Assembly: GCA_030390025.1 (NCBI GenBank) | Contig: CM059432.1 | Coordinates: 49,974,001 to 50,038,000 of the forward strand | Reading direction: 5' to 3' | DNA from: Squalus acanthias | Lineage: Eukaryota | DNA length: 64,000 bases | Shown: positions 1 through 64,000 of the stretch, piece after piece | How positions within the stretch are numbered: position 1 is the stretch's first letter | Layout: every line of letters begins with the position of its first letter | The notes under the pieces: generated by a model | Databases searched by the model: none | Seen by the model: only the letters and a program-made list of their open reading frames with translations | Told to the model about the DNA's origin: nothing | Position numbers and translations under genes: made by a program

Positions 1-258
1 AGAGACAAATTTGGCCCCAATATTAATATGAAGGCAGCCTCCGAGCTGGGGAGGGGGGTGAGGTGGAATTGCATGGGGGAAACCCGGAAGTCAACTGAGC
101 GGGTCGGAATCTTCCATTGCAACTCAATTGTACCAATTCATTTTGACTTCTGGGTTACATGTCTATAAGCTGCGCAGTGGGTGTGAGACACACCCGCATG
201 AACGATCTCAGCTGTATTGAAAGGGACAATGCACAAATGTAAATTGGTTGTGTTAACG

Positions 259-2047
259 ATGGATGCTGGAGATATAGCAAGTGCAACACCCAGATTTAAT
301 GTCGCCTCACTGGAATTACTGCTGGGTGCAGTCAGGAGGAGAAGGGACATACTTTCCCCCAGCAATGGGAGGCTGAAACCTGCTGCTCTCACCAAGAAGT
401 TGTGGCTGTATGTAGCTGAGTAGGTGAGCAGAGGGAGCGTTATGCCCAGGTCATGGATGCAATATAGGAAGTAGTTTAATGACATAACCAAGTCAGGAAA
501 AGTGAGTACATTTGCTGATTCAACTACATTATGTGCTTTAAGCCCCTGCCTTTTCACTCTATCTTGCTAAGTGTTCTCCATCATATCACTCCTCACACCC
601 ACTCAACTTTCAGCAGCACCCATCCTACACTTTCGATGCATTTCATCACCTCTACATTTATCCATTCACCGTTGACACTCACCCCAATCCTTATGCAATG
701 TGATGCATCTGTCTCATAGTCACCCTCACCGAATCCATCGGATGAATACATGACCTTCACTCACTCACAGGTCCGTTTTTTCACTCCTTTTAGGAGAAGA
801 GAGTGCAAAACGCAAGGGAGAGGGACAGGACTGGAGGTGGGCTGCCACAAATGGTCCAGCTCACTGATGCAGAGAAGGACATCCTGGAGATTATTGGCAC
901 ATCTACGTCCCTCTCAGTTGGAGATAGAGAGACAGGGAGTTCACAGATAGCTGGTGACAGAATTACAAATCTCTCTGACACACATATGATGACTTTATTT
1001 CATCAATGACTAAACTATGAGAAGACTGAATGTGGTGATTGTCAAGATTGTGAGTTTGCTACAACTAAATCATATCCCTTCCTTTTGTCTTCCAAGGTTT
1101 TTACCCGTACAGCAAGCATCGCAGTACATCCATGAGGACCATTCCTCAGAGGACCTCATTCTTTCTGAGGGTGCATTGTGACAGGACACACAGTTATGCA
1201 TCAGCTCAGATAGTTGCACTTTGGTGGGTCCCCTTAGACTGTTATTTGTGTTTTCACCTGGTGATTCACACCTCACAAGTGAGCATGAGTAGACACTGGT
1301 GACAGGAACAGCTGTGGAGAGTCTGCATCGGGGGATGTAATGCTCTCCAAGCTCTGTTCAGCTGGACACAGATGCTGAACCCCAGGGCCATCATTGAGAA
1401 GGAGAATGCTAGAGCTGCATGAGCAACTTAGCCAGGTACTAGCAGACATGCCAAGCACACTCTCCACAATAGCAGAGAGGATGTGGATTGGTGGTACAGG
1501 AAATTACAAGCATGTCTACCATGGATAGAATGGTCGCCTCCATGGAGCTTCAAACATGGCTCTCACATGAGTCCATGCAGGCTATGAACACGGCCATGCA
1601 GACTTTAATGCCACCTTGTCTGCCACCTTAAACAGGATCACAGATACCTTATCTGTTGCCTTACAATGTGTCACTGATCTCCACCAAGCTGGTCTGCAGC
1701 AGAGTGGCAGGAGTGATGTGGTATTGGCCCAGGCGAGGGATGATGGCAAAAGGGGACATGGAAGTGGGAACTCCACACAAAGTGCTCCCACTTCTCACCC
1801 GTTATCCCCCGCTCAGCCAATACCCGACATGCTGCCTTGTCTCCCGATGGCCGAGTCTGCCCCTGCGCAGGTGCAGGTGGAGCAATCTTTGGCAAGGTCC
1901 ACAGGGGCTCCAAAACCCAGAGGACATAGGCCAAAAGCAGCTCAACAGTCAGGGCAGGGATCTGAGCAGCCTGTCGCTACCTCTGCTGAAGCCACACAGG
2001 AAGCACCATGTAGAAGCAGTAGGAAGCGTAAGTTGAAGAGATTGTAG
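259..2047 (+). pseudogene. Degraded multi-exon Myb/SANT-like accessory gene of a PIF/Harbinger transposon
   Basis: Translates as PRFNVASLELLLGAVRRRRDIL..LWLYVAE*VS...RSWMQYRK*FNDITKSGK, then GTGAGT donor at 502. Exon 2 follows TTTTAG (793): ERDRTGGGLPQ..LTDAE. Basic C-terminus RSSRKRK. Same layout as the intact gene at 37606-39428; in-frame stops present. Confidence 0.8.
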
Positions 2048-2516
2048 GACACCAAGGGTATACAGATGGGTGTTTGAAAAAATATTTCACACTAGGTGAA
2101 GCTTCACAATAGAATTATAGAATCATAGAGAAAAAAATTTAGGGCCACCAAAGTGCTGCCAGTGTCACCAGCAACTCGGGTTAACAGCCACTGAAAATGG
2201 ACGAAGCACTACCAGGGAAAAATTCGCGAAAGATTTTTAGTCCAGCATTAACTTACCATGTAAGACCCTCCTGGTGATGTTAGTGCCGGTCTGTGGGTCA
2301 AAGTTCCCGTCCTGAAGCGGTGTCCCAGTTTTTAACAGCCTCGGGAAGCAAGGCTATGGAGTTCGCTGGGAATAGTGGGAAATTAAAAGGGCAATGTATT
2401 GAAAGGGCAATGCCTTCTGAACTAATAAAAATTAAAATGAAGTGAAAAAAATGCAGTTTTCTGCCCTTATTGCCTTAAAAAAAATGAACATTAAAAAGAA
2501 GTCCCAAGGGTTGTAG

Positions 2517-4040
2517 GCAGAAGGCTGGAAATTATAGACCAGTTAGCCTAACATCTGTGGTGGGTAAAATTTTGGAGTCTATTATTAAGGAAACAGTAAC
2601 GGAACATTTAGATAAACATAATTTAATAAGACAAAGTCAGCATGGCTTTATGAAGGGGAAGTCATGTCTGACAAATTTGCTCGAGTTCTTTGAGGACATA
2701 ACGTACAGGGTGGATAAAGGGGAACCAGTGGATGTAGTGTATTTAGACTTCCAGAAGGCATTCGACAAGGTGCCACATAAAAGATTATTGCTCAAGATAA
2801 AAAATCACTGGATTGGGGGTAATATTCTGGCATGGGTGGAGGATTGGTTATCTAACAGGAAGCAGAGAGTTGGGATAAATGGTTCATTCTCGGATTGGCA
2901 ACCAGTAGCCAGTGGTGTTCCGCAGGGGTCGGTGCTGGGTCCCTAACTCTTTACAATCTATATTAACGATTTGGAGGAGGGGACCGAGTGTAACATATCA
3001 AAGTTTGCAGATGATACAAAGATGGGAGGGAAAGTAGAGAGTGAGGAGGACATAAAAAACCTACAAGGGGATATAGATAGGCTGGGTGAGTGGGCAGAGA
3101 TTTGGCAGATGCAATACAATATTGGAAAATGTGAGGTTATGCACTTTGGCAGGAAAAATCAGAGAGCAAGTTATTATCTTAATGGCGAGAAACTGGAAAG
3201 TACTGCAGTACAAAGGGATCTGGGGGTCCTAGTGCAAGAAAATCAAAAAGTTAGTATGCAGGTGCAGCAGGTGATCAAGAAGGCCAATGGAATGTTGGCT
3301 TTTATTGCTAGGGGGATAGAATATAAAAACAGGAAGGTATTGTTGCAGTTGTATAGGGTATTGGTGAGACCGCACCTGGAGTACTGCAGACAGTTTTGGT
3401 GTCCATACTTAAGAAAAGACATACTTGCTCTCTAGGCAGTACAAAGAAGGTTCACTCGGTTAATTCCGGGGATGAGGGGGTGGACATACAAGGAAAGGTT
3501 GAGTAGATTGGGACTCTACTCATTGGAGTTCAGAAGAATGAGAGGCGATCTTATTGAAACATATAAGATTGTGAAGGGGCTTGATCGGGTCGACGCGGTG
3601 AGGATGTTCCCAATGATGGGTGAAACTAGAACTAGGGGACATAATCTTAGAATAAGGGGCTGCTCGTTCAAAACTGAGATGAGGAGAAACTTTTTCACTC
3701 AGAGGGTAGTGGGTCTGTGGAATTTGCTACCCCAGGAAGCTGTGGAAGCTACATCATTAAATAAATTTAAAACAGAAATAGACCGTTTACTAGAAGTAAA
3801 GGGAATTAGGGGTTACGGGGAGCGTGCTGGAAATTGGACATGAGTTTGAGTTCGGATCGGTCAAGGCCCTGTGGGTGGCGGAGCGGGCCCAGGGGCCGAG
3901 TGGCCTGGTCCTGCTCCTACTTCTTGTGTTCTTTAGAGTTGAGGTTGGATCAGATCAGCCATGATCTCATTGAATGGCAGAGCAGGCTCGAGGGGCCGAT
4001 TGGTCTACTCCTGCTCCTATTTCTTATGTTCTTATGTTCT
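2517..4040 (+). mobile_element. 5'-truncated CR1 LINE (family A), RT region plus 3' UTR
   Basis: ORFs 2557-3843 with QHGF, YLDFQKAFDKVPH, GVPQGSVLGP, KFADD; stops; (TTATGTTC)n tail at ~4021-4040. Confidence 0.95.
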
Positions 4041-4510
4041 AAATGGGAGTCTTCAGCTCATAAAGCTGAATTCCCTTCCAAAACTCATAAAATGGGAAAA
4101 GTGCTTCAGCACTAACACAAATGGCTCAGCAAACCAGGGAAGGGGCACCCAGGGTCTCGCACGCAGCACTCCAACTTTGTGCAGTGGGTCAACACTGCAC
4201 GAGAGGTCCTCTACCCACAGGGGCCAGGAAACCTTCAAGAAAGAAGGATCCTGGGACCACATCACCGAGGCTTCATGACCTCAGACCACTGATCAAAGTC
4301 AGTGAATGCATCTTCAAAAGCCGTCTCCTACCAACTGCACCACTAGCCTCACACACTTCTCAATGCATGACTCCCCCCTCAATCACTCACCTACCAGCAT
4401 TGTGTGTGAATCACGAGGCACCTCTCCCATTCCTAGCCGCACCTCACCCCCTTTGAGGAGACGGTCACTCTTGGCGGGGGCAGGGCTGAGTCCTTGGCCA
4501 GCGGCGGGGT

Positions 4511-4645
4511 AGAAACATAGAAACATAGAAACATAGAAACATAGAATCTAGGAGCAGGAGTAGGCCATTCGGCCCGTCGAGCCTGCTCCGCCATTCAATA
4601 CGATCATGGCTGATCATCCAAATCCAGTACCCTGTCCCTGCTTTA
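4511..4645 (-). mobile_element. CR1 3' terminal fragment
   Basis: (AGAAACAT)n = reverse of the CR1 tail, followed by the reverse of the conserved CR1 3' UTR. Confidence 0.85.
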
Positions 4646-4649
4646 ATCC

Positions 4650-4880
4650 CCACAGTACACATATCCCACCCTACCCCCGTAACCCCACGTATTTAATTCG
4701 CCCTAACATATCCCATCCTATCCCCATAACTCCACATATTTAATCCCCCCTAACACTAAGGGTCAATTTATCATAGCCAAATCAACCTAACCCACACATT
4801 TTTGGACTGTGGGAGGAAACCGGAGCACCCGGAGGAAACCCACGCAGACACGGGGAGAATGTGCAAACTCCACACAGACA
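4650..4880 (-). mobile_element. V-SINE (HE1-like) fragment
   Basis: TTGGACTGTGGGAGGAAACCGGAGCACCCGGAGGAAACCCACGCAGACACGGGGAGAATGTGCAAACTCCACACAGACA is the reverse complement of the V-domain seen in 21134-21446. Confidence 0.85.
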
Positions 4881-5661
4881 GGATGCAAGATGCTGGTATC
4901 CTCATACGTTATCCTCCTACTGGCATGCAGCTCTTGCTTTACCGCCCCCACTCACCACAACTCCACCCTTGTGCCTTCCTCATTTCACATACCCAAGAAA
5001 TGCAGCCTGCCCAGCCAATGGTTGGCCAAGAAGAGGGAGAGTAGCGAGAAAAGAAGAAGAAGAGGGAGAGTAGTGAGAAAAGAAGAGGGAGAGGAGAGAG
5101 AAAAGAAGAAGAAGAAACACCATCCCTTGATTTGACACTCCCAGCCACCAGCTCCTCAAGATCAACCAGTAAGGCCATCTGCAGTGTCTCCCACTGAAAG
5201 TCAGCAGCCTTCCACCAGCCATGCTGCAGCCACTGGGGTAGCACTGCGTGATATCAGTAGGATAGGCAAAGGCACACACAAGACAGACACTAAGAGAATG
5301 CATAAGGGTGATGAGTTGATTTGTTGATGTCATATTGGATGGATAGATGTTTAAAGTTGGATTGGAAAGTTTGCTTTGTGGTGGCTTTTATTTCAGCATT
5401 GTGGCCAAGAGGAGGCTGTGATGGTCAGTAACAGAGGGAAGGTAAGGTGTGCGACTAATGTTGAAAGGGGAATTGGGGTTGTGGTCACTGGGACTGCAGG
5501 CGGATGATTCCATCCCAGATATCCCAACCTGAAAGGGACTGTCTAGGTTGCATTCTTCCTTCTGCTTCCTCCTCTACGGCTTCATCCTCTTCAGTTTCCT
5601 CCTCTTCGGCTTCTCCCTCTTCTGTTTCTTCCTCTTCTGCATCTTCCTTTTCCCTTTGCGA

Positions 5662-5803
5662 GCGGATGCTGTAAATCTGAAATGACAGCATAAAATGCTG
5701 GAAATACTCAGCAGGTCAGGCAGCATCTTGACCTGAGACGTGAATTCTGTTTCTATCTCCACTGCTGTTGCCTGACCTGCTGCGTATTTGCAGCATTTTC
5801 TGT
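5662..5803. mobile_element. Inverted pair of Penelope pseudo-LTR 3' fragments
   Basis: AAAATGCTGGAAATACTCAGCAGGTCAGGCAGCA followed by its near reverse complement TGTTGCCTGACCTGCTGCGTATTTGCAGCATTTT; both match 12364-12400. Confidence 0.75.
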
Positions 5804-6039
5804 CTTCTCAGAGGCCTTCCTTTACCATCCGATGGTCCTGCAAGCATCCAGCAGCACTCCCTGCACACTTAAAAAACTTTTAATATCTTTTGCAGCAAAC
5901 CACTACTTCAGTAAAATTTTAAAAAAGTCCAAAAGCTGAAATGCAAATTTACCTGAAAGATGTGTGTGTCCCTTTAAGAGGTGCTGACAGCGCCTCTGTG
6001 AGTTTGTTTGCTCGCTGGGTTTACCTGGCATGTTTAGGT

Positions 6040-6375
6040 CATAGAAACATAGAAACATAGAAGATAGGAGCAGGAGTAGGCCATTCGGGCCCTCGAGCCT
6101 GCTTCGCCATTCAATGCAATCATGGCTGATCATCCAAATTCAGTACCCTGTCCCTGCTTTCTCCCCATATCCCTTGGTCCCTTTAGCCTTAAGAAATATA
6201 TCTAACTCCTTCTTGAATATATTTAATGAATTGGCCTCAACTGCCTTCTGTGGCAGAGAATTCCACAGGTTCACCACTCTCTGGGTGAAGAAATTCCTCC
6301 TCATCTCAGTCCTAAATGGCTTACCCCTTATCCTTGGACTGTGACCCCTGGTTCTGGACTCCCCCACCATCAGTC
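6040..6375 (-). mobile_element. CR1 3' fragment
   Basis: ORF 6140-6382 GESRTRGH..FRTEMRRNFFTQRVVNLWNSLP plus tail repeats. Confidence 0.9.
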
Positions 6376-6909
6376 CCAGCACTGAACTCAGCGTAAAGAT
6401 CCAAGTTCGCCGTGGTGACGTTAAGTTGGCGTTGCACGCTGACTGATGTCACCTCGCCCTCATTTTACTTTGCTGGCCGACGGATGCTACCGGCAGCGCT
6501 GCCGGGCCTGGGAAAATGGAGGATGCCGGGGGGACCCGCCACCAGCTGGTGAAAGAGCAGCAGCTGCCCTCTTTTCATGATTTTTTGACTGTAACAGGTG
6601 GCGTAACGCCCCCGAATTTTTAACCCGTAGAATCATAGAAATTTGCGGCACAGGAGGCCGCCATTCGGCCATCGTGTCTGTGCCAGCCGAGAAAGAGCTA
6701 TCCAGCCTAATCCCACTTTCCGGCGGTTGATACGTAGCCCTGTAGGTAACAGCACTGCAAGTGCGTATCCAAGTACTTGTTAAATGCGTTGAGGGTTTTT
6801 GCCTCTACCACCCTTTTAGGCAGTGTGTTCCAGACCCCCACCACGTGCTGGGTGAAAAAGTTCTCCTCAACTCCCCTTTAATCCTTCTACCAATGGCTTT
6901 AAATCTATG

Positions 6910-7129
6910 AGAAGTCGCACAACACCAGGTTATAGTCCAACAGATTTATTTAAAATTACAAGCTTTCGGAGCTATCCTGCCCCTTCTTCAGGTAAAGTTA
7001 CACTGAGTGAATCTACAAAAGTTCACAATATAAACACAGATACTACAGAGATACAATCTTTCCTTACATCAAAGACACACCAAGAGCACAGCCAAGACAA
7101 TGAGATGTGTCCCAGGGGGCCCAAACCAA
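6910..7129 (-). mobile_element. 220-bp non-coding Penelope-type terminal-repeat insertion with hammerhead motif
   Basis: Flanked by a perfect 12-bp duplication TTTAAATCTATG (6898-6909 and 7130-7141) inside the CR1; contains the hammerhead below. Confidence 0.8.
6956..6995 (-). ncRNA. Minimal type I hammerhead ribozyme motif
   Basis: Minus strand UUAC-CUGAAGA-A-GGGGC-AGGAUA-GCUCC-GAAA-G-CUU^GUAA: helix I UUAC/GUAA, helix II GGGGC/GCUCC, palindromic loopless helix III. Confidence 0.8.
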
Positions 7130-8309
7130 TTTAAATCTATGCCCATTGGTTATTGTCCTCTCTGCTAAGGCAAATAGGTCCTTCTGATCCACTCTATCTA
7201 GGCCCTTCATAATTTTATACACCTCAATTAAGTCTCCTCAGCCTCCTCTGTTCAAAAGAAAACAACCCCAGCCTATCCAATCTTCCCTCATAGATAAAAT
7301 TCTCCAGTCCTGGCAACATCTTCGTAAATCTCCTTTTTACCCTCTCTAGTCTAATCACATATTTCCTGTAATGTGGTGACCAGAACTGTACGCAGTAGTC
7401 TAGCTGTAGCCTATTATACAGTTCAAGCATAACCTCCCTGCTCTTATATTCTATGCCTCAGCTAATAAAGGAAAGTATCCCGTATGTCTTCTTAACTACC
7501 TTATCTACCTATCCAGCTGCCTTCAGGGATCTGTGGACATACACTCCAAGGTCCCTCTGTTCCTCTACACTTCTCAGTATCCTACCATTTATTGTGTATT
7601 CCCTTGTCTTGTTAACCCTCCCCAAGTGCATTAGCTCACACTTCTCCAGACTGAAATCCATTTCCCACTTTTCTGTCCACCTGACCAGTCTATTGATATC
7701 TTCCTGCAGTCTACAGCTTTCTTCCTCACTATCAACCACAATGCCAATTTTTGTATATCTGCAAATTTCTTAACCATGGCCCCTACATTGAACTCTAAAT
7801 CATTGATATATATCATGAAATGCCAGGGACCTAGTACTGAGCCCTGCGGAACCCCACTGTAAACAGCCTTCCAGTCACAAAAACAGCCATCGGCCATTAC
7901 CCTTTGCTTCCTGCCACTGAGCCAATTTTGGATCCAACTTGCCACTTTCCCTTGCACTTTTACTTTTCTGACCAGTCTGCCATGTGGGACCTTGTCAAAA
8001 CCCTTGCTAAAATCCATGTAGACTACATCAAACTTCCTACCCTCAGCCTTGTTACCTCCTCAAAAAATTTAATCAAGTTAGTCAGACACGACCTTCCCTT
8101 AACAAATCAATTGTCCTTGATTAATCCATGCCTTTCTAAATGACGATTAATACTGTCCCTCAGAATTTTTTCCAATAATTTGCTGACTGCAAGGTTAGGC
8201 TGACTGGCCTGTAACTACTCGGTCTATCCCTTTCTCCCTTTTTAAATAACGGTACAACATTAGCAGTCCTCCAGTCCTCAGGCACCACACCTGTAGCCAG
8301 AGGTGATAG

Positions 8310-8661
8310 TAGGGAATGCCTGGCATCCCGGGCAGCAATGTAAGCAGCTGGTCTTGCGATGGGTGCCCCTTCCTCCTCCTGCTGCTACTCCTATTCCTCT
8401 TCTATGTTCTCCGTATTCAAAGATGAGTGATGAGCCCATTCGTCCTCCTCCACCTTCAATCATCTACTGCGTAATATTGTGCAGGACACAGAACACCACT
8501 ATTATTCTGGATACCCTCACTGGTGAGTACTGAAGGGCGCCTCCAAACCTACCTAGGCACCTGAAGTGCATCCTCAACATTCCAATGGCTTTTTCGATGA
8601 CACACCTGGTGGTTATGTGGCTCTCGTTGAAGCGCTCCTGCGCCTCATTGGTGGGGTTCCT
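8310..8661 (-). pseudogene. Harbinger DDE transposase C-terminal fragment
   Basis: RNPTNEAQERFNESHITTRCVIEKAIGMLRMHFRCLGRFGGALQYSP..CVLHNI, homologous to 39723-40271. Confidence 0.9.
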
Positions 8662-9175
8662 CACAGGTGTCTACCCTATCGAATTCATTAAACATTTTAA
8701 ACATCTCAATCAGATCACCCCTCAATCTTCTATATTCAAGGGAATATAAATCAAGTTTATGCAACCTGTCCTCATAATTTAAGCCTTCAAGCCCCAATAT
8801 CATTCTGGTGAATATGCGCTGTACCCCCTCCAAGGCCAATATATCTTTCCTGAGGTGCGGTGCCTAGAATTGAATACAATACTCTAAATGGTGTCTAACC
8901 AGAGCTTTATATAACTGTAACTTAACTTCCATCCCTTTGCATTCCAGCCTCCTTAAGATAAAGTCAAGCATTCCATTAGCCTTTTTGATTACATTTTGTA
9001 CCTGTTCACTTTTAGTGATTTGTGTAGCTAGACACTCAAATCTCTTTGCAAACCTCCACAGTTTCTAGTTTCTCACAATTTAGAAAATACACTGATTTGT
9101 CTTTCTTGGATCTAAAGTGGATGACCTCATACTTCCCCACATCGAACTCCATCTGCCACAGTTTTGCCCAATCAC
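8662..9175 (-). mobile_element. CR1 internal fragment inserted in the Harbinger relic
   Basis: ORF 8645-8839 LEGVQRIFTRMI..YSLEYRRLRGDLIE. Confidence 0.85.
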
Positions 9176-10329
9176 CTCAGCGATGACATGTGCTTTGATG
9201 TGTCTTGCAGAAATGCTCCCCAAGTCTCCTTTTTCCATCCTGTGTGCTCCCCCTTCTCCATGATAATGGCATACAAGTATCTGCCCATAGGGAATGCCAT
9301 ACATGTTCCTTAGAACCTCTGACTGTGGGCAGTGGGTTGGGGTCAGATAATTTACCAGTGGTCTGACCTTTGAGAAGTAGTAAGAAGCAAGTTGAGGTGT
9401 GTGTAGGCAGAATGGCAACAAAAAAAATAATTTAAATAGCATTTCTCAGCAGCAAAAATCTGTACTCAAACTCTCCAGAGTCTACAAGCTCACAAACTCC
9501 TCATTTCTGTCTGTATCAACTGATAATGGCCATTGCTGCACCTCATAAATCTCAGTCCAAGTTACCCAAAGTGCATTAGCAGTGCAAACCCAAGAAACTG
9601 GCAGCTGCTATGCCACTGGCTCTCATTTTGACATATGTAAATGAGGCCAGCAGGGACACAGGAATGCTCAAAATACATGGAGGAAACTGAGGGGAAGTGT
9701 TTTAAAGACACAAAAGCAGTGGAAATGACCTCCACCCTAATTTCCTCACTAAACAATTCCTATGCTATTTATACACATGTAATGCAATGACACCTGGCAG
9801 GACTAATCCTCTCTGAATAGCATAATTGTGCAACATATTGTGCAGTGATAATTCTTGACACCCTTCCCGGGCTGTATTGCAAGTATCCTCGAGACCTATC
9901 GAGGCACCTGAAGCAGGACTTTAACAAGACAATTTTCCGCTCGATTACAATTCGAGTGAAATCTGGGGCCTCATTATACCTGTTCTCCACTGCTAAGCTT
10001 GGATATTGGAGAGGTGTCATCAGGCATGGCTTCAGGGGTATCCCTGGTGTCCAATCAACCAAGCTGAAACTGTGTTCTGGCTTAACAATGCAGTTTTTGT
10101 TGGTTGATGAAGTACAAATGAGTCATGGCAGTTTCCTGGGTAGTGCACATTGACATGCAAAATTATATGATTAGCATCACACATTAACTGCATATTAATT
10201 GAATAATAAACCTTCCTGTTGAGAAAATTGAGGTAGTTCTCATATTTGACCTTCAAAGCTTACGAGAGTATCATCAATAGCACCCTGTACCTGGAGAATT
10301 ACTGGTATTCTATAAGAGTTTACAGTTTG

Positions 10330-12406
10330 CACTTGCGCAGGCTTGCGGAGGCTGATCACTAACTCTCTGATGCCTCCTCCTACCTTCCCCTGGACCATGA
10401 CCCCACTACCGAACATCAAGCCATCATTTCCAAGACTGTCACTGACCTCATCTCCTCTGGAGATCTTCCCTCCATGGCCGCCAACCTCATAGTCCCCCAA
10501 CCCCGCAGAGCCCGCTTCTACCACCTTTCCAAGATCCACAAACAGGGCTGTCCTGGTAGATCCATCGCTTCAGCCTGTTCTTGCCCCACGGAACTGATTT
10601 CTTCCTATCTCAACTCTATTTTTTCTCCCCTTGTCCAGTCTCTTCCTCTGCCCTCCACCACTTTAACAGTCTCCAGTTTCCTGGCCCCAACCATCTTCTT
10701 TTCACTATGGACATCCAATCCCTCTACACCTCCATCCCCCACCAGGATGGCCTGAGGGCGCTCCACTTCTTCCTTGAACAGAGGCCCAACCAGTCCCCAT
10801 CCACCACCACTCTCCTCCGCGTGGCTGAACTTGTTCTCACATTGAACAACTTCTCCTTTGACTCCACTCACTTCCTCCAAATTAAAGGTGTTGCTATGGG
10901 AACCCACCTGGGTCCTAGCTATGCCTGCCTTTTCGTGGGATATGTGGAACATTCTTTGTTCCAGTCCAGTCAGGTCCCCTCCCGCACCTCTGTTTCTGGT
11001 ACACTGATGACTGTATTGGTGCCGTTTCCTACTCTTGCCCTGAACTAGAAAATTTCATTCTCTTTGCTTCCAATTTCCACCCTTCCCTCACCTTCACATG
11101 GTTCATCTCCGACTCTTCCCTTCCCTTCCTCGACTTATCTGTCTCCATTTCTGGGGATAGGCTATTGACAAACATTCACCATAAGCCCACTGACTCCCAC
11201 AGCTATCTGGACAACACTTCTTCCCACCCCGCTTCCTGTAAGGACTCTATTCCATTCTCCCAGTTTCTCCATCTCCGTCGCATCTGCTCTGACGATGCCA
11301 CCTTCCATACTAGTGCTTCCAATATGTCTTCCTTTTTCCTCAACCGAGGATTCCCCTCAACCATGGTTGACATGGCCCTCGACCGTGTCCGTTCTATTTC
11401 CCGCACTTCTGCTCTCACCCCTTTCCCTCCCTCCCAGAACCACGATAGGGTTCCCTTTGTCCTCACCTTTCATCCCACCAGCCTCCACATTCAACGGATC
11501 ATCCTCCGCCATTTCCGTCACCTCCAGCATGATCCCACCACCAAATGCATCTTCCCCTCACCTCCCCTTTCAGCATTCCGAAGGGACTGCTCCCTCCTTG
11601 ACACCCTGGCCCACTCCTCAATCATCCCCAACACCCTCTCCCTTTCCCACGGCACCTTCCCAGGCAAGCATAGGAGATGCAACACCTGCCGTTTACCTCC
11701 TCCCTTCCCACTGTCCAGGGCCCCAAATACTCCTTCCAGGTGAAACAGCAATTTACTTGTACTTCTTGCAATTTAGTATACTGTATTCGCTGCTCACAAT
11801 GCGGTCTCCTCTACATTGGGGAGACCAAACGCAGATTGGGCGACCGCTTTGCGGAACACCTCCATTCAGTCCGTAAGGGTGACCCTAAGGTTCCGGTCGC
11901 CTGTCACTTTAATTCTCCGTTCCACTCCCTCTCTGACCTCTCCGTCCTCGGCCTCTTACACTGTTCCAACGAAGCTCAACATAAACTCGAGGAACAGCAC
12001 CTCATCTTTTGATTAGGCACTTTACAGCATTCTGGACTCAACATCGAGTTCAACAATTTCAGATCAAAACTCTGCTGCTATTTTTTTTTCACATGGCAGC
12101 TGTTGATAATTCTGCCATTCTCATTCACACCTCATCTGGACTCATCTTTTGTTTCTTAACTTGTCCCATTACCATCTCCTTTTGCCTTGCACCATCATCC
12201 CTGTTGTCTTTTAATCTCTCCTGTCTTCCCTTTTATTCTTTCCTCCCCTCCCCCCTTTCCCTGCCCCTGCACTTGCTTAAAAATCTGTTACATCTCTAAC
12301 TTTTTCCAGTTCTGATGAAGGGTCATCGACCTGAAACGTTAACTCTGTTTCTCTCTCCACAGATGTTGCCTGACCTGCTGAGTATTTCCAGCATTTTCTG
12401 TTTTTA
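10330..12406 (+). mobile_element. Penelope-like retroelement (RT + GIY-YIG endonuclease), frameshifted, 5'-truncated
   Basis: FYHLSKIHK, TMDIQSLYTSIPH, KGVAMGT, CTSCNLVYCIRCSQCGLLYIGETKRRLGDRFAEH; 10-bp TSD TTACAGTTTG at 10320-10329 and 12407-12416. Confidence 0.93.
12308..12344 (+). ncRNA. Minimal type I hammerhead ribozyme motif in Penelope pseudo-LTR
   Basis: AGUU-CUGAUGA-A-GGGUC-AUC-GACCU-GAAA-C-GUU^AACU; helix I AGUU/AACU; palindromic AACGUU helix III. Confidence 0.85.
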
Positions 12407-13003
12407 TTACAGTTTGTATTCATTCTTTGGCACTGTCCATAAAGAAGTCGATAAATTCAGATGCTCGCCTAAACAGACATCTGTGACCCTCTTAAGTAGT
12501 GGTGCACATTAGATTGACGGAGGTCAATGGAGGCTACCTGAAAGGATCTGACAGGGTAAAAATTCAACATTGTTGCCACTTTTACAACCACTGATAAGGC
12601 CATGTTCCTTGTTGGTCTGGGCTGTAAGACTGCAGAAAACAGCTGGCATAACTATAGCTGCCGAAGGAAAGCATGGGATTCTAATCCACTACCTCTGTGA
12701 ACAGTCAAGATGTTACTTCTAAGCTCATTGTATCCTCTAGAGTGGATAGATATGGGTCGGATGTTGATAACTTTTTTGATGTCTCACTTTCCTTCCTTCC
12801 ATCCCCTCCTCCTCTATATCCTTGCATCCTCCTCCCCATTTATGTTTTGATTCATTACATTGTGACAGATGTATAATTCTCATCATATATCATTATACAG
12901 TGTCATCATAGAGCTTAGTAAGAGATTTCATCACAGGTAATAACATAAAATCGGTCAGAAGCTTATCGAGAAAAAAAAAAGATTGGTAAGTGTGCTCGAG
13001 TTA

Positions 13004-13675
13004 CATAAGAACAGAAGAAATAGGAGCAGGAGTTGGCCATTCGGCCCTTCGAGCCCGTTCCACCATTCAATAAGGTCATGGCTGATCTTCTACCTCTTCT
13101 CCACTTTCCTGAACTATCCCCATATCCCTTGATTCCCTCAATATTTAAAAATCTATCAATCTCTGTCTTGAATATACTCAACGACTGAGCCTCCACAGCC
13201 CTCTGGGGTAGAGAATTCCAAAGATTCACCACCCTCTGAGTGAAGAACTTTCTCCTCATCTCAGTCCTAAATGGCTGACCCCTTATTCTGAGACTGTGAC
13301 CCCTGGTTCTAGACTCCCCAGTCAGGGGAAACATCCTCCCTACATCTACCCTGTCAAGCCCTGTAAGAATTTTGTATGTTTCAATGAGATCAACTCTCAT
13401 TTTTCTAAACTCTAGAGAATATAGGCCTAATCTACTCAATCTCTCCTCATAGGACAATCCCCTCATCCCAGGAACCAGTCTGGCGAACCTTTGTTGCACT
13501 CCCTCTATGGCAAGTATATCCTTCCTTAGGTAAGGAGACCAAAACTGTACACAATACTCCAGGTGTGATCTCACCAGGACCCTATATAATTGCAGCAAGA
13601 CGTCTTTATTCTTATACTCAAATCCTCTTGTAATAAAGGCTTTCCTAATTGCTTGCTGTACCTGCATGTTAACTT
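13004..13675 (-). mobile_element. CR1 3' fragment (family C)
   Basis: RT C-terminus in ORF 12963-13775 and 3' UTR matching 45300-45433. Confidence 0.9.
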
Positions 13676-14012
13676 TCCTGTCCACTCTATCTAGACCCCT
13701 CATAATTTTATACACCTCAATAAGGTCTCCCCTCAGCCTCCTCTGTTCCAAAGAAAACAAACCCAGCCTATCCAATCTTTCCTCGTAGCTAAAATTCTCC
13801 AGACCAGAACTGCACGCAGTACTCTAGCTGTGGCCTAACCAGTGTTTTATACAGTTCAAGCATAATCTTGAAGTGCCGTAACCTACAGGGCTAGGGACCA
13901 AGAGCTGGAAAGTGGGATTACGCTGGATAGCTCTTTGTTGGCCGGCGCGGACACGATGGGCCGAAATGGCCTCCTTCCGTGCTGTAAATTTCTATGATTC
14001 TATGATTCTATG
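13676..14012. mobile_element. CR1 family D fragment with inverted 5' part
   Basis: 13676-13865 is minus-strand RT C-terminus; 13871-14012 is plus-strand 3' end with (TTCTATGA)3 tail. Confidence 0.75.
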
Positions 14013-14066
14013 ATATTCCATTTGCCATGTTCTTGCCCACTCACTTAGTCTGTCTATATCCCCTTG

Positions 14067-14915
14067 AACAATAGCAAAATACTGCGGATGCTGGAAATCT
14101 GAAATAACAACAGAAAATGCTGGAAACACTCAGCAGGTCAGGCAGCATCGTGGAGAGAGAAACAGAGTTAACGTTTCAGGTCGATGACCCTTCGTCAGTT
14201 TTGGTGTCCATACTTAAGAAAAGACATACTTGCTCTCGAGTCAGTACAAAGAAGGTTCACTCGGTTAATCCCGGGGATGAGGGGATGGACATATGAGGAG
14301 AGGTTGGGTAGATTGGGACTCTACTCATTGGAGTTCAGAAGAATGAGAGGCGATCTTATTGAAACATATAAGATTGTGAAGGAGTTGGATCGGTTGGATA
14401 AGGGGAGGATGTTCCCGATGATGGGTGAAACTAGAACTAGGGGGCATAGTCTTAGAATAAGGGGCTGCTCTTTCAAAACTGAGATGAGAAGGAACTACTT
14501 CACTCAGAGGGTGGTAGGTCCATGGAATATGCTGCCCCAAAAAGCTGTAGAAGCTACATCATTACATAAATTTAAAACAGAAATAGACAGTTCCTAGAAG
14601 TAAAGGGAATTAAGGGTTACGGGGAGCGGGCAGGAATTTGGACATGAGTCTAGGTTCGGATCGGTCATGGCCCTGTGGATAGCGTAGCGGGCCCAGGGGC
14701 CGGGTAGCCTGATCCTGCTCCTATTTCGTGTGTCCAATTCTGTTAGGTTCAGGAGATGTTTCTGTGATAGTAGATTGGCGGTTAGGATCAGATCAGCCAT
14801 GATCTTATTGAATGGCGGAGCAGGCTCGAGGGGCCAATTGGCCTACTCCTGGTCCTATTTCTTATGTTCTTATGTTCTTATGTCAGAACTGGAAACAGTT
14901 AGAGATGTAACAGGA
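14067..14915 (-). mobile_element. Penelope pseudo-LTR split by a CR1 insertion
   Basis: 14067-14198 and 14882-14915 together match the reverse of 12285-12406; GTCAG duplicated at 14194-14198 and 14882-14886. Confidence 0.85.
14199..14881 (+). mobile_element. CR1 family A 3' fragment
   Basis: ORF 14184-14597 QFWCPYLRKDILALE..; doubled 3' UTR module and (TTATGTTC) tail. Confidence 0.92.
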
Positions 14916-15588
14916 GCCTAGTTAAGCTAGTGTTAATGTTACTGTTTATAATCACAATTTGTTCCAGACATTCAGTGTAAAAAATATACATACGAGTATC
15001 ATGTGTCATTCATGATCTCAAAGTGAATTGCTACTTGCCAAGTGTTAAGCAAGTCAGTAGATTTGGCATTAGTTTTTGTCATGGTTGAACATTTAACTTT
15101 TGAAGGAAAAGAGGGATGTCATGTTTATGAATCTATTATGTAATTATACATACATCCAACACAAGAAGGCAGGTTCTGGAGGTGATTCTGTTATTCACGT
15201 GATAGGACCTGGTTGAGATGTTGAGGATCAACAAGTTAGCATATGTCCTACTCAAACAAGTTCTGAACTGTAACAAACATAGAGACAATGATCATGTAAA
15301 TGAGATGATTTCTGTTTTATTCAAACCTATTAACCATTAAATACTTTCTATATAGAATGCCAGTTTTAACATCCAGGTAGTCAATGCTTGATGTAATCAA
15401 ATAGATAAATAAGCTTCCAGTGTATTTGCATTGCTTGGCTCGGGAAAGAAAGAAATTGCACTTATGTAACACCTTAAAACGTTCTCATGGTATCTCAAAG
15501 CACTTCACAACTATAAATAACTTTTTGAAGTGCAGTCATTGCTGTTAAGTAGACAGAAGTTCCCTGAGTGCCCTAATCCCTCTATTTT

Positions 15589-15822
15589 CATAGAATCATA
15601 GAATAGTACAACACAGAATGAAGCCATTCGGCCCATCGCATCTGTGCCGGCTCTTTCAAAGAGTAATCTGGTTAGTTCCACTCCTCCGCTCATTCCCCAT
15701 ATCCCTGCCATTGTTTTCTCCTGCAAGTATTTATCCAGTTCCCTTTTGAAGGCTACTATTGAATCTGTATCCACCAACCTATCAGGCAGTGTATTCCAAA
15801 TGTTAACCACTCGTTGTGTAAA
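15589..15822 (-). mobile_element. CR1 3' fragment
   Basis: FTQRVVNIWNTLP..FKRELDKYL plus CATAGAAT tail repeats. Confidence 0.85.
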
Positions 15823-15827
15823 AAGGA

Positions 15828-16238
15828 TTGGAATGCGGTGGGGGAGCAAGTTCATGCCAGGGGAGGCCTTAGCTTTCCTTGTGGGGTCGAGAGAAGCACC
15901 GCTGCTCCTCTTGGCTCCACAAGGAAAGTAAAAAAAAATGTAAAAGCTTACCTTTTCAGGCCTCTTCTGGCCTTGATCCTCTTTGCCGCTGGGATAGCCT
16001 GGCAGGAAATTCCCTGCCGCTTCCTGTTCAAGTTGCCAGCTTAAAATTGCAATCTAGCCTCAACTTACATATGTTAAAAAGGACACCCTCGTCTTTGGGT
16101 GGATGTCCTTGCCGCCTGCTCAGAAGTGCAGGTGAAAATCCAAACCTGTCAGCTCCTGGCGGCTCCAGGGCCGGTATGTAACTTGGTCAATTTTAACTGC
16201 CCACCTTTTGCTGGGCAGGTAGGGTTAAAATCACCCCC
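15828..16238. mobile_element. Non-autonomous Harbinger-like element (MITE) fragment
   Basis: Ends in GTTAAAATCACCCCC, similar to the TIR of 37249-41395; internal GCACCGCTGCTCCTCTTGGCTCCAC motif resembles 27088-27112 and 56808-56836 (reverse). Confidence 0.55.
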
Positions 16239-16624
16239 TATGTTTCTATTTTCCGCTCCATTCTTAGCATATGTGTCTGTGTAACTAGCTTCATAGACGT
16301 CCATGATTGTCTCTTCCAGATAGTAGCAATTGCTACCTTCTGCAAAGATAAACTATGACCTATGACCTACTTATGCCACATCAGCAAGGGTGCCACTCTG
16401 TAACTTCCTATTAAAACAATATATAAATCACTTTAATTTATGATTCTAGATTCTATGATTGATAGATTTATGTTATATTGGTCAGCCAGACTGAGTAACA
16501 CCAAATAGAATAAATAACACTCAAGTATAGCCATATCATGATCTAGTGTCAAGAAATGTTTGTTGTTTGAATTCAAATTCCTTATTTGAAGTTTGTGTTA
16601 TCAGTTCTCAGACAGAAAAAGAGA

Positions 16625-17390
16625 AAAATGAACTTGCATTTATATAGTGCTTTTCATATCTTCAGGACATCACAAAGCAGATACTTTTGAAGTGTGGTCA
16701 CTGTTGTTTGCAGAAAAACACAGCAACCAATTTGCACATGACTAGGTCCTGCAAATAGCAAATGAGATAAAAGATCAGTTAATCTGTTTTAGTGCTGTTG
16801 GTTGAGGGAGGAATGTTGGCTAGGACACTGAGAGAATGCCCTACTCCTCAGAGCTATGGGATCTTTTACATCCACCTGAATGGTCAGATGAGGCCTTGGT
16901 TTAATGTCTCATCCAAAAGACACCACCTTCAAAGGTGTCAGCTGTGGCTCAAGTGTCACCTCTGAGTCAGGAGGTTGTGGGTTCAAGTCCTGCTCCAGAG
17001 ACTTGAGCACAAAAATCTAGGCTGGCACTCCAGTGGAGTGCTGTCTTTTGGATGAGATGTTAATCCGAGGCCCCGTCTGCTCTCTCAGGTGGACTCAAAA
17101 GATCCTGTGGCACTATTTTGAAGAGCAGTAGGGGAGTTATCCCCTGTGTCCTGGCTAATATTTATCCCTCAATCAACATCATTTAAAAAACAGATTATCT
17201 GGCCATTCTCACATTGCTGTTTGTGAGAGCTTGCTGTGTGCAAATTGACTGCCGTGTTTCCTACATTACAACAGTGACAACACTTCAAAAAGTACTTCAT
17301 TGGCTGTAAAGTGCTTTGGGACATCCAGTGGTTGAGAAAGGCGCTATATAAATGCATGTCTTTCTTTAATAGCACAGCATCCCTCATACA
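16625..17390. mobile_element. Two nested Deu-type SINEs (minus copy containing a plus copy at ~16935-17367)
   Basis: Inner copy has a tRNA-like head (TGGCTCAAG..GGTTCAAGTCC) and the tail GCGCTATATAAATGCA; outer sequence 16632-16930 is its reverse complement. Matches 27725-28195. Confidence 0.85.
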
Positions 17391-18429
17391 ACTAATTGCA
17401 ACTGAGAATCTCTTAAACCATACGTTCGCCTAAAACTATGCCACAGTCTAATATTTCTAACTTTAAGTGATTTTTTACAGTTCCAGTTTGATACAACGCT
17501 ATTCAGGCTACAAAGGCTTCATAATAGGGGCATAGTACACAAGTAAATCAAAAAATGCAACAGTTCCTTCCCTTTACTGACTGTGTTAATATAAGTATTC
17601 AAGTCCACTTCAGTCCATCTAACCCCTAATTCTCCCTTTAGTATCACTCTGTCATACACTCTGCTCATTATGGGATAATGTCATGGAGCGATCCATCTTG
17701 ATTTGTACATATGTTGTTTTCATAAACTAATTGTATTGCAAAAAGAGATTCCAGCTCCAACATAGTAATTCTGCTAGGTTGTTTGTGTCAAGTACTGTTT
17801 CTGATAAGACTTGGCGGACAAAATCTACACTGTAATCCATACCCTTACACTATAATGTGCATTGATGTACTCTGAAACCACAGGCTACCTACAATTCTTT
17901 TTTGTGCCATAGCCAACATGCTGTGTCTCATAAAGAGAATGTTCAATTTAATCTAAATGGTTTCTCCTAGAAACATGATACTTCATTATTTAAAGTAAAA
18001 GCTCTTAAGCTCTTATCTTGCCTATATTGATCCCACACTGAGATAGTGTGTGCAATGTATCTCCTTTGCTTCCCAATTCCTCTGTAGCTTTGAAATGGTT
18101 AAGGATTTTCATAGTTCTAGTGATATTAGCTGAGAGTACACAACTTGAAAATAATAAGTGGAACTAGTTTGGTCTTCAGTGAGGCCTGTCTATGGGAGTC
18201 CATGTGCTTTCTGGGGGGTGGGGGTGGGCGGGGAAATTTTAATTCTACACACCTGGCAGAAACTGGGCAAGTGGGCAGTTAAAATCAGATCTATTTTGTA
18301 GAAGCTTCTGGACACGCAGCTAAGGGGCCCGCCCAAAGTTGGTGAGATCCTAACTGACGTATTCATTTTTTTAGTAGGTGCAATTCTTATTTCATGCTAA
18401 TTACACTGACCTGATTAAGCATATCAAGG

Positions 18430-18705
18430 AGGTTGGACGTAAAAGATCCCATAGTACAATTTTGAAGAAGAGTAGGGGAGTTTTTCCCAATGCCATGTTC
18501 AATATTTATCCCTCAACCAACATAACAAATAAACCAGATGATCTGGTCATTATCACATTGTTGTTTGTGGGACATTGCTGTGCACAAATTGGCTGACACA
18601 TTTCATACGTTATATCAGTGAGTACGCTTTAAAAGTACTTCATTGGTTGTAAAGTGCTTTGGGATGTGCTGAGGTTGTGAAAGCAACCATACAAATACAA
18701 ATGCA
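18430..18705 (+). mobile_element. Deu-type SINE 3' half
   Basis: AATATTTATCCCTCAACCAACAT..GGTCATTATCACATTG..AAAGTACTTCATTGG matches 27980-28130. Confidence 0.8.
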
Positions 18706-18706
18706 A

Positions 18707-18771
18707 ATCTGTCTGTCTGTCTGTCTATCTTTCTGTCTAACTATCTATATATTTTTCTTTCTATCTATCTA

Positions 18772-18802
<31 letters not shown>

Positions 18803-19014
18803 GTCTATCTGTCTGTCTGTCTATCTATCTATCTGTCTATCTATCGCTCTCTATCTATCTTTCTATCTAACTATCTATCTATCTATCAATCTGTCTGTCT
18901 GTCTATCTGTCTGTCTATCTATCGCTCTCTATCTGTCTGTCTGTCTCTCTATATCTCTCTCTATCTATCTATCTCTTTCTCTCTATCTATCTATCTATCT
19001 ATCTATCTCTCTCA

Positions 19015-19045
<31 letters not shown>

Positions 19046-19143
19046 TCGATCTCTCGATCTATCTCTCAATCTCTCGATCTATCTATCTATCTATCTATCT
19101 CTCTATCTCTCTCTATCTCGCTATCTATCTATTTTTCTTTCTG
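18707..19143. repeat. Compound (TCTG)n/(TCTA)n/(TC)n microsatellite at the SINE tail
   Basis: Direct reading of ~440 bp of tetra- and dinucleotide repeats. Confidence 0.97.
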
Positions 19144-21133
19144 TATTAAATGATGTAAGCTGCTACTCATCAACAGAAAACATTTATTTTTAAACCAGTG
19201 ACTTTAGCAATTATGTGGCTTACTATTTAAAATTTCAATTTAAATAAGTTTGTTTACAATTTCAATAGTAAATTTTGGTGTTTAGGAAGAAAATTGTGAT
19301 AAATCTCCTTATGCATTACGTGGACAAGTATTATACAGAATTTCCATGTGATTTTTTTCCACATTCCACAGGATATTTCAAATTGACAATGAATATGACA
19401 TCTTACCCTTTCTGAATTTAAGTAAAGCTTTGCATTGGAGAATTCAACACAAAGCTCAGAGAGTGTAGCTGTGCATGAATTGTTGTCACATGCTATTCAG
19501 AGGAGGGTAACTGTGCCTGATGTTAAAGTGGGTAGGTATTGAATAAGTATCATATTAGGTGAATGGGCTGTATTGAAAATGCCAAGAGAGAGTTTACATT
19601 TACCTTGCTATGGTTATGTTTAAACTTGGCTAGTTCTCCATAATAAAGGGTGGAGTTTTGCTCAATAATTTTGTATTGATTCTGTCACAATCATAAAAAC
19701 CTTCAGTGTGGAGTCTTCATCCATCAACTACTCAAATCACAATAGCTATTAAGCCATGCCCACGATGATATAAGTACTCAAAAACTGAGTATAAACTTCT
19801 GGGAAAAAATGCTTTCTGCAAAGGGAATGGTAACTTAAATCAATCCGAGAATATTTGTGTGGGGATGGTGGAGGAATAAAGACTTTTAGGAGCAATTTAC
19901 TCTTTTGTCTAAAGCTATAACTCATTTTATTTAGTGGTGCATGCTATTATGTGGCGCTGTAGCCCATCAAAAATACATGTGTGTGAGGGGAAAAGTATCA
20001 TACATAAGTGAATTGCTGTATATTCTTTTTAATCACATCATTGAATCTTGCGATTTAATCAGAAATCCACTGGTGAATAAAATATAAAAAGTATGGTGCT
20101 AGCTCACTGATTTACTTTAATTGTTGGTACAATTTTTCTCCTTAACTGAGTTCCAACCGAATTCCATTCTCGCTTATTATCTCCTCGAGGGATTCTTCCT
20201 CTCTGTCACCGGTACATATTGATGTTGATTTATGGGTCCCACTCACTTCTGTCACAGCTGCAACTCTCAGTTGTATCTTTGTTCTGCCAATTGTGCTTGT
20301 TTCACTATTAGGCCTTTTCAGGTCTGGCCATTCTCTATCATATCTGGCTGTGGCCTATGTACATGTGGTGCTAAGGTAATTCCTTCTTGCACTCAATGCA
20401 GAGCTCAAACTTATATTATGTGAACAGTAGGAATAATTGCTTTCTGCACTTGCAGAAACAATCTTGTACCACTGCACACCTGACAATTTGGTTTAACTGG
20501 CATGCTACCACATGCCATATATCGCAGATGGGTGAATCAGTACACGAGGGTTGATTTTCTACTTGGTGAATGGCTGCAAGTTTTAAATGGGCAGTACTCC
20601 TGAAAACCTCTATTATCTGCTTAGTATTGATACTTTCCCCCCTCCTGTTAGTACCTTAAAAAGTTAGGAAGTTAATGTTCGCCAATTTTATACAAAGAGG
20701 TTACATGCAAGCATTATACTAGTATGATCTTCCTATTGAAACCCCTATGGATAGGCTAACATTGCTCAGACCATACTCAGCAAACTGATCCCAATCATAT
20801 GAGGGAGCAGAACTAATTATCAGTAGATGCAATCCTTCAGTAATCTCTTTATATAGATTCTATTGGTGATTCACCACCTCACACTCCTGAGCTCAGAAAC
20901 TCCTTCCAGCCAATTCCCATTGTATTGATTTTAGGGACTAGAACATCACAGACTCAAAAGTCTTGTTAGAGTCTTCATTATTTTTGTACTTCAGTATTTT
21001 CCTTCTTTTATACAGTGCCGTTGTAACTATCTGTCGTGAGTGAAATCAGCCACAACCACAGCCTCAAAGCAGGGCAAGGACAGCTCTTAACTTTTATGCG
21101 TTTGGCTCCTTTCAGGTTGCTACTGGAGATATA

Positions 21134-21446
21134 GGGCAGCACGGTGGCATAGTGGTTAGCACTGTTGCCTCACAGCGCCAGGGACCGGGGTTCAAATCCG
21201 GCCTCGGGTGACTGTCTGTGTGGAGTTTGCACATTCTCCCCGTGTCTGCGTGGGATTTCCTCCGGGTGCTCCGGTTTCCTCCCACAGTCCAAAGATGTGC
21301 GGGTTAGGTTGATTTGGCTATGATAAATTGACCCTTAGTGTTAGGGGGATTAAATACGTGGGGTTACGGGGATAGGGTGGGATATGTGTCAGTGCAGGCT
21401 CGATGGGCCGAAATGGCCTCTATCTGCACTGTGGGGATTCTGTGAT
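21134..21446 (+). mobile_element. Full-length V-SINE (HE1-like)
   Basis: tRNA-derived head with A box TGGCATAGTGG and B box GGTTCAAATCC, V-domain, CR1-type tail GCAGGCTCGATGGGCCGAAATGGCCT. Confidence 0.92.
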
Positions 21447-21518
21447 AAGCAACATCTTGCAGTTTGCAGTGCACCGCTGTATAAGGGAGTTCACTGTATA
21501 GACGTTCACACTTTCATC

Positions 21519-22737
21519 TTATTCCCTTGATTCAAGTGTGTCTTCATCTTCACTGTCTTCTTCCTCTTCCTCCTCTGACTGGGAAGGTTGCAGTTCTTTG
21601 GTATTTGAAATGAAAAAAGGACAAGGGTTGGGTTGTGGTGAGGGTAGAGGAGAAAGTAAGAAGTGCATGCTTACATCATCTGCAGCTTGTGAGTCAGAAG
21701 ATATTATGGGATGAGGGAGAAGTGGGAAGAGAGAAGGAAGATTAGGTGTGCAGATACCCTCATCATCGATCCCTCCAGCGCCGTCAGTGGCCATGGCCTC
21801 AGTGATGCCCCTTCCCATGATGGCCAGGACTGTCTCCTCCATGGAGATTAAAACTTGCAGGCACACTTTTCCTCCGCCAGTTCTTTCCTGTTGCCTCCTG
21901 TTATGCACCACCTTCTCCTGCAACAAAGAGGAATGTGTGTCAGTGAGTGTCCTGCAATATGTTTGGGTGATGTGGCTGTGATGGTGAATAGCTGCCGATG
22001 TGTGTCAGCTGTGAGTTGTGGTTGCGAGGCTTGCAACAGTGCTAAGTGTGTGAGGATGAGATAAAGCATATTAATTGAAGTGTTGTGTACTGATTGATAG
22101 AGATTGTTGTTAGGTGGGTGGCGGGGATGCAGTGAATTGAGCAGTGGATGAGGCTAGTGGTGCAGTTGGTAGGAGATGCCATTTGAAGATTGAACTCACT
22201 CACCTTGACAACTCATGTTAGATCATTAAACGTCTTCCTGCACTGCATCCATGTTCTTGGAGCTATCCTCCTGGCTGCTATTTGTTCCCACTGCCTCCTG
22301 AGCATCTGCTTGGAGTGCCTCCTTCCCCCCTGCGAATACAGGATGTCTCTCCTTCTTGCATGTCCTGCACCAAGACCTCTAGTGCACTGTCAGAAAACCT
22401 TGGTGCACGCTCTCTCACAGGTTCAGCCATTCCTCAATGTATCACAACACAGATTGACTTTTCAATGGACTCCCACCACTTCTTTCAGCCACAATGCACC
22501 TCCCCTTTAAGAGGTGCAGACTGCCTTTAAGTAGCACTAGCCACTCACTATATCAGGTCACCTGCTGATGCGTGCAGCCCATGAACAGCGTGGGCAGCGC
22601 TGGTAGCATGCAGCAATCATTTAAAACAGCAGGTAGCATGAATGTAATGTGCTGTCTGCATCGCAATGAATGGGTGCAGGTTAATCGCGTACCGCGATCC
22701 CCATGCGCGTTTTCGGGGGTTATTCAATTTAACCCAC
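21519..22737 (-). pseudogene. Harbinger end carrying a degraded multi-exon Myb/SANT gene
   Basis: Minus strand MAEPVRERAPRFSDSALEVLV (exon 1, ~22430-22200); exon 2 EKVVHNRRQQERTGGGK; acidic exon 3; TIR-like AATTTAACCC near 22726-22735. Confidence 0.8.
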
Positions 22738-23744
22738 AATGTCTCTTTTATATTTCAAGTACTGGTTTGTAACACTACTTGCTTTGGAGCTATGTGATCG
22801 ACCAGCATCCAGTTCTACTGCCAGCTCTACTCCATTCATAAATCAGGGAAAGGCAAAGACCGGCCTATGCATACTTAAATAAATAGATACGCAATACAGT
22901 GCTAAGATTTTAATATTAGTGAAGAGCCAAGTATCCATTGGGCCACCTGAAATTTCAAATTACTAAGTTTACTTTGCACCAGTTGCAGTTATACCACAGC
23001 CACTGCAAAGCCAAATTGTTTTGAGACTACTTTCGGGAGGTAGTCTCACACCAATCCCCAAACTCAAACTGAGGCTAGTTTGGTTTCAGTTATATGCATA
23101 TTTTGCATTGCAGGAAAACCGCTTTGCAAAATGTGCAGTATAATTGGCCTATATGATTCAAAGTTTGCAGTCACATAAATAGTGCAGAGTCTAGATTTTA
23201 CCAGTTGTACCTAGATGGAGGAATGCCATAGGTACATTGAATTATAACGTGAAGTTAAACTTAAAAAAAATTGCTCTTATGATTACAACTTAAAAGTTCT
23301 GGGAATCAAGAAAATTGCGCCAAATTTTATTTTTATTAGGGTATTATAAATCTTTTAGCTATAATCCACAAGATATTGGAATTCTTGTTTTCCCACCAGT
23401 CATCTTTACTTCTTTTTCTGACAGTCTTCATTGTTACGGTTAATTCCTACCAGAAATATGACCCTGATCATTATTTCTTCTGACAGAATCGAAGGACGGG
23501 ATCCAAAATTCACTGCATGTTCTCTGGCAGCTTCTTTGCTGTAATTCGACCCAGCAGGAAGCCCAATATGGCAGGACTCTCGTTATTTTTGACTTGGACC
23601 AGTATGCCAGACAGTATCATAGGCTGGTGCTGGATCGAGGAAGACAGTACCAGTCTTAAGGTTAGGTGGCCAGTGGTTGTCAATCATCAAAAGTACAGGA
23701 AAGCTAATTGGACTTTGTTTACAGAGTCTGTTGAATGAATTATT

Positions 23745-24458
23745 GGGCCGTATTTTCTGATCGGAGGCTTCCCACGTGTGGAGGCCTCCGATCTGGAAAA
23801 AATCTACGCACTTACCTGAGGGCTCCCGAGGTCCGGACACTTCCGCTCCTGGGCCTCTCCAACTCCAAGTGCGCAGGGCCCACATATCCCAGAGGCGCAT
23901 GCAGTTCGCAAGCGTCCCTGGGATCACGTGGGCCATGGGGAGCCAATCAAAGAAGGAATCTCCCTTCATACACTTGGCAGATAGACCTGTCAAATATATG
24001 AATGGAGATCACCCCAAAAACACTGTAAAACATTAAATAAATTTTAAAAAGAGCACATTTTAAAAATTAGTTGAAATTACAATAAATTAAATATTTTAAA
24101 CAAAAACGTAATTTTTTGAAAAAAATAATTAAAGTTTTTTACAGGGCTAAAAATAAACGTACCTTTTAAAAAAAAAATTCAACTCTTATCCTGGTAAAAG
24201 CAGGCCTTACGCCTGCTTTTACCAGGTGTAAGAATTCTAAGGGTTTTCTGCGGGCGGAGGTTCTCCAGAAAGCGGAACTATCCGCCCGCAGAGGCCCTTC
24301 TCCAGGGAAGGTGTCCGATCTGTTAAGAGCATTCTTGACAGATCGGAAATGCCAGTTTTCAGCGCATGTGCTGTGCATGCCTGAAACCGGCATTTCTGAT
24401 GTCCCTACAGGTGTGTACACAGCGCGTACACACCCGTAGGGATCGGAATATCCGGCCC
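23745..24458. mobile_element. MITE, Harbinger-like, 714 bp
   Basis: Imperfect TIRs GGGCCGTATTTTCTGATC / GATCGGAATATCCGGCCC; 3-bp TSD ATT at 23742-23744 and 24459-24461. Confidence 0.85.
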
Positions 24459-25251
24459 ATTGTTACTGTCCCATGACATAACATCCCAATCGAGGAAACT
24501 GATAAACACTTTTGTGGCACTCTCTACAAAGCTGTAAAATCCTCAATCCCTCGTGGCTTTTGCTCCTTCTACACGCCATGCCTGGACAATCAGTGTGCTG
24601 CACTATTGAGACTGTACTAAGAATCTTGCGACCCAGATATTGCAGACCACCTTCTTGAAAGGCTTGATGCTGCTCCTTGTGCCTGTTGGGATCAGCCAGA
24701 CTCACAGAGGATTTGACTCACTCGATTGGTAAAAGCTGAAGCCTCATCCGTCACCTGGCTGCTGTTCACCATCCTTAGCCGATCATCCGTGCCAGCCAAT
24801 TCTGTTGCTAGTCACCTACTAAAAGTAACATGAGCCCTCCACAATAAACAGAAAGTACACGGTGAATAGTGTCACTTTTGTTGAAATGCTCCAAACCAAG
24901 ACTTCACTCCATCCGAACTCAACTGTACTGTGAAATAAGAAAGGTGATACCGCAGCCAGTTGCGATAATATATACCTTGAGTTTTTGAAGAACTTTGATC
25001 GCTAAGCTTGTAATTGGCTATCACTATTCTTCACATGTGTCGTCCAATGTTCCCTGGAATTTTGTTTGGGCCACGAGGCCCCTTTATCGGGCTGCACAGC
25101 CCATTCATCCCTGAAGGCCGAATCCCAGCAGTATGACGCTGAGCAAAGATCATTCGCCTACTTAAGACAGGCAAGGACTGACAGTTAGTAGCAAGCTACT
25201 GACCAATCACCCTCCTGAGTGTTTGCTATAAGATGCTCCAGCGAATGATCC

Positions 25252-25363
25252 TCCAGTGTATATCTCCAGTGTATATCTCCAGAGACTGATTCTACAGTGT
25301 TTATCTCCAGCATTTATCTCCAGTGTTTATCTCCAGCATTTATCTCCAGCGTATATCTCCAGT
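25252..25363. repeat. 13-bp minisatellite expanded inside the Vingi-like RT
   Basis: About 8 imperfect copies of (T/C)GT(A/T)TATCTCCAG. Confidence 0.85.
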
Positions 25364-26303
25364 AGTCGATGCTGCGCTGAGCCCAGATCAAGCTTGTTTC
25401 CACCATGGCCGCAGCACTTGTGACCAAGTACTCACCATAACCACCTTTACCGAAAATCACTGCATAAAATAGCAGCACGTATTATTTAGTTCAGTTCCAA
25501 TGTATGCAGTGAAAATAGGATCTATAGGTTTCAAATGTCAATCTAATCCATTTCTTTGTGCATTCATTTTGCAGACAATTCAGATTGAAGTTTGCTTTTT
25601 CATTAACAACAACATAGTACTGACAGCAAAGTGCTTGCTGATGTAATTTGTAACTGCAATAAAAGAGGGCACTTATGTTTCATTTAACATAATAAAATTG
25701 TCAGGAAAAAGAACTCTAATGCTTTTCTCACTGTGACTATTTGCAGAATTTCTTCCATCTGCCGAAGTATGTAACTATAGCAACCTTTTACCATCTGCCA
25801 TCATCCTTCATTTGTACTAGATCAGATGGAGATAAAATTATTTTTTTTAAACTGTAAGAAACTAATAGAATTTACAAAATCTATTCAAGCATATTATTAC
25901 ATTTGACAGTTAACAGCCTTTAAATTATTATGTTACTCTTGCTAAATTATACAGTCTTCCTCACTACCGGAATAATTTTGATAATGTAGTGTGCTTTGTG
26001 AAACCCTGTTGCACTGATCTCTCCAACTATTTTCATTGGGCCCGTAAAGCGGGTAGGAAAGTTCTGAAGCTACTGTCTACTTGAGGGCCCATGAGCAGTT
26101 GTAAACGTGTCATCACCAACAACCTACTGGATGGACATACCATTAAAATTCTATAGGAACTGTTGCTACACATAGCTGGAACAATTTACATCTTTTGTCT
26201 ATTATCTTGAAGAATTACTAAATATAGACTTTAAGTAATATTCACTGGAATGTTTCAACTCCAAAGAGAGCTTGAATATGCTTTATTCAGGTAGCATAAA
26301 TAT

Positions 26304-26905
26304 TGTTAGCGGATTATCTTAGTGATTACCGTCGCAACAAAGGGTTGTTAGTCCGGTGACAATAACTCCACTTATGATTCAAGCATGAGTGTTTTTTATA
26401 ATAACAAGCTTTATTACCGTGACTATTTTGGTCTTTGATTTATATTAAATGACATGCAAACAATATAACCTGGTTCCCAGGCTCTGACCATCTCCAAGAA
26501 TGTGCTCTGATGTCAGAGAACAATACAAGTCCTGGAGTGACCAGCTCCCACCCTCCAGGCCCTCCGTGCAGCCGCATTGCTCCTGACCCTCGAGAACGCC
26601 CCCAAAGTTAAACGGGACCTGGTTCTATTCTTATACTATAATACAACCTTGGCCTGTGCTACGTAATACGTAGATTGCACATTTAGCTGAGGTGTTTACT
26701 CAGCCTTTGCCTCTGTGCTACAAGCTTTGTTTATAGTACAGTAAGTGCTTAGGCCAAATGTTTATCCCATTCCCTAGACCTGTTGTTCCTATGTAGAGAC
26801 AAGATTAAGTTCCCTTTCTCCCACATTTGCTCCACCACTAAAAATGCTAAAAGAAAGGAATGCTGGGATAGATTGATTTTTAAATCATCTTAAAATATTC
26901 TAACA
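26304..26905 (-). mobile_element. Probable solo LTR, 602 bp
   Basis: TGTTAG...CTAACA termini; flanks AATAT / AATGT (4 of 5 match); minus-strand TATA-like (~26630) upstream of AATAAA (~26410). Confidence 0.6.
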
Positions 26906-27724
26906 AATGTTTAACTCAGTGACTTGATATACACACAGCCAGTGACAGTTTGGACTTCATCTCTAAAGGTTGAAAGATTATTAACTTCCATGCAGACAGC
27001 AAGGGAAGGGGGAGGGGTCATGATCACGGAGAGGGGGATGGTGCCTAGAGTGGCAGTGGCCCAGATTACTTTTGTGGGGCCCCGAGAAGCACTCTTGCTC
27101 CTCCTGACCCCACAACAATAATTTAAGACTTACCTATCCAGATCTCTCCAGCTCTATCACTAATAAAACTGGTCAGAAAGTGCATGGCGGATGCTCTAAC
27201 CAGTTCTGTTCTAAAATGGCAATCGGGTCCTATGTATGTCATAAGACACTGATTTGCATATTAAATGAGGCCTACTGCCTGAAACAGGCAGATTTTGGCA
27301 AGTTAAAATTGACCCCAGAGAGTGGAATCTGGGGAGATCAGGGATGCAGATTAGGTGATCGCTTTGCTGAACACCTCCATTCAATCTGAAATCTGACCCT
27401 GCGCTTCCAGTCGCTTGCCACTTTAATTCTCCATCCCACTCCAATTCTAACCTCTCTGGCTTCGGCCTCCTACACTGGTCCAATGAAGCTCAATTTAAAC
27501 TTGAGGAACAGTACCTCATCTTTCTTCAGGTTTTAGGCACTTTACAGCCTTCCGGCCTTAACATTGAGATCTTAACCACCGCTCCCATTTTCTCAGACAT
27601 TCTGTAACCATTGACTCCTCCTCTGGACCCATCTTTTGTTTCTATACTTATCCCATTATCATCTCCTTTTTCTTTGCACCACTATCCCTTTTGCCATTTA
27701 AACACTCCTTTCCGTCACCCTAGC

Positions 27725-28195
27725 TGTCAGCTGCGGCTCAGTTGGTAGCACACTCGCTTCTGGGTCAGAAGGTTGTGGGTTCAAGTGCCCACTCCAGGGA
27801 CTTGAGCACATAAAAAAGCTAGGCTGACACTCCAGTGCAGTGCTGAGGGAGTGCTGCACTGTCGGATGTGCCTTCTTTCAGATGAGATGTTAAACCGAGG
27901 CCCCGTCTGCTCTCTCAGGTGGACATAAAAGATCCCATGGCACTATTTTGAAGAAGAGCAGGAGAGTTACAACTAGCCAATATTTATCCCTCAACCAACA
28001 TCATTAAAAAAAACAGATTATCTGGTCATTATCACATTGCTGTTTGTGGGACCTTGCTGTGCGCAAATTGGCTGCTGCGTTTCCCACATTACAACAGTGA
28101 CTCCACTTCAAAAAGTACTTCATTGGCTGTAAAGCGCTTTGAGACGTCCGGTGGCCGTGAAAGGCGCTATATAAATGCAGGTCTTTCTTTTTTAT
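27725..28195 (+). mobile_element. Full-length Deu-type SINE (SacSINE1-like)
   Basis: A box GGCTCAGTTGG, B-box-like GGTTCAAGTGCC, conserved body, L2-like tail GGCGCTATATAAATGCA. Confidence 0.85.
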
Positions 28196-28336
28196 CATAG
28201 ACCTTTCGTTTTTGTTCTTACTCTGTCCCGTCGCACCCACCACCCTCCACGCTTTTCCATGGTTCTGTGCTTGCTTAAAAACTGTTTATCTCTAACATCT
28301 TCCATTTCTGATGAAAGGTCATCGACCTGAAACGTT

Positions 28337-29089
28337 AGCCCAGAAATTAGGCTCCCTGGCTTCCCGTGGGTGCAGTGATCGCGCGCGCACCTACCTACCG
28401 CGCCTGCCGTTGACCTCTGGGCCCATGGGGACTTCAGCTCCTGGGCCTCCTGCAGCTGCCGGCGCACAGTGCTTGTGTATCCCAGGGGCGTAGTTAGTGC
28501 GATGCGTCCCCTGGGATCACGTGGACCATGGAGAGCCAATGGCAGCAGACCATCTTTCATTCATAGATTTGACAGGAAGACCTGAATTGAAATCGGCCCC
28601 AAAACAACACCTAAACTTCAAATAAATTTTTAAAAACCATCACAGTTTTAAAATAACTATAAGTTAAATAAATTAACTACTTTAAACAAAAATGTAAATT
28701 TTTGACAAAATTAAAATACTTTTTAACAGTGCTAAAAATAAACTTACCTTTCTTTAAAGTATCTAAAAAAGATAAACCTGTTGAAAAAATGTTTAAATTG
28801 TAATTAATTAACCACTTACCTTGTTAAAAACGGGTCTTGCGCCTCCTTTTTAAAAGCGCAACTTCTTCAATACTTACCTTCCCGGAGAAACCTGAAAGAA
28901 AAACTAAGTTCGCTGCGTGCGCGCAGCCTCTACCGCGCACGTGGTTCACCTCTGAACCACTCCCTTCACGAAACCGGAAGTTCCGGTTTCCCGCGCATGC
29001 GCAGTGCATACAGGAAACCGACACTTCAGGAGGCCTTACGGGTGAGTCCACAGCGCGTACTCACCCGGCAAGTGCCTAATTTCTGGCCC
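28337..29089. mobile_element. MITE, Harbinger-like, 753 bp
   Basis: TIRs AGCCCAGAAATTAGG / CCTAATTTCTGGCCC (13 of 15); TSD GTT/ATT; internal CCTGGGATCACGTGG..GAGCCAAT shared with 23745-24458. Confidence 0.85.
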
Positions 29090-29786
29090 ATTAACTGTGC
29101 TTCTTTCTCCACAGATGCTGCCTGACCGGCTGAGGGTTTCCAGCATTTTCTGTTTTTATTTCAGATTTTCAGTATCTGCAGTATTTTGCTTTTGTTTTAG
29201 TAGCTTGTGAGTTGGTAGATGCTAAGATATTTGGATATGAAGTATTTAGATTGTTTAATTGGTAATAGTAATTGATTTGGTTTTTATGAATTATTAATTT
29301 GATTTTTGCCTTGAAAGGACAAATATGGACGCATGTGGCCTCCCCATAGCTGGAGCACTCATTAGAATAATAACTCCCTCTACAAAATAGCCAAGAGATA
29401 TTCAAATAGCATTAATATTGATTTGATCTACATCAGCCAAGAGGCTGCCAGAAATAGTTGGACGTTTTCCATTGTCACCACTGTACCAGACAGCTACAAT
29501 AAGTAAACATAATCTTTGAGGGTCACTTGTTGTGCTGGTGCAAAGCTGTTCATCACACACGTGGTCCCTGTTTTTCCCTCTTTACAGGTATCGTATTTAT
29601 ATACTGTAGTTTATGAAGTTCAATATTTTGAAAGGGAGTTTTTGTGGAGTTATAGTTATCTGTGCAAGAAAGGCATGTATCAAATTTCTATCATATGAGG
29701 GACTGTCTCCACTGGAGGCTCTCTTTGGGAGAAGATTTTCTCTGTACTTTATGTGTAACAAAATTGCAAGCCAGTTTGTCAGGAAT

Positions 29787-30516
29787 GGTGTCACATTTGA
29801 CCCTGAGATGAGCTTCCGACCACATATCCGCGCCATCACTAAGATCACCTATTTCCATCTCTGGAACATCGCTCAACTCTGCCGCTGCCTCAGCTCATCT
29901 ACTGCTGAAAGCCTCATCCATGCCTTTGTTACCTCTAGACCTGACTGTTCCAATGCACTCCTAGCCGGCCTCCCACATTCTACCCTCCTTAAACCTGAGG
30001 TCATCCAAAACCCAGCTGCCTGTGTCCTAACTCGCACCAAGTCCTGTTCACCCATCACCCTTGTTCTCGCTGACCTACATTGGCTCCCGGTTAAGCAGCA
30101 CCTCGATTTTAAAATTCTCATCCTTGTTTTCAAGTTCCTCCATTACCTCGCCCCTCCCTATCTCTGTAATCTCCTCCAGCCCCACAACCCCCCCCGAGAT
30201 ATCTGCGCTCCTCTAATTCTGCCCTCTTGAGCATTCCCAATTTTAATCACTCCACAGTTGGTGGCCGTGCCTTCAGCTGCCTAGGCCCTAAGCTCTGGAA
30301 TTCCCTCCTTAACTGCTCCGCCTCTCTACCTCTCTTTCCTCCTTTAAGACGCTCCTTAAAATCTACTTCGTTGACCAAGCTTTTGGTCATCAGCCCTAAT
30401 ATTTCCTTATGTGGCTCTGTGTCAAATTTTGTTTGATAACGCTCCTGTGAAGCGCCTTGGGACATTTTACTACGTTAGAGGCACTATATAAATACAAGTT
30501 ATTGTTGTTGTTGTTG
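29787..30516 (+). mobile_element. L2 LINE 3' fragment
   Basis: GVTFDPEMSF..LIHAFVTSRPDCSNALLAGLP..LHWLPVKQHLDFKIL; ends GCACTATATAAATACAAG(TTG)n. Confidence 0.92.
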
Positions 30517-31449
30517 AATGAGTTTACATTTTGTTAGACATATTGCATGGAAGAAATCTTCCCTTTATCTCTACTTTTAACAGTTAGGGTCATAATAAAG
30601 TCTTTTGTATTATTTTAATACAATGAGAATAAATAGAACTGTTTCAGTACAAAGCTAGGTATGAGATAAATGCACACAGCATAAAATGACAATGCACTTA
30701 AAACTGTCTTATCCCGGATTGCTTTGATTCAATCAATTAGAATATTGACTATTTGACTGACTAGTTGGGTGATCCAAACAATTCTGATTAATGCCTGAAA
30801 TGCTCCCCTTTACCCTGGAACACAAAACAATAGGGTAGATTTAACAAATTAGTACACCTAGCGCAAAATGGGGGCGCCTTTTGGGAATTCGGCTGTGGAG
30901 ATCAGTGAACCCCACATGCTTTTCTATCCATAGAATGTTAACTTCCATGACTGAATTTCTGATACACCATCACCACCCCACCCCCACCCACCGCTGCAGG
31001 AAGATCTGCATCGGGAGCATCAATTCTATGATTCTATGAATAGCTGAAGTTAGATGTATTTGCTCAGACAAATATATGCATTCTAAAGCATAATTCACAA
31101 ACTTAAAATTCAAGATTTGAAATCTTGGCATATTGGTTGACACTATTGCTATTAAAGAAAATGTAACCTTCACATCATTCCTGTTATTTAATTTGGCGTA
31201 CTATTCTCACTTTCATGCTTTCTGTCAGTCAGCATGTCAAAATGTCAGAAGGGAGCATTTACCTGGAATTCCTACAACACTACCTCTCGGGTCAGACCAG
31301 CAATGACTGGCAGTAGAAAGTCTCTGGGACAACTTTATGTTGATATTTCAAACTAAGGTTTAAATAATGAGAAAATATGTGACCTTTTCTTACATCAAAA
31401 GAGGCACCTAGCGGTACATAGGAAAGTATAGGACTGGAAATAATTCTGC

Positions 31450-32300
31450 AGTCTATCTGGCCAGTCCCAAAAACTAATTATATTTAATTGCCCATTCCCC
31501 CAAATGTATATCCAATTTTCTACTAATTATTTTGACGCTGTCTCTATTGCCTCCCTGAACATTCCATTCACCACCCTCTAAAGTAGTTAAATTGAAACTG
31601 TCTGCACACTTTCCTTCTTGCAACCCAGTAAATTAGTTAGATAAAACCTCCTTCCCATAAATCCATGCTAACTCCCTCTTACAATACCATGCCAATCTCA
31701 GTGTTTCATCATCCCCTCTTTCAGGATGTCTTCCAATACTTTAACTGCAGCAGATGTTGGGTTCACTAGTCTGGACCAACCCTTTGTCTCTTATTAAAAG
31801 ATTGGTGTTATGTTCGACACTTTCTGATCCTTGAGCATAACTCCCTCAAGATTGTGGCAAAGACATGACCTATTTCACGAGCCACTTTGTTAAGTACCCT
31901 TGTCTGAAGTCCATGCATGGTGACTCGTTTTCTTTTAACTGCCTCAGACTATTAGTGACTGCCTGATCTAACTTTTTTCATTTTTTATTACTTCTTCCCC
32001 CGCCCACCCACTCACCCTGAAATTCAACATCCATGCTGGGGAGACTGCTCCAACAAACAGAAAAGAAGAATTCACTTAATGTCCCTTGGCCACTCGCTAT
32101 CATGTTGCCTTTGGGATTTTTCAATGACTTTCATCATTTCCTTTTTCACCTGCTTGCTGCAAATATATTTATAGAAATGCTTGACATTTCTTTTAATATT
32201 ACCTGCTATCCTAACCTCATTTTCTATTTCAGCTCTCCTGACCAGTGTCATAACCTCCTTTACCTTGTTCATCTTTGTCCAATGCACTATCCAGGGCTTT
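31450..32300 (-). mobile_element. Old degraded CR1 fragment
   Basis: ENEVRIAGNIKRNVKHFYKYI; reverse of QHGFMG motif at ~31655-31672. Confidence 0.7.
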
Positions 32301-32379
32301 AATGTTTACTTTGCTGTAGGAGCAATATTTTTGTCCTTATTCCCTGCATTGCATCCATTGTTAGCTACATATGTTTTTA

Positions 32380-32630
32380 TTGTATTCTGTTTTCGCTGCT
32401 CACAATGTGGTTTCTTCTACACTAGGGAAACCCAATGCAGATTAAGTGACCACTTCAGTGAACATCTCCATTCTGTCCAGAAGTGTGACCCTGATCTGCC
32501 TGTGGCTCGCAACTTTAACTTCCCTTCCAATTTCCACTCTGACCTCTCCATCTTTGGTCTCCTACAGTGTTCCAATGAAGCTCAATGCAAGTTCAAGAAC
32601 AACAACATTGACTTCAATAATTTTTGAATG
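32380..32630 (+). mobile_element. Penelope GIY-YIG fragment
   Basis: CFRCSQCGFFYTRETQCRLSDHFSEHLHS..PVARNFN. Confidence 0.85.
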
Positions 32631-32946
32631 TTAGCTCCACCCTGCATTCACAACAGTAAGTGCTTGTGATGTGGGGAGCATCTGTCAGTGTCTGGTTGAG
32701 GGAAAAGTGAGTTCACTATTTGGTCTAAAGCATTTCATCATAGCACAGGTTCTTGTTTCACGATTGTAGATCTAGCACATTTTGCTTTCATTTTTAATTT
32801 AATTTCTGCTGCATCTGCAACTTTAATATATTTTTTTCTTTCTTTAACATTTCTTTATTTCTCAAACTTTTGTTGTACACGGACCCATCCTGTGACCTTT
32901 TACCCACTACATGGACTCTTCCTGTGTCCTTTCACCCATACCCCAC

Positions 32947-33491
32947 TGTTGGTGAAAAATTAATTCACTCGAGTCTGTCTTAAAGCAAAAGATCACAGTT
33001 TATTATTCAGAGCGCTCTGGGAGAATGGTCACAGCCTGCGGTCTCATGACCCACTTCTCAATTTAACAATGGCAGCCACGCTTCTTTATACACCTCAAGA
33101 AGCCAGAAAATACAAACCTCAGCACAGTCATTACATCATAAGCGACTCTTATGGTCTCTAAAAACAACTTGTTTAGAATCTTACAATGTTAGCGAAACTC
33201 ATCTTTTACTTCTGCTTTTGGTCAGCCATCTGCGCTGCAAGGTTCCATTCTTAGCCTTTTCAAGGCTAGTTTATTATAAAAAACAATGATTCACATTTTT
33301 GTTCTGCAGTGTCTGCATTATCTATACTGCAGCCGAAGCAAGTTGGTCTTTTATCTAATTATACCCCTGTCTCCATGCCTTCGGGAGATACTTTGACCTT
33401 TACTATAGTCCTTTAAGCAGTTCAACTAATCTTAAACATTACAACTGATTTGCCCTTACATTATTACAATTTTTTTTTTTTTACTCTTACA
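32947..33491 (-). repeat. 3' LTR (545 bp)
   Basis: Direct repeat of 43033-43576 with about a dozen differences by eye; minus strand TGTAAG..CACCAACA, TATAAA at ~33085-33090, AATAAA at ~32999-33004. Confidence 0.97.
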
Positions 33492-33503
33492 GTCCCTCCT
33501 ATT
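33492..33503 (-). promoter_or_regulatory. Polypurine tract
   Basis: Minus strand AATAGGAGGGAC directly abuts the 3' LTR. Confidence 0.8.
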
Positions 33504-34008
33504 GGTCCCTGGCCAAAGCTTGATTTGTGCTGGGGACCATCATACCATGGTTATAACGGCGGCACACAGTTTCTTATTCTCTGTTGATGAGATCTTTTGA
33601 CGATGTTATTGTTGTTTCACAGTCCAATGTAAATGAGAACGCGCTCGGGAGAACGAGAGAGAAAGACACCCCGGAAGAGGTTGAGCTGCACAGTCCAGTC
33701 ACATCATGACTGTTGAGCTATTCGTACCATTTAGGTTAGGTTCTTCCTCTCCTCTTTCGTTTTTTTTATCCTCCGTCCTCTGCCTGACGTGTCATGAACA
33801 TGGCCTTTTCTTTGAAATATCGATGATCCATTTCTTCCGTGTGTAGACGTATTCCTTGTAGCTTAAAGTTGTTCCCTTCTTCATCTGTTTGTCTGTTTCT
33901 TCTTGTGTCATATGCCGCAACCAATGGTTTGTCCCTATTCTACTCGATCTCTAAAGTTTTACACATGCATTAATACAAACGTTACCCGCGCATAAGCATT
34001 TTCCTTTC

Positions 34009-34510
34009 TTAGATAAACAGAGATCTATCTTTTATGTTACGATACACCTGCCCCACTGGTGCGGCTGGAACGATATCTTTTGCCATTTGGGCGCAGCAAC
34101 ATTTCAACAATAAAACCAGACCATACATCACTAATATTATAACAAAGAACAAAATCAATCCTTGTACTACTGATGTCCCGAGTGATCCCAACCATCCAGT
34201 TGTCCAGCCCCAAAGGGTGGATGCCGGAGGTTGTTTTAATTTTTTACTTCTTCCTGTATGTGTTCTGCCAAGTTAGTTATTTCTTCTGAGCTGTCTGGTA
34301 TGTAGGTACAACATTCTGTACCTATTAGGGCACAGGTTCCCCCTTTTTCTGCAAACACATAGTCAAGGGCCATGTTAATGGATTCCCTTGCCAATTTACC
34401 CGTAACTCTCTTTTGGCCCGTGGGGGCACTCTAACCTGAGTCCTCCCGAGGCTACATATTATGTTTACACAAACAAGCAAACTACACATGATATCGCGTA
34501 ACACGTTCAT
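34009..34510 (-). pseudogene. env: Collapsed env remnant
   Basis: Signal-peptide-like MNVLRDIMCSLLVCVNIICSLG plus furin-like RAKR; then WGWTTGWLG, a hydrophobic TM (LILFFVIILVMYGLVLLL) and KCCC tail; located between integrase and PPT. Confidence 0.7.
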
Positions 34511-34819
34511 CTTATCACTTTATGTTAACAATGTCCCAAAGGCTATATCGCCAACCTAACCACTTTGTTGCTTGTAAATTCTATTTTCCTGTGGGGGTGA
34601 ATGGAATATTGTTATTAAGCTGGTTCCTCGATCATAATCATTTGGATTCCCTCCTCCTGCTCGACCGGTTGGAGGTGATGGGATTGCTCCCATACACGCT
34701 TCAGGAATGCATATTGTCCATACCAATGTTCGCACCAGCACCCACTCCCATTCTTTGTATTGTCTAATGTATTCTTCACTTTCTACAAAAGGTACTTGTT
34801 CTGGTGTAGCCATTCTTAA

Positions 34820-36315
34820 ATTGGTGAAGGGTCATAGGCTTTCAGCTGTGTCCAGTGCTTCCATCGTCCCATGCCCTTTATATTAATGCAAGCACACGTA
34901 TCCCCACTAATTAAAATCTGATATGGTCCCGACCATTTTTGGGGCGAACCCGGGTTTTCCTGGTCGATTCTTAACCATTACCTTGGTCCCCGCTGGAGCG
35001 ATATATGGAAATGCGGTCAATTCCAAATCTTTATCTCTTTCTTCCTGTCTTTCCCTAGTTTGCTGTTTCATTTCTTTTAATTGGTTACTCATTTCCAGGA
35101 CATATCTGCGGAGTTTATCCTTTAGGGGACCCACATCTTCTCCTCCAGTCATTATACCATGGGGGAGCTGCATTGCCCTCCCCGTCATTAGCTCATATGG
35201 TGATAGGCCCGTGGTTCGATTTGGGGTGGCTCTTAGTTTCATTAATACTATGGGTAGCACATCCACCCACCGTTGCTGTTTTTCCCCCAATGCTTTGGCT
35301 ACCACTGTTTTTAAGGTGCGATTCATTCTTTCTACCATTCCAGAACTTTGAGGATGGTATGAGATGTGGAATTTCTGTTTTATTGACCCCCTTCCTGTAT
35401 GTGCGCTTCCATGATGTAGTTCTAAAAGTATCTGTCTGATGCACGCGGGGGCTATCACCTTTCCATTCTTTTGCCATATTGCCTCTTCATCTGGTCTACC
35501 CCCTACTCGGTACCATTCCTGTCTTTCGTCTTCTGGGGCGTCTGCATGCAATTTACTGATATCTATTTCCTCTACCTGTGCACTAGCTACGTTCCCTTCA
35601 ACCATTTCTTGTTCAAGAGCTCGCTGTGCTGCTAGATCAGCGGCCTGGTTCCCTTTTTGCTCCTGATTCTGTATCTTCTGGTGCGCTTTGATTTTTATTA
35701 CTGCAGCTTGTGCTGGGGCTTTTGTGGCTTCCAAGAGGGCCTCTATTCGCTGCTGGTGTTTTATGTGATCCCCTCCGGTTGTCACAAACCCCCTTCTCCC
35801 CCAAGCTGTCATATAATCGTGTACCACTCCGAATGCATATCTACTATCTGTGTAGATGTTTACTGTCTTTCCCCTTGCTAATTCTAGCGCCTTTGTTAAC
35901 GCTACTATCTCGGCTACTTGTGCCGACAAGCCTCCGTCTCACCTTCCCGACATTTCTGTTTCCAACTGATCATTTACTACTGCCCATCCTGTCCGGGGAG
36001 ATCCCTCTACATATTTCCTTGACCCGTCTACGTACAGTGTCATCTGAGCTTCCTCCAGCGGTTCGTCCTGCACGAGGGTTTCGTCTAGTCCCCCTCCATC
36101 TCTGAGCACTGATGGGGGCTTCCCTCACTCAGGATGCCTTCCGCGGTGTTTTCCCCTGTATCCCGAATTACCTTAACTGTCTGGTCTATCGGCAGTAGGA
36201 CTGCTTCCCATCGAGCTCGCCGCATATTGGAAAATGACCGTAGTTTCCCAGTATTTAACATCTCTACCAGTGTATGCCGAGTGTGTAAGATGATATCCCC
36301 TGTCATCACAGTTGG
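34820..36315 (-). pseudogene. pol: pol C-terminal remnant (copy 2): tether, RNase H, deleted integrase
   Basis: RRARWEAVLL tether; YVDGS, SAQVAE, IYTDSRYAFG, KIKAH, GNQAAD; HHGSAHTG fused to YHPQSSGMVERMNRTLK (CC and first two acidic residues missing); WSGPY after a frameshift. Confidence 0.92.
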
Positions 36316-37020
36316 TTTGCTACTCTAACTCTGCATCTCTGTCCTACATTATTCTTAGCGCATATTATACAATGGAGACAATACTTCGCCACCTCTCGAC
36401 CCATCTTTGGCCACCACCAGTACTGTGTCAGTAGGTGCAACATGTTACTTCTGCCGGTATGTGTTACACCATGGTACAGCCCCATCAGTTGTTGTCTACA
36501 ACATTCCGGTGTCACCACCTGGTTTCGTGGGCCCCATCTCCAAATTCTATCTCGTAACTGTGCGCCAGCTTGTTTCCATCTCTCCTTTTCCTCTTTACTA
36601 GTATTTTCTTGTACCTCCACTATATTCTCTTCCTGTACCCCACTGGCTGTCATGACCATATTTATCTCGTGTTTAAACGCGGCTTCTGGTTTAAGTTCCT
36701 CCGCGGCTAGTTTTGCGGCCAAATCTGCATACCGATTTTCTATAGGAGCCTGATCCTGGGGCTCCTATGAGTCCATGTCTATCTTCATGTGGGCCTTTAT
36801 TTTAATTACCGCGGTTTCTAAAGGTGCCTGTGTCGCCTTAACTAACCTTTCTATTAGCTTTCCATGTTTTACTACCTTTCCAGTGGAGGTCATATAACTC
36901 CTTCTGTTAATATTCCAGTATGTTTTTGTATTAATACTGATCCATCTCTTGGTCAGAGGATTGTTTCCCACTTTGCTTTCTGGCTATCTGATATAGTTCT
37001 GTTTAAGAGCCCAAGGGGTT
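36316..37020 (-). pseudogene. pol: pol C-terminal remnant (copy 1): diverged tether, RNase H half, integrase HHCC
   Basis: SDSQKAKWETIL*PRDGSV; RRSYMTSTGKVVKHGKLIERL..AVIKIKAH..NRYADLAAK; YHGVTHTG..YWWWPKM..CLHCIICAKNN. Confidence 0.85.
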
Positions 37021-37605
37021 AATTTATCAAATCTTAATTTTCCTTCCATCACTGTGGGGAAATACTAACTTAAAATTAGGACACTTAAATTTAATAATGT
37101 CCAATATCTTTAAATTTCGTTCAGCCATACTAAAGTTGTTGCTTACAACTGGAGAAAAATTATTTTTTTTTCACCTTAAAACAAATTGCTTCGGAGGATT
37201 CCACCATAGCAACCGCGACTCCAAGGTTAAATCTTAGACTGAAACTTAGGGGTAGAAATTAGGTCGCGCCCCGTTTGGGGCGCAAATATCGTCCGGACGC
37301 AAATATTAGCGCCTGGTGCTAATTATCGGCACTGACAGGAAACTTCACTTTTACCGCCCCGGGAGGTGAGTGGAGCGCTAAATTAGGCGCTGCACACCTC
37401 TCTTAAGGCGCAAAGGCCAAGGAGTGAGGCGTTAACTCAGCGCACGAGCGCAGCGCAGCTGCTGCCAGTTAGCGAGGGAACACAGACACAATGGCGCTGG
37501 ACACTTCTTAAAGCGGGGGGGGCCACTTGCTCCCCAGCCACACCCTGCTCATTGCAGCCTTGAATCTCAGCCTGGAGAGACCTGTAATCCATTTTGCTGC
37601 CAAGC

Positions 37606-39428
37606 ATGGAGAGGGTGAGAGAACGAGCTCAGCGCTTCACCGAGCGGGCCTTGGATGCTCTGGTTGACGCAGTGGAGCGCAGACGATGCATGCTGTTCCC
37701 GGAGAGTGGCAGGAGGCCTTTGCCACGCGAGTTCAGAAGAGTGTGGAGGGAGGTGGCTCAGAGCGTCTCCTCCAGGAGCATGGTGCCCAGGACCCATGTT
37801 CAATGCCGCAAAAAGTTCAACGACCTCATTCGGGTCGTCAGGGTGAGTGGCTTTTTCTCAATACCTCTCCATCCCTCCATCTCAACCTCACTCTATGGCC
37901 AGAGGGTCTTAAAACCCCAATGCACAACACTCATCCAACACCTATGGCCCTTTCATCAAACACACACACACATTCCACACTTTGCATACAGTAAGGGCTA
38001 TTCACCTATGGGAGGCACATCAGGCAAGACCATGGCTGTATATTGTAAGGGCTATTCACCTATGGGAGGCACATCAGGCAAGACCATGGCTGTATATTTA
38101 CTCAGATGCTGTCCTTTTTCTTGCAGGCTAAGCTGGCTCATAATCGGAGACAGCAGCAACGGACGGGTGGAGGGCGGCTTCAGCTGCAACCCCTCAGCGA
38201 TCTGGAGGAGCGCGTCCACAGGATTGTGGCAAGCCGGGTGATCGGTCCCGTCGCCACTGGAGACGCCGACCCCGTTGTGGACAGCAATGGTAAGGTCATC
38301 ACCTTTTTGTCCTCTGTCCTTCCACTTGTCCCTCACAATACCAGCCTTTGACACTTTCAATCCAACTTGCTAACTCGCTGCACTTATTCCTCCCTTACTG
38401 CCACCCTGTCCTCACGCTAAAGCCACTCTTGTACCTCCCTGCTTTCAGATGGTGATTCACCAGCTGAGGAGACGGGCCCTGAAGCTGCCACTGGGAGTGA
38501 TGCTGCAGCTGAGGAGGAAGAGGAAGCCGGAGCATCAGTGCCACCCTCTCCCGAGGAAGCCCATGCCCACACTGGGAACACGCCTTCCCCGGAGGGGAGC
38601 AGGGGGGAAGGGGCTGATGATGGTGAAGCTCCAGGACCCAGCGGGCTGCAGCAACGCCATGGGGGGGGTAGGGAAGAACGGGGGCCTTCTCCCCAGAGGG
38701 AGAGTATGCCAGACACTCCTACTGCAATGGACGCAGAGGAGGAGCGGCTGATTGCAGAAATGAACAGCCAGGCGGTGGGCATGCACACTGAGCTCATGGG
38801 TGCAGTGGGAAGGGTGCCCGAATGCACTGAATCACTGGCAAGGAGTGTGGAGCACTTCGCTGTAGCACAGGCGGATGCCACACTAAAGCTTAGTGCTGCA
38901 ATTCAGTCACTGGCTGCCAGGAACCCATCTGAGACTGCTCTCATGCAGACTCATGTTGAGGCCACGCGAGCACTGACTGCTGCCATCCTCGATGGTTCGT
39001 GCACATGTCCCCGGGGCTGTCACCGCGCCGCAGCAGGCCAGCAATCTGTTCTCCGGCAAATTGCTCCGGATGCTGAAGTGCTGCCCCGTGGGAGTGCCAG
39101 TGTGTCGGGCGAGCAGGGAGTTGCTGTCCTCTCTCACGATGACAGCATTCCTGCTGCCAACACTGTCACTTCTCCACTGCACTTGCCACCGCCTGTAGGA
39201 CAGACTGCTGCCGCCCTTGCAGAGTTGGTGCAGTCTGCAGCCGGGCCCTCCAGGCCCAGAAGTGGTCGAGGCCGTCCTTCAGGGGCATCTGCAGTGTCAG
39301 GGTCTGACGAGCAGCAGCCTTCCACCAGCCTTGCTGCAGCCACTGAGGTCCCATCACGGAGGAGCAGTAGGGTTAGAAGGGGGGAAGTGCGCAAGGGAAG
39401 GAGATCACCCTCGAAGGGCAAAAAGTAG
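37606..39428 (+). CDS. Harbinger Myb/SANT-like DNA-binding protein, 3 exons (37606-37842, 38127-38289, 38449-39428), predicted 459 aa
   Basis: RFTERALDALV..WREVAQSVS..RTHVQCRKKFNDL; GTGAGT/TTGCAG (phase 0) and GTAAGG/TTTCAG (phase 1) introns give a continuous 1380-nt frame; basic C-terminus. Confidence 0.88.
37991..38098. repeat. Perfect 54-bp tandem duplication in intron 1
   Basis: GTAAGGGCTATTCACC...GGCTGTATATT twice (37991-38044, 38045-38098). Confidence 0.95.
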
Positions 39429-39722
39429 GAGGTGTGCCAAAATGCTGGTCATTTTTTTATTAAAGGCCGAGGTTCATGGTCCAACTTTTGTTTAGTGTTT
39501 TGGACATTATCTCCAGGTTGTGAGAACCAGTTATGTTATTGACTGTTTTTTTGTGTTTATTTCTATGAGTTTGTCATGAGGAATTGACACACACAGAGTT
39601 TGTAAAATAAATAAGTTTCTGTATTCAAAATATACATGGCTGGTGGTTGGAATTATTGGTGCCTTGGCCGGCTTAGGGGTTGCGTGCTGGGTTGATTAGT
39701 GTTTGTAGCAATGGCAGGGGCC

Positions 39723-40883
39723 CTAAGAGCGGCTTGCTATTAGTCGTTGACGGACGGCCCTTGCAGTTTGACCATTGTGGGCCGCCCTCCTGCCTTGGTG
39801 CTGCTGATGATCATCGTCCTCGTCCTCTTCCTCCTCTTCCTCCTCCTCCTCTGGTGGTGCTCCAAGGCCTGGTGGCATTGGCTGGGTCCTGAGGATTGCC
39901 ATGTTGTGCAACATGCAGCACACGACTACGAAGTTCGAAACTTGCTCAGGCGAGTACTGCAGGGCTCCTCCGGAATGGTCCAGACAGCGGAACCGTTGTT
40001 TCAGCACGCCGATTGTGCGCTCAATAATGTTCCTGGTTGCTTGATGGCTTTCATTGTACCGCAGCTCAGCAGGGGTGTTTGGCGTACGGAGCGGTGTCAT
40101 CAGCCAGGTGCTCAATGCGTACCCCTTGTCCCCCAGAAGCCAACCAACTGGCTGATGCGGTGCCTCGAAAACTTCTGCCACAGTAGTCTGGCGCAGGATG
40201 AAAGCATCGTGGCAGCTGCCCGGATAGTGGGCATTGACAGCGAGTATCACCTGTCTGTGGTCACAGACCAACTACACATTCAAGGAATGGAACCCCTTTC
40301 TGTTCCTGAATTCCTCTGCATTCTCTCGCGGAGCACGCAAAGCCACATGCGTGCAGTCAATGGCGCCCTGCACCATGGGGAAGCCCGCTACCCTCGCAAA
40401 GCCCAGAGCACGGTCACGCTGCTTGTCTGGGGTCATAGGGAAAGAGATGAAGTCTCGTCTCCTTCTGAAGAGGGCATTGGTGACCTGCCGGATGCAGCGA
40501 TGCACCGCAAACTGGGAGATATTGGCGAGGTCCCCAACAGCAGCTTGGAATGAGCCAGTGGCGTAGAAGTTCAAAGCCACTGTGACCTTCACTGCCACCG
40601 ACAGAGACGTCCTGGACCTCAGCTGAGGCTGCAGATCTGGCTGCAGCAGGTGGCAGAGCTCAGTGACCACCTCCTTGCTGAATCGCAGCCTTCGCAAACA
40701 CAGCTCCTCGGACATATGGATGTAGGAGAGCTGTTCACGATATACCCTGGGAGGGTAAGCTCTCCTGTACATGCGCCTGATGGCCCTCCTCCGTCTGGCC
40801 ATCATTGCCACTCTCTGTCTGCGTCTCACTATCCTCCGATTCAGCTGGAGCAGGACGACGCCCCCAATCATTGCAGCCCCCAT
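39723..40883 (-). pseudogene. Harbinger (IS5-like DDE) transposase with a single nonsense codon
   Basis: ORFs 40272-40883 and 39723-40271 are in frame (NV*LVCDH, TAG where CAG is expected); GAIDCTH, HDAFIL, LLGDKGY, IERTIGVLKQRF intact. Confidence 0.93.
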
Positions 40884-42059
40884 ATTCTCTTTGCCAGAAA
40901 AGTAATGAGGTACAGCAACTAAAGTAGCAACAAAGTTAGGATGAACTAGGCAAAACTACCTCACAAAGCGTTGAGTCAATGTAGAAGTCTCTCTCTCTCT
41001 CTCTCCGAATCTCTCTCTCTCTCTCAGAATGAGTGGTGCATAAATGTCGACCACAGAAAAAGACAGGAAGAGGCCCCCTTTAAATAGCGCCCCCCCCAGC
41101 CCCACACCGATTGATAACGTTCCAGTCTTCCGGTCGTTGGAAGCGCCAGGCGGTAAGGCAGGGGGCGCCACTCAATTTCCGCTCCGGGGCGCCCCAAGGG
41201 CGTTGCACCATGGAATGACGTCACAATCTGCGCGTGCAGGTGGTCGCAGCGGTAAGTTTTAGCGCCGCCGCACAATCTCAAGTTAAGTTCTCGAGCGGCA
41301 CAAACAGCGCTGCGCCCAGGCGTTAGCGGCTTAACGCCCCATTAGCGCCCTCTTAAGGCGCTAACGGGAGGCGCAACCAAGTGAATTTTTACCCCTTAAT
41401 CTTTTGTTAAACAAACTTTTTGTTTTTCTTCTCAGTTTTTACACACCAGCTTAACTTAAATTGTAGTTTGAAGTTTTGTTTCAATTCTGGGTGCACAATC
41501 TTATACACAAATTTACACCAACCAGAATTTCACTGTGGCCACAATGAAAGTCTGGTTTTAATAGGTTAATTCACCTCCAACTCCAATTCAATCCAGATCA
41601 GTTTTTTTTAAACTAACCAGTATCACTTGGAAAAGAAAGAAACCACATTAACAAAGAAACAATTACTCATGCCTTGTAAACATTCAAATTCATTTTCTTC
41701 CAGGCAAATTGGCAACTGTGACCTCAAGGCTGAAGCTTATCTTTTGTAAAACAATTAACAAACTTAAAACAACACACACTTGTCCGTCATTCAAGACAGG
41801 TCTCCAAAGGGTTAAACAGCTTTTAGCTCTCTGTACAAAAGAGTGGGTGGAGCTAAAACAAAAATGCCTTCCACTTTTTTTTTAAAAACAGACTTTCAGA
41901 CAAAAGAAATACTGTAACTTCTTAAACATTCACAGTCAGTGAAACTTTTACTCTTTAACACACACTTTCACCCAAACTGAGATCCCAGCATTTGTTAATT
42001 TTTTAAGGTTCCTGTCACTTAGCAAATCTTGAGTTTTATTTGTCTCGGCACAAATATTA

Positions 42060-42504
42060 ATAACTTCCATGTCGGTTTGTTTCCTGACTCATACCCTTTC
42101 TTAATCATCTTCCCTTGGTTAATTGTTGTCAGAGGTATGTCTCTTCCTTACTCCCGCAGAGTGAGACCGCACTTGCAACCTGTGTTGTCAGAGGTAAGTC
42201 TCTTCCTTACTCCCGCAGAGTGAGACCGTACTTGCAACCTCCTTTGTATAATAATAGCTCTTGTTCTAATTCAAGAATTCTTTCATTTTTACTTGCAAGT
42301 TTAGTGTGGAGTCGCTGCACCTTGTTTGTTAATGCGACTAATTGGTTTACTAGTATTACCCTCGCCTTTTTCATCTTTTTCTGTTTTTGACCCTCTACCA
42401 CTCTCTTTTTCCTTCGGATTCTGGAGCGGGTCCCACCCCTCCTTCGTCATCTTATCAACTAAACCCTTCCGGTCGTCTGCATAGGTCATAGTAAGGGACC
42501 CCAT
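42060..42504 (-). pseudogene. Possible gag N-terminal remnant
   Basis: MG- start ~500 bp after the PBS; after a frameshift, a coiled-coil-like stretch LVALTNKVQRLHTKLASKNERILELEQELL; broken by a 59-bp duplication (42124-42240). Positional inference only. Confidence 0.4.
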
Positions 42505-43012
42505 TCGTCCCTATTCTATTTCTTTCTACCACGCCATATATAGTCCAACTTTCAGTCTTACCAAATACTGAGTTCCTCTAATCGGGTTAGTTCTTGATAC
42601 CTTAAAAGACTTTAAGCGGTTACGTAGTCACAGCACACACACATATATTAATTGACTTCACGATCCCAGGGTACTTTGGTTCTCTACACCTACTTGATCC
42701 TGGCCATTACGTGGGGCCCAATCGCCCTCTTAATTCTGGCTCAGGCTAGGTGTGTGAGACAGGCGCCCTCCTTGTCCGTGTCGATCAGTCAATCACTCAT
42801 ACCTTCGCGACATTTATCGCTACACAGTGTTCTCTTAGTACACGCGATCCACACTCACACAACTGTGTTCTCCTACCTCTAACAGACTTTCACTTGATTC
42901 GTGATGCTATGGCACTGCCTCTCCGCCTATCCAAGTGACTCAATTTCTGGACGGTCAAAATTTGACTTCTCGTCCGGCTTCACTGGTACGGGGGGTCTTT
43001 CAGTCCCAGAGC

Positions 43013-43030
43013 ATCCTGCCGACTATGCCA
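43013..43030 (-). promoter_or_regulatory. Primer binding site, tRNA-Ser
   Basis: Minus strand TGGCATAGTCGGCAGGAT, 2 nt from the LTR; 17 of 18 complementary to the vertebrate tRNA-Ser 3' end ATCCTGCCGACTACGCCA. Confidence 0.9.
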
Positions 43031-43032
43031 AT

Positions 43033-43576
43033 TGTTGGTGAAAAATTAATTCACTCGAGTCTGTCTTAAAGCAAAAGATCACAGTTTATTATTCAGTGCA
43101 CTCTGGGAGAACGGTCACAGCCTGCGGTCTCATGACCCGCTTCTCAATTTAACAATGGCAGCCATGCTTCTTTATACACCTCAAGAAGACAGAAAATACA
43201 AACCTCAGCACAGTCATTACATCATAAGTGACTCTTATGGTCTCTAAAAACAACTTGTTTAGAATCTTACAATGTTAGCGAAACTCATCTTTTACTTCTG
43301 CTTTTGGTCAGCCATCTGCGCTGCAAGGTTCCATTCTTAGCCTTTTCAAGGCTAGTTTATTATAAAAAACAATGATTCACATTTTTGTTCTGCAGTGTCT
43401 GCATTATCAATACTGCAGCCGAAGCAAGTTGGTCTTTTATCTAATTATACCCCTGTCTCCATGCCTTCGGGAGATACTTTGACCTTTACTATAGTCCTTT
43501 AAGCAGTTCAACTAATCTTAAACATTACAACTGATTTGCCCTTACATTATTACAATTAATTTTTTTTACACTTACA
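43033..43576 (-). repeat. 5' LTR (544 bp)
   Basis: Direct repeat of 32947-33491; adjacent to the PBS. Confidence 0.97.
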
Positions 43577-43994
43577 CCACCCCACTGTTTGCACATCTTC
43601 AGTCCTTTCTATATCTCTGCAATATCTCTTTTATATCATCTGCTTTCTAACTAGGAATTTGCATATCATTTAACATATTGGGGTAAAATTTCCTTAGGAT
43701 TCTCCCAAACTCTCACTGAAATTTCAGCAAAAGATCAGCAGAAAGCTGGAGAAATGGTGTTAATGGTTGTTTCCACCAATTCACTTTTCTCACTGCAAGG
43801 TTTTTGGTCCAGTTCCTTCCCCTGAACTGGTGGTCTATAGCAGATGCCCATAGTTAGTTTCCTTCCCCTAATGTGTCTCATTCTTATTTGCAGAGATATC
43901 TACACCCAGATAGGTCCATCAGTGTTATAATCAGGTTTTCTTTCAAATAAAATGCCACACCCTCTCCTAGTGACACTACAGCAAAGGTAAGAAA

Positions 43995-45433
43995 TGTAAC
44001 CTCACTATTTAAGAAAGGAGTGAGAGAGAAAACGGGGACCAGTTAGCCTGACATCAGTAGTCGGGAAAATGCTAGAATCTATTATTAAGGACATGGTAAC
44101 AGGGCACTTAGAAAATAATAATAGGATTGGGCAGAGTCAACACGGATTTATGAAAGGGAAATCATGTTTGACAAATCTGTCAGAGTTTTTTGAGGTTGTA
44201 ACTAGCAGAATAGATGAGTGGGAACCAGGGGATGTGGTGTATTTGGATTTTCAGAAGGCATTCAATAAGGTGGCATACAAGAGGTTATTAAACAAAATTA
44301 GGGCTCATGGGATTGGGGGTAATATACTAGCATGGATTGAGGATTGGTTAACGGACAAAAATCAGAGAGTAGGAATAAATGGGTCATTTTTGGGTTGGCA
44401 GGCTGTAACTAGTGGGGTACCGCAAGGATCAGTGCTTGTGCCTCAGCTATTCACAATCTACATCAATGATTTGGATGAGGGGACCAAATGTAATATATCC
44501 AAGTTTGCTGATGAGACAAAGCTAGGTGGGAATGTAAGTTGTGAGGAGGATGCAAAGAGGCTTCAAGGGGCTTTTGACAGGCTAAGTGAGTGGGCAAGAA
44601 CATGGCAAATGGAATATAACGTGGAGAAATGTGAAGTTATTCACTTTGGTAGGAAAAATAGAAAATCTGAGTATTTTTTAAATGGTGAGAGATTGGGAAA
44701 GGTTGGTGTTCAGAGGGACCTTGGTGTCCTTGTACACGAATCACTGAAAGTTAACATGCAGGTACAGCAAGTAATTAGGAAAGCAAATGGTATGTTGGCC
44801 TTTATTACAAGAGGATTTGAGTATAAGAGTAAAGACGTCTCTCTGCAATTATATAGGGCCCTGGTGAGACCACACCTGGAGTATTGTGTACAGTTTTGGT
44901 CTCCTTACCTAAGGAAGGAAACACTTGCCATAGAGGAAGTGCAACAAAGGTTCACCAGACTGGTTCCTGGGATGGGGGGATTGTCTTATGAGGAGCGATT
45001 GAGTAGACTACGCCTATATTCCCTGGAACTTAGAAGAATGAGAGCTGATCTCATTGAAACATACAAAATTCTTACAGGGTTTGACAGGGTAGATGCAGGG
45101 AGGATGTTTCCCCTGACTGGGGAGTCTAGAACCAGGTGTTACAGTCTCAGAATAAGGGGTCGGCCATTTAGGACTGAGATGAGGAGACATTTCTTCACTC
45201 AGAGGCTGGTGAATCTTTGGAATTCTCTACCCCAGAGGACTGTGGAGGTTCAGTCATTGCGTATATTCAAGATAGAGATCGATAATTTTTTGGATATTAA
45301 GGGAATCAAGGGATATGGGGATAGTGCTGGAAGGTGGAGTTGAGGTAGAAGATCAGCCATGATCTTATTGAATGGCGGAGCAGGCTCGAGGGGCTGAATG
45401 GCCTACTCCTGCTCCTATTTCTTATGTTCTTAT
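43995..45433 (+). mobile_element. 5'-truncated CR1 (family C) with open 424-aa RT segment
   Basis: ORF 44069-45343; catalytic motif reads FADE rather than FADD; CR1 3' UTR and tail. Confidence 0.95.
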
Positions 45434-47125
45434 ATGAATTGATGATTGTGTGTGCATGGAAGGAGAATTGACTGTATTGGTTACAGAATTTTGAAATTGT
45501 TAATTATTGCCTCAGTTTAACATTTGTCCTCACTACAGTAAGTAAAGACAGTTGATGCCCTATGATTTTCTTGATCAGTCAATGACCAGCTACATTCTGA
45601 GCACCACTTAATTTTCCTCCATTACAGGAGATCATTTTATCCTATTGCAGGCTTTGCATGCTGTCAATCCAGTATGCCCACTGCATTGAATCACCGTGTT
45701 TTATTCTAGAATCAAAGCTTTTGATTAATTACCTGACTGAACATTTGTTTTTCCAAGTCAGCCAAATTGTGTTGTGTTCATCAATTGAATCTGGTTCACT
45801 TCATATCTCTTTGCAGATAATTTCATTTTTTTTTACTTGAATTAAGAACATAAGAACATAAGAAATAGGAGCAGGAGTAGGCCAATCGGCCCCTCGAGCC
45901 TGCTCCGCCATTCAATAAGATCATGGCTGATCTGATCCTAACCTCAAATCTAAAGAACACAAGAAGTAGGAGCAGGACCCGGCCACTCAGCCCCTGGGCT
46001 CGCTCCGCCACCCACAGGGCCTTGACCGATCCGAACTCAGCCTCATGTCCAATTTCCTGCCCGCTCCCCGTAACCCCTAATTCCCTTTACTTCTAGGAAA
46101 CTGTCTATTTCTGTTTTAAATTTATTTAATGATGTAGCTTCCACAGCTTCCTGGGCAGCAAATTCCACAGACCTACTACCCTCTGAGTGAAGAAGTTTCT
46201 CCTCATCTCAGTTTTGACAGAGCAGCCCCTTATTCTAAGATTATGCCCCCTAGTTCTAGTTTCATACATCCTTGGGAACATCCTTACCGCATCCACCCAA
46301 TCAAGCCCCTTCACAATCTTATATGTTTCAATAAGATCGCATCTCATTCTTCTGAACTCCAATGAGTAGAGTCCCAATCTACTCAACCTCTCCTCATATG
46401 TCCACCCCCTCATCCCCGGGATTAACCGAGTGAACCTTCTTTGTACTGCCTCGAGAGCAAGTATGTCTTTTCTTAAGTATGGACACCAAAACTGTATGCA
46501 ATATTCCAGGTGCGGTCTCACCAATACTTTATATAACTGGAGCAATACCTCCCTGTTTTTATAATCTATCCCCCTAGCAATAAAAGCCAACATTCCGTTG
46601 GCCTTCTTGATCACCTGCTGCACCTGCATACTAACTTTTTGATTTTCTTGCACGAGGACCCCCAGATCCCTTTGTACTGCAGTACTTTCCAGTTTTTCGC
46701 CATTAAGATAATAACTTGCTCTCTGATTTTTCCTGCCAAAGTGCATAACCTCACATTTTCCAATATTGTATTGCATCTGCCAAATCTCTGCCCACTCACC
46801 CAGCCTGTCTATATCCCCTTGTAGGTTTTTTATGTCCTCCTCACTTTCTACTTTCCCTCCCATCTTTGTATCATCTGCAAACTTTGATATGTTACACTCG
46901 GTCCCCTCCTCCAAATCGTTAATATAGATTGTAAAGAGTTGGGGACCCAGCACTGACCCCTGCGGAACACCACTGGCTACTGGTTGCCAATCCGAGAATG
47001 AACCATTTATCCCAACTCTCTGCTTCCTGTTAGATAACCAATCCTCCACCCATGCCAGAATATTACCCCCAATCCAGTGATTTGTTATCTTGAGCAATAA
47101 TCTTTTATGTGGCACCTTGTCGAAT

Positions 47126-48234
47126 AGAAGATAGGAGCAGGAGTAGGCCATTCGGCCCCTCGAGCCTGCTCCGCCATTCGATGAGATCATGGCTGATCAT
47201 CTAAACTCAGTACCCTGTACCTGCCTTCTCCCCATATACCTTGATACCTTTAGCTTTAAGAAATATATCTAACTCAACCTTGAATATATTTAATGACTTC
47301 GCCTCAACTACCTTCTGTGGTAGAGAATTCCACAGGTTCACCACTCTCCGGGTGAAGAAATTCTTCCTCATTTCTGTCCTAAATGGTTTACCCGTTATCC
47401 GTAGATTATGACCCCTGGTTCTGGATTCTCCGACCATCGGGACCATTCTTCCTGCATCTAGTTTGTCCAGACCTGTCAGAATTTTATATGTTTCGATGAG
47501 ATCCCCTCTCATTCTTCTATACTCCAGTGAGTATGAGCCCAATCGACCCAATCTCTCCTCATATGTCATTCCTGCCATCCCAGGTATCAGCCTTGTGAAT
47601 CTTCGCTGAACTCCTTCCATGGCAAGAACATCCTTCCTCAGATAAGGCGACCAAAACTGCACACACTACTCAAGGTGTGGTCTCACCAAGGCCCTGTACA
47701 ACAGCAGCAGGACATCCCTGCTCCTATACTCAAACCCTTTTGCTATGAATGCCAACATACCATTTGCCTTCTTCACCGCCTGCTGCACCTGCATGCTTAC
47801 TTTCAGCGACTGGTGCACAAGGACACCCAGGTCTCGTTGCACTTCCCCTTTTCCCAATCTATTGCCATTCAGATAATAGTCTGCCTTTCTGTTTTTGACA
47901 CCAAAGTGGATAACCTCGCACTTATTCACGTTATATTGCATCTGCCACGCTTCTGCCCACTCACCCAACCTGTCCAGATCATCCTGGAGTTTCTCAGTAT
48001 CCTCCTCGCAGCACACACTCCCACCCAGCTTTGTGTCATCTGCAAACTTGGAGATATTACATTTAATTCCCTTATCTAGATCATTAATGTATATTGTGAA
48101 TAGCTGGGGTCCAAGGACCGATCCCTGCGGTACCCCACTAGTCACTGCTTGCCACTCGGAAAAAGACCCATTAATTCCTACTCTCTGCTTTCTGTCCGCC
48201 AACCAGTTCTCTATCCAAGTCAATACCTTGCCCC
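47126..48234 (-). mobile_element. CR1 family B insertion nested in family A RT
   Basis: Host DFQKA|FDKVPH is split (48235 / 47125); the insert closely matches 55300-56405. Confidence 0.92.
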
Positions 48235-50069
48235 TTCTGGAAGTCTAAATACACTACGTCCACTGATTCCCCTTTATCCACCCTGTACATTATGTCCTCA
48301 AAGAACTCAAGCAAATTTGTCAGACATGACTTCCCCTTCATAAAGCCATGCTGACTTTGTCCTATTAAATTATGTTTATCTAAATGTTCTGTTACTGTCT
48401 CCTTAATAATAGACTCCAAAATTTTACCCACCACAGATGTTAGGCTAACTGGTCTATAATTTCCAGCCTTCTGCCTACTACCCTTTTTAAATAAGGGTGT
48501 TACATTAACAGTTTTCCAATCTGCCGGGACCTTTGCTGAGTCCAGGGAATTTTGGAAAATTATTACCAAAGCATCCAAAATCCCTACTGCCACTTCCCTC
48601 AAGACCCTAGGATGTAAGCCATCAGGTCCAGGGGATTTATCCGCCTTGAGTCCCATTATTTTACTGAGTACCAATTCCTTAGTGATTTTAATCGTATTTA
48701 GCTCCTCGCCCCCTAGAGCCCCCCGTTTGTCCAGTGTTGGGATATTCTTAGTGTCCTCTACCGTAAAGACTGAAACAAAATATTTGTTCAGCATTTTTGC
48801 CATCTCCATGTTTCCCACCATTAATTTCCCGGTCTCATCCTCTAAGGGACCTACGTTTGCCTTAGCCGCCCTTTTTCTTTTTATATAACTATAGAAACTC
48901 TTGCTATCTGTTTTTATATTTTTTGCTAATTTATTTTCATAATCTATCTTCCCTTTCTTAATCAATCCTTTAGTTACTTTTTGCTGTCTTTTGAAGACTT
49001 CCCAATCTTCTATCCTCCCACTAAGTTTGGCTACCTTATATGTCCTTGTTTTTAGTTGGATACTATCCTTAATTTCTTTACTTAGCCACGGATGGCTGTC
49101 ATTTCTTTTACACCCTTTTTTCCTCAGCGGAATATATGTCTTTTGAAAGTTGTAAAATAACTCCTTAAATGAACACCACTGCTCATGTACCGTCTTACCC
49201 TTTAATCTATTTTCCCAGTCCACTTTAATCAATTCCACTCTCATACCATCATAATCTCCATTATTCAAGCTCAGTACGCTTGTTTGAGAACCAACCTTCT
49301 CACCCTCTAATTGGATATGGAATTCAACCATGTTATGGTCACTCATTCCAAGGGGATCCTTAACTAGGACATTATTAATTAATCCTGACTCATTACACAG
49401 GACCAGGTCCAAGGTTGCTTGCCCCCTTGTAAGATCAAGAAATCCATCCCTATTACACTCAATAAACTCTTCCTCAAGGCTGCCCTGCCCAATTTGATTT
49501 GTCCAGTTAATATGATAGTTAAAATCCCCATAATTATAGCTGTTCCCTTATTACATGCCCCAACTATTCCCTGATTAATACTTCTTCCAGCAGAGTTGCA
49601 ACTATTAGGAGGCCTATATACTACTCCCACTCGTGTTTTTTTCCCCTTATTATTCCTTATCTCCACCCAAACTGTTTCATTATCCTGATCCTTTGACCCA
49701 ATATTATTTCTCTGTATTACAGTGATTCCTTCCTTTATTAACATAACCACCCCACCTCCCTTCCTTCCTGCCTGTCCTTCCTGATTGTTAAATACCCTGG
49801 CATATTTAATTCCCAGTCGTTGTCACCCTGCAGCCATGTTTCTGTAATGGCCACAAGATCATACCCATACGTAGTTATTTGTGCCGTTAACTCGTCCATT
49901 TTGTTACAAATGCTACGTGCATTCAGATAAACAACTTTCAAATATGTTTTGTGACACTTAGTTCCTGCTTTTTCCTTTTTTAACACTTTACCTTTTACTC
50001 CATACCTTCTGTCCCTTCCTGACACGCTTTCCTCTGTCTCCCTGCTCAGGTGCCCAACCCCCTGCCACT

Positions 50070-51019
50070 TTAGTTTAAACCCTCCCCAACAGCACTAGCA
50101 AACACTCCCCCTAGGACAGCGGTCCCGGCCCTGCCCAGGTGCAGACCGTCCGGTTTGTACTGGTCCCACCTCCCCCAGAACCGGTTCCAATGTCCCAGGA
50201 ATTTGAATCCCTCCCCCTTGCACCATTCCTCTAGCCATGTATTCATTTGAAATATCCTCCTATTTCTACTCTGACTAGCACGTGGCACTAGTAGCAATCC
50301 TGAGATTACTACCTTTGAGGTCCTATTTTTAATTTACCTCCTAACTCCCTATATTCTGCTTTTAGGACCTCATCCCCTTTTTTACCTATATCGTTGGTGC
50401 CTATGTGCACCACGACAGCTGGCTGTTCGCCCTCCCCCTCCAAAATGTTCTGTAGCCACTCCGAGACGTCCTTGACCCTTGCACCAGGGAGGCAACACAC
50501 CATCCTCGAGTCTCGGTTGCAGCCGCAGAAACGCCTATCTATTCCCCTTACAATTGAGTCCCCTATCACTATAGCTCTACCACTCTTTTTCCTCCCAGCC
50601 TGTGCAGCAGAGCCACCCATGGTGCCAGGAAGTTGGCTGCTGCTGCCTTCCCCTGATAAGTCATCCCCCCCAACAGTATTCAAAGTGGTATATCTGTTTG
50701 AGAGGGGGATGTCCACAGGGGACCCCTGCACTACCTGCCTGCACCTCTTACTCTGCCTGGTGGTCACCCATTTACTTCCTGCCTGTGCACCCTTTGCCTG
50801 CAGTGTGACCAACTCTCTAAACGTGCTATCCACGAGGTTCTCAGCATCGCAAATGCTCCAATACGCCTCCAGCCGCAGCTCCAGCACCGCAATGCGGTCT
50901 GTCAGTAGCTGCAGCTGGATACACTTCCCGCACACATGGTTGTCAGGGACACCGGAAGGGCCCCTGATTTCCCACATCGAGCAGGAGGAGCATAACACGG
51001 GGCCAGGCTGTCCTGTCAT
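50070..51019 (-). pseudogene. CR1 ORF1: zinc finger/leucine zipper + SGNH esterase-like domain, frameshifted
   Basis: CSSCSMW..HVCGKC, LTDRIAVLELRL, VIGDSIVR, CLPGARVKD, VHIGTND, DGLHL. Confidence 0.9.
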
Positions 51020-52660
51020 GACTTACCCTTTAATTAATTGAACTTAAATTAAATCAAATCAATACCACCAATTACACTCAATTAAATGATATACTCAAGG
51101 GCCCTTGGTTACTAGCACTAGAAACTATATCCACAAAATTAAGACCTTCTAAACTTTATAAACTATGAACCTTAACTGTCAAACTATATAGTATAAATAC
51201 TTACCAAGCCGTACTCACCCAATCAGCTGCTCCCTCCTGCCCGCATCACGTTTTGAATCGTGACATGGCTCTGGAACGCCGCCGCCGGTCTGAGATTGGT
51301 ATGCCTGTGAAAGAAAAGCCTGCGAAAGTGAGTTTAAATACTCACTGGGCCTCCGGTCTCGCTGCTCCCGACACCAGCCTTTGAATGAAAAGCCCGCGAA
51401 AGTGAGTTCAAATACTCACTGGACCTCCGGTCTCGCCATTCCCGAAAATGGTAGAAATATTGATTTGTTCCAATCAACTGCTGACTGACAGAAGAAATAA
51501 TTATTCCTAAGTTCAGTTTTGGCCAATGCATACAATATTGAAATGTGACACAATAATTAAAGTGCACTGTCCATGGTCACTTACATACTGCTCTGGATTG
51601 TTTTCCTACTGCTATCATATTGTATGTGACCTACTTATGGAGCAGTTGTCAAAAGTGAGAAATTAGTACAGATATCTGAACAATAACATTAAATTAACAC
51701 AGCCTGCAAGGAAAGAACACTTACTGCCATTTTCAATGGTCTTAGTTTCAGTGAAGAGCAACGTCAGTCATGTTATTTGATTGTTAATCAGTAATGACTG
51801 ATTTCCTGAATTCTTTCATTCATTCATAGACAAGGATGTGCAAAAGCAACCAGATACCTTTCTTCCCCATTGATTTTAGATTATAAATTCCCTTTAGACA
51901 CTTTTCCAGTTACTGGCCTAGATTTTCCACTTGAGTTACAGTAGCTCCCTAGTGTAACTCAGGTGAAATTTGCTGGAAACAGTTTGGGAGCTGCTCCACC
52001 AGCTCGCTGTTCATCCTATCACTTCCAGCATTTTCTGTTAGAAATGATGGATGGTGTAGAATATGTCCACCCATAAACTGGCAGGTATATTTAAATGGCC
52101 AAAAATACATGATACAATGTAATTGCCATCATTTGTGGCCTAGTAAAGCTGGATGCCAGGAACTCCTGTGTGTTCCTTGCATAAAACATTGCTAAGGGTG
52201 GGGAAGGGAGACTTGAAAATTGAAGGATCGTCTCAGCCTGTGCAATCTATCTCAGGGCAATCCACTGCAAATGATAAGGCAGTTGTTTTGAAAAATAAAA
52301 AAACTTTGTTTTTCCCATGCAGGAGCCCTTTGAGGGATGCTATAGTCATTCTCTGTCCCCTCCATGCGGCCTCCCCGGCAGAGACTGGGGACACAACTAC
52401 AATGATACAAAAGAGCTTGACCCTGGGAAATCACCTGGACTCAAGGGCATATCTTTAATGTGGGTGGAACTCCAGTCATGGCCAAGATGCATCAAGGTTC
52501 CACCAAACTGGAAAATCACAGTCGCTATGGCTGCTCTGGAAGTATAGGTTAGTTACACCATACATGTTGCATTGATGCAAAGTGGCTTTGGCTTTCCATC
52601 AATGTTATATGCGTGATGTAACACAGATGAGAAGCCACCCAAATAGAATTTAGTCAAGTA

Positions 52661-53470
52661 GGGCTGAATTTTGCCGGCGCTCAGAGTGCGAGTTTGGAGG
52701 CGGGTCCGCTGTCAAAATCACAAAAATTGACAGCGGGTCGGTATCCCGCTGTAAACCCGCCTCCTTGTCAGTTTCCCAAATGTCAGGTCTGTCATCCTTG
52801 AACAGCCCCGACTCCAAGCGGCGGGTCAGTCAAGTTAGATAGTTAAAAAGCTTATTAAAAGGTAGTTAAGTACCATTTTCCCATGTATTTACCGTTTTCA
52901 ACGAGGTTCCCGGAGAGTGGCTATCATGTCAGGTAAGTATGTTGGGTTCTCAATGACTGTGGATTGCTGTGAATAGGTGAAAGCTGCAAAAGTGGTCTAA
53001 AACCTACCTTTTCACAGCTGTTCACTTCCCAATCTTAGAAGCTGGAGCATTAATGATTTGGAATCCACTTTTGAGCTTTGTGCACTTTTGAAGTGTTTGG
53101 AGTAATCTCTCTATTCACTGTCACCTCCTTGGAACAACCTATCTCAACATTGACAGATCGCTTCTGTCTTCTCAACCTCACCTGCCATCTATTCCAAAAG
53201 CATCGGTGCCCTTGAAAAAATCTCACCTTGGTCCTCAGAATCCCAACACGATCAGCCCCAACACCAGCATCACCGGGCACACCAGCAGCACCAACATCCA
53301 CACCAGCCTTCTCCGCAATCAACCGATGCTGCACTGGACACAGGGCATCATCACCCGTGCACATTGCTGCCCCGGGACACCAGCGATGGCCTCACCACGT
53401 CCAGATTTGCTTCACTTAATACTGTACACCCTGGCTGCCACATGATGCACCAGGTTGACACCACCCCACA
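52661..53470 (+). mobile_element. Harbinger-like element 5' portion
   Basis: Starts GGGCTGAATTTT (TIR-like), GC-rich subterminal CCCGC motifs; truncated by CR1. Confidence 0.5.
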
Positions 53471-53479
53471 CCAACACCA

Positions 53480-56417
53480 TAAAGCATCCCTATAAAGTCC
53501 AAGCCAAAAAAAACAAGCCTGAAGGCTTTCTGTCTTAATGCAAGGAGCATTCGGAACAAGGTGGATGAATTAGCTGCGCAAATAGAGGTAAATGAATATG
53601 ATTTGATTGGGATTACAGAAACATGGCTCCAGGGTGGCCAAGGCTGGGAACTCAACATCCAGGGGTATTCAATATTTAGGAAAGATAGGCAAAAAAGAAA
53701 GGGAGGTGAGGTAGCATTGCTGGTTAAAGAGGGGATTAACACAATTGAAAGGAAGGATATTAGCTCTGATGATGCGGAATCTGTATGGGTAGAACTGAGA
53801 AATAACAAGGGGCAGAAAACGTTAGTGGGAGTGGTATATAGACCTCCAAACAGTAATACGGAGGTTGGGGATGGCATTAAAAGGGAAATTAGAGAAGCAT
53901 GCAGTAAGGGCACAGCAGTCATCATGGGTGACTTTAATTTACATATAAATTGGGCTAACCAAATTAGTAAAAATACTGTGGAGGAGGAATTCCTAGAATG
54001 TTTACGGGATGGTTTTCTGGAACAATATGTCGAGGAACCAACGAGAGATCAGGCCATCTTAGACTGGGTATTATGTAATGAGAAAGGATTAATTAGCAAT
54101 CTTGTTGTACGAGGCCCCTTGGGTCAGAGTGATCATAATATGATAGAATTCTTCATTAGGATGGAGAGTGAAGTAGTTGAATCAGAGACTAGGGTCCTGA
54201 ATTTAAATAAAGGAAACTACGATGGTATGAGGCGCGAATTGGCTAGGATTGATTGGGGAATGTCACTCAAAGGGTTGACGGTGGATAGGCAATGGCAAAC
54301 ATTCAAAGACTGCATGGATGAACTACAGAATTTGTTCATCCCAGTGTGGCATAAGAATAAAACAAAAAGGGTGACTCAACCGTGGCTAACAAGGGAAATT
54401 AGGGATAGCATAAGATCCAAGGAGAGGGCATATAAATTGGCCAGAAAAAGCGGTAACCCTGAGGATTGGGAGCAGTTTAGGATTCAACAAAGGAGGACAA
54501 AGGGATTAATTAAGAAGGGGGAAATAGAATATGAAAGTAAGCTTGCAGGGAACATAAAAACTGACTGTAAGAGCTTTTATAGATATGTGAAGAGAAAAAG
54601 ATTAGTGAAATCAAGTGTAGGTCCCTTGCAGTCAGAAGCGGGGGAAGTTATAATGGGGAACAAAGAAATGGCAGACCAATTAAATGCATATTTTGGTTCT
54701 GTCTTCACAAAGGAGGACACAAATAACCTCCCAGAGATGCTGGAGAACATACGGCCTGATGAAAGGGAGGAACTGAAAGAAATCAGTGTTTGCAGGGAAA
54801 TGGTGTTAGGGAAATTGACGGGATTGAAGGCTGATAAATCCCCAGGGCCTGATAACCTACATCCTAGGGTACTTAAGGAAGTGGCCCTAGAAATAGTAGA
54901 GGCATTGCTGATCATCTTCCAACATTCGATGGAATCTGGAACTGTAGCCATGGATTGGAGGGTAGCTAATGTTGCCCCACTATTCAAAAAGGGTGGTAGA
55001 GAGAAAGTGGGGAATTACCGACCGGTAAGCCTGACATCGGTAGTGGGGAAAATGCTAGAGTCCATTATAAAGGATGTAATAGCTGAGCACTTGAAAAACA
55101 GTGACAGGATCGGACAAAGTCAACATGGATTTACAAAAGGTAAATCGTGCTTGACTAATCTACTGGAATTTTTTGAGGATGTAACTGGGAAAATAGATAA
55201 GGGAGAACCAGTAGATGTGGTGTATTTGGACTTTCAAAAGGCTTTCGATAAGGTCCTGCATAAGAGATTAGCGTGTAAAGGTAAGGCACATGGGATTGGG
55301 GGCAAGGTATTGACTTGGATAGAGAACTGGTTAGCGGACAGAAAGCAGAGAGTAGGAATTAATGGGTCTTTTTCCAAGTGGCAGGTAGTGACTAGTGGGG
55401 TACCGCACGGATCGGTCCTTGGACCCCAGCTATTCACAATATACATTAATGATCTAGATAAGGGAACTAAATGTAATATCTCCAAGTTTGCAGATGACAC
55501 AAAGCTGGGTGGGAGTGTGTGCTGCGAGGAGGATACCGAGAAACTCCAGGATGATTTGGACAGGTTGGGTGAGTGGGCAGAAGCGTGGCAGATGCAATAT
55601 AATGTGGATAAATGCGAGGTTATCCACTTTGGTGTCAAAAACAGAAAGGCAGACTATTATCTGAATGGCAATAGATTGAGAGAAGGAAGTGCAACGAGAC
55701 CTGGGTGTCCTTGTGCACCAGTCGCTGAAGGTAAGCATGCAGGTGCAGCAGGCGGTGAAGAAGGCAAATGGTATGTTGGCCTTCATAGCGAAAGGGTTTG
55801 AGTATAGGAACAGGGATGTCCTGCTGCAGTTGTACAAGGCCTTGGCTGAGACCACACCTTGAGTACTGTGTGCAGTTTTGGTCGCCTTATCTGAGGAAGG
55901 ATGTTCTTGCCATGGAAGGAGTTCAGCGAAGATTCACAACGCTGATACCTGGGATGGCAGGAATGACATATGAGGAGAGATTGGGTCGATTGGGCTTATA
56001 CTCGCTGGAGTATAGAAGAATGAGAGGGGATCTCATCGAAACATATAAAATTCTGGCAGGTCTGGACAAACTAGATGCAGGAAGAATGTTCCCGATGGTC
56101 GGAGAGTCCAGAACCAGGGGTCATAATCTAAGGATAAGGGGTAAGCCATTTAGGACAGAAATGAGGAAGAATTTCTTCACCCAGACCATGGAGAACCTGT
56201 GGAATTCTCTACCACAGAAGGTAGTTGAGGCCAAGTCATTAAATATATTGAAGAATGAGTTAGATATATTTCTTAAAGATAAAGGTATCAAGGTATATGG
56301 GGAGAAGGCAGGTACAGGGTACTGAGTTTGGATGATCAGCCATGATCTCATCGAATGGCGGAGCAGGCTCGAGGGGCCGAATGGCCTACTCCTGCTCCTA
56401 TCTTCTATGTTTCTATG
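53480..56417 (+). mobile_element. CR1 family B, near-complete ORF2 (APE + RT) and 3' UTR
   Basis: ORF 53561-55801 (746 aa) with GITETW, VYRPP, MGDFN, SDHN, QHGF, KFADD; frameshifts near 55680 and 55845; tail TTCTATGTTTCTATG. Confidence 0.96.
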
Positions 56418-56636
56418 AATGTAGTCTCACACTATTCTAGCTTTACACTGATTGCAGTATAATTGTGCTGAGCACAAAGGAAACTTTTTATGTGTTATGT
56501 TTTACCTTGTAATGTTAGCAGAGTCAGCAGTTTCTTCACAGACATTAAAATGTAACCAGCTTTTGGAATTGAGTGAGAAGAGGTCTGTGCATGTGTGTTT
56601 CATAGAGTTCTGTTTTCTTGATCAGAGAATGATGTA

Positions 56637-57215
56637 GGAGGTAATTTTAACCCCCCTGTAATTATAGTATTTAAATGAGGCTGCGTTCCTCAGATTTTGG
56701 GAGCCATTTAAACGGCTGCGGGCTGGGTTTCCCAGGGCTCGGGAAACCCAGCAGCTAAAGAGAGGTGGGAGCTGCCAGATCCAGCTGCTAAGTGCCTTTC
56801 CAGCACTGCTGTGGGCCAGGAGGAGCAGGAGTGCTTCCCCCGACTGCTCAAGCAAACCTGCTGCCACAATCTGCTTCCCTCTCTGCGATCTAACGACCCC
56901 CTCCTTACTATGCACTGATCTTTCCCTCCCTCATCGTCGCTGCTGTGCTCTGACCGCCCCCCACCCCACCATGCCCCAATCGTTTCCGATTGCCTGGGAC
57001 CGTTCCTGACCGTCCCTGCCTGTGGCCTTCTACCGCCGGCCTTCCTGCTTGGCAGCCGGCCAGCCTATCAATCTGGCCGGTTACCGGGCGGGAAACGGAG
57101 TAGAAAAATGCTAATGAGGTCCTGAAGTTAATTTCGACAGGACCTCGGCGTTCCTAGCATTTCCGGGTTTCCCGGCTGCAAACACGCACCCACTACTCCC
57201 TCCCCGCCTTCCCAT
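56637..57215. mobile_element. Non-autonomous Harbinger-like element fragment
   Basis: Starts GGAGGTAATTTTAACC, similar to the reverse of the 16222-16238 end; shares internal motifs with 15828-16238. Confidence 0.5.
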
Positions 57216-58859
57216 AATAGATTTAGTAGTATAACTTAGCTCTGCTTGCTCCACATCTCTCTGAGACGGGTAGTCTCGAACCAGTACCTAAAGTATTTTG
57301 TGGCTTGGAACATTTCATAACCACTTTATCCCAATCAGTATAATACAGTTTCATTTTGGTGGCTGCTATTGTATAGGGTGCCATTAGCCCTTGGGCACAA
57401 TACACAATTTGTTTTGGTTTTAAAAAAAAATTGCTGCTTCAGCATTTTGTTTGCAAATAAATGTAACCACCATTGAGCTTGTCAGTGAGGGCACTCTGAA
57501 TGCAGTCTTCCATGCAGTCCTCTAATTTATCTTACTAGCCTAATTAAGGCTCCTAGTCCATAGATGCTTCAATGTAAGCTTCCTCCTTTAAATAGTGCGA
57601 TAAGCTAGTTACAAATTGAAACAGAAATTGGCCAGAGGTTTCTGTGCAGTTTGTTCTTATGAACTAAATTAATTTACTTTCATATCTGTGTTAACTCGAT
57701 AAAAGGAAATATGTGGCGAGTGAAAGGAGTAAATTAATTTATAATGATTTTTTAACTGTGATGCAATCTTTATGATGTTATGCCACTGTTAGAATATAGT
57801 TATAGGGTGGCAGTCGCTTAATTGATGGTGAAACACTGAATTCCTATTTAGAGAGCTTGACTTTGAATCCTCAACTATTTGATGCTGACCATTCACTCTC
57901 ACTGTTCCTTAATTATATCGAGTTAAATAGAAAGAATAATAGAAGACAACTACTTCTGAGCGCCTTGGGACATTTTACTACATTAACGGCACTATATAAA
58001 TGCACGTGTTGTCGGGAGGAAATAAAGACCGAGAACCAATCCTACCCAAATAGAGTTGGCATGGGAATTCCCTTCCCTCCTGGCCCTGCCCCCTCTGACG
58101 TCAGGGAGTCATGAAACTTAGGCCGTGTCTGTCCTATGGATTTTTTAGGGGCTCTTTTCTTTGCCTTATGTCATTCGTCAATGCCCCTTTTGAAGATACG
58201 CTGACAAAAAATGTATCCAATATCCAGATATGGATTCACTGATGATCTATATAAGGTTAAAATAACTTGAAAGGATCTAGCTAGTTAGCTTTCTTGGTCA
58301 CAATTTCATATTTACTGGAAATTTTCATCAGATTCTGAAATACTTTAACAGCTTGGGGTGGGTAGTATGATAGCAGACTCCCATTCCCAGGAATTGCATT
58401 AGGTGCCTGCTCCCCATATTATTGGGCATGAAGGCCTGAGGTTTACAATGTGCCTGAGGTACGATACATGCAGCAGTACAACCGGTGAGCACAAAGGAGG
58501 CTTATAGCAAGTCAGAGCTGCCAGGCTCACTGGGCCCGGACTTTGAAGCAAATTAGACGGCCACTTCATACTGCAGCCAGAGTACCAGGTGACCTCCCAC
58601 TGACCCCCATATACTCCAGTGGAGTCAGCGGCAGAGATCACCAGCCTGTGCAAATTCAAAGAGCTGGAGAACCAGGTAGTGTATTTGCCATGGGGGATTA
58701 TAACTGCACAATTAAAGTAGTTAAATCCCCCAGTCAAGTATTGAGCAGTAAGGTGGGTGGAGGGGGGGGGGAAATGCTGCTGAATATTTGTGTGTGTTAT
58801 TAATGCTTGTTTTCTGACACAGCACGTTAGAGACCATATTAGAGAAAGCCATTCACTTG

Positions 58860-60460
58860 ACTCAATCTTTAACAGTAACTCTGATATGGTATCAGATCTC
58901 CATGTGTGATAACATCTGAGCAACAATGATCAAAACATTATCAGAGTGAAGTTGATTTGTCAGTTTACTGCTGTGGGTAATTTAATGTTAGTGCCAGATT
59001 TCAGGGAAGCTAAATTTGTGAGAATGAGGGCAGACTTGAATAAGGTGGATTGGGGGAGGATACCAGGTAGTGTAACTGCAGTGCAAAGGACAAATGAAGG
59101 GCTTTAAAACCCTACTTATTGAAAATGAAGGCATGTAAATCCTTTGAATTAAAGAGGACTGCAAGATAAAATGAAACCAATATATCTTAATGGTGATGTC
59201 CGAAGGCAAGTTAAACTCAAACAAAAGTATTTTACAAGATACAAATTGCTCTCATGAGGATAGGGTTAAGTATAAAGGACAATTAAGCGTAGCAAAATCT
59301 GCTATCAGTTCATCAATGGAAAAGAGGATTGTGAATGGGTGTGGTAGAGATGGCAAGGCCTTTTTTAAAAAACGTTGAGAACCAATAAGTGATCAAAGTC
59401 CCGCATATGGCTTTTGAAAGATCCTGCAGGGCATATTTGCATACAGTCCCAATATATGGCTAAGTTACCGAATGGTTGCTTACTTGGGAATAAATTTTCA
59501 CTTCTGGTGGTGGTGGAAAATGGGTGGTATTTTCCTCGGGCGGGGTGTATAAAGGACGGCCCACCTACTACCGCCCATTTTCGGGCACCGCCAAAACCTC
59601 CCTTTCTGCATTTATTTTCACTGCTGAGGGTGATGTTGAGTTGCCTGAGCTAATAAATAGATGTTAGGCTAAAAGTGAATCCATTGAAGTTGATGCAGAA
59701 TTAGTCCTGGCTAGGATTATTAAGTTGGATTGGGCTGCTGATCCTGGTGGATTTCACCCTAGAGTACTGAAAGAAATAGAGGCTCTGTTATGCCAGCCGT
59801 TAGCTCACATATTTGGCAGTTCACTGAGGTCTGGGATTGTTCCCATGGACTGGAAGGAAACCCATATGGTGTATGTATTTAAAACGAGTAACATGTAGAA
59901 CCTGGGAATTATAGGTCAGTTAGTTGTTGATTTCCAAAAGCCTTCCGTAAAGTGCTGCACAGATGGCTGTTAAATAAGGTTGCGTCCTGTGAGCTTGGCA
60001 GTCAGATTTTAAATTTTGATTGTGAATTGGCTGAATTTGCTCAGGCAGAGGGTGGTTATTAATTGTAACAGCTCTGCGTTTGTTCCGGACGTTGGTGGCG
60101 TCCTGTAGGGATCAGTGCTCGATGGCAGACCGTCGCTCTTCACTGTCTTTATCAGTGACTTGGACAAAGGCGTCAGGAGTACAGTCCAAAATTTTTCTGA
60201 TGACACTAAGGCATGTGCAGTAGTTAAAATCTTTGGGTTAAGTAATTCTAGGCATGTGCACAGCATGCAGGGTCACCCTCTTAAGGCTGTAAAGCAGGAG
60301 AGCAAACTGGGGATCGTTGTTCATGAAACACTGAACTGCCATGAAATTGTAAAGAAAGCAAATAGGGAGTTAGGATGTATAGCTAGGGCAGTTAAACACA
60401 AAACTAGTGATTTAAAACTTACACTGTACAAGACATCTAGAATACTCTGCCCAGTTTTGG
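58860..60460 (+). mobile_element. Old, highly degraded CR1
   Basis: Remnants GFHPRVLKE, PGNYR, VFISDLDKGV..FSDDTK, KKANRELGCI. Confidence 0.75.
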
Positions 60461-60589
60461 CCTCTTCACCTTCGGGGGCGGGGGTGGGAGTGGGGACGAT
60501 ATTGAGACCTAAGAGAAAGCCCAGAGGAGGGCCACCAGCATGATACCAAGTCTCATTGCAGCTCAAGTCCTGAGGAAATTTGGGGGCCT

Positions 60590-61170
60590 TGTCTTTCCAG
60601 GGCCTTGCCCCCAACATCACCGTAATCTTCTCCAGCCCTACAATGTCCCCCCTCTCCTAAACTGTTCATTCCTCTGACTCCGGCATCTAGTGTATCCACC
60701 CTTCTCTTCACCCCACCATTGGCAGCCATGTTTACACTTATCTAGGTCCCACTTTCTGGAATTCCTACCCGAAACCCCTCTGCTTCTCCACCTCTCTTCC
60801 CCCCTTTAAGACACTCCCTAAAACCCACGTCTTTAACCCAGCTTTTGGTAATCCATGTAATCTCTCCTTCCTTAGCTCGGGGTTTGTTTTCCACACACAT
60901 CTGTGAGGCACCAAATGCAAGTTGCTAATGATGGTGGTGGTGGCAGAGCCTTCAGCCACTGTATCTTTGGCCTCTGAAATTCTCTCCTAACCCTTCACTT
61001 TCCTACCTTACTCCCCACCTTCCAGAACCTCCTCCAAAAGTACCTCTTTGACTATTTCTTCAGCCTCCTCCCCTAACTTCTCTTCCTCTTTTGTTCAGAT
61101 CTAAAAATCCTCCTGCAAAGTGTCTTGAGATTTTTTATCATTCAAAAAGTGCAATGTAAATGCAAGATAT
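60590..61170 (+). mobile_element. Degraded L2 3' fragments
   Basis: CCACCATTGGCAGCC..CTCTGGAATTCC..CTTTAAGAC resembles 30250-30360. Confidence 0.6.
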
Positions 61171-63086
61171 TATTGCTGTTGTCAGACCAAAACATGCTGA
61201 GAGATACAGGTTATCACAGCTTAGAGAAACATGCTGGAACTTGCATTTTACTATTAGAAAATGTCACAAGGCTATCTTCTGTAATCTTCCCTTTAACATT
61301 GTTAGTTACAAAAACTTTACAAAGTCAGCAAAAGTCTGTTAACCTACTTGAATTACACATGAGATTCTGCAAAAGCTTAAAGCATGCTGTGGGGTAAATT
61401 TTCACTTTCGGTAGTGTTGAGCAACAGGCAGTATCAGATCAGCCACTGCATATACACCCAACTTGATTTTCCTTTCCATTGACTTAAGTGGAAAGGAAAA
61501 TTGGGTACGTTTAACAGGCACCTAATCCACAACTGCCTGTTTTTCGCCCTCGGAGATTTTGTCCGCGCAAGTGAGAGATCCTCTTCGCCTACAGCAGCCC
61601 TGGAGGGAGATATCTGAGCAAGTGAACGCAGTCAAACTCCCCCCAAGACATGGTTTCAGTGCTGTAGAAGTTTAATGATGTGACATTCTGGGCCAAGCTA
61701 AGATTTAGTTCTTGCGATGTCTCATTTTCTGCACCACACATTGCCACAGCACTTTCCTTGCTCCCCCAAGCACTCCGATCTACCTCTCCACTTGCTTCTA
61801 CTCTAATTAGTAATAGGCGCTCAGTCTACCCACCTTCAGGTTTCAGCTGCACGAACAGCAGCTGCTGCTGCCCTCACAGCAGGCACATGCAGCATATTGC
61901 TATCACCCGGTTGCACTGGGAAAGGTAGGCACTCTGCTGGTATTTGCCAGTAAATGTCACCCTCCTGCTGATTTCCTGCTCTGTGACATCTCCCTATCCC
62001 GCGCACTGTTTGCTGCATATCACACTCACCATCTACACATCAGCATGCCTCACACAACTCAACAAACCTTTGCTGCAGCCACACATTAATAAGCTCACCT
62101 TCTTTCTGCAGGACAACTTGGCACACAATAACCATGAATGGATGAGAGTAGGATTCCATGGAGCAGAAAGCCCTGGAGACTGTGGACACAGGCCTCCCAC
62201 AGAGCATCGGGGATGCATTCCCTGTCTAGCCTGTCAATTCCCTTCATTATTTTAAGCACCTCTTATCGTAGCTGAGTCCATTCATTCCAGGTATCATTCT
62301 CGTGAATTGTCAGCGAACTTTCTCCAAGGCCGTTATAAATTTGCTGAAGAAAGTCCTCAAAACTGAACACAATGGCCTAGATTTTACAAACTGTTATCCC
62401 TGATCAACAAGTTTAACAGATTGAAATGCAGTCCAGAAAAAAGGGGCAGAGCTCCGTGAAGGTTTGCGTTAGCATTTAGAGGCCATTTATGTAACCTTTT
62501 CCTCATTTATTTATTTTTCTCTATCCACTTAGCTTGTTGGGTACTTTTGTACTAAATGTTGGGACACTACCATTTTTGCCAACATCAACAATAATAGCAA
62601 GATGTGTTTTTTCATGTGAATCTCCCTTTACTTTATTTTGAGACAAAGAATAAGACCAACGCAAGGATATCAAGCTGCGCCCAAAGTGTCCTGCGACCGC
62701 CCACTGGTACCCTCACTCCTGCATCTGTAGGGGCACGTACCTCCAATTGTCAGAGCAGCAGTGTCTGTGCAGGCTTAGCTTTACAACAAAGGTTATTAGA
62801 GAGTTATGTGGCATGCACTAAGGTGAGCTGCAGCCAAATTCCACCACAGGCATGATGGTCAAGGTCGCAACCATTTTTAATTTTCCTGCTCAGGATCAAT
62901 TCAGGTTACCAGTGGAAATATTAGCAACATAAGCCAGTCAGTTGTCCATAGATGTATAATGCATGTGACCAGTGCCTTATTTTGCTTAAGCAATACATTT
63001 CATCTCCTTCCCCAGCGACAACTGGCAGCATAACAAAAATGTTTTAGAGGTAATGTTAGAGTGATAGGATTCCCACAGGTCCAGGG

Positions 63087-63150
63087 GAGTATAGGCTGAA
63101 TCATGTGTAGTATAGGTTGAATCATGTGGAGTATAGGTTGAATCATGTGG
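63087..63150. repeat. 21-bp tandem repeat x3
   Basis: AGTATAGG(C/T)TGAATCATGTG(T/G) three times. Confidence 0.9.
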
Positions 63151-63557
63151 CAATAGCTCACAACATGATCTATTGCACAATGTCACTAGTTACAAGTTGA
63201 AAATGAATATACACTGTAGACTGTTCTGTGCTCCCACACTCCTAGCAGGAAAGCTGAACCTGCAGGGAGCACAGGTCAAATATAAGACTAGAACATTGTA
63301 GCCCCGATTCTCTGAGCTGTGCTTCCTGCTAGCGTGGCTCTCCCCTGGGAATGTGGATAATAGAATTACCCCTTATGAATGTTCAGCTTGTTTGCAACCA
63401 ATAGCATTAAGTTAGGCAAGTACATATTCACTTCCCATAGGACGATTGAATACATTAAGGGCGTGAGCAAAAGAACACGTCCAGATGAAGGTCGGATGTT
63501 GGAAGTCATTATGGTCATTCATGGTAAGCACTTTAACATAATGTAAGGGGGAGGTAT

Positions 63558-64000
63558 GGGCTGGATTTTCATTGACCCGTGGAGGTGGGTTTGGAGGCGT
63601 GTGGGGGGTTAAAATTGCGAAAACTGGCGGGCGGGCACAAGCCCGCCTCCATCCCGCTTCCACGCAATTTTCATTAAATCGTGTCTGCTGGTCCCGACTC
63701 CGTCCCGCCTCTAAGAGGCGGGATAGGCTGTTAAGGCCCTTAACAAGCACTAAATTGCCTCTATAATGCCATTTTGAAAGGCCTTTGTGATTTTAACCCT
63801 TTTTCTACGTGAAGCACGCCTGTTCTGAACCACGAATGTGAAACCTGGCAGGAGCACATTTGGATAGCTGACTATCGCTGGCTGGCTGGCTGGCTGATCT
63901 GGGAGTGGTGGTGGATGGGAGACATATCTGGGAGTGGTGGTGCAAAAATATCTGGGAGCAGACTTAGGGCTGCTGCTGCTCATTTTGTATCCAGGTCCTC
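63558..64000 (+). mobile_element. Start of a Harbinger-like element
   Basis: GGGCTGGATTTT TIR-like start and GGCGGG/CCCGCC subterminal motifs as at 52661. Confidence 0.45.

Follow-up and report, generated by a model that had tools for sequence, protein, structure and literature searches.

The window, that is the whole stretch of 64,000 nucleotides of Squalus acanthias DNA that was analyzed, carries on its minus strand a class I endogenous retrovirus (ERV) provirus, which occupies positions 32947-43576 and measures about 6.5 kb once a nested Harbinger transposon is subtracted (Table 1). The LTRs both end in TG...CA, have the 4-bp target site duplication (TSD) CCAC on either side and are identical at 533 of 545 positions, which agrees with the ~98% given in an earlier reading made from the letters alone (below, the sequence-only reading). 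The traits of class I (gamma/epsilon-like) ERVs are present: a tether followed by an MLV-like RNase H, the 4-bp TSD and an env with a CX6CC region. The primer binding site (PBS) was assigned with a tRNA list from the accessible part of PMC10359600.

Table 1. Features of the provirus, in the order 5' LTR to 3' LTR (positions in the window)
Feature	Position	Strand	Remarks
5' LTR	43033..43576	minus	544 nt, TG...CA; TSD CCAC at 43577-43580
PBS	43013..43030	minus	17/18 letters match the 3' end of tRNA-Ser(AGA/TGA)
Leader and probable gag remnant	41399..43012	minus	'gag' from position only
Harbinger/PIF transposon nested in the provirus	37249..41395		4.1 kb; short TIRs, TTA target duplication
Probable protease C-terminal remnant (lineage A)	37030..37197	minus	Moderate support
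Module 1 tether piece, short	36914..37000	minus	Joined to the protease remnant across the whole-RT deletion
Module 1 main part	36312..36905	minus	RNase H C-terminal half, linker, integrase N-terminal domain
Module 2 tether, C-terminal part	36094..36321	minus	70% to P0001/P0352
Module 2 RNase H plus the integrase N-terminus through the HH half of its zinc finger	35385..36091	minus	RNase H complete
Module 2 integrase, core end to C-terminal domain	34830..35384	minus	Catalytic E kept
Env remnants	34012..34829	minus	N-terminal piece, SU mostly deleted, CX6CC region, membrane anchor
Polypurine-tract-like stretch	33492..33503	minus	Purine-rich sequence just before the 3' LTR
3' LTR	32947..33491	minus	545 nt; TSD CCAC at 32943-32946

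Gene remnants and the nested transposon

The gene set of an autonomous retrovirus is incomplete in the element: there is no RT, nothing in it matches a protease active site and both catalytic Asp residues of the integrase are absent. A tblastn search with the RT part of the Pol protein P0352 found nothing at E<=1 in the whole window. A 'YADD' at 42483 was considered as an RT motif and dropped, being an isolated match where the RT search was empty. The probable protease remnant matched P0350 (tblastn, E 6.5e-4) with a score that was reached by none of 300 shuffles (one of 300 for P0352), and did not match the five other Pols tried. An alternative in which both modules described below start at the same 'PTVM' tether position was abandoned, since 37030-37197 better fits a protease end. 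The env remnants matched Pfam TLV_coat below the cut-off (E 0.0027) and P0250 by tblastn (E 4e-8). The probable gag remnant has an MG start near 42504 and a coiled-coil-like piece at 42210-42446; no homologue was found for the two putative gag pieces that were looked up. It also contains a 58-nt tandem duplication (97%) at 42124-42240.

The Harbinger element encodes a DDE transposase on the minus strand (DDE_Tnp_4, E 3e-29) and a Myb/SANT gene on the plus strand, and looks full-length; its terminal region is very deep in all four sequencing runs that are compared below. Neither this transposon nor the probable protease remnant in front of module 1 figures in the sequence-only reading. Elsewhere in the window many LINE-like repeat fragments are found in both orientations (2500-4650, 13000-14900, 44000-48500 and 55000-56400).

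Two diverged pol tails in tandem

Between the protease and env remnants lie two homologous modules, each composed of parts of tether, RNase H and integrase. The translation of module 1 (36312-36905, with the stop read as X) is identical to module 2 at 57 of 161 residues (35%, E 2e-27); taken by pieces, the alignment gives 25/48 (E 1e-13) and 32/106 (E 3e-12). At the DNA level only a 33-nt match is left, besides the 31 nt by which the two query slices overlap. With the empty RT search, this bears out the sequence-only reading of two tandem modules without RT.

Module 1 corresponds to residues 676-870 of P0352, at 36% identity. Its main part has the complete HHCC finger, ends before the integrase catalytic core and contains one stop near 36765. 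The integrase portion matched Pfam Integrase_H2C2 above the cut-off (E 8e-14) and PFV integrase (E 4e-6). The half RNase H had no match to Pfam RNase_H, but it nonetheless aligns with the RNase H of relatives, so that the RNase H-integrase homology proposed earlier for 36316-37020 has the profile behind it for the integrase and the alignment to relatives for the RNase H. The short tether piece, which is out of frame with the main part, is weak when taken alone: its profile score of 4.8 bits was reached by one of the 295 shuffles that scored (300 run), and tblastn to P0271 gave E 0.017. Other copies have 18 extra letters at 36910 that, read by eye, extend the tether match. The junction of the RT deletion lies near 37006. 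Module 1 agrees with 29 of 36 highly conserved columns and with 16 of 103 variable ones, where intact relatives of the shark clade agree with 31-33 of 36-37 highly conserved columns. This pattern, like that of intact Pols, indicates that module 1 diverged as a working protein and not by mere decay.

Module 2 aligns with P0352 over residues 505-580 (70%), 582-824 (61%) and 961-1057 (75%). Its RNase H keeps all four acidic motifs (D-E-D-D), with a stop near 35940 and a frameshift near 36088, and gave clear profile and structure matches (Pfam RNase_H, E 4e-23; best PDB matches MLV/XMRV RNase H, E 5e-31). The integrase has an in-frame deletion of about 136 codons before 35384 and a frameshift near 34940. 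The deletions of the two modules had been called complementary, module 1 having the whole HHCC finger and module 2 the RNase H motifs and the integrase C-terminus. They are not complementary in function, since residues 871-960 of P0352, with both integrase catalytic Asp residues, are missing from both modules.

The reading frame changes at each boundary between the protease piece, the first tether, the first RNase H and the second tether. Module 2 begins within the tether, in a frame other than that of module 1, and of the four junctions within pol only the integrase deletion of module 2 is in frame, as expected by chance. Thus, the layout of a duplicated Pol tail was not found: the modules do not share one Pol frame and RT is absent. 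Neither an internal LTR nor a TSD was found in the sequence at the module junction. The stop codon of module 1 overlaps an ATG in the frame of module 2 at 36304-36308; the overlap is probably coincidental, as the parent tether (P0001) has a Met at that position.

Relatives of the modules and other copies of the element

The relatives of the two modules differ in how close they are. The class I (epsilon/gamma-like) shark ERV Pols P0001, P0352 and P0271 are 57-75% identical to module 2 and 34-38% to module 1; the P0001/P0352 cluster includes Mustelus asterias XP_078069418.1, and P0271 is from Pristiophorus japonicus. The sequence-only reading had suggested looking for a full-length relative with gag-pro-RT, and relatives with protease and RT exist. 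P0352 (1057 aa) consists of protease, RT, tether, one RNase H and an integrase with a full DDE core, and P0350 likewise keeps protease, RT and a single RNase H, unlike the element. No parent of module 1 was found in the protein collections searched, where its best relatives reach 39-46%. A search for module 1 homologues at 'longer' lengths gave none among 1180 candidates, which is a weak negative given that relatives surfaced by other routes. Scans of metagenomes gave 164 pattern matches with module 1 and 30 with P0352, and a scan of viral sequences gave six with module 2; none was confirmed.

A tree of 50 rows (48 references; two picked rows lacked coverage) and 190 columns of the RNase H/integrase stretch, which has no outgroup from other classes, places the element among fish class I-type Pols. 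Module 2 groups with P0001, P0121 and P0271 at 100/99, on a branch of 0.75 compared with 0.14-0.38 for its relatives, and module 1 falls outside this group. Forcing the modules together costs 19 log units, with a borderline AU p of 0.046. The rows nearest to module 1 by path belong to the same shark clade as module 2, and module 1 may be sister to that whole clade, module 2 included, at a support of 50/49 that neither demonstrates nor rejects this position. The borderline AU value, this possible sister position and the failure to find a parent of module 1 count against an origin from two viruses, and the tree may be compatible with an old duplication inside one viral lineage.

The other proposal of the sequence-only reading was a virus with a duplicated pol tail. 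Under it, the ancestor would be an autonomous shark retrovirus in which both tether-RNase H-integrase tails worked while diverging to 35%, and RT would have been lost later. The constraint under which module 1 diverged, its position nearest to the shark clade, the marginal AU rejection and a protease remnant that is closest to that same clade all speak for it. Nevertheless, the close RT-bearing shark relatives have one RNase H and one integrase, and among 362 proteins screened no close relative had these domains doubled. Moreover, the beginning of module 2 lies inside the tether and in another frame than module 1, and the differences listed in four sequencing runs (see below) include no indel at the module junction. 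We therefore find this proposal unsupported and its truth very unlikely. In the same screen, 25 distant proteins had repeated weak matches, for the most part to the H2C2 stretch, and four swallow gene models contained a second, partial RNase H. P0014 and P0022 were considered as sharing the integrase deletion of module 2 and dropped, their gaps being at other positions. The Pol-like proteins P0003-P0007 (989-1165 aa) have RNase H and integrase with no recorded RT Pfam match, and are possibly other RT-degenerate elements.

At least half of the sampled words of the element were present in 9 of 20 listed public sequencing runs (organisms A-E, studies P1-P4), one of which may be the source sample; none of the holders listed is marked as RNA. 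Four of the 20 (X1, X3, X9 and X11, under three organism labels) were compared in detail; X11 is only presumed to be RNA and was not counted as evidence on expression. In each of the four, all 30 bins were covered, those of both modules included. A rule of 31 letters, applied to the 32 pieces shown of 5161, gives a bridge over the module junction in one run of the four, by X11 record 13 (36109-36470); in X1 and X9 this junction is crossed by contigs that overlap by 30 letters, just below that bar. The RT deletion is bridged by X1 record 8 and the tether/RNase H deletion by X11 record 15, whereas X11 record 11 reaches across the integrase deletion of module 2 with no more than 27 letters. The contigs are short: the same inactivating deletions are seen across copies through one or two bridging contigs per junction, and none of those listed spans both modules whole. 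In addition, 10 contigs of X3 and four of X9 have loose ends at 37248 that continue, by eye, into the window from 41399, which reveals copies without the Harbinger insertion. Together, the coverage of both modules in all four runs, the bridged junction and the Harbinger-free copies indicate that the doubled tail belongs to a multi-copy family shared between samples and did not arise as an artefact.

The same data bear on whether the doubling could have arisen in this copy alone or after integration, through a nested insertion, ectopic recombination or a mistake in the assembly, and have been multiplied, if at all, by segmental duplication. The knowledge of other copies from short contigs only leaves some room for this. 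Against it, both modules have a similar depth (22-41 in X1, counting the listed pieces that closely resemble this copy, and 24-38 in X9), contigs cross junctions in samples under three different organism labels, the four runs often agree on the same alternative letter where they differ from this copy, Harbinger-free copies exist and the junction has no internal LTR or TSD. We regard such a rearrangement as highly improbable.

The runs also differ from this copy at the stop and frameshift sites of module 2, so that these breaks look private to it. Loose ends at 35384 and 37006 mark relatives without the corresponding deletions, and at 35384 X11 has a relative with an undeleted integrase core. 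In X3 the long diverged pieces have a depth of 16-33 versus 479 for a shared piece, which hints at tens of copies, depth itself not being a copy number. Over 37029-37178 and 34016-34930 the depth is several times that over the modules, and loose ends occur at 37006, 34506 and 34560. This suggests more abundant sister families that have the protease end and the env region in common with the element, in some cases with a longer env, and that lack the doubled tail. An X11 contig lacks 474 nt at 35041-35516, with 12-nt direct repeats at both ends. The joint was considered as a splice and dropped on account of these repeats; it reads as a deletion, and may represent a further deletion variant of the family.

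The sequence-only reading took the LTR identity to mean that the chimera replicated recently. The LTRs differ by five transitions and six transversions in 544 sites (K = 0.0205). At the epaulette-shark mutation rate of 7 x 10^-10 per site per generation (95% CI 1.4-14.1; accessible part of PMC10587355), this corresponds to about 1.5 x 10^7 generations (0.7-7 x 10^7), an estimate from few differences and with a rate that may not suit the host. The presence of the family across organism labels agrees with an old amplification wave, and a recent replication is therefore not established. In a shark, LTRs that are 98% identical are no proof that the insertion is recent.

Origin of the doubled tail and its meaning

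Co-packaging of genomes and template switching are established retroviral biology. On balance we consider it probable that the element is a non-autonomous class I ERV whose doubled pol tail arose by out-of-register recombination of two retroviruses and which was copied by helper viruses afterwards. Module 1 most likely derives from a second virus, considering that it is only 34-38% identical to the relatives of module 2 and yet keeps the conserved columns. In the proposed sequence of events, reverse transcription would have switched templates between co-packaged genomes and so joined the 5' part of a virus A to the 3' part of a virus B. Virus A would have contributed the protease end, the scrap of tether, the RNase H half and the integrase N-terminus. 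Virus B would have been entered about 1.1 kb upstream of the homologous point, the join linking the integrase N-terminus of A to the tether of B, and in that case the stretch from tether to integrase N-terminus would be present twice. Before or after this step, deletions would have taken RT, half of the first RNase H, the integrase core and most of env. The LTRs, PBS and polypurine tract would have been kept, allowing amplification with Gag, RT and integrase supplied in trans, and this copy would finally have gained its private mutations and the Harbinger insertion. The RT-bearing P0352 and P0350 are candidate helpers, as is the X11 relative with the undeleted integrase core. Thus, of the two origins offered by the sequence-only reading, a non-autonomous lineage that recombined with a different virus is the one supported, both by the differing relatives of the modules and by the presence of the chimera in other samples.

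In this recombinant the doubled tail is most likely a passenger without function. A variant of the chimeric origin would have module 2 kept as an expressed frame, an intact RNase H fused in frame to a dead integrase that might help the element's RNA in cis like the mouse IAP IΔ1 protein, possibly with a restart at the ATG that overlaps the stop codon of module 1. The in-frame integrase deletion, the four remaining acidic motifs, the apparently private nature of the stop and frameshift, the stop/ATG overlap and the IΔ1 precedent (accessible part of PMC6466679) are in line with it. On the other hand, one in-frame junction out of four is at chance level, the Met was inherited from the parent tether, the module 1 frame is cut off from any upstream ORF and the module 2 branch is long compared with those of its relatives. 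We consider this variant quite unlikely. Taking the functional layouts together, a shark retrovirus with two working RNase H-integrase tails, or a satellite with its own RNase H frame and borrowed RT and integrase, is unlikely; if true, either layout would be a retroviral pol arrangement not met in the literature searched.

Among known systems, the recombinants of KoRV and PhER (recKoRV), some with microhomologies at the breakpoints, come close: as far as the accessible part of PMC6112702 describes them, they too are defective proviruses derived from two dissimilar retroelements that then spread by integration typical of retroviruses. Here, unlike in recKoRV, the join is out of register and inside pol, which leaves the corresponding domains of the two parents one after the other, and the shark family spans several organism labels and is probably far older. 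Like the mouse non-autonomous IAP IΔ1 and ETn/MusD elements, as presented in the accessible part of PMC6466679, the shark element kept LTRs and cis signals, lost enzymes and needs proteins in trans. Those elements are, however, class II, and IΔ1 is a deletion derivative of a single virus with a working fusion ORF whose protein acts in cis, whereas the shark element probably has two parents and has at least five deletions. Background on non-autonomous fish ERVs and on shark ERVs is found in the accessible parts of PMC8672886 and PMC10699275. In the literature searched, no provirus is described whose pol tails stand in tandem; Repbase/Dfam, subscription journals and supplements may hold the family.

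The element is likely an unusual form of a familiar type of genomic parasite, of which the tandem, out-of-register pol tails are the new aspect, and the doubled tail points to no new enzymology. Module 1 preserves part of a retroviral lineage to which nothing in the searched protein collections is more than 46% identical. If the recombinant origin holds, the element would record that, in a cartilaginous fish, two retroviral lineages with Pol proteins only about 35% alike were packaged together and underwent illegitimate template switching, and the route of recKoRV, to recombine, break and be remobilised, would also have run in early-branching vertebrates.
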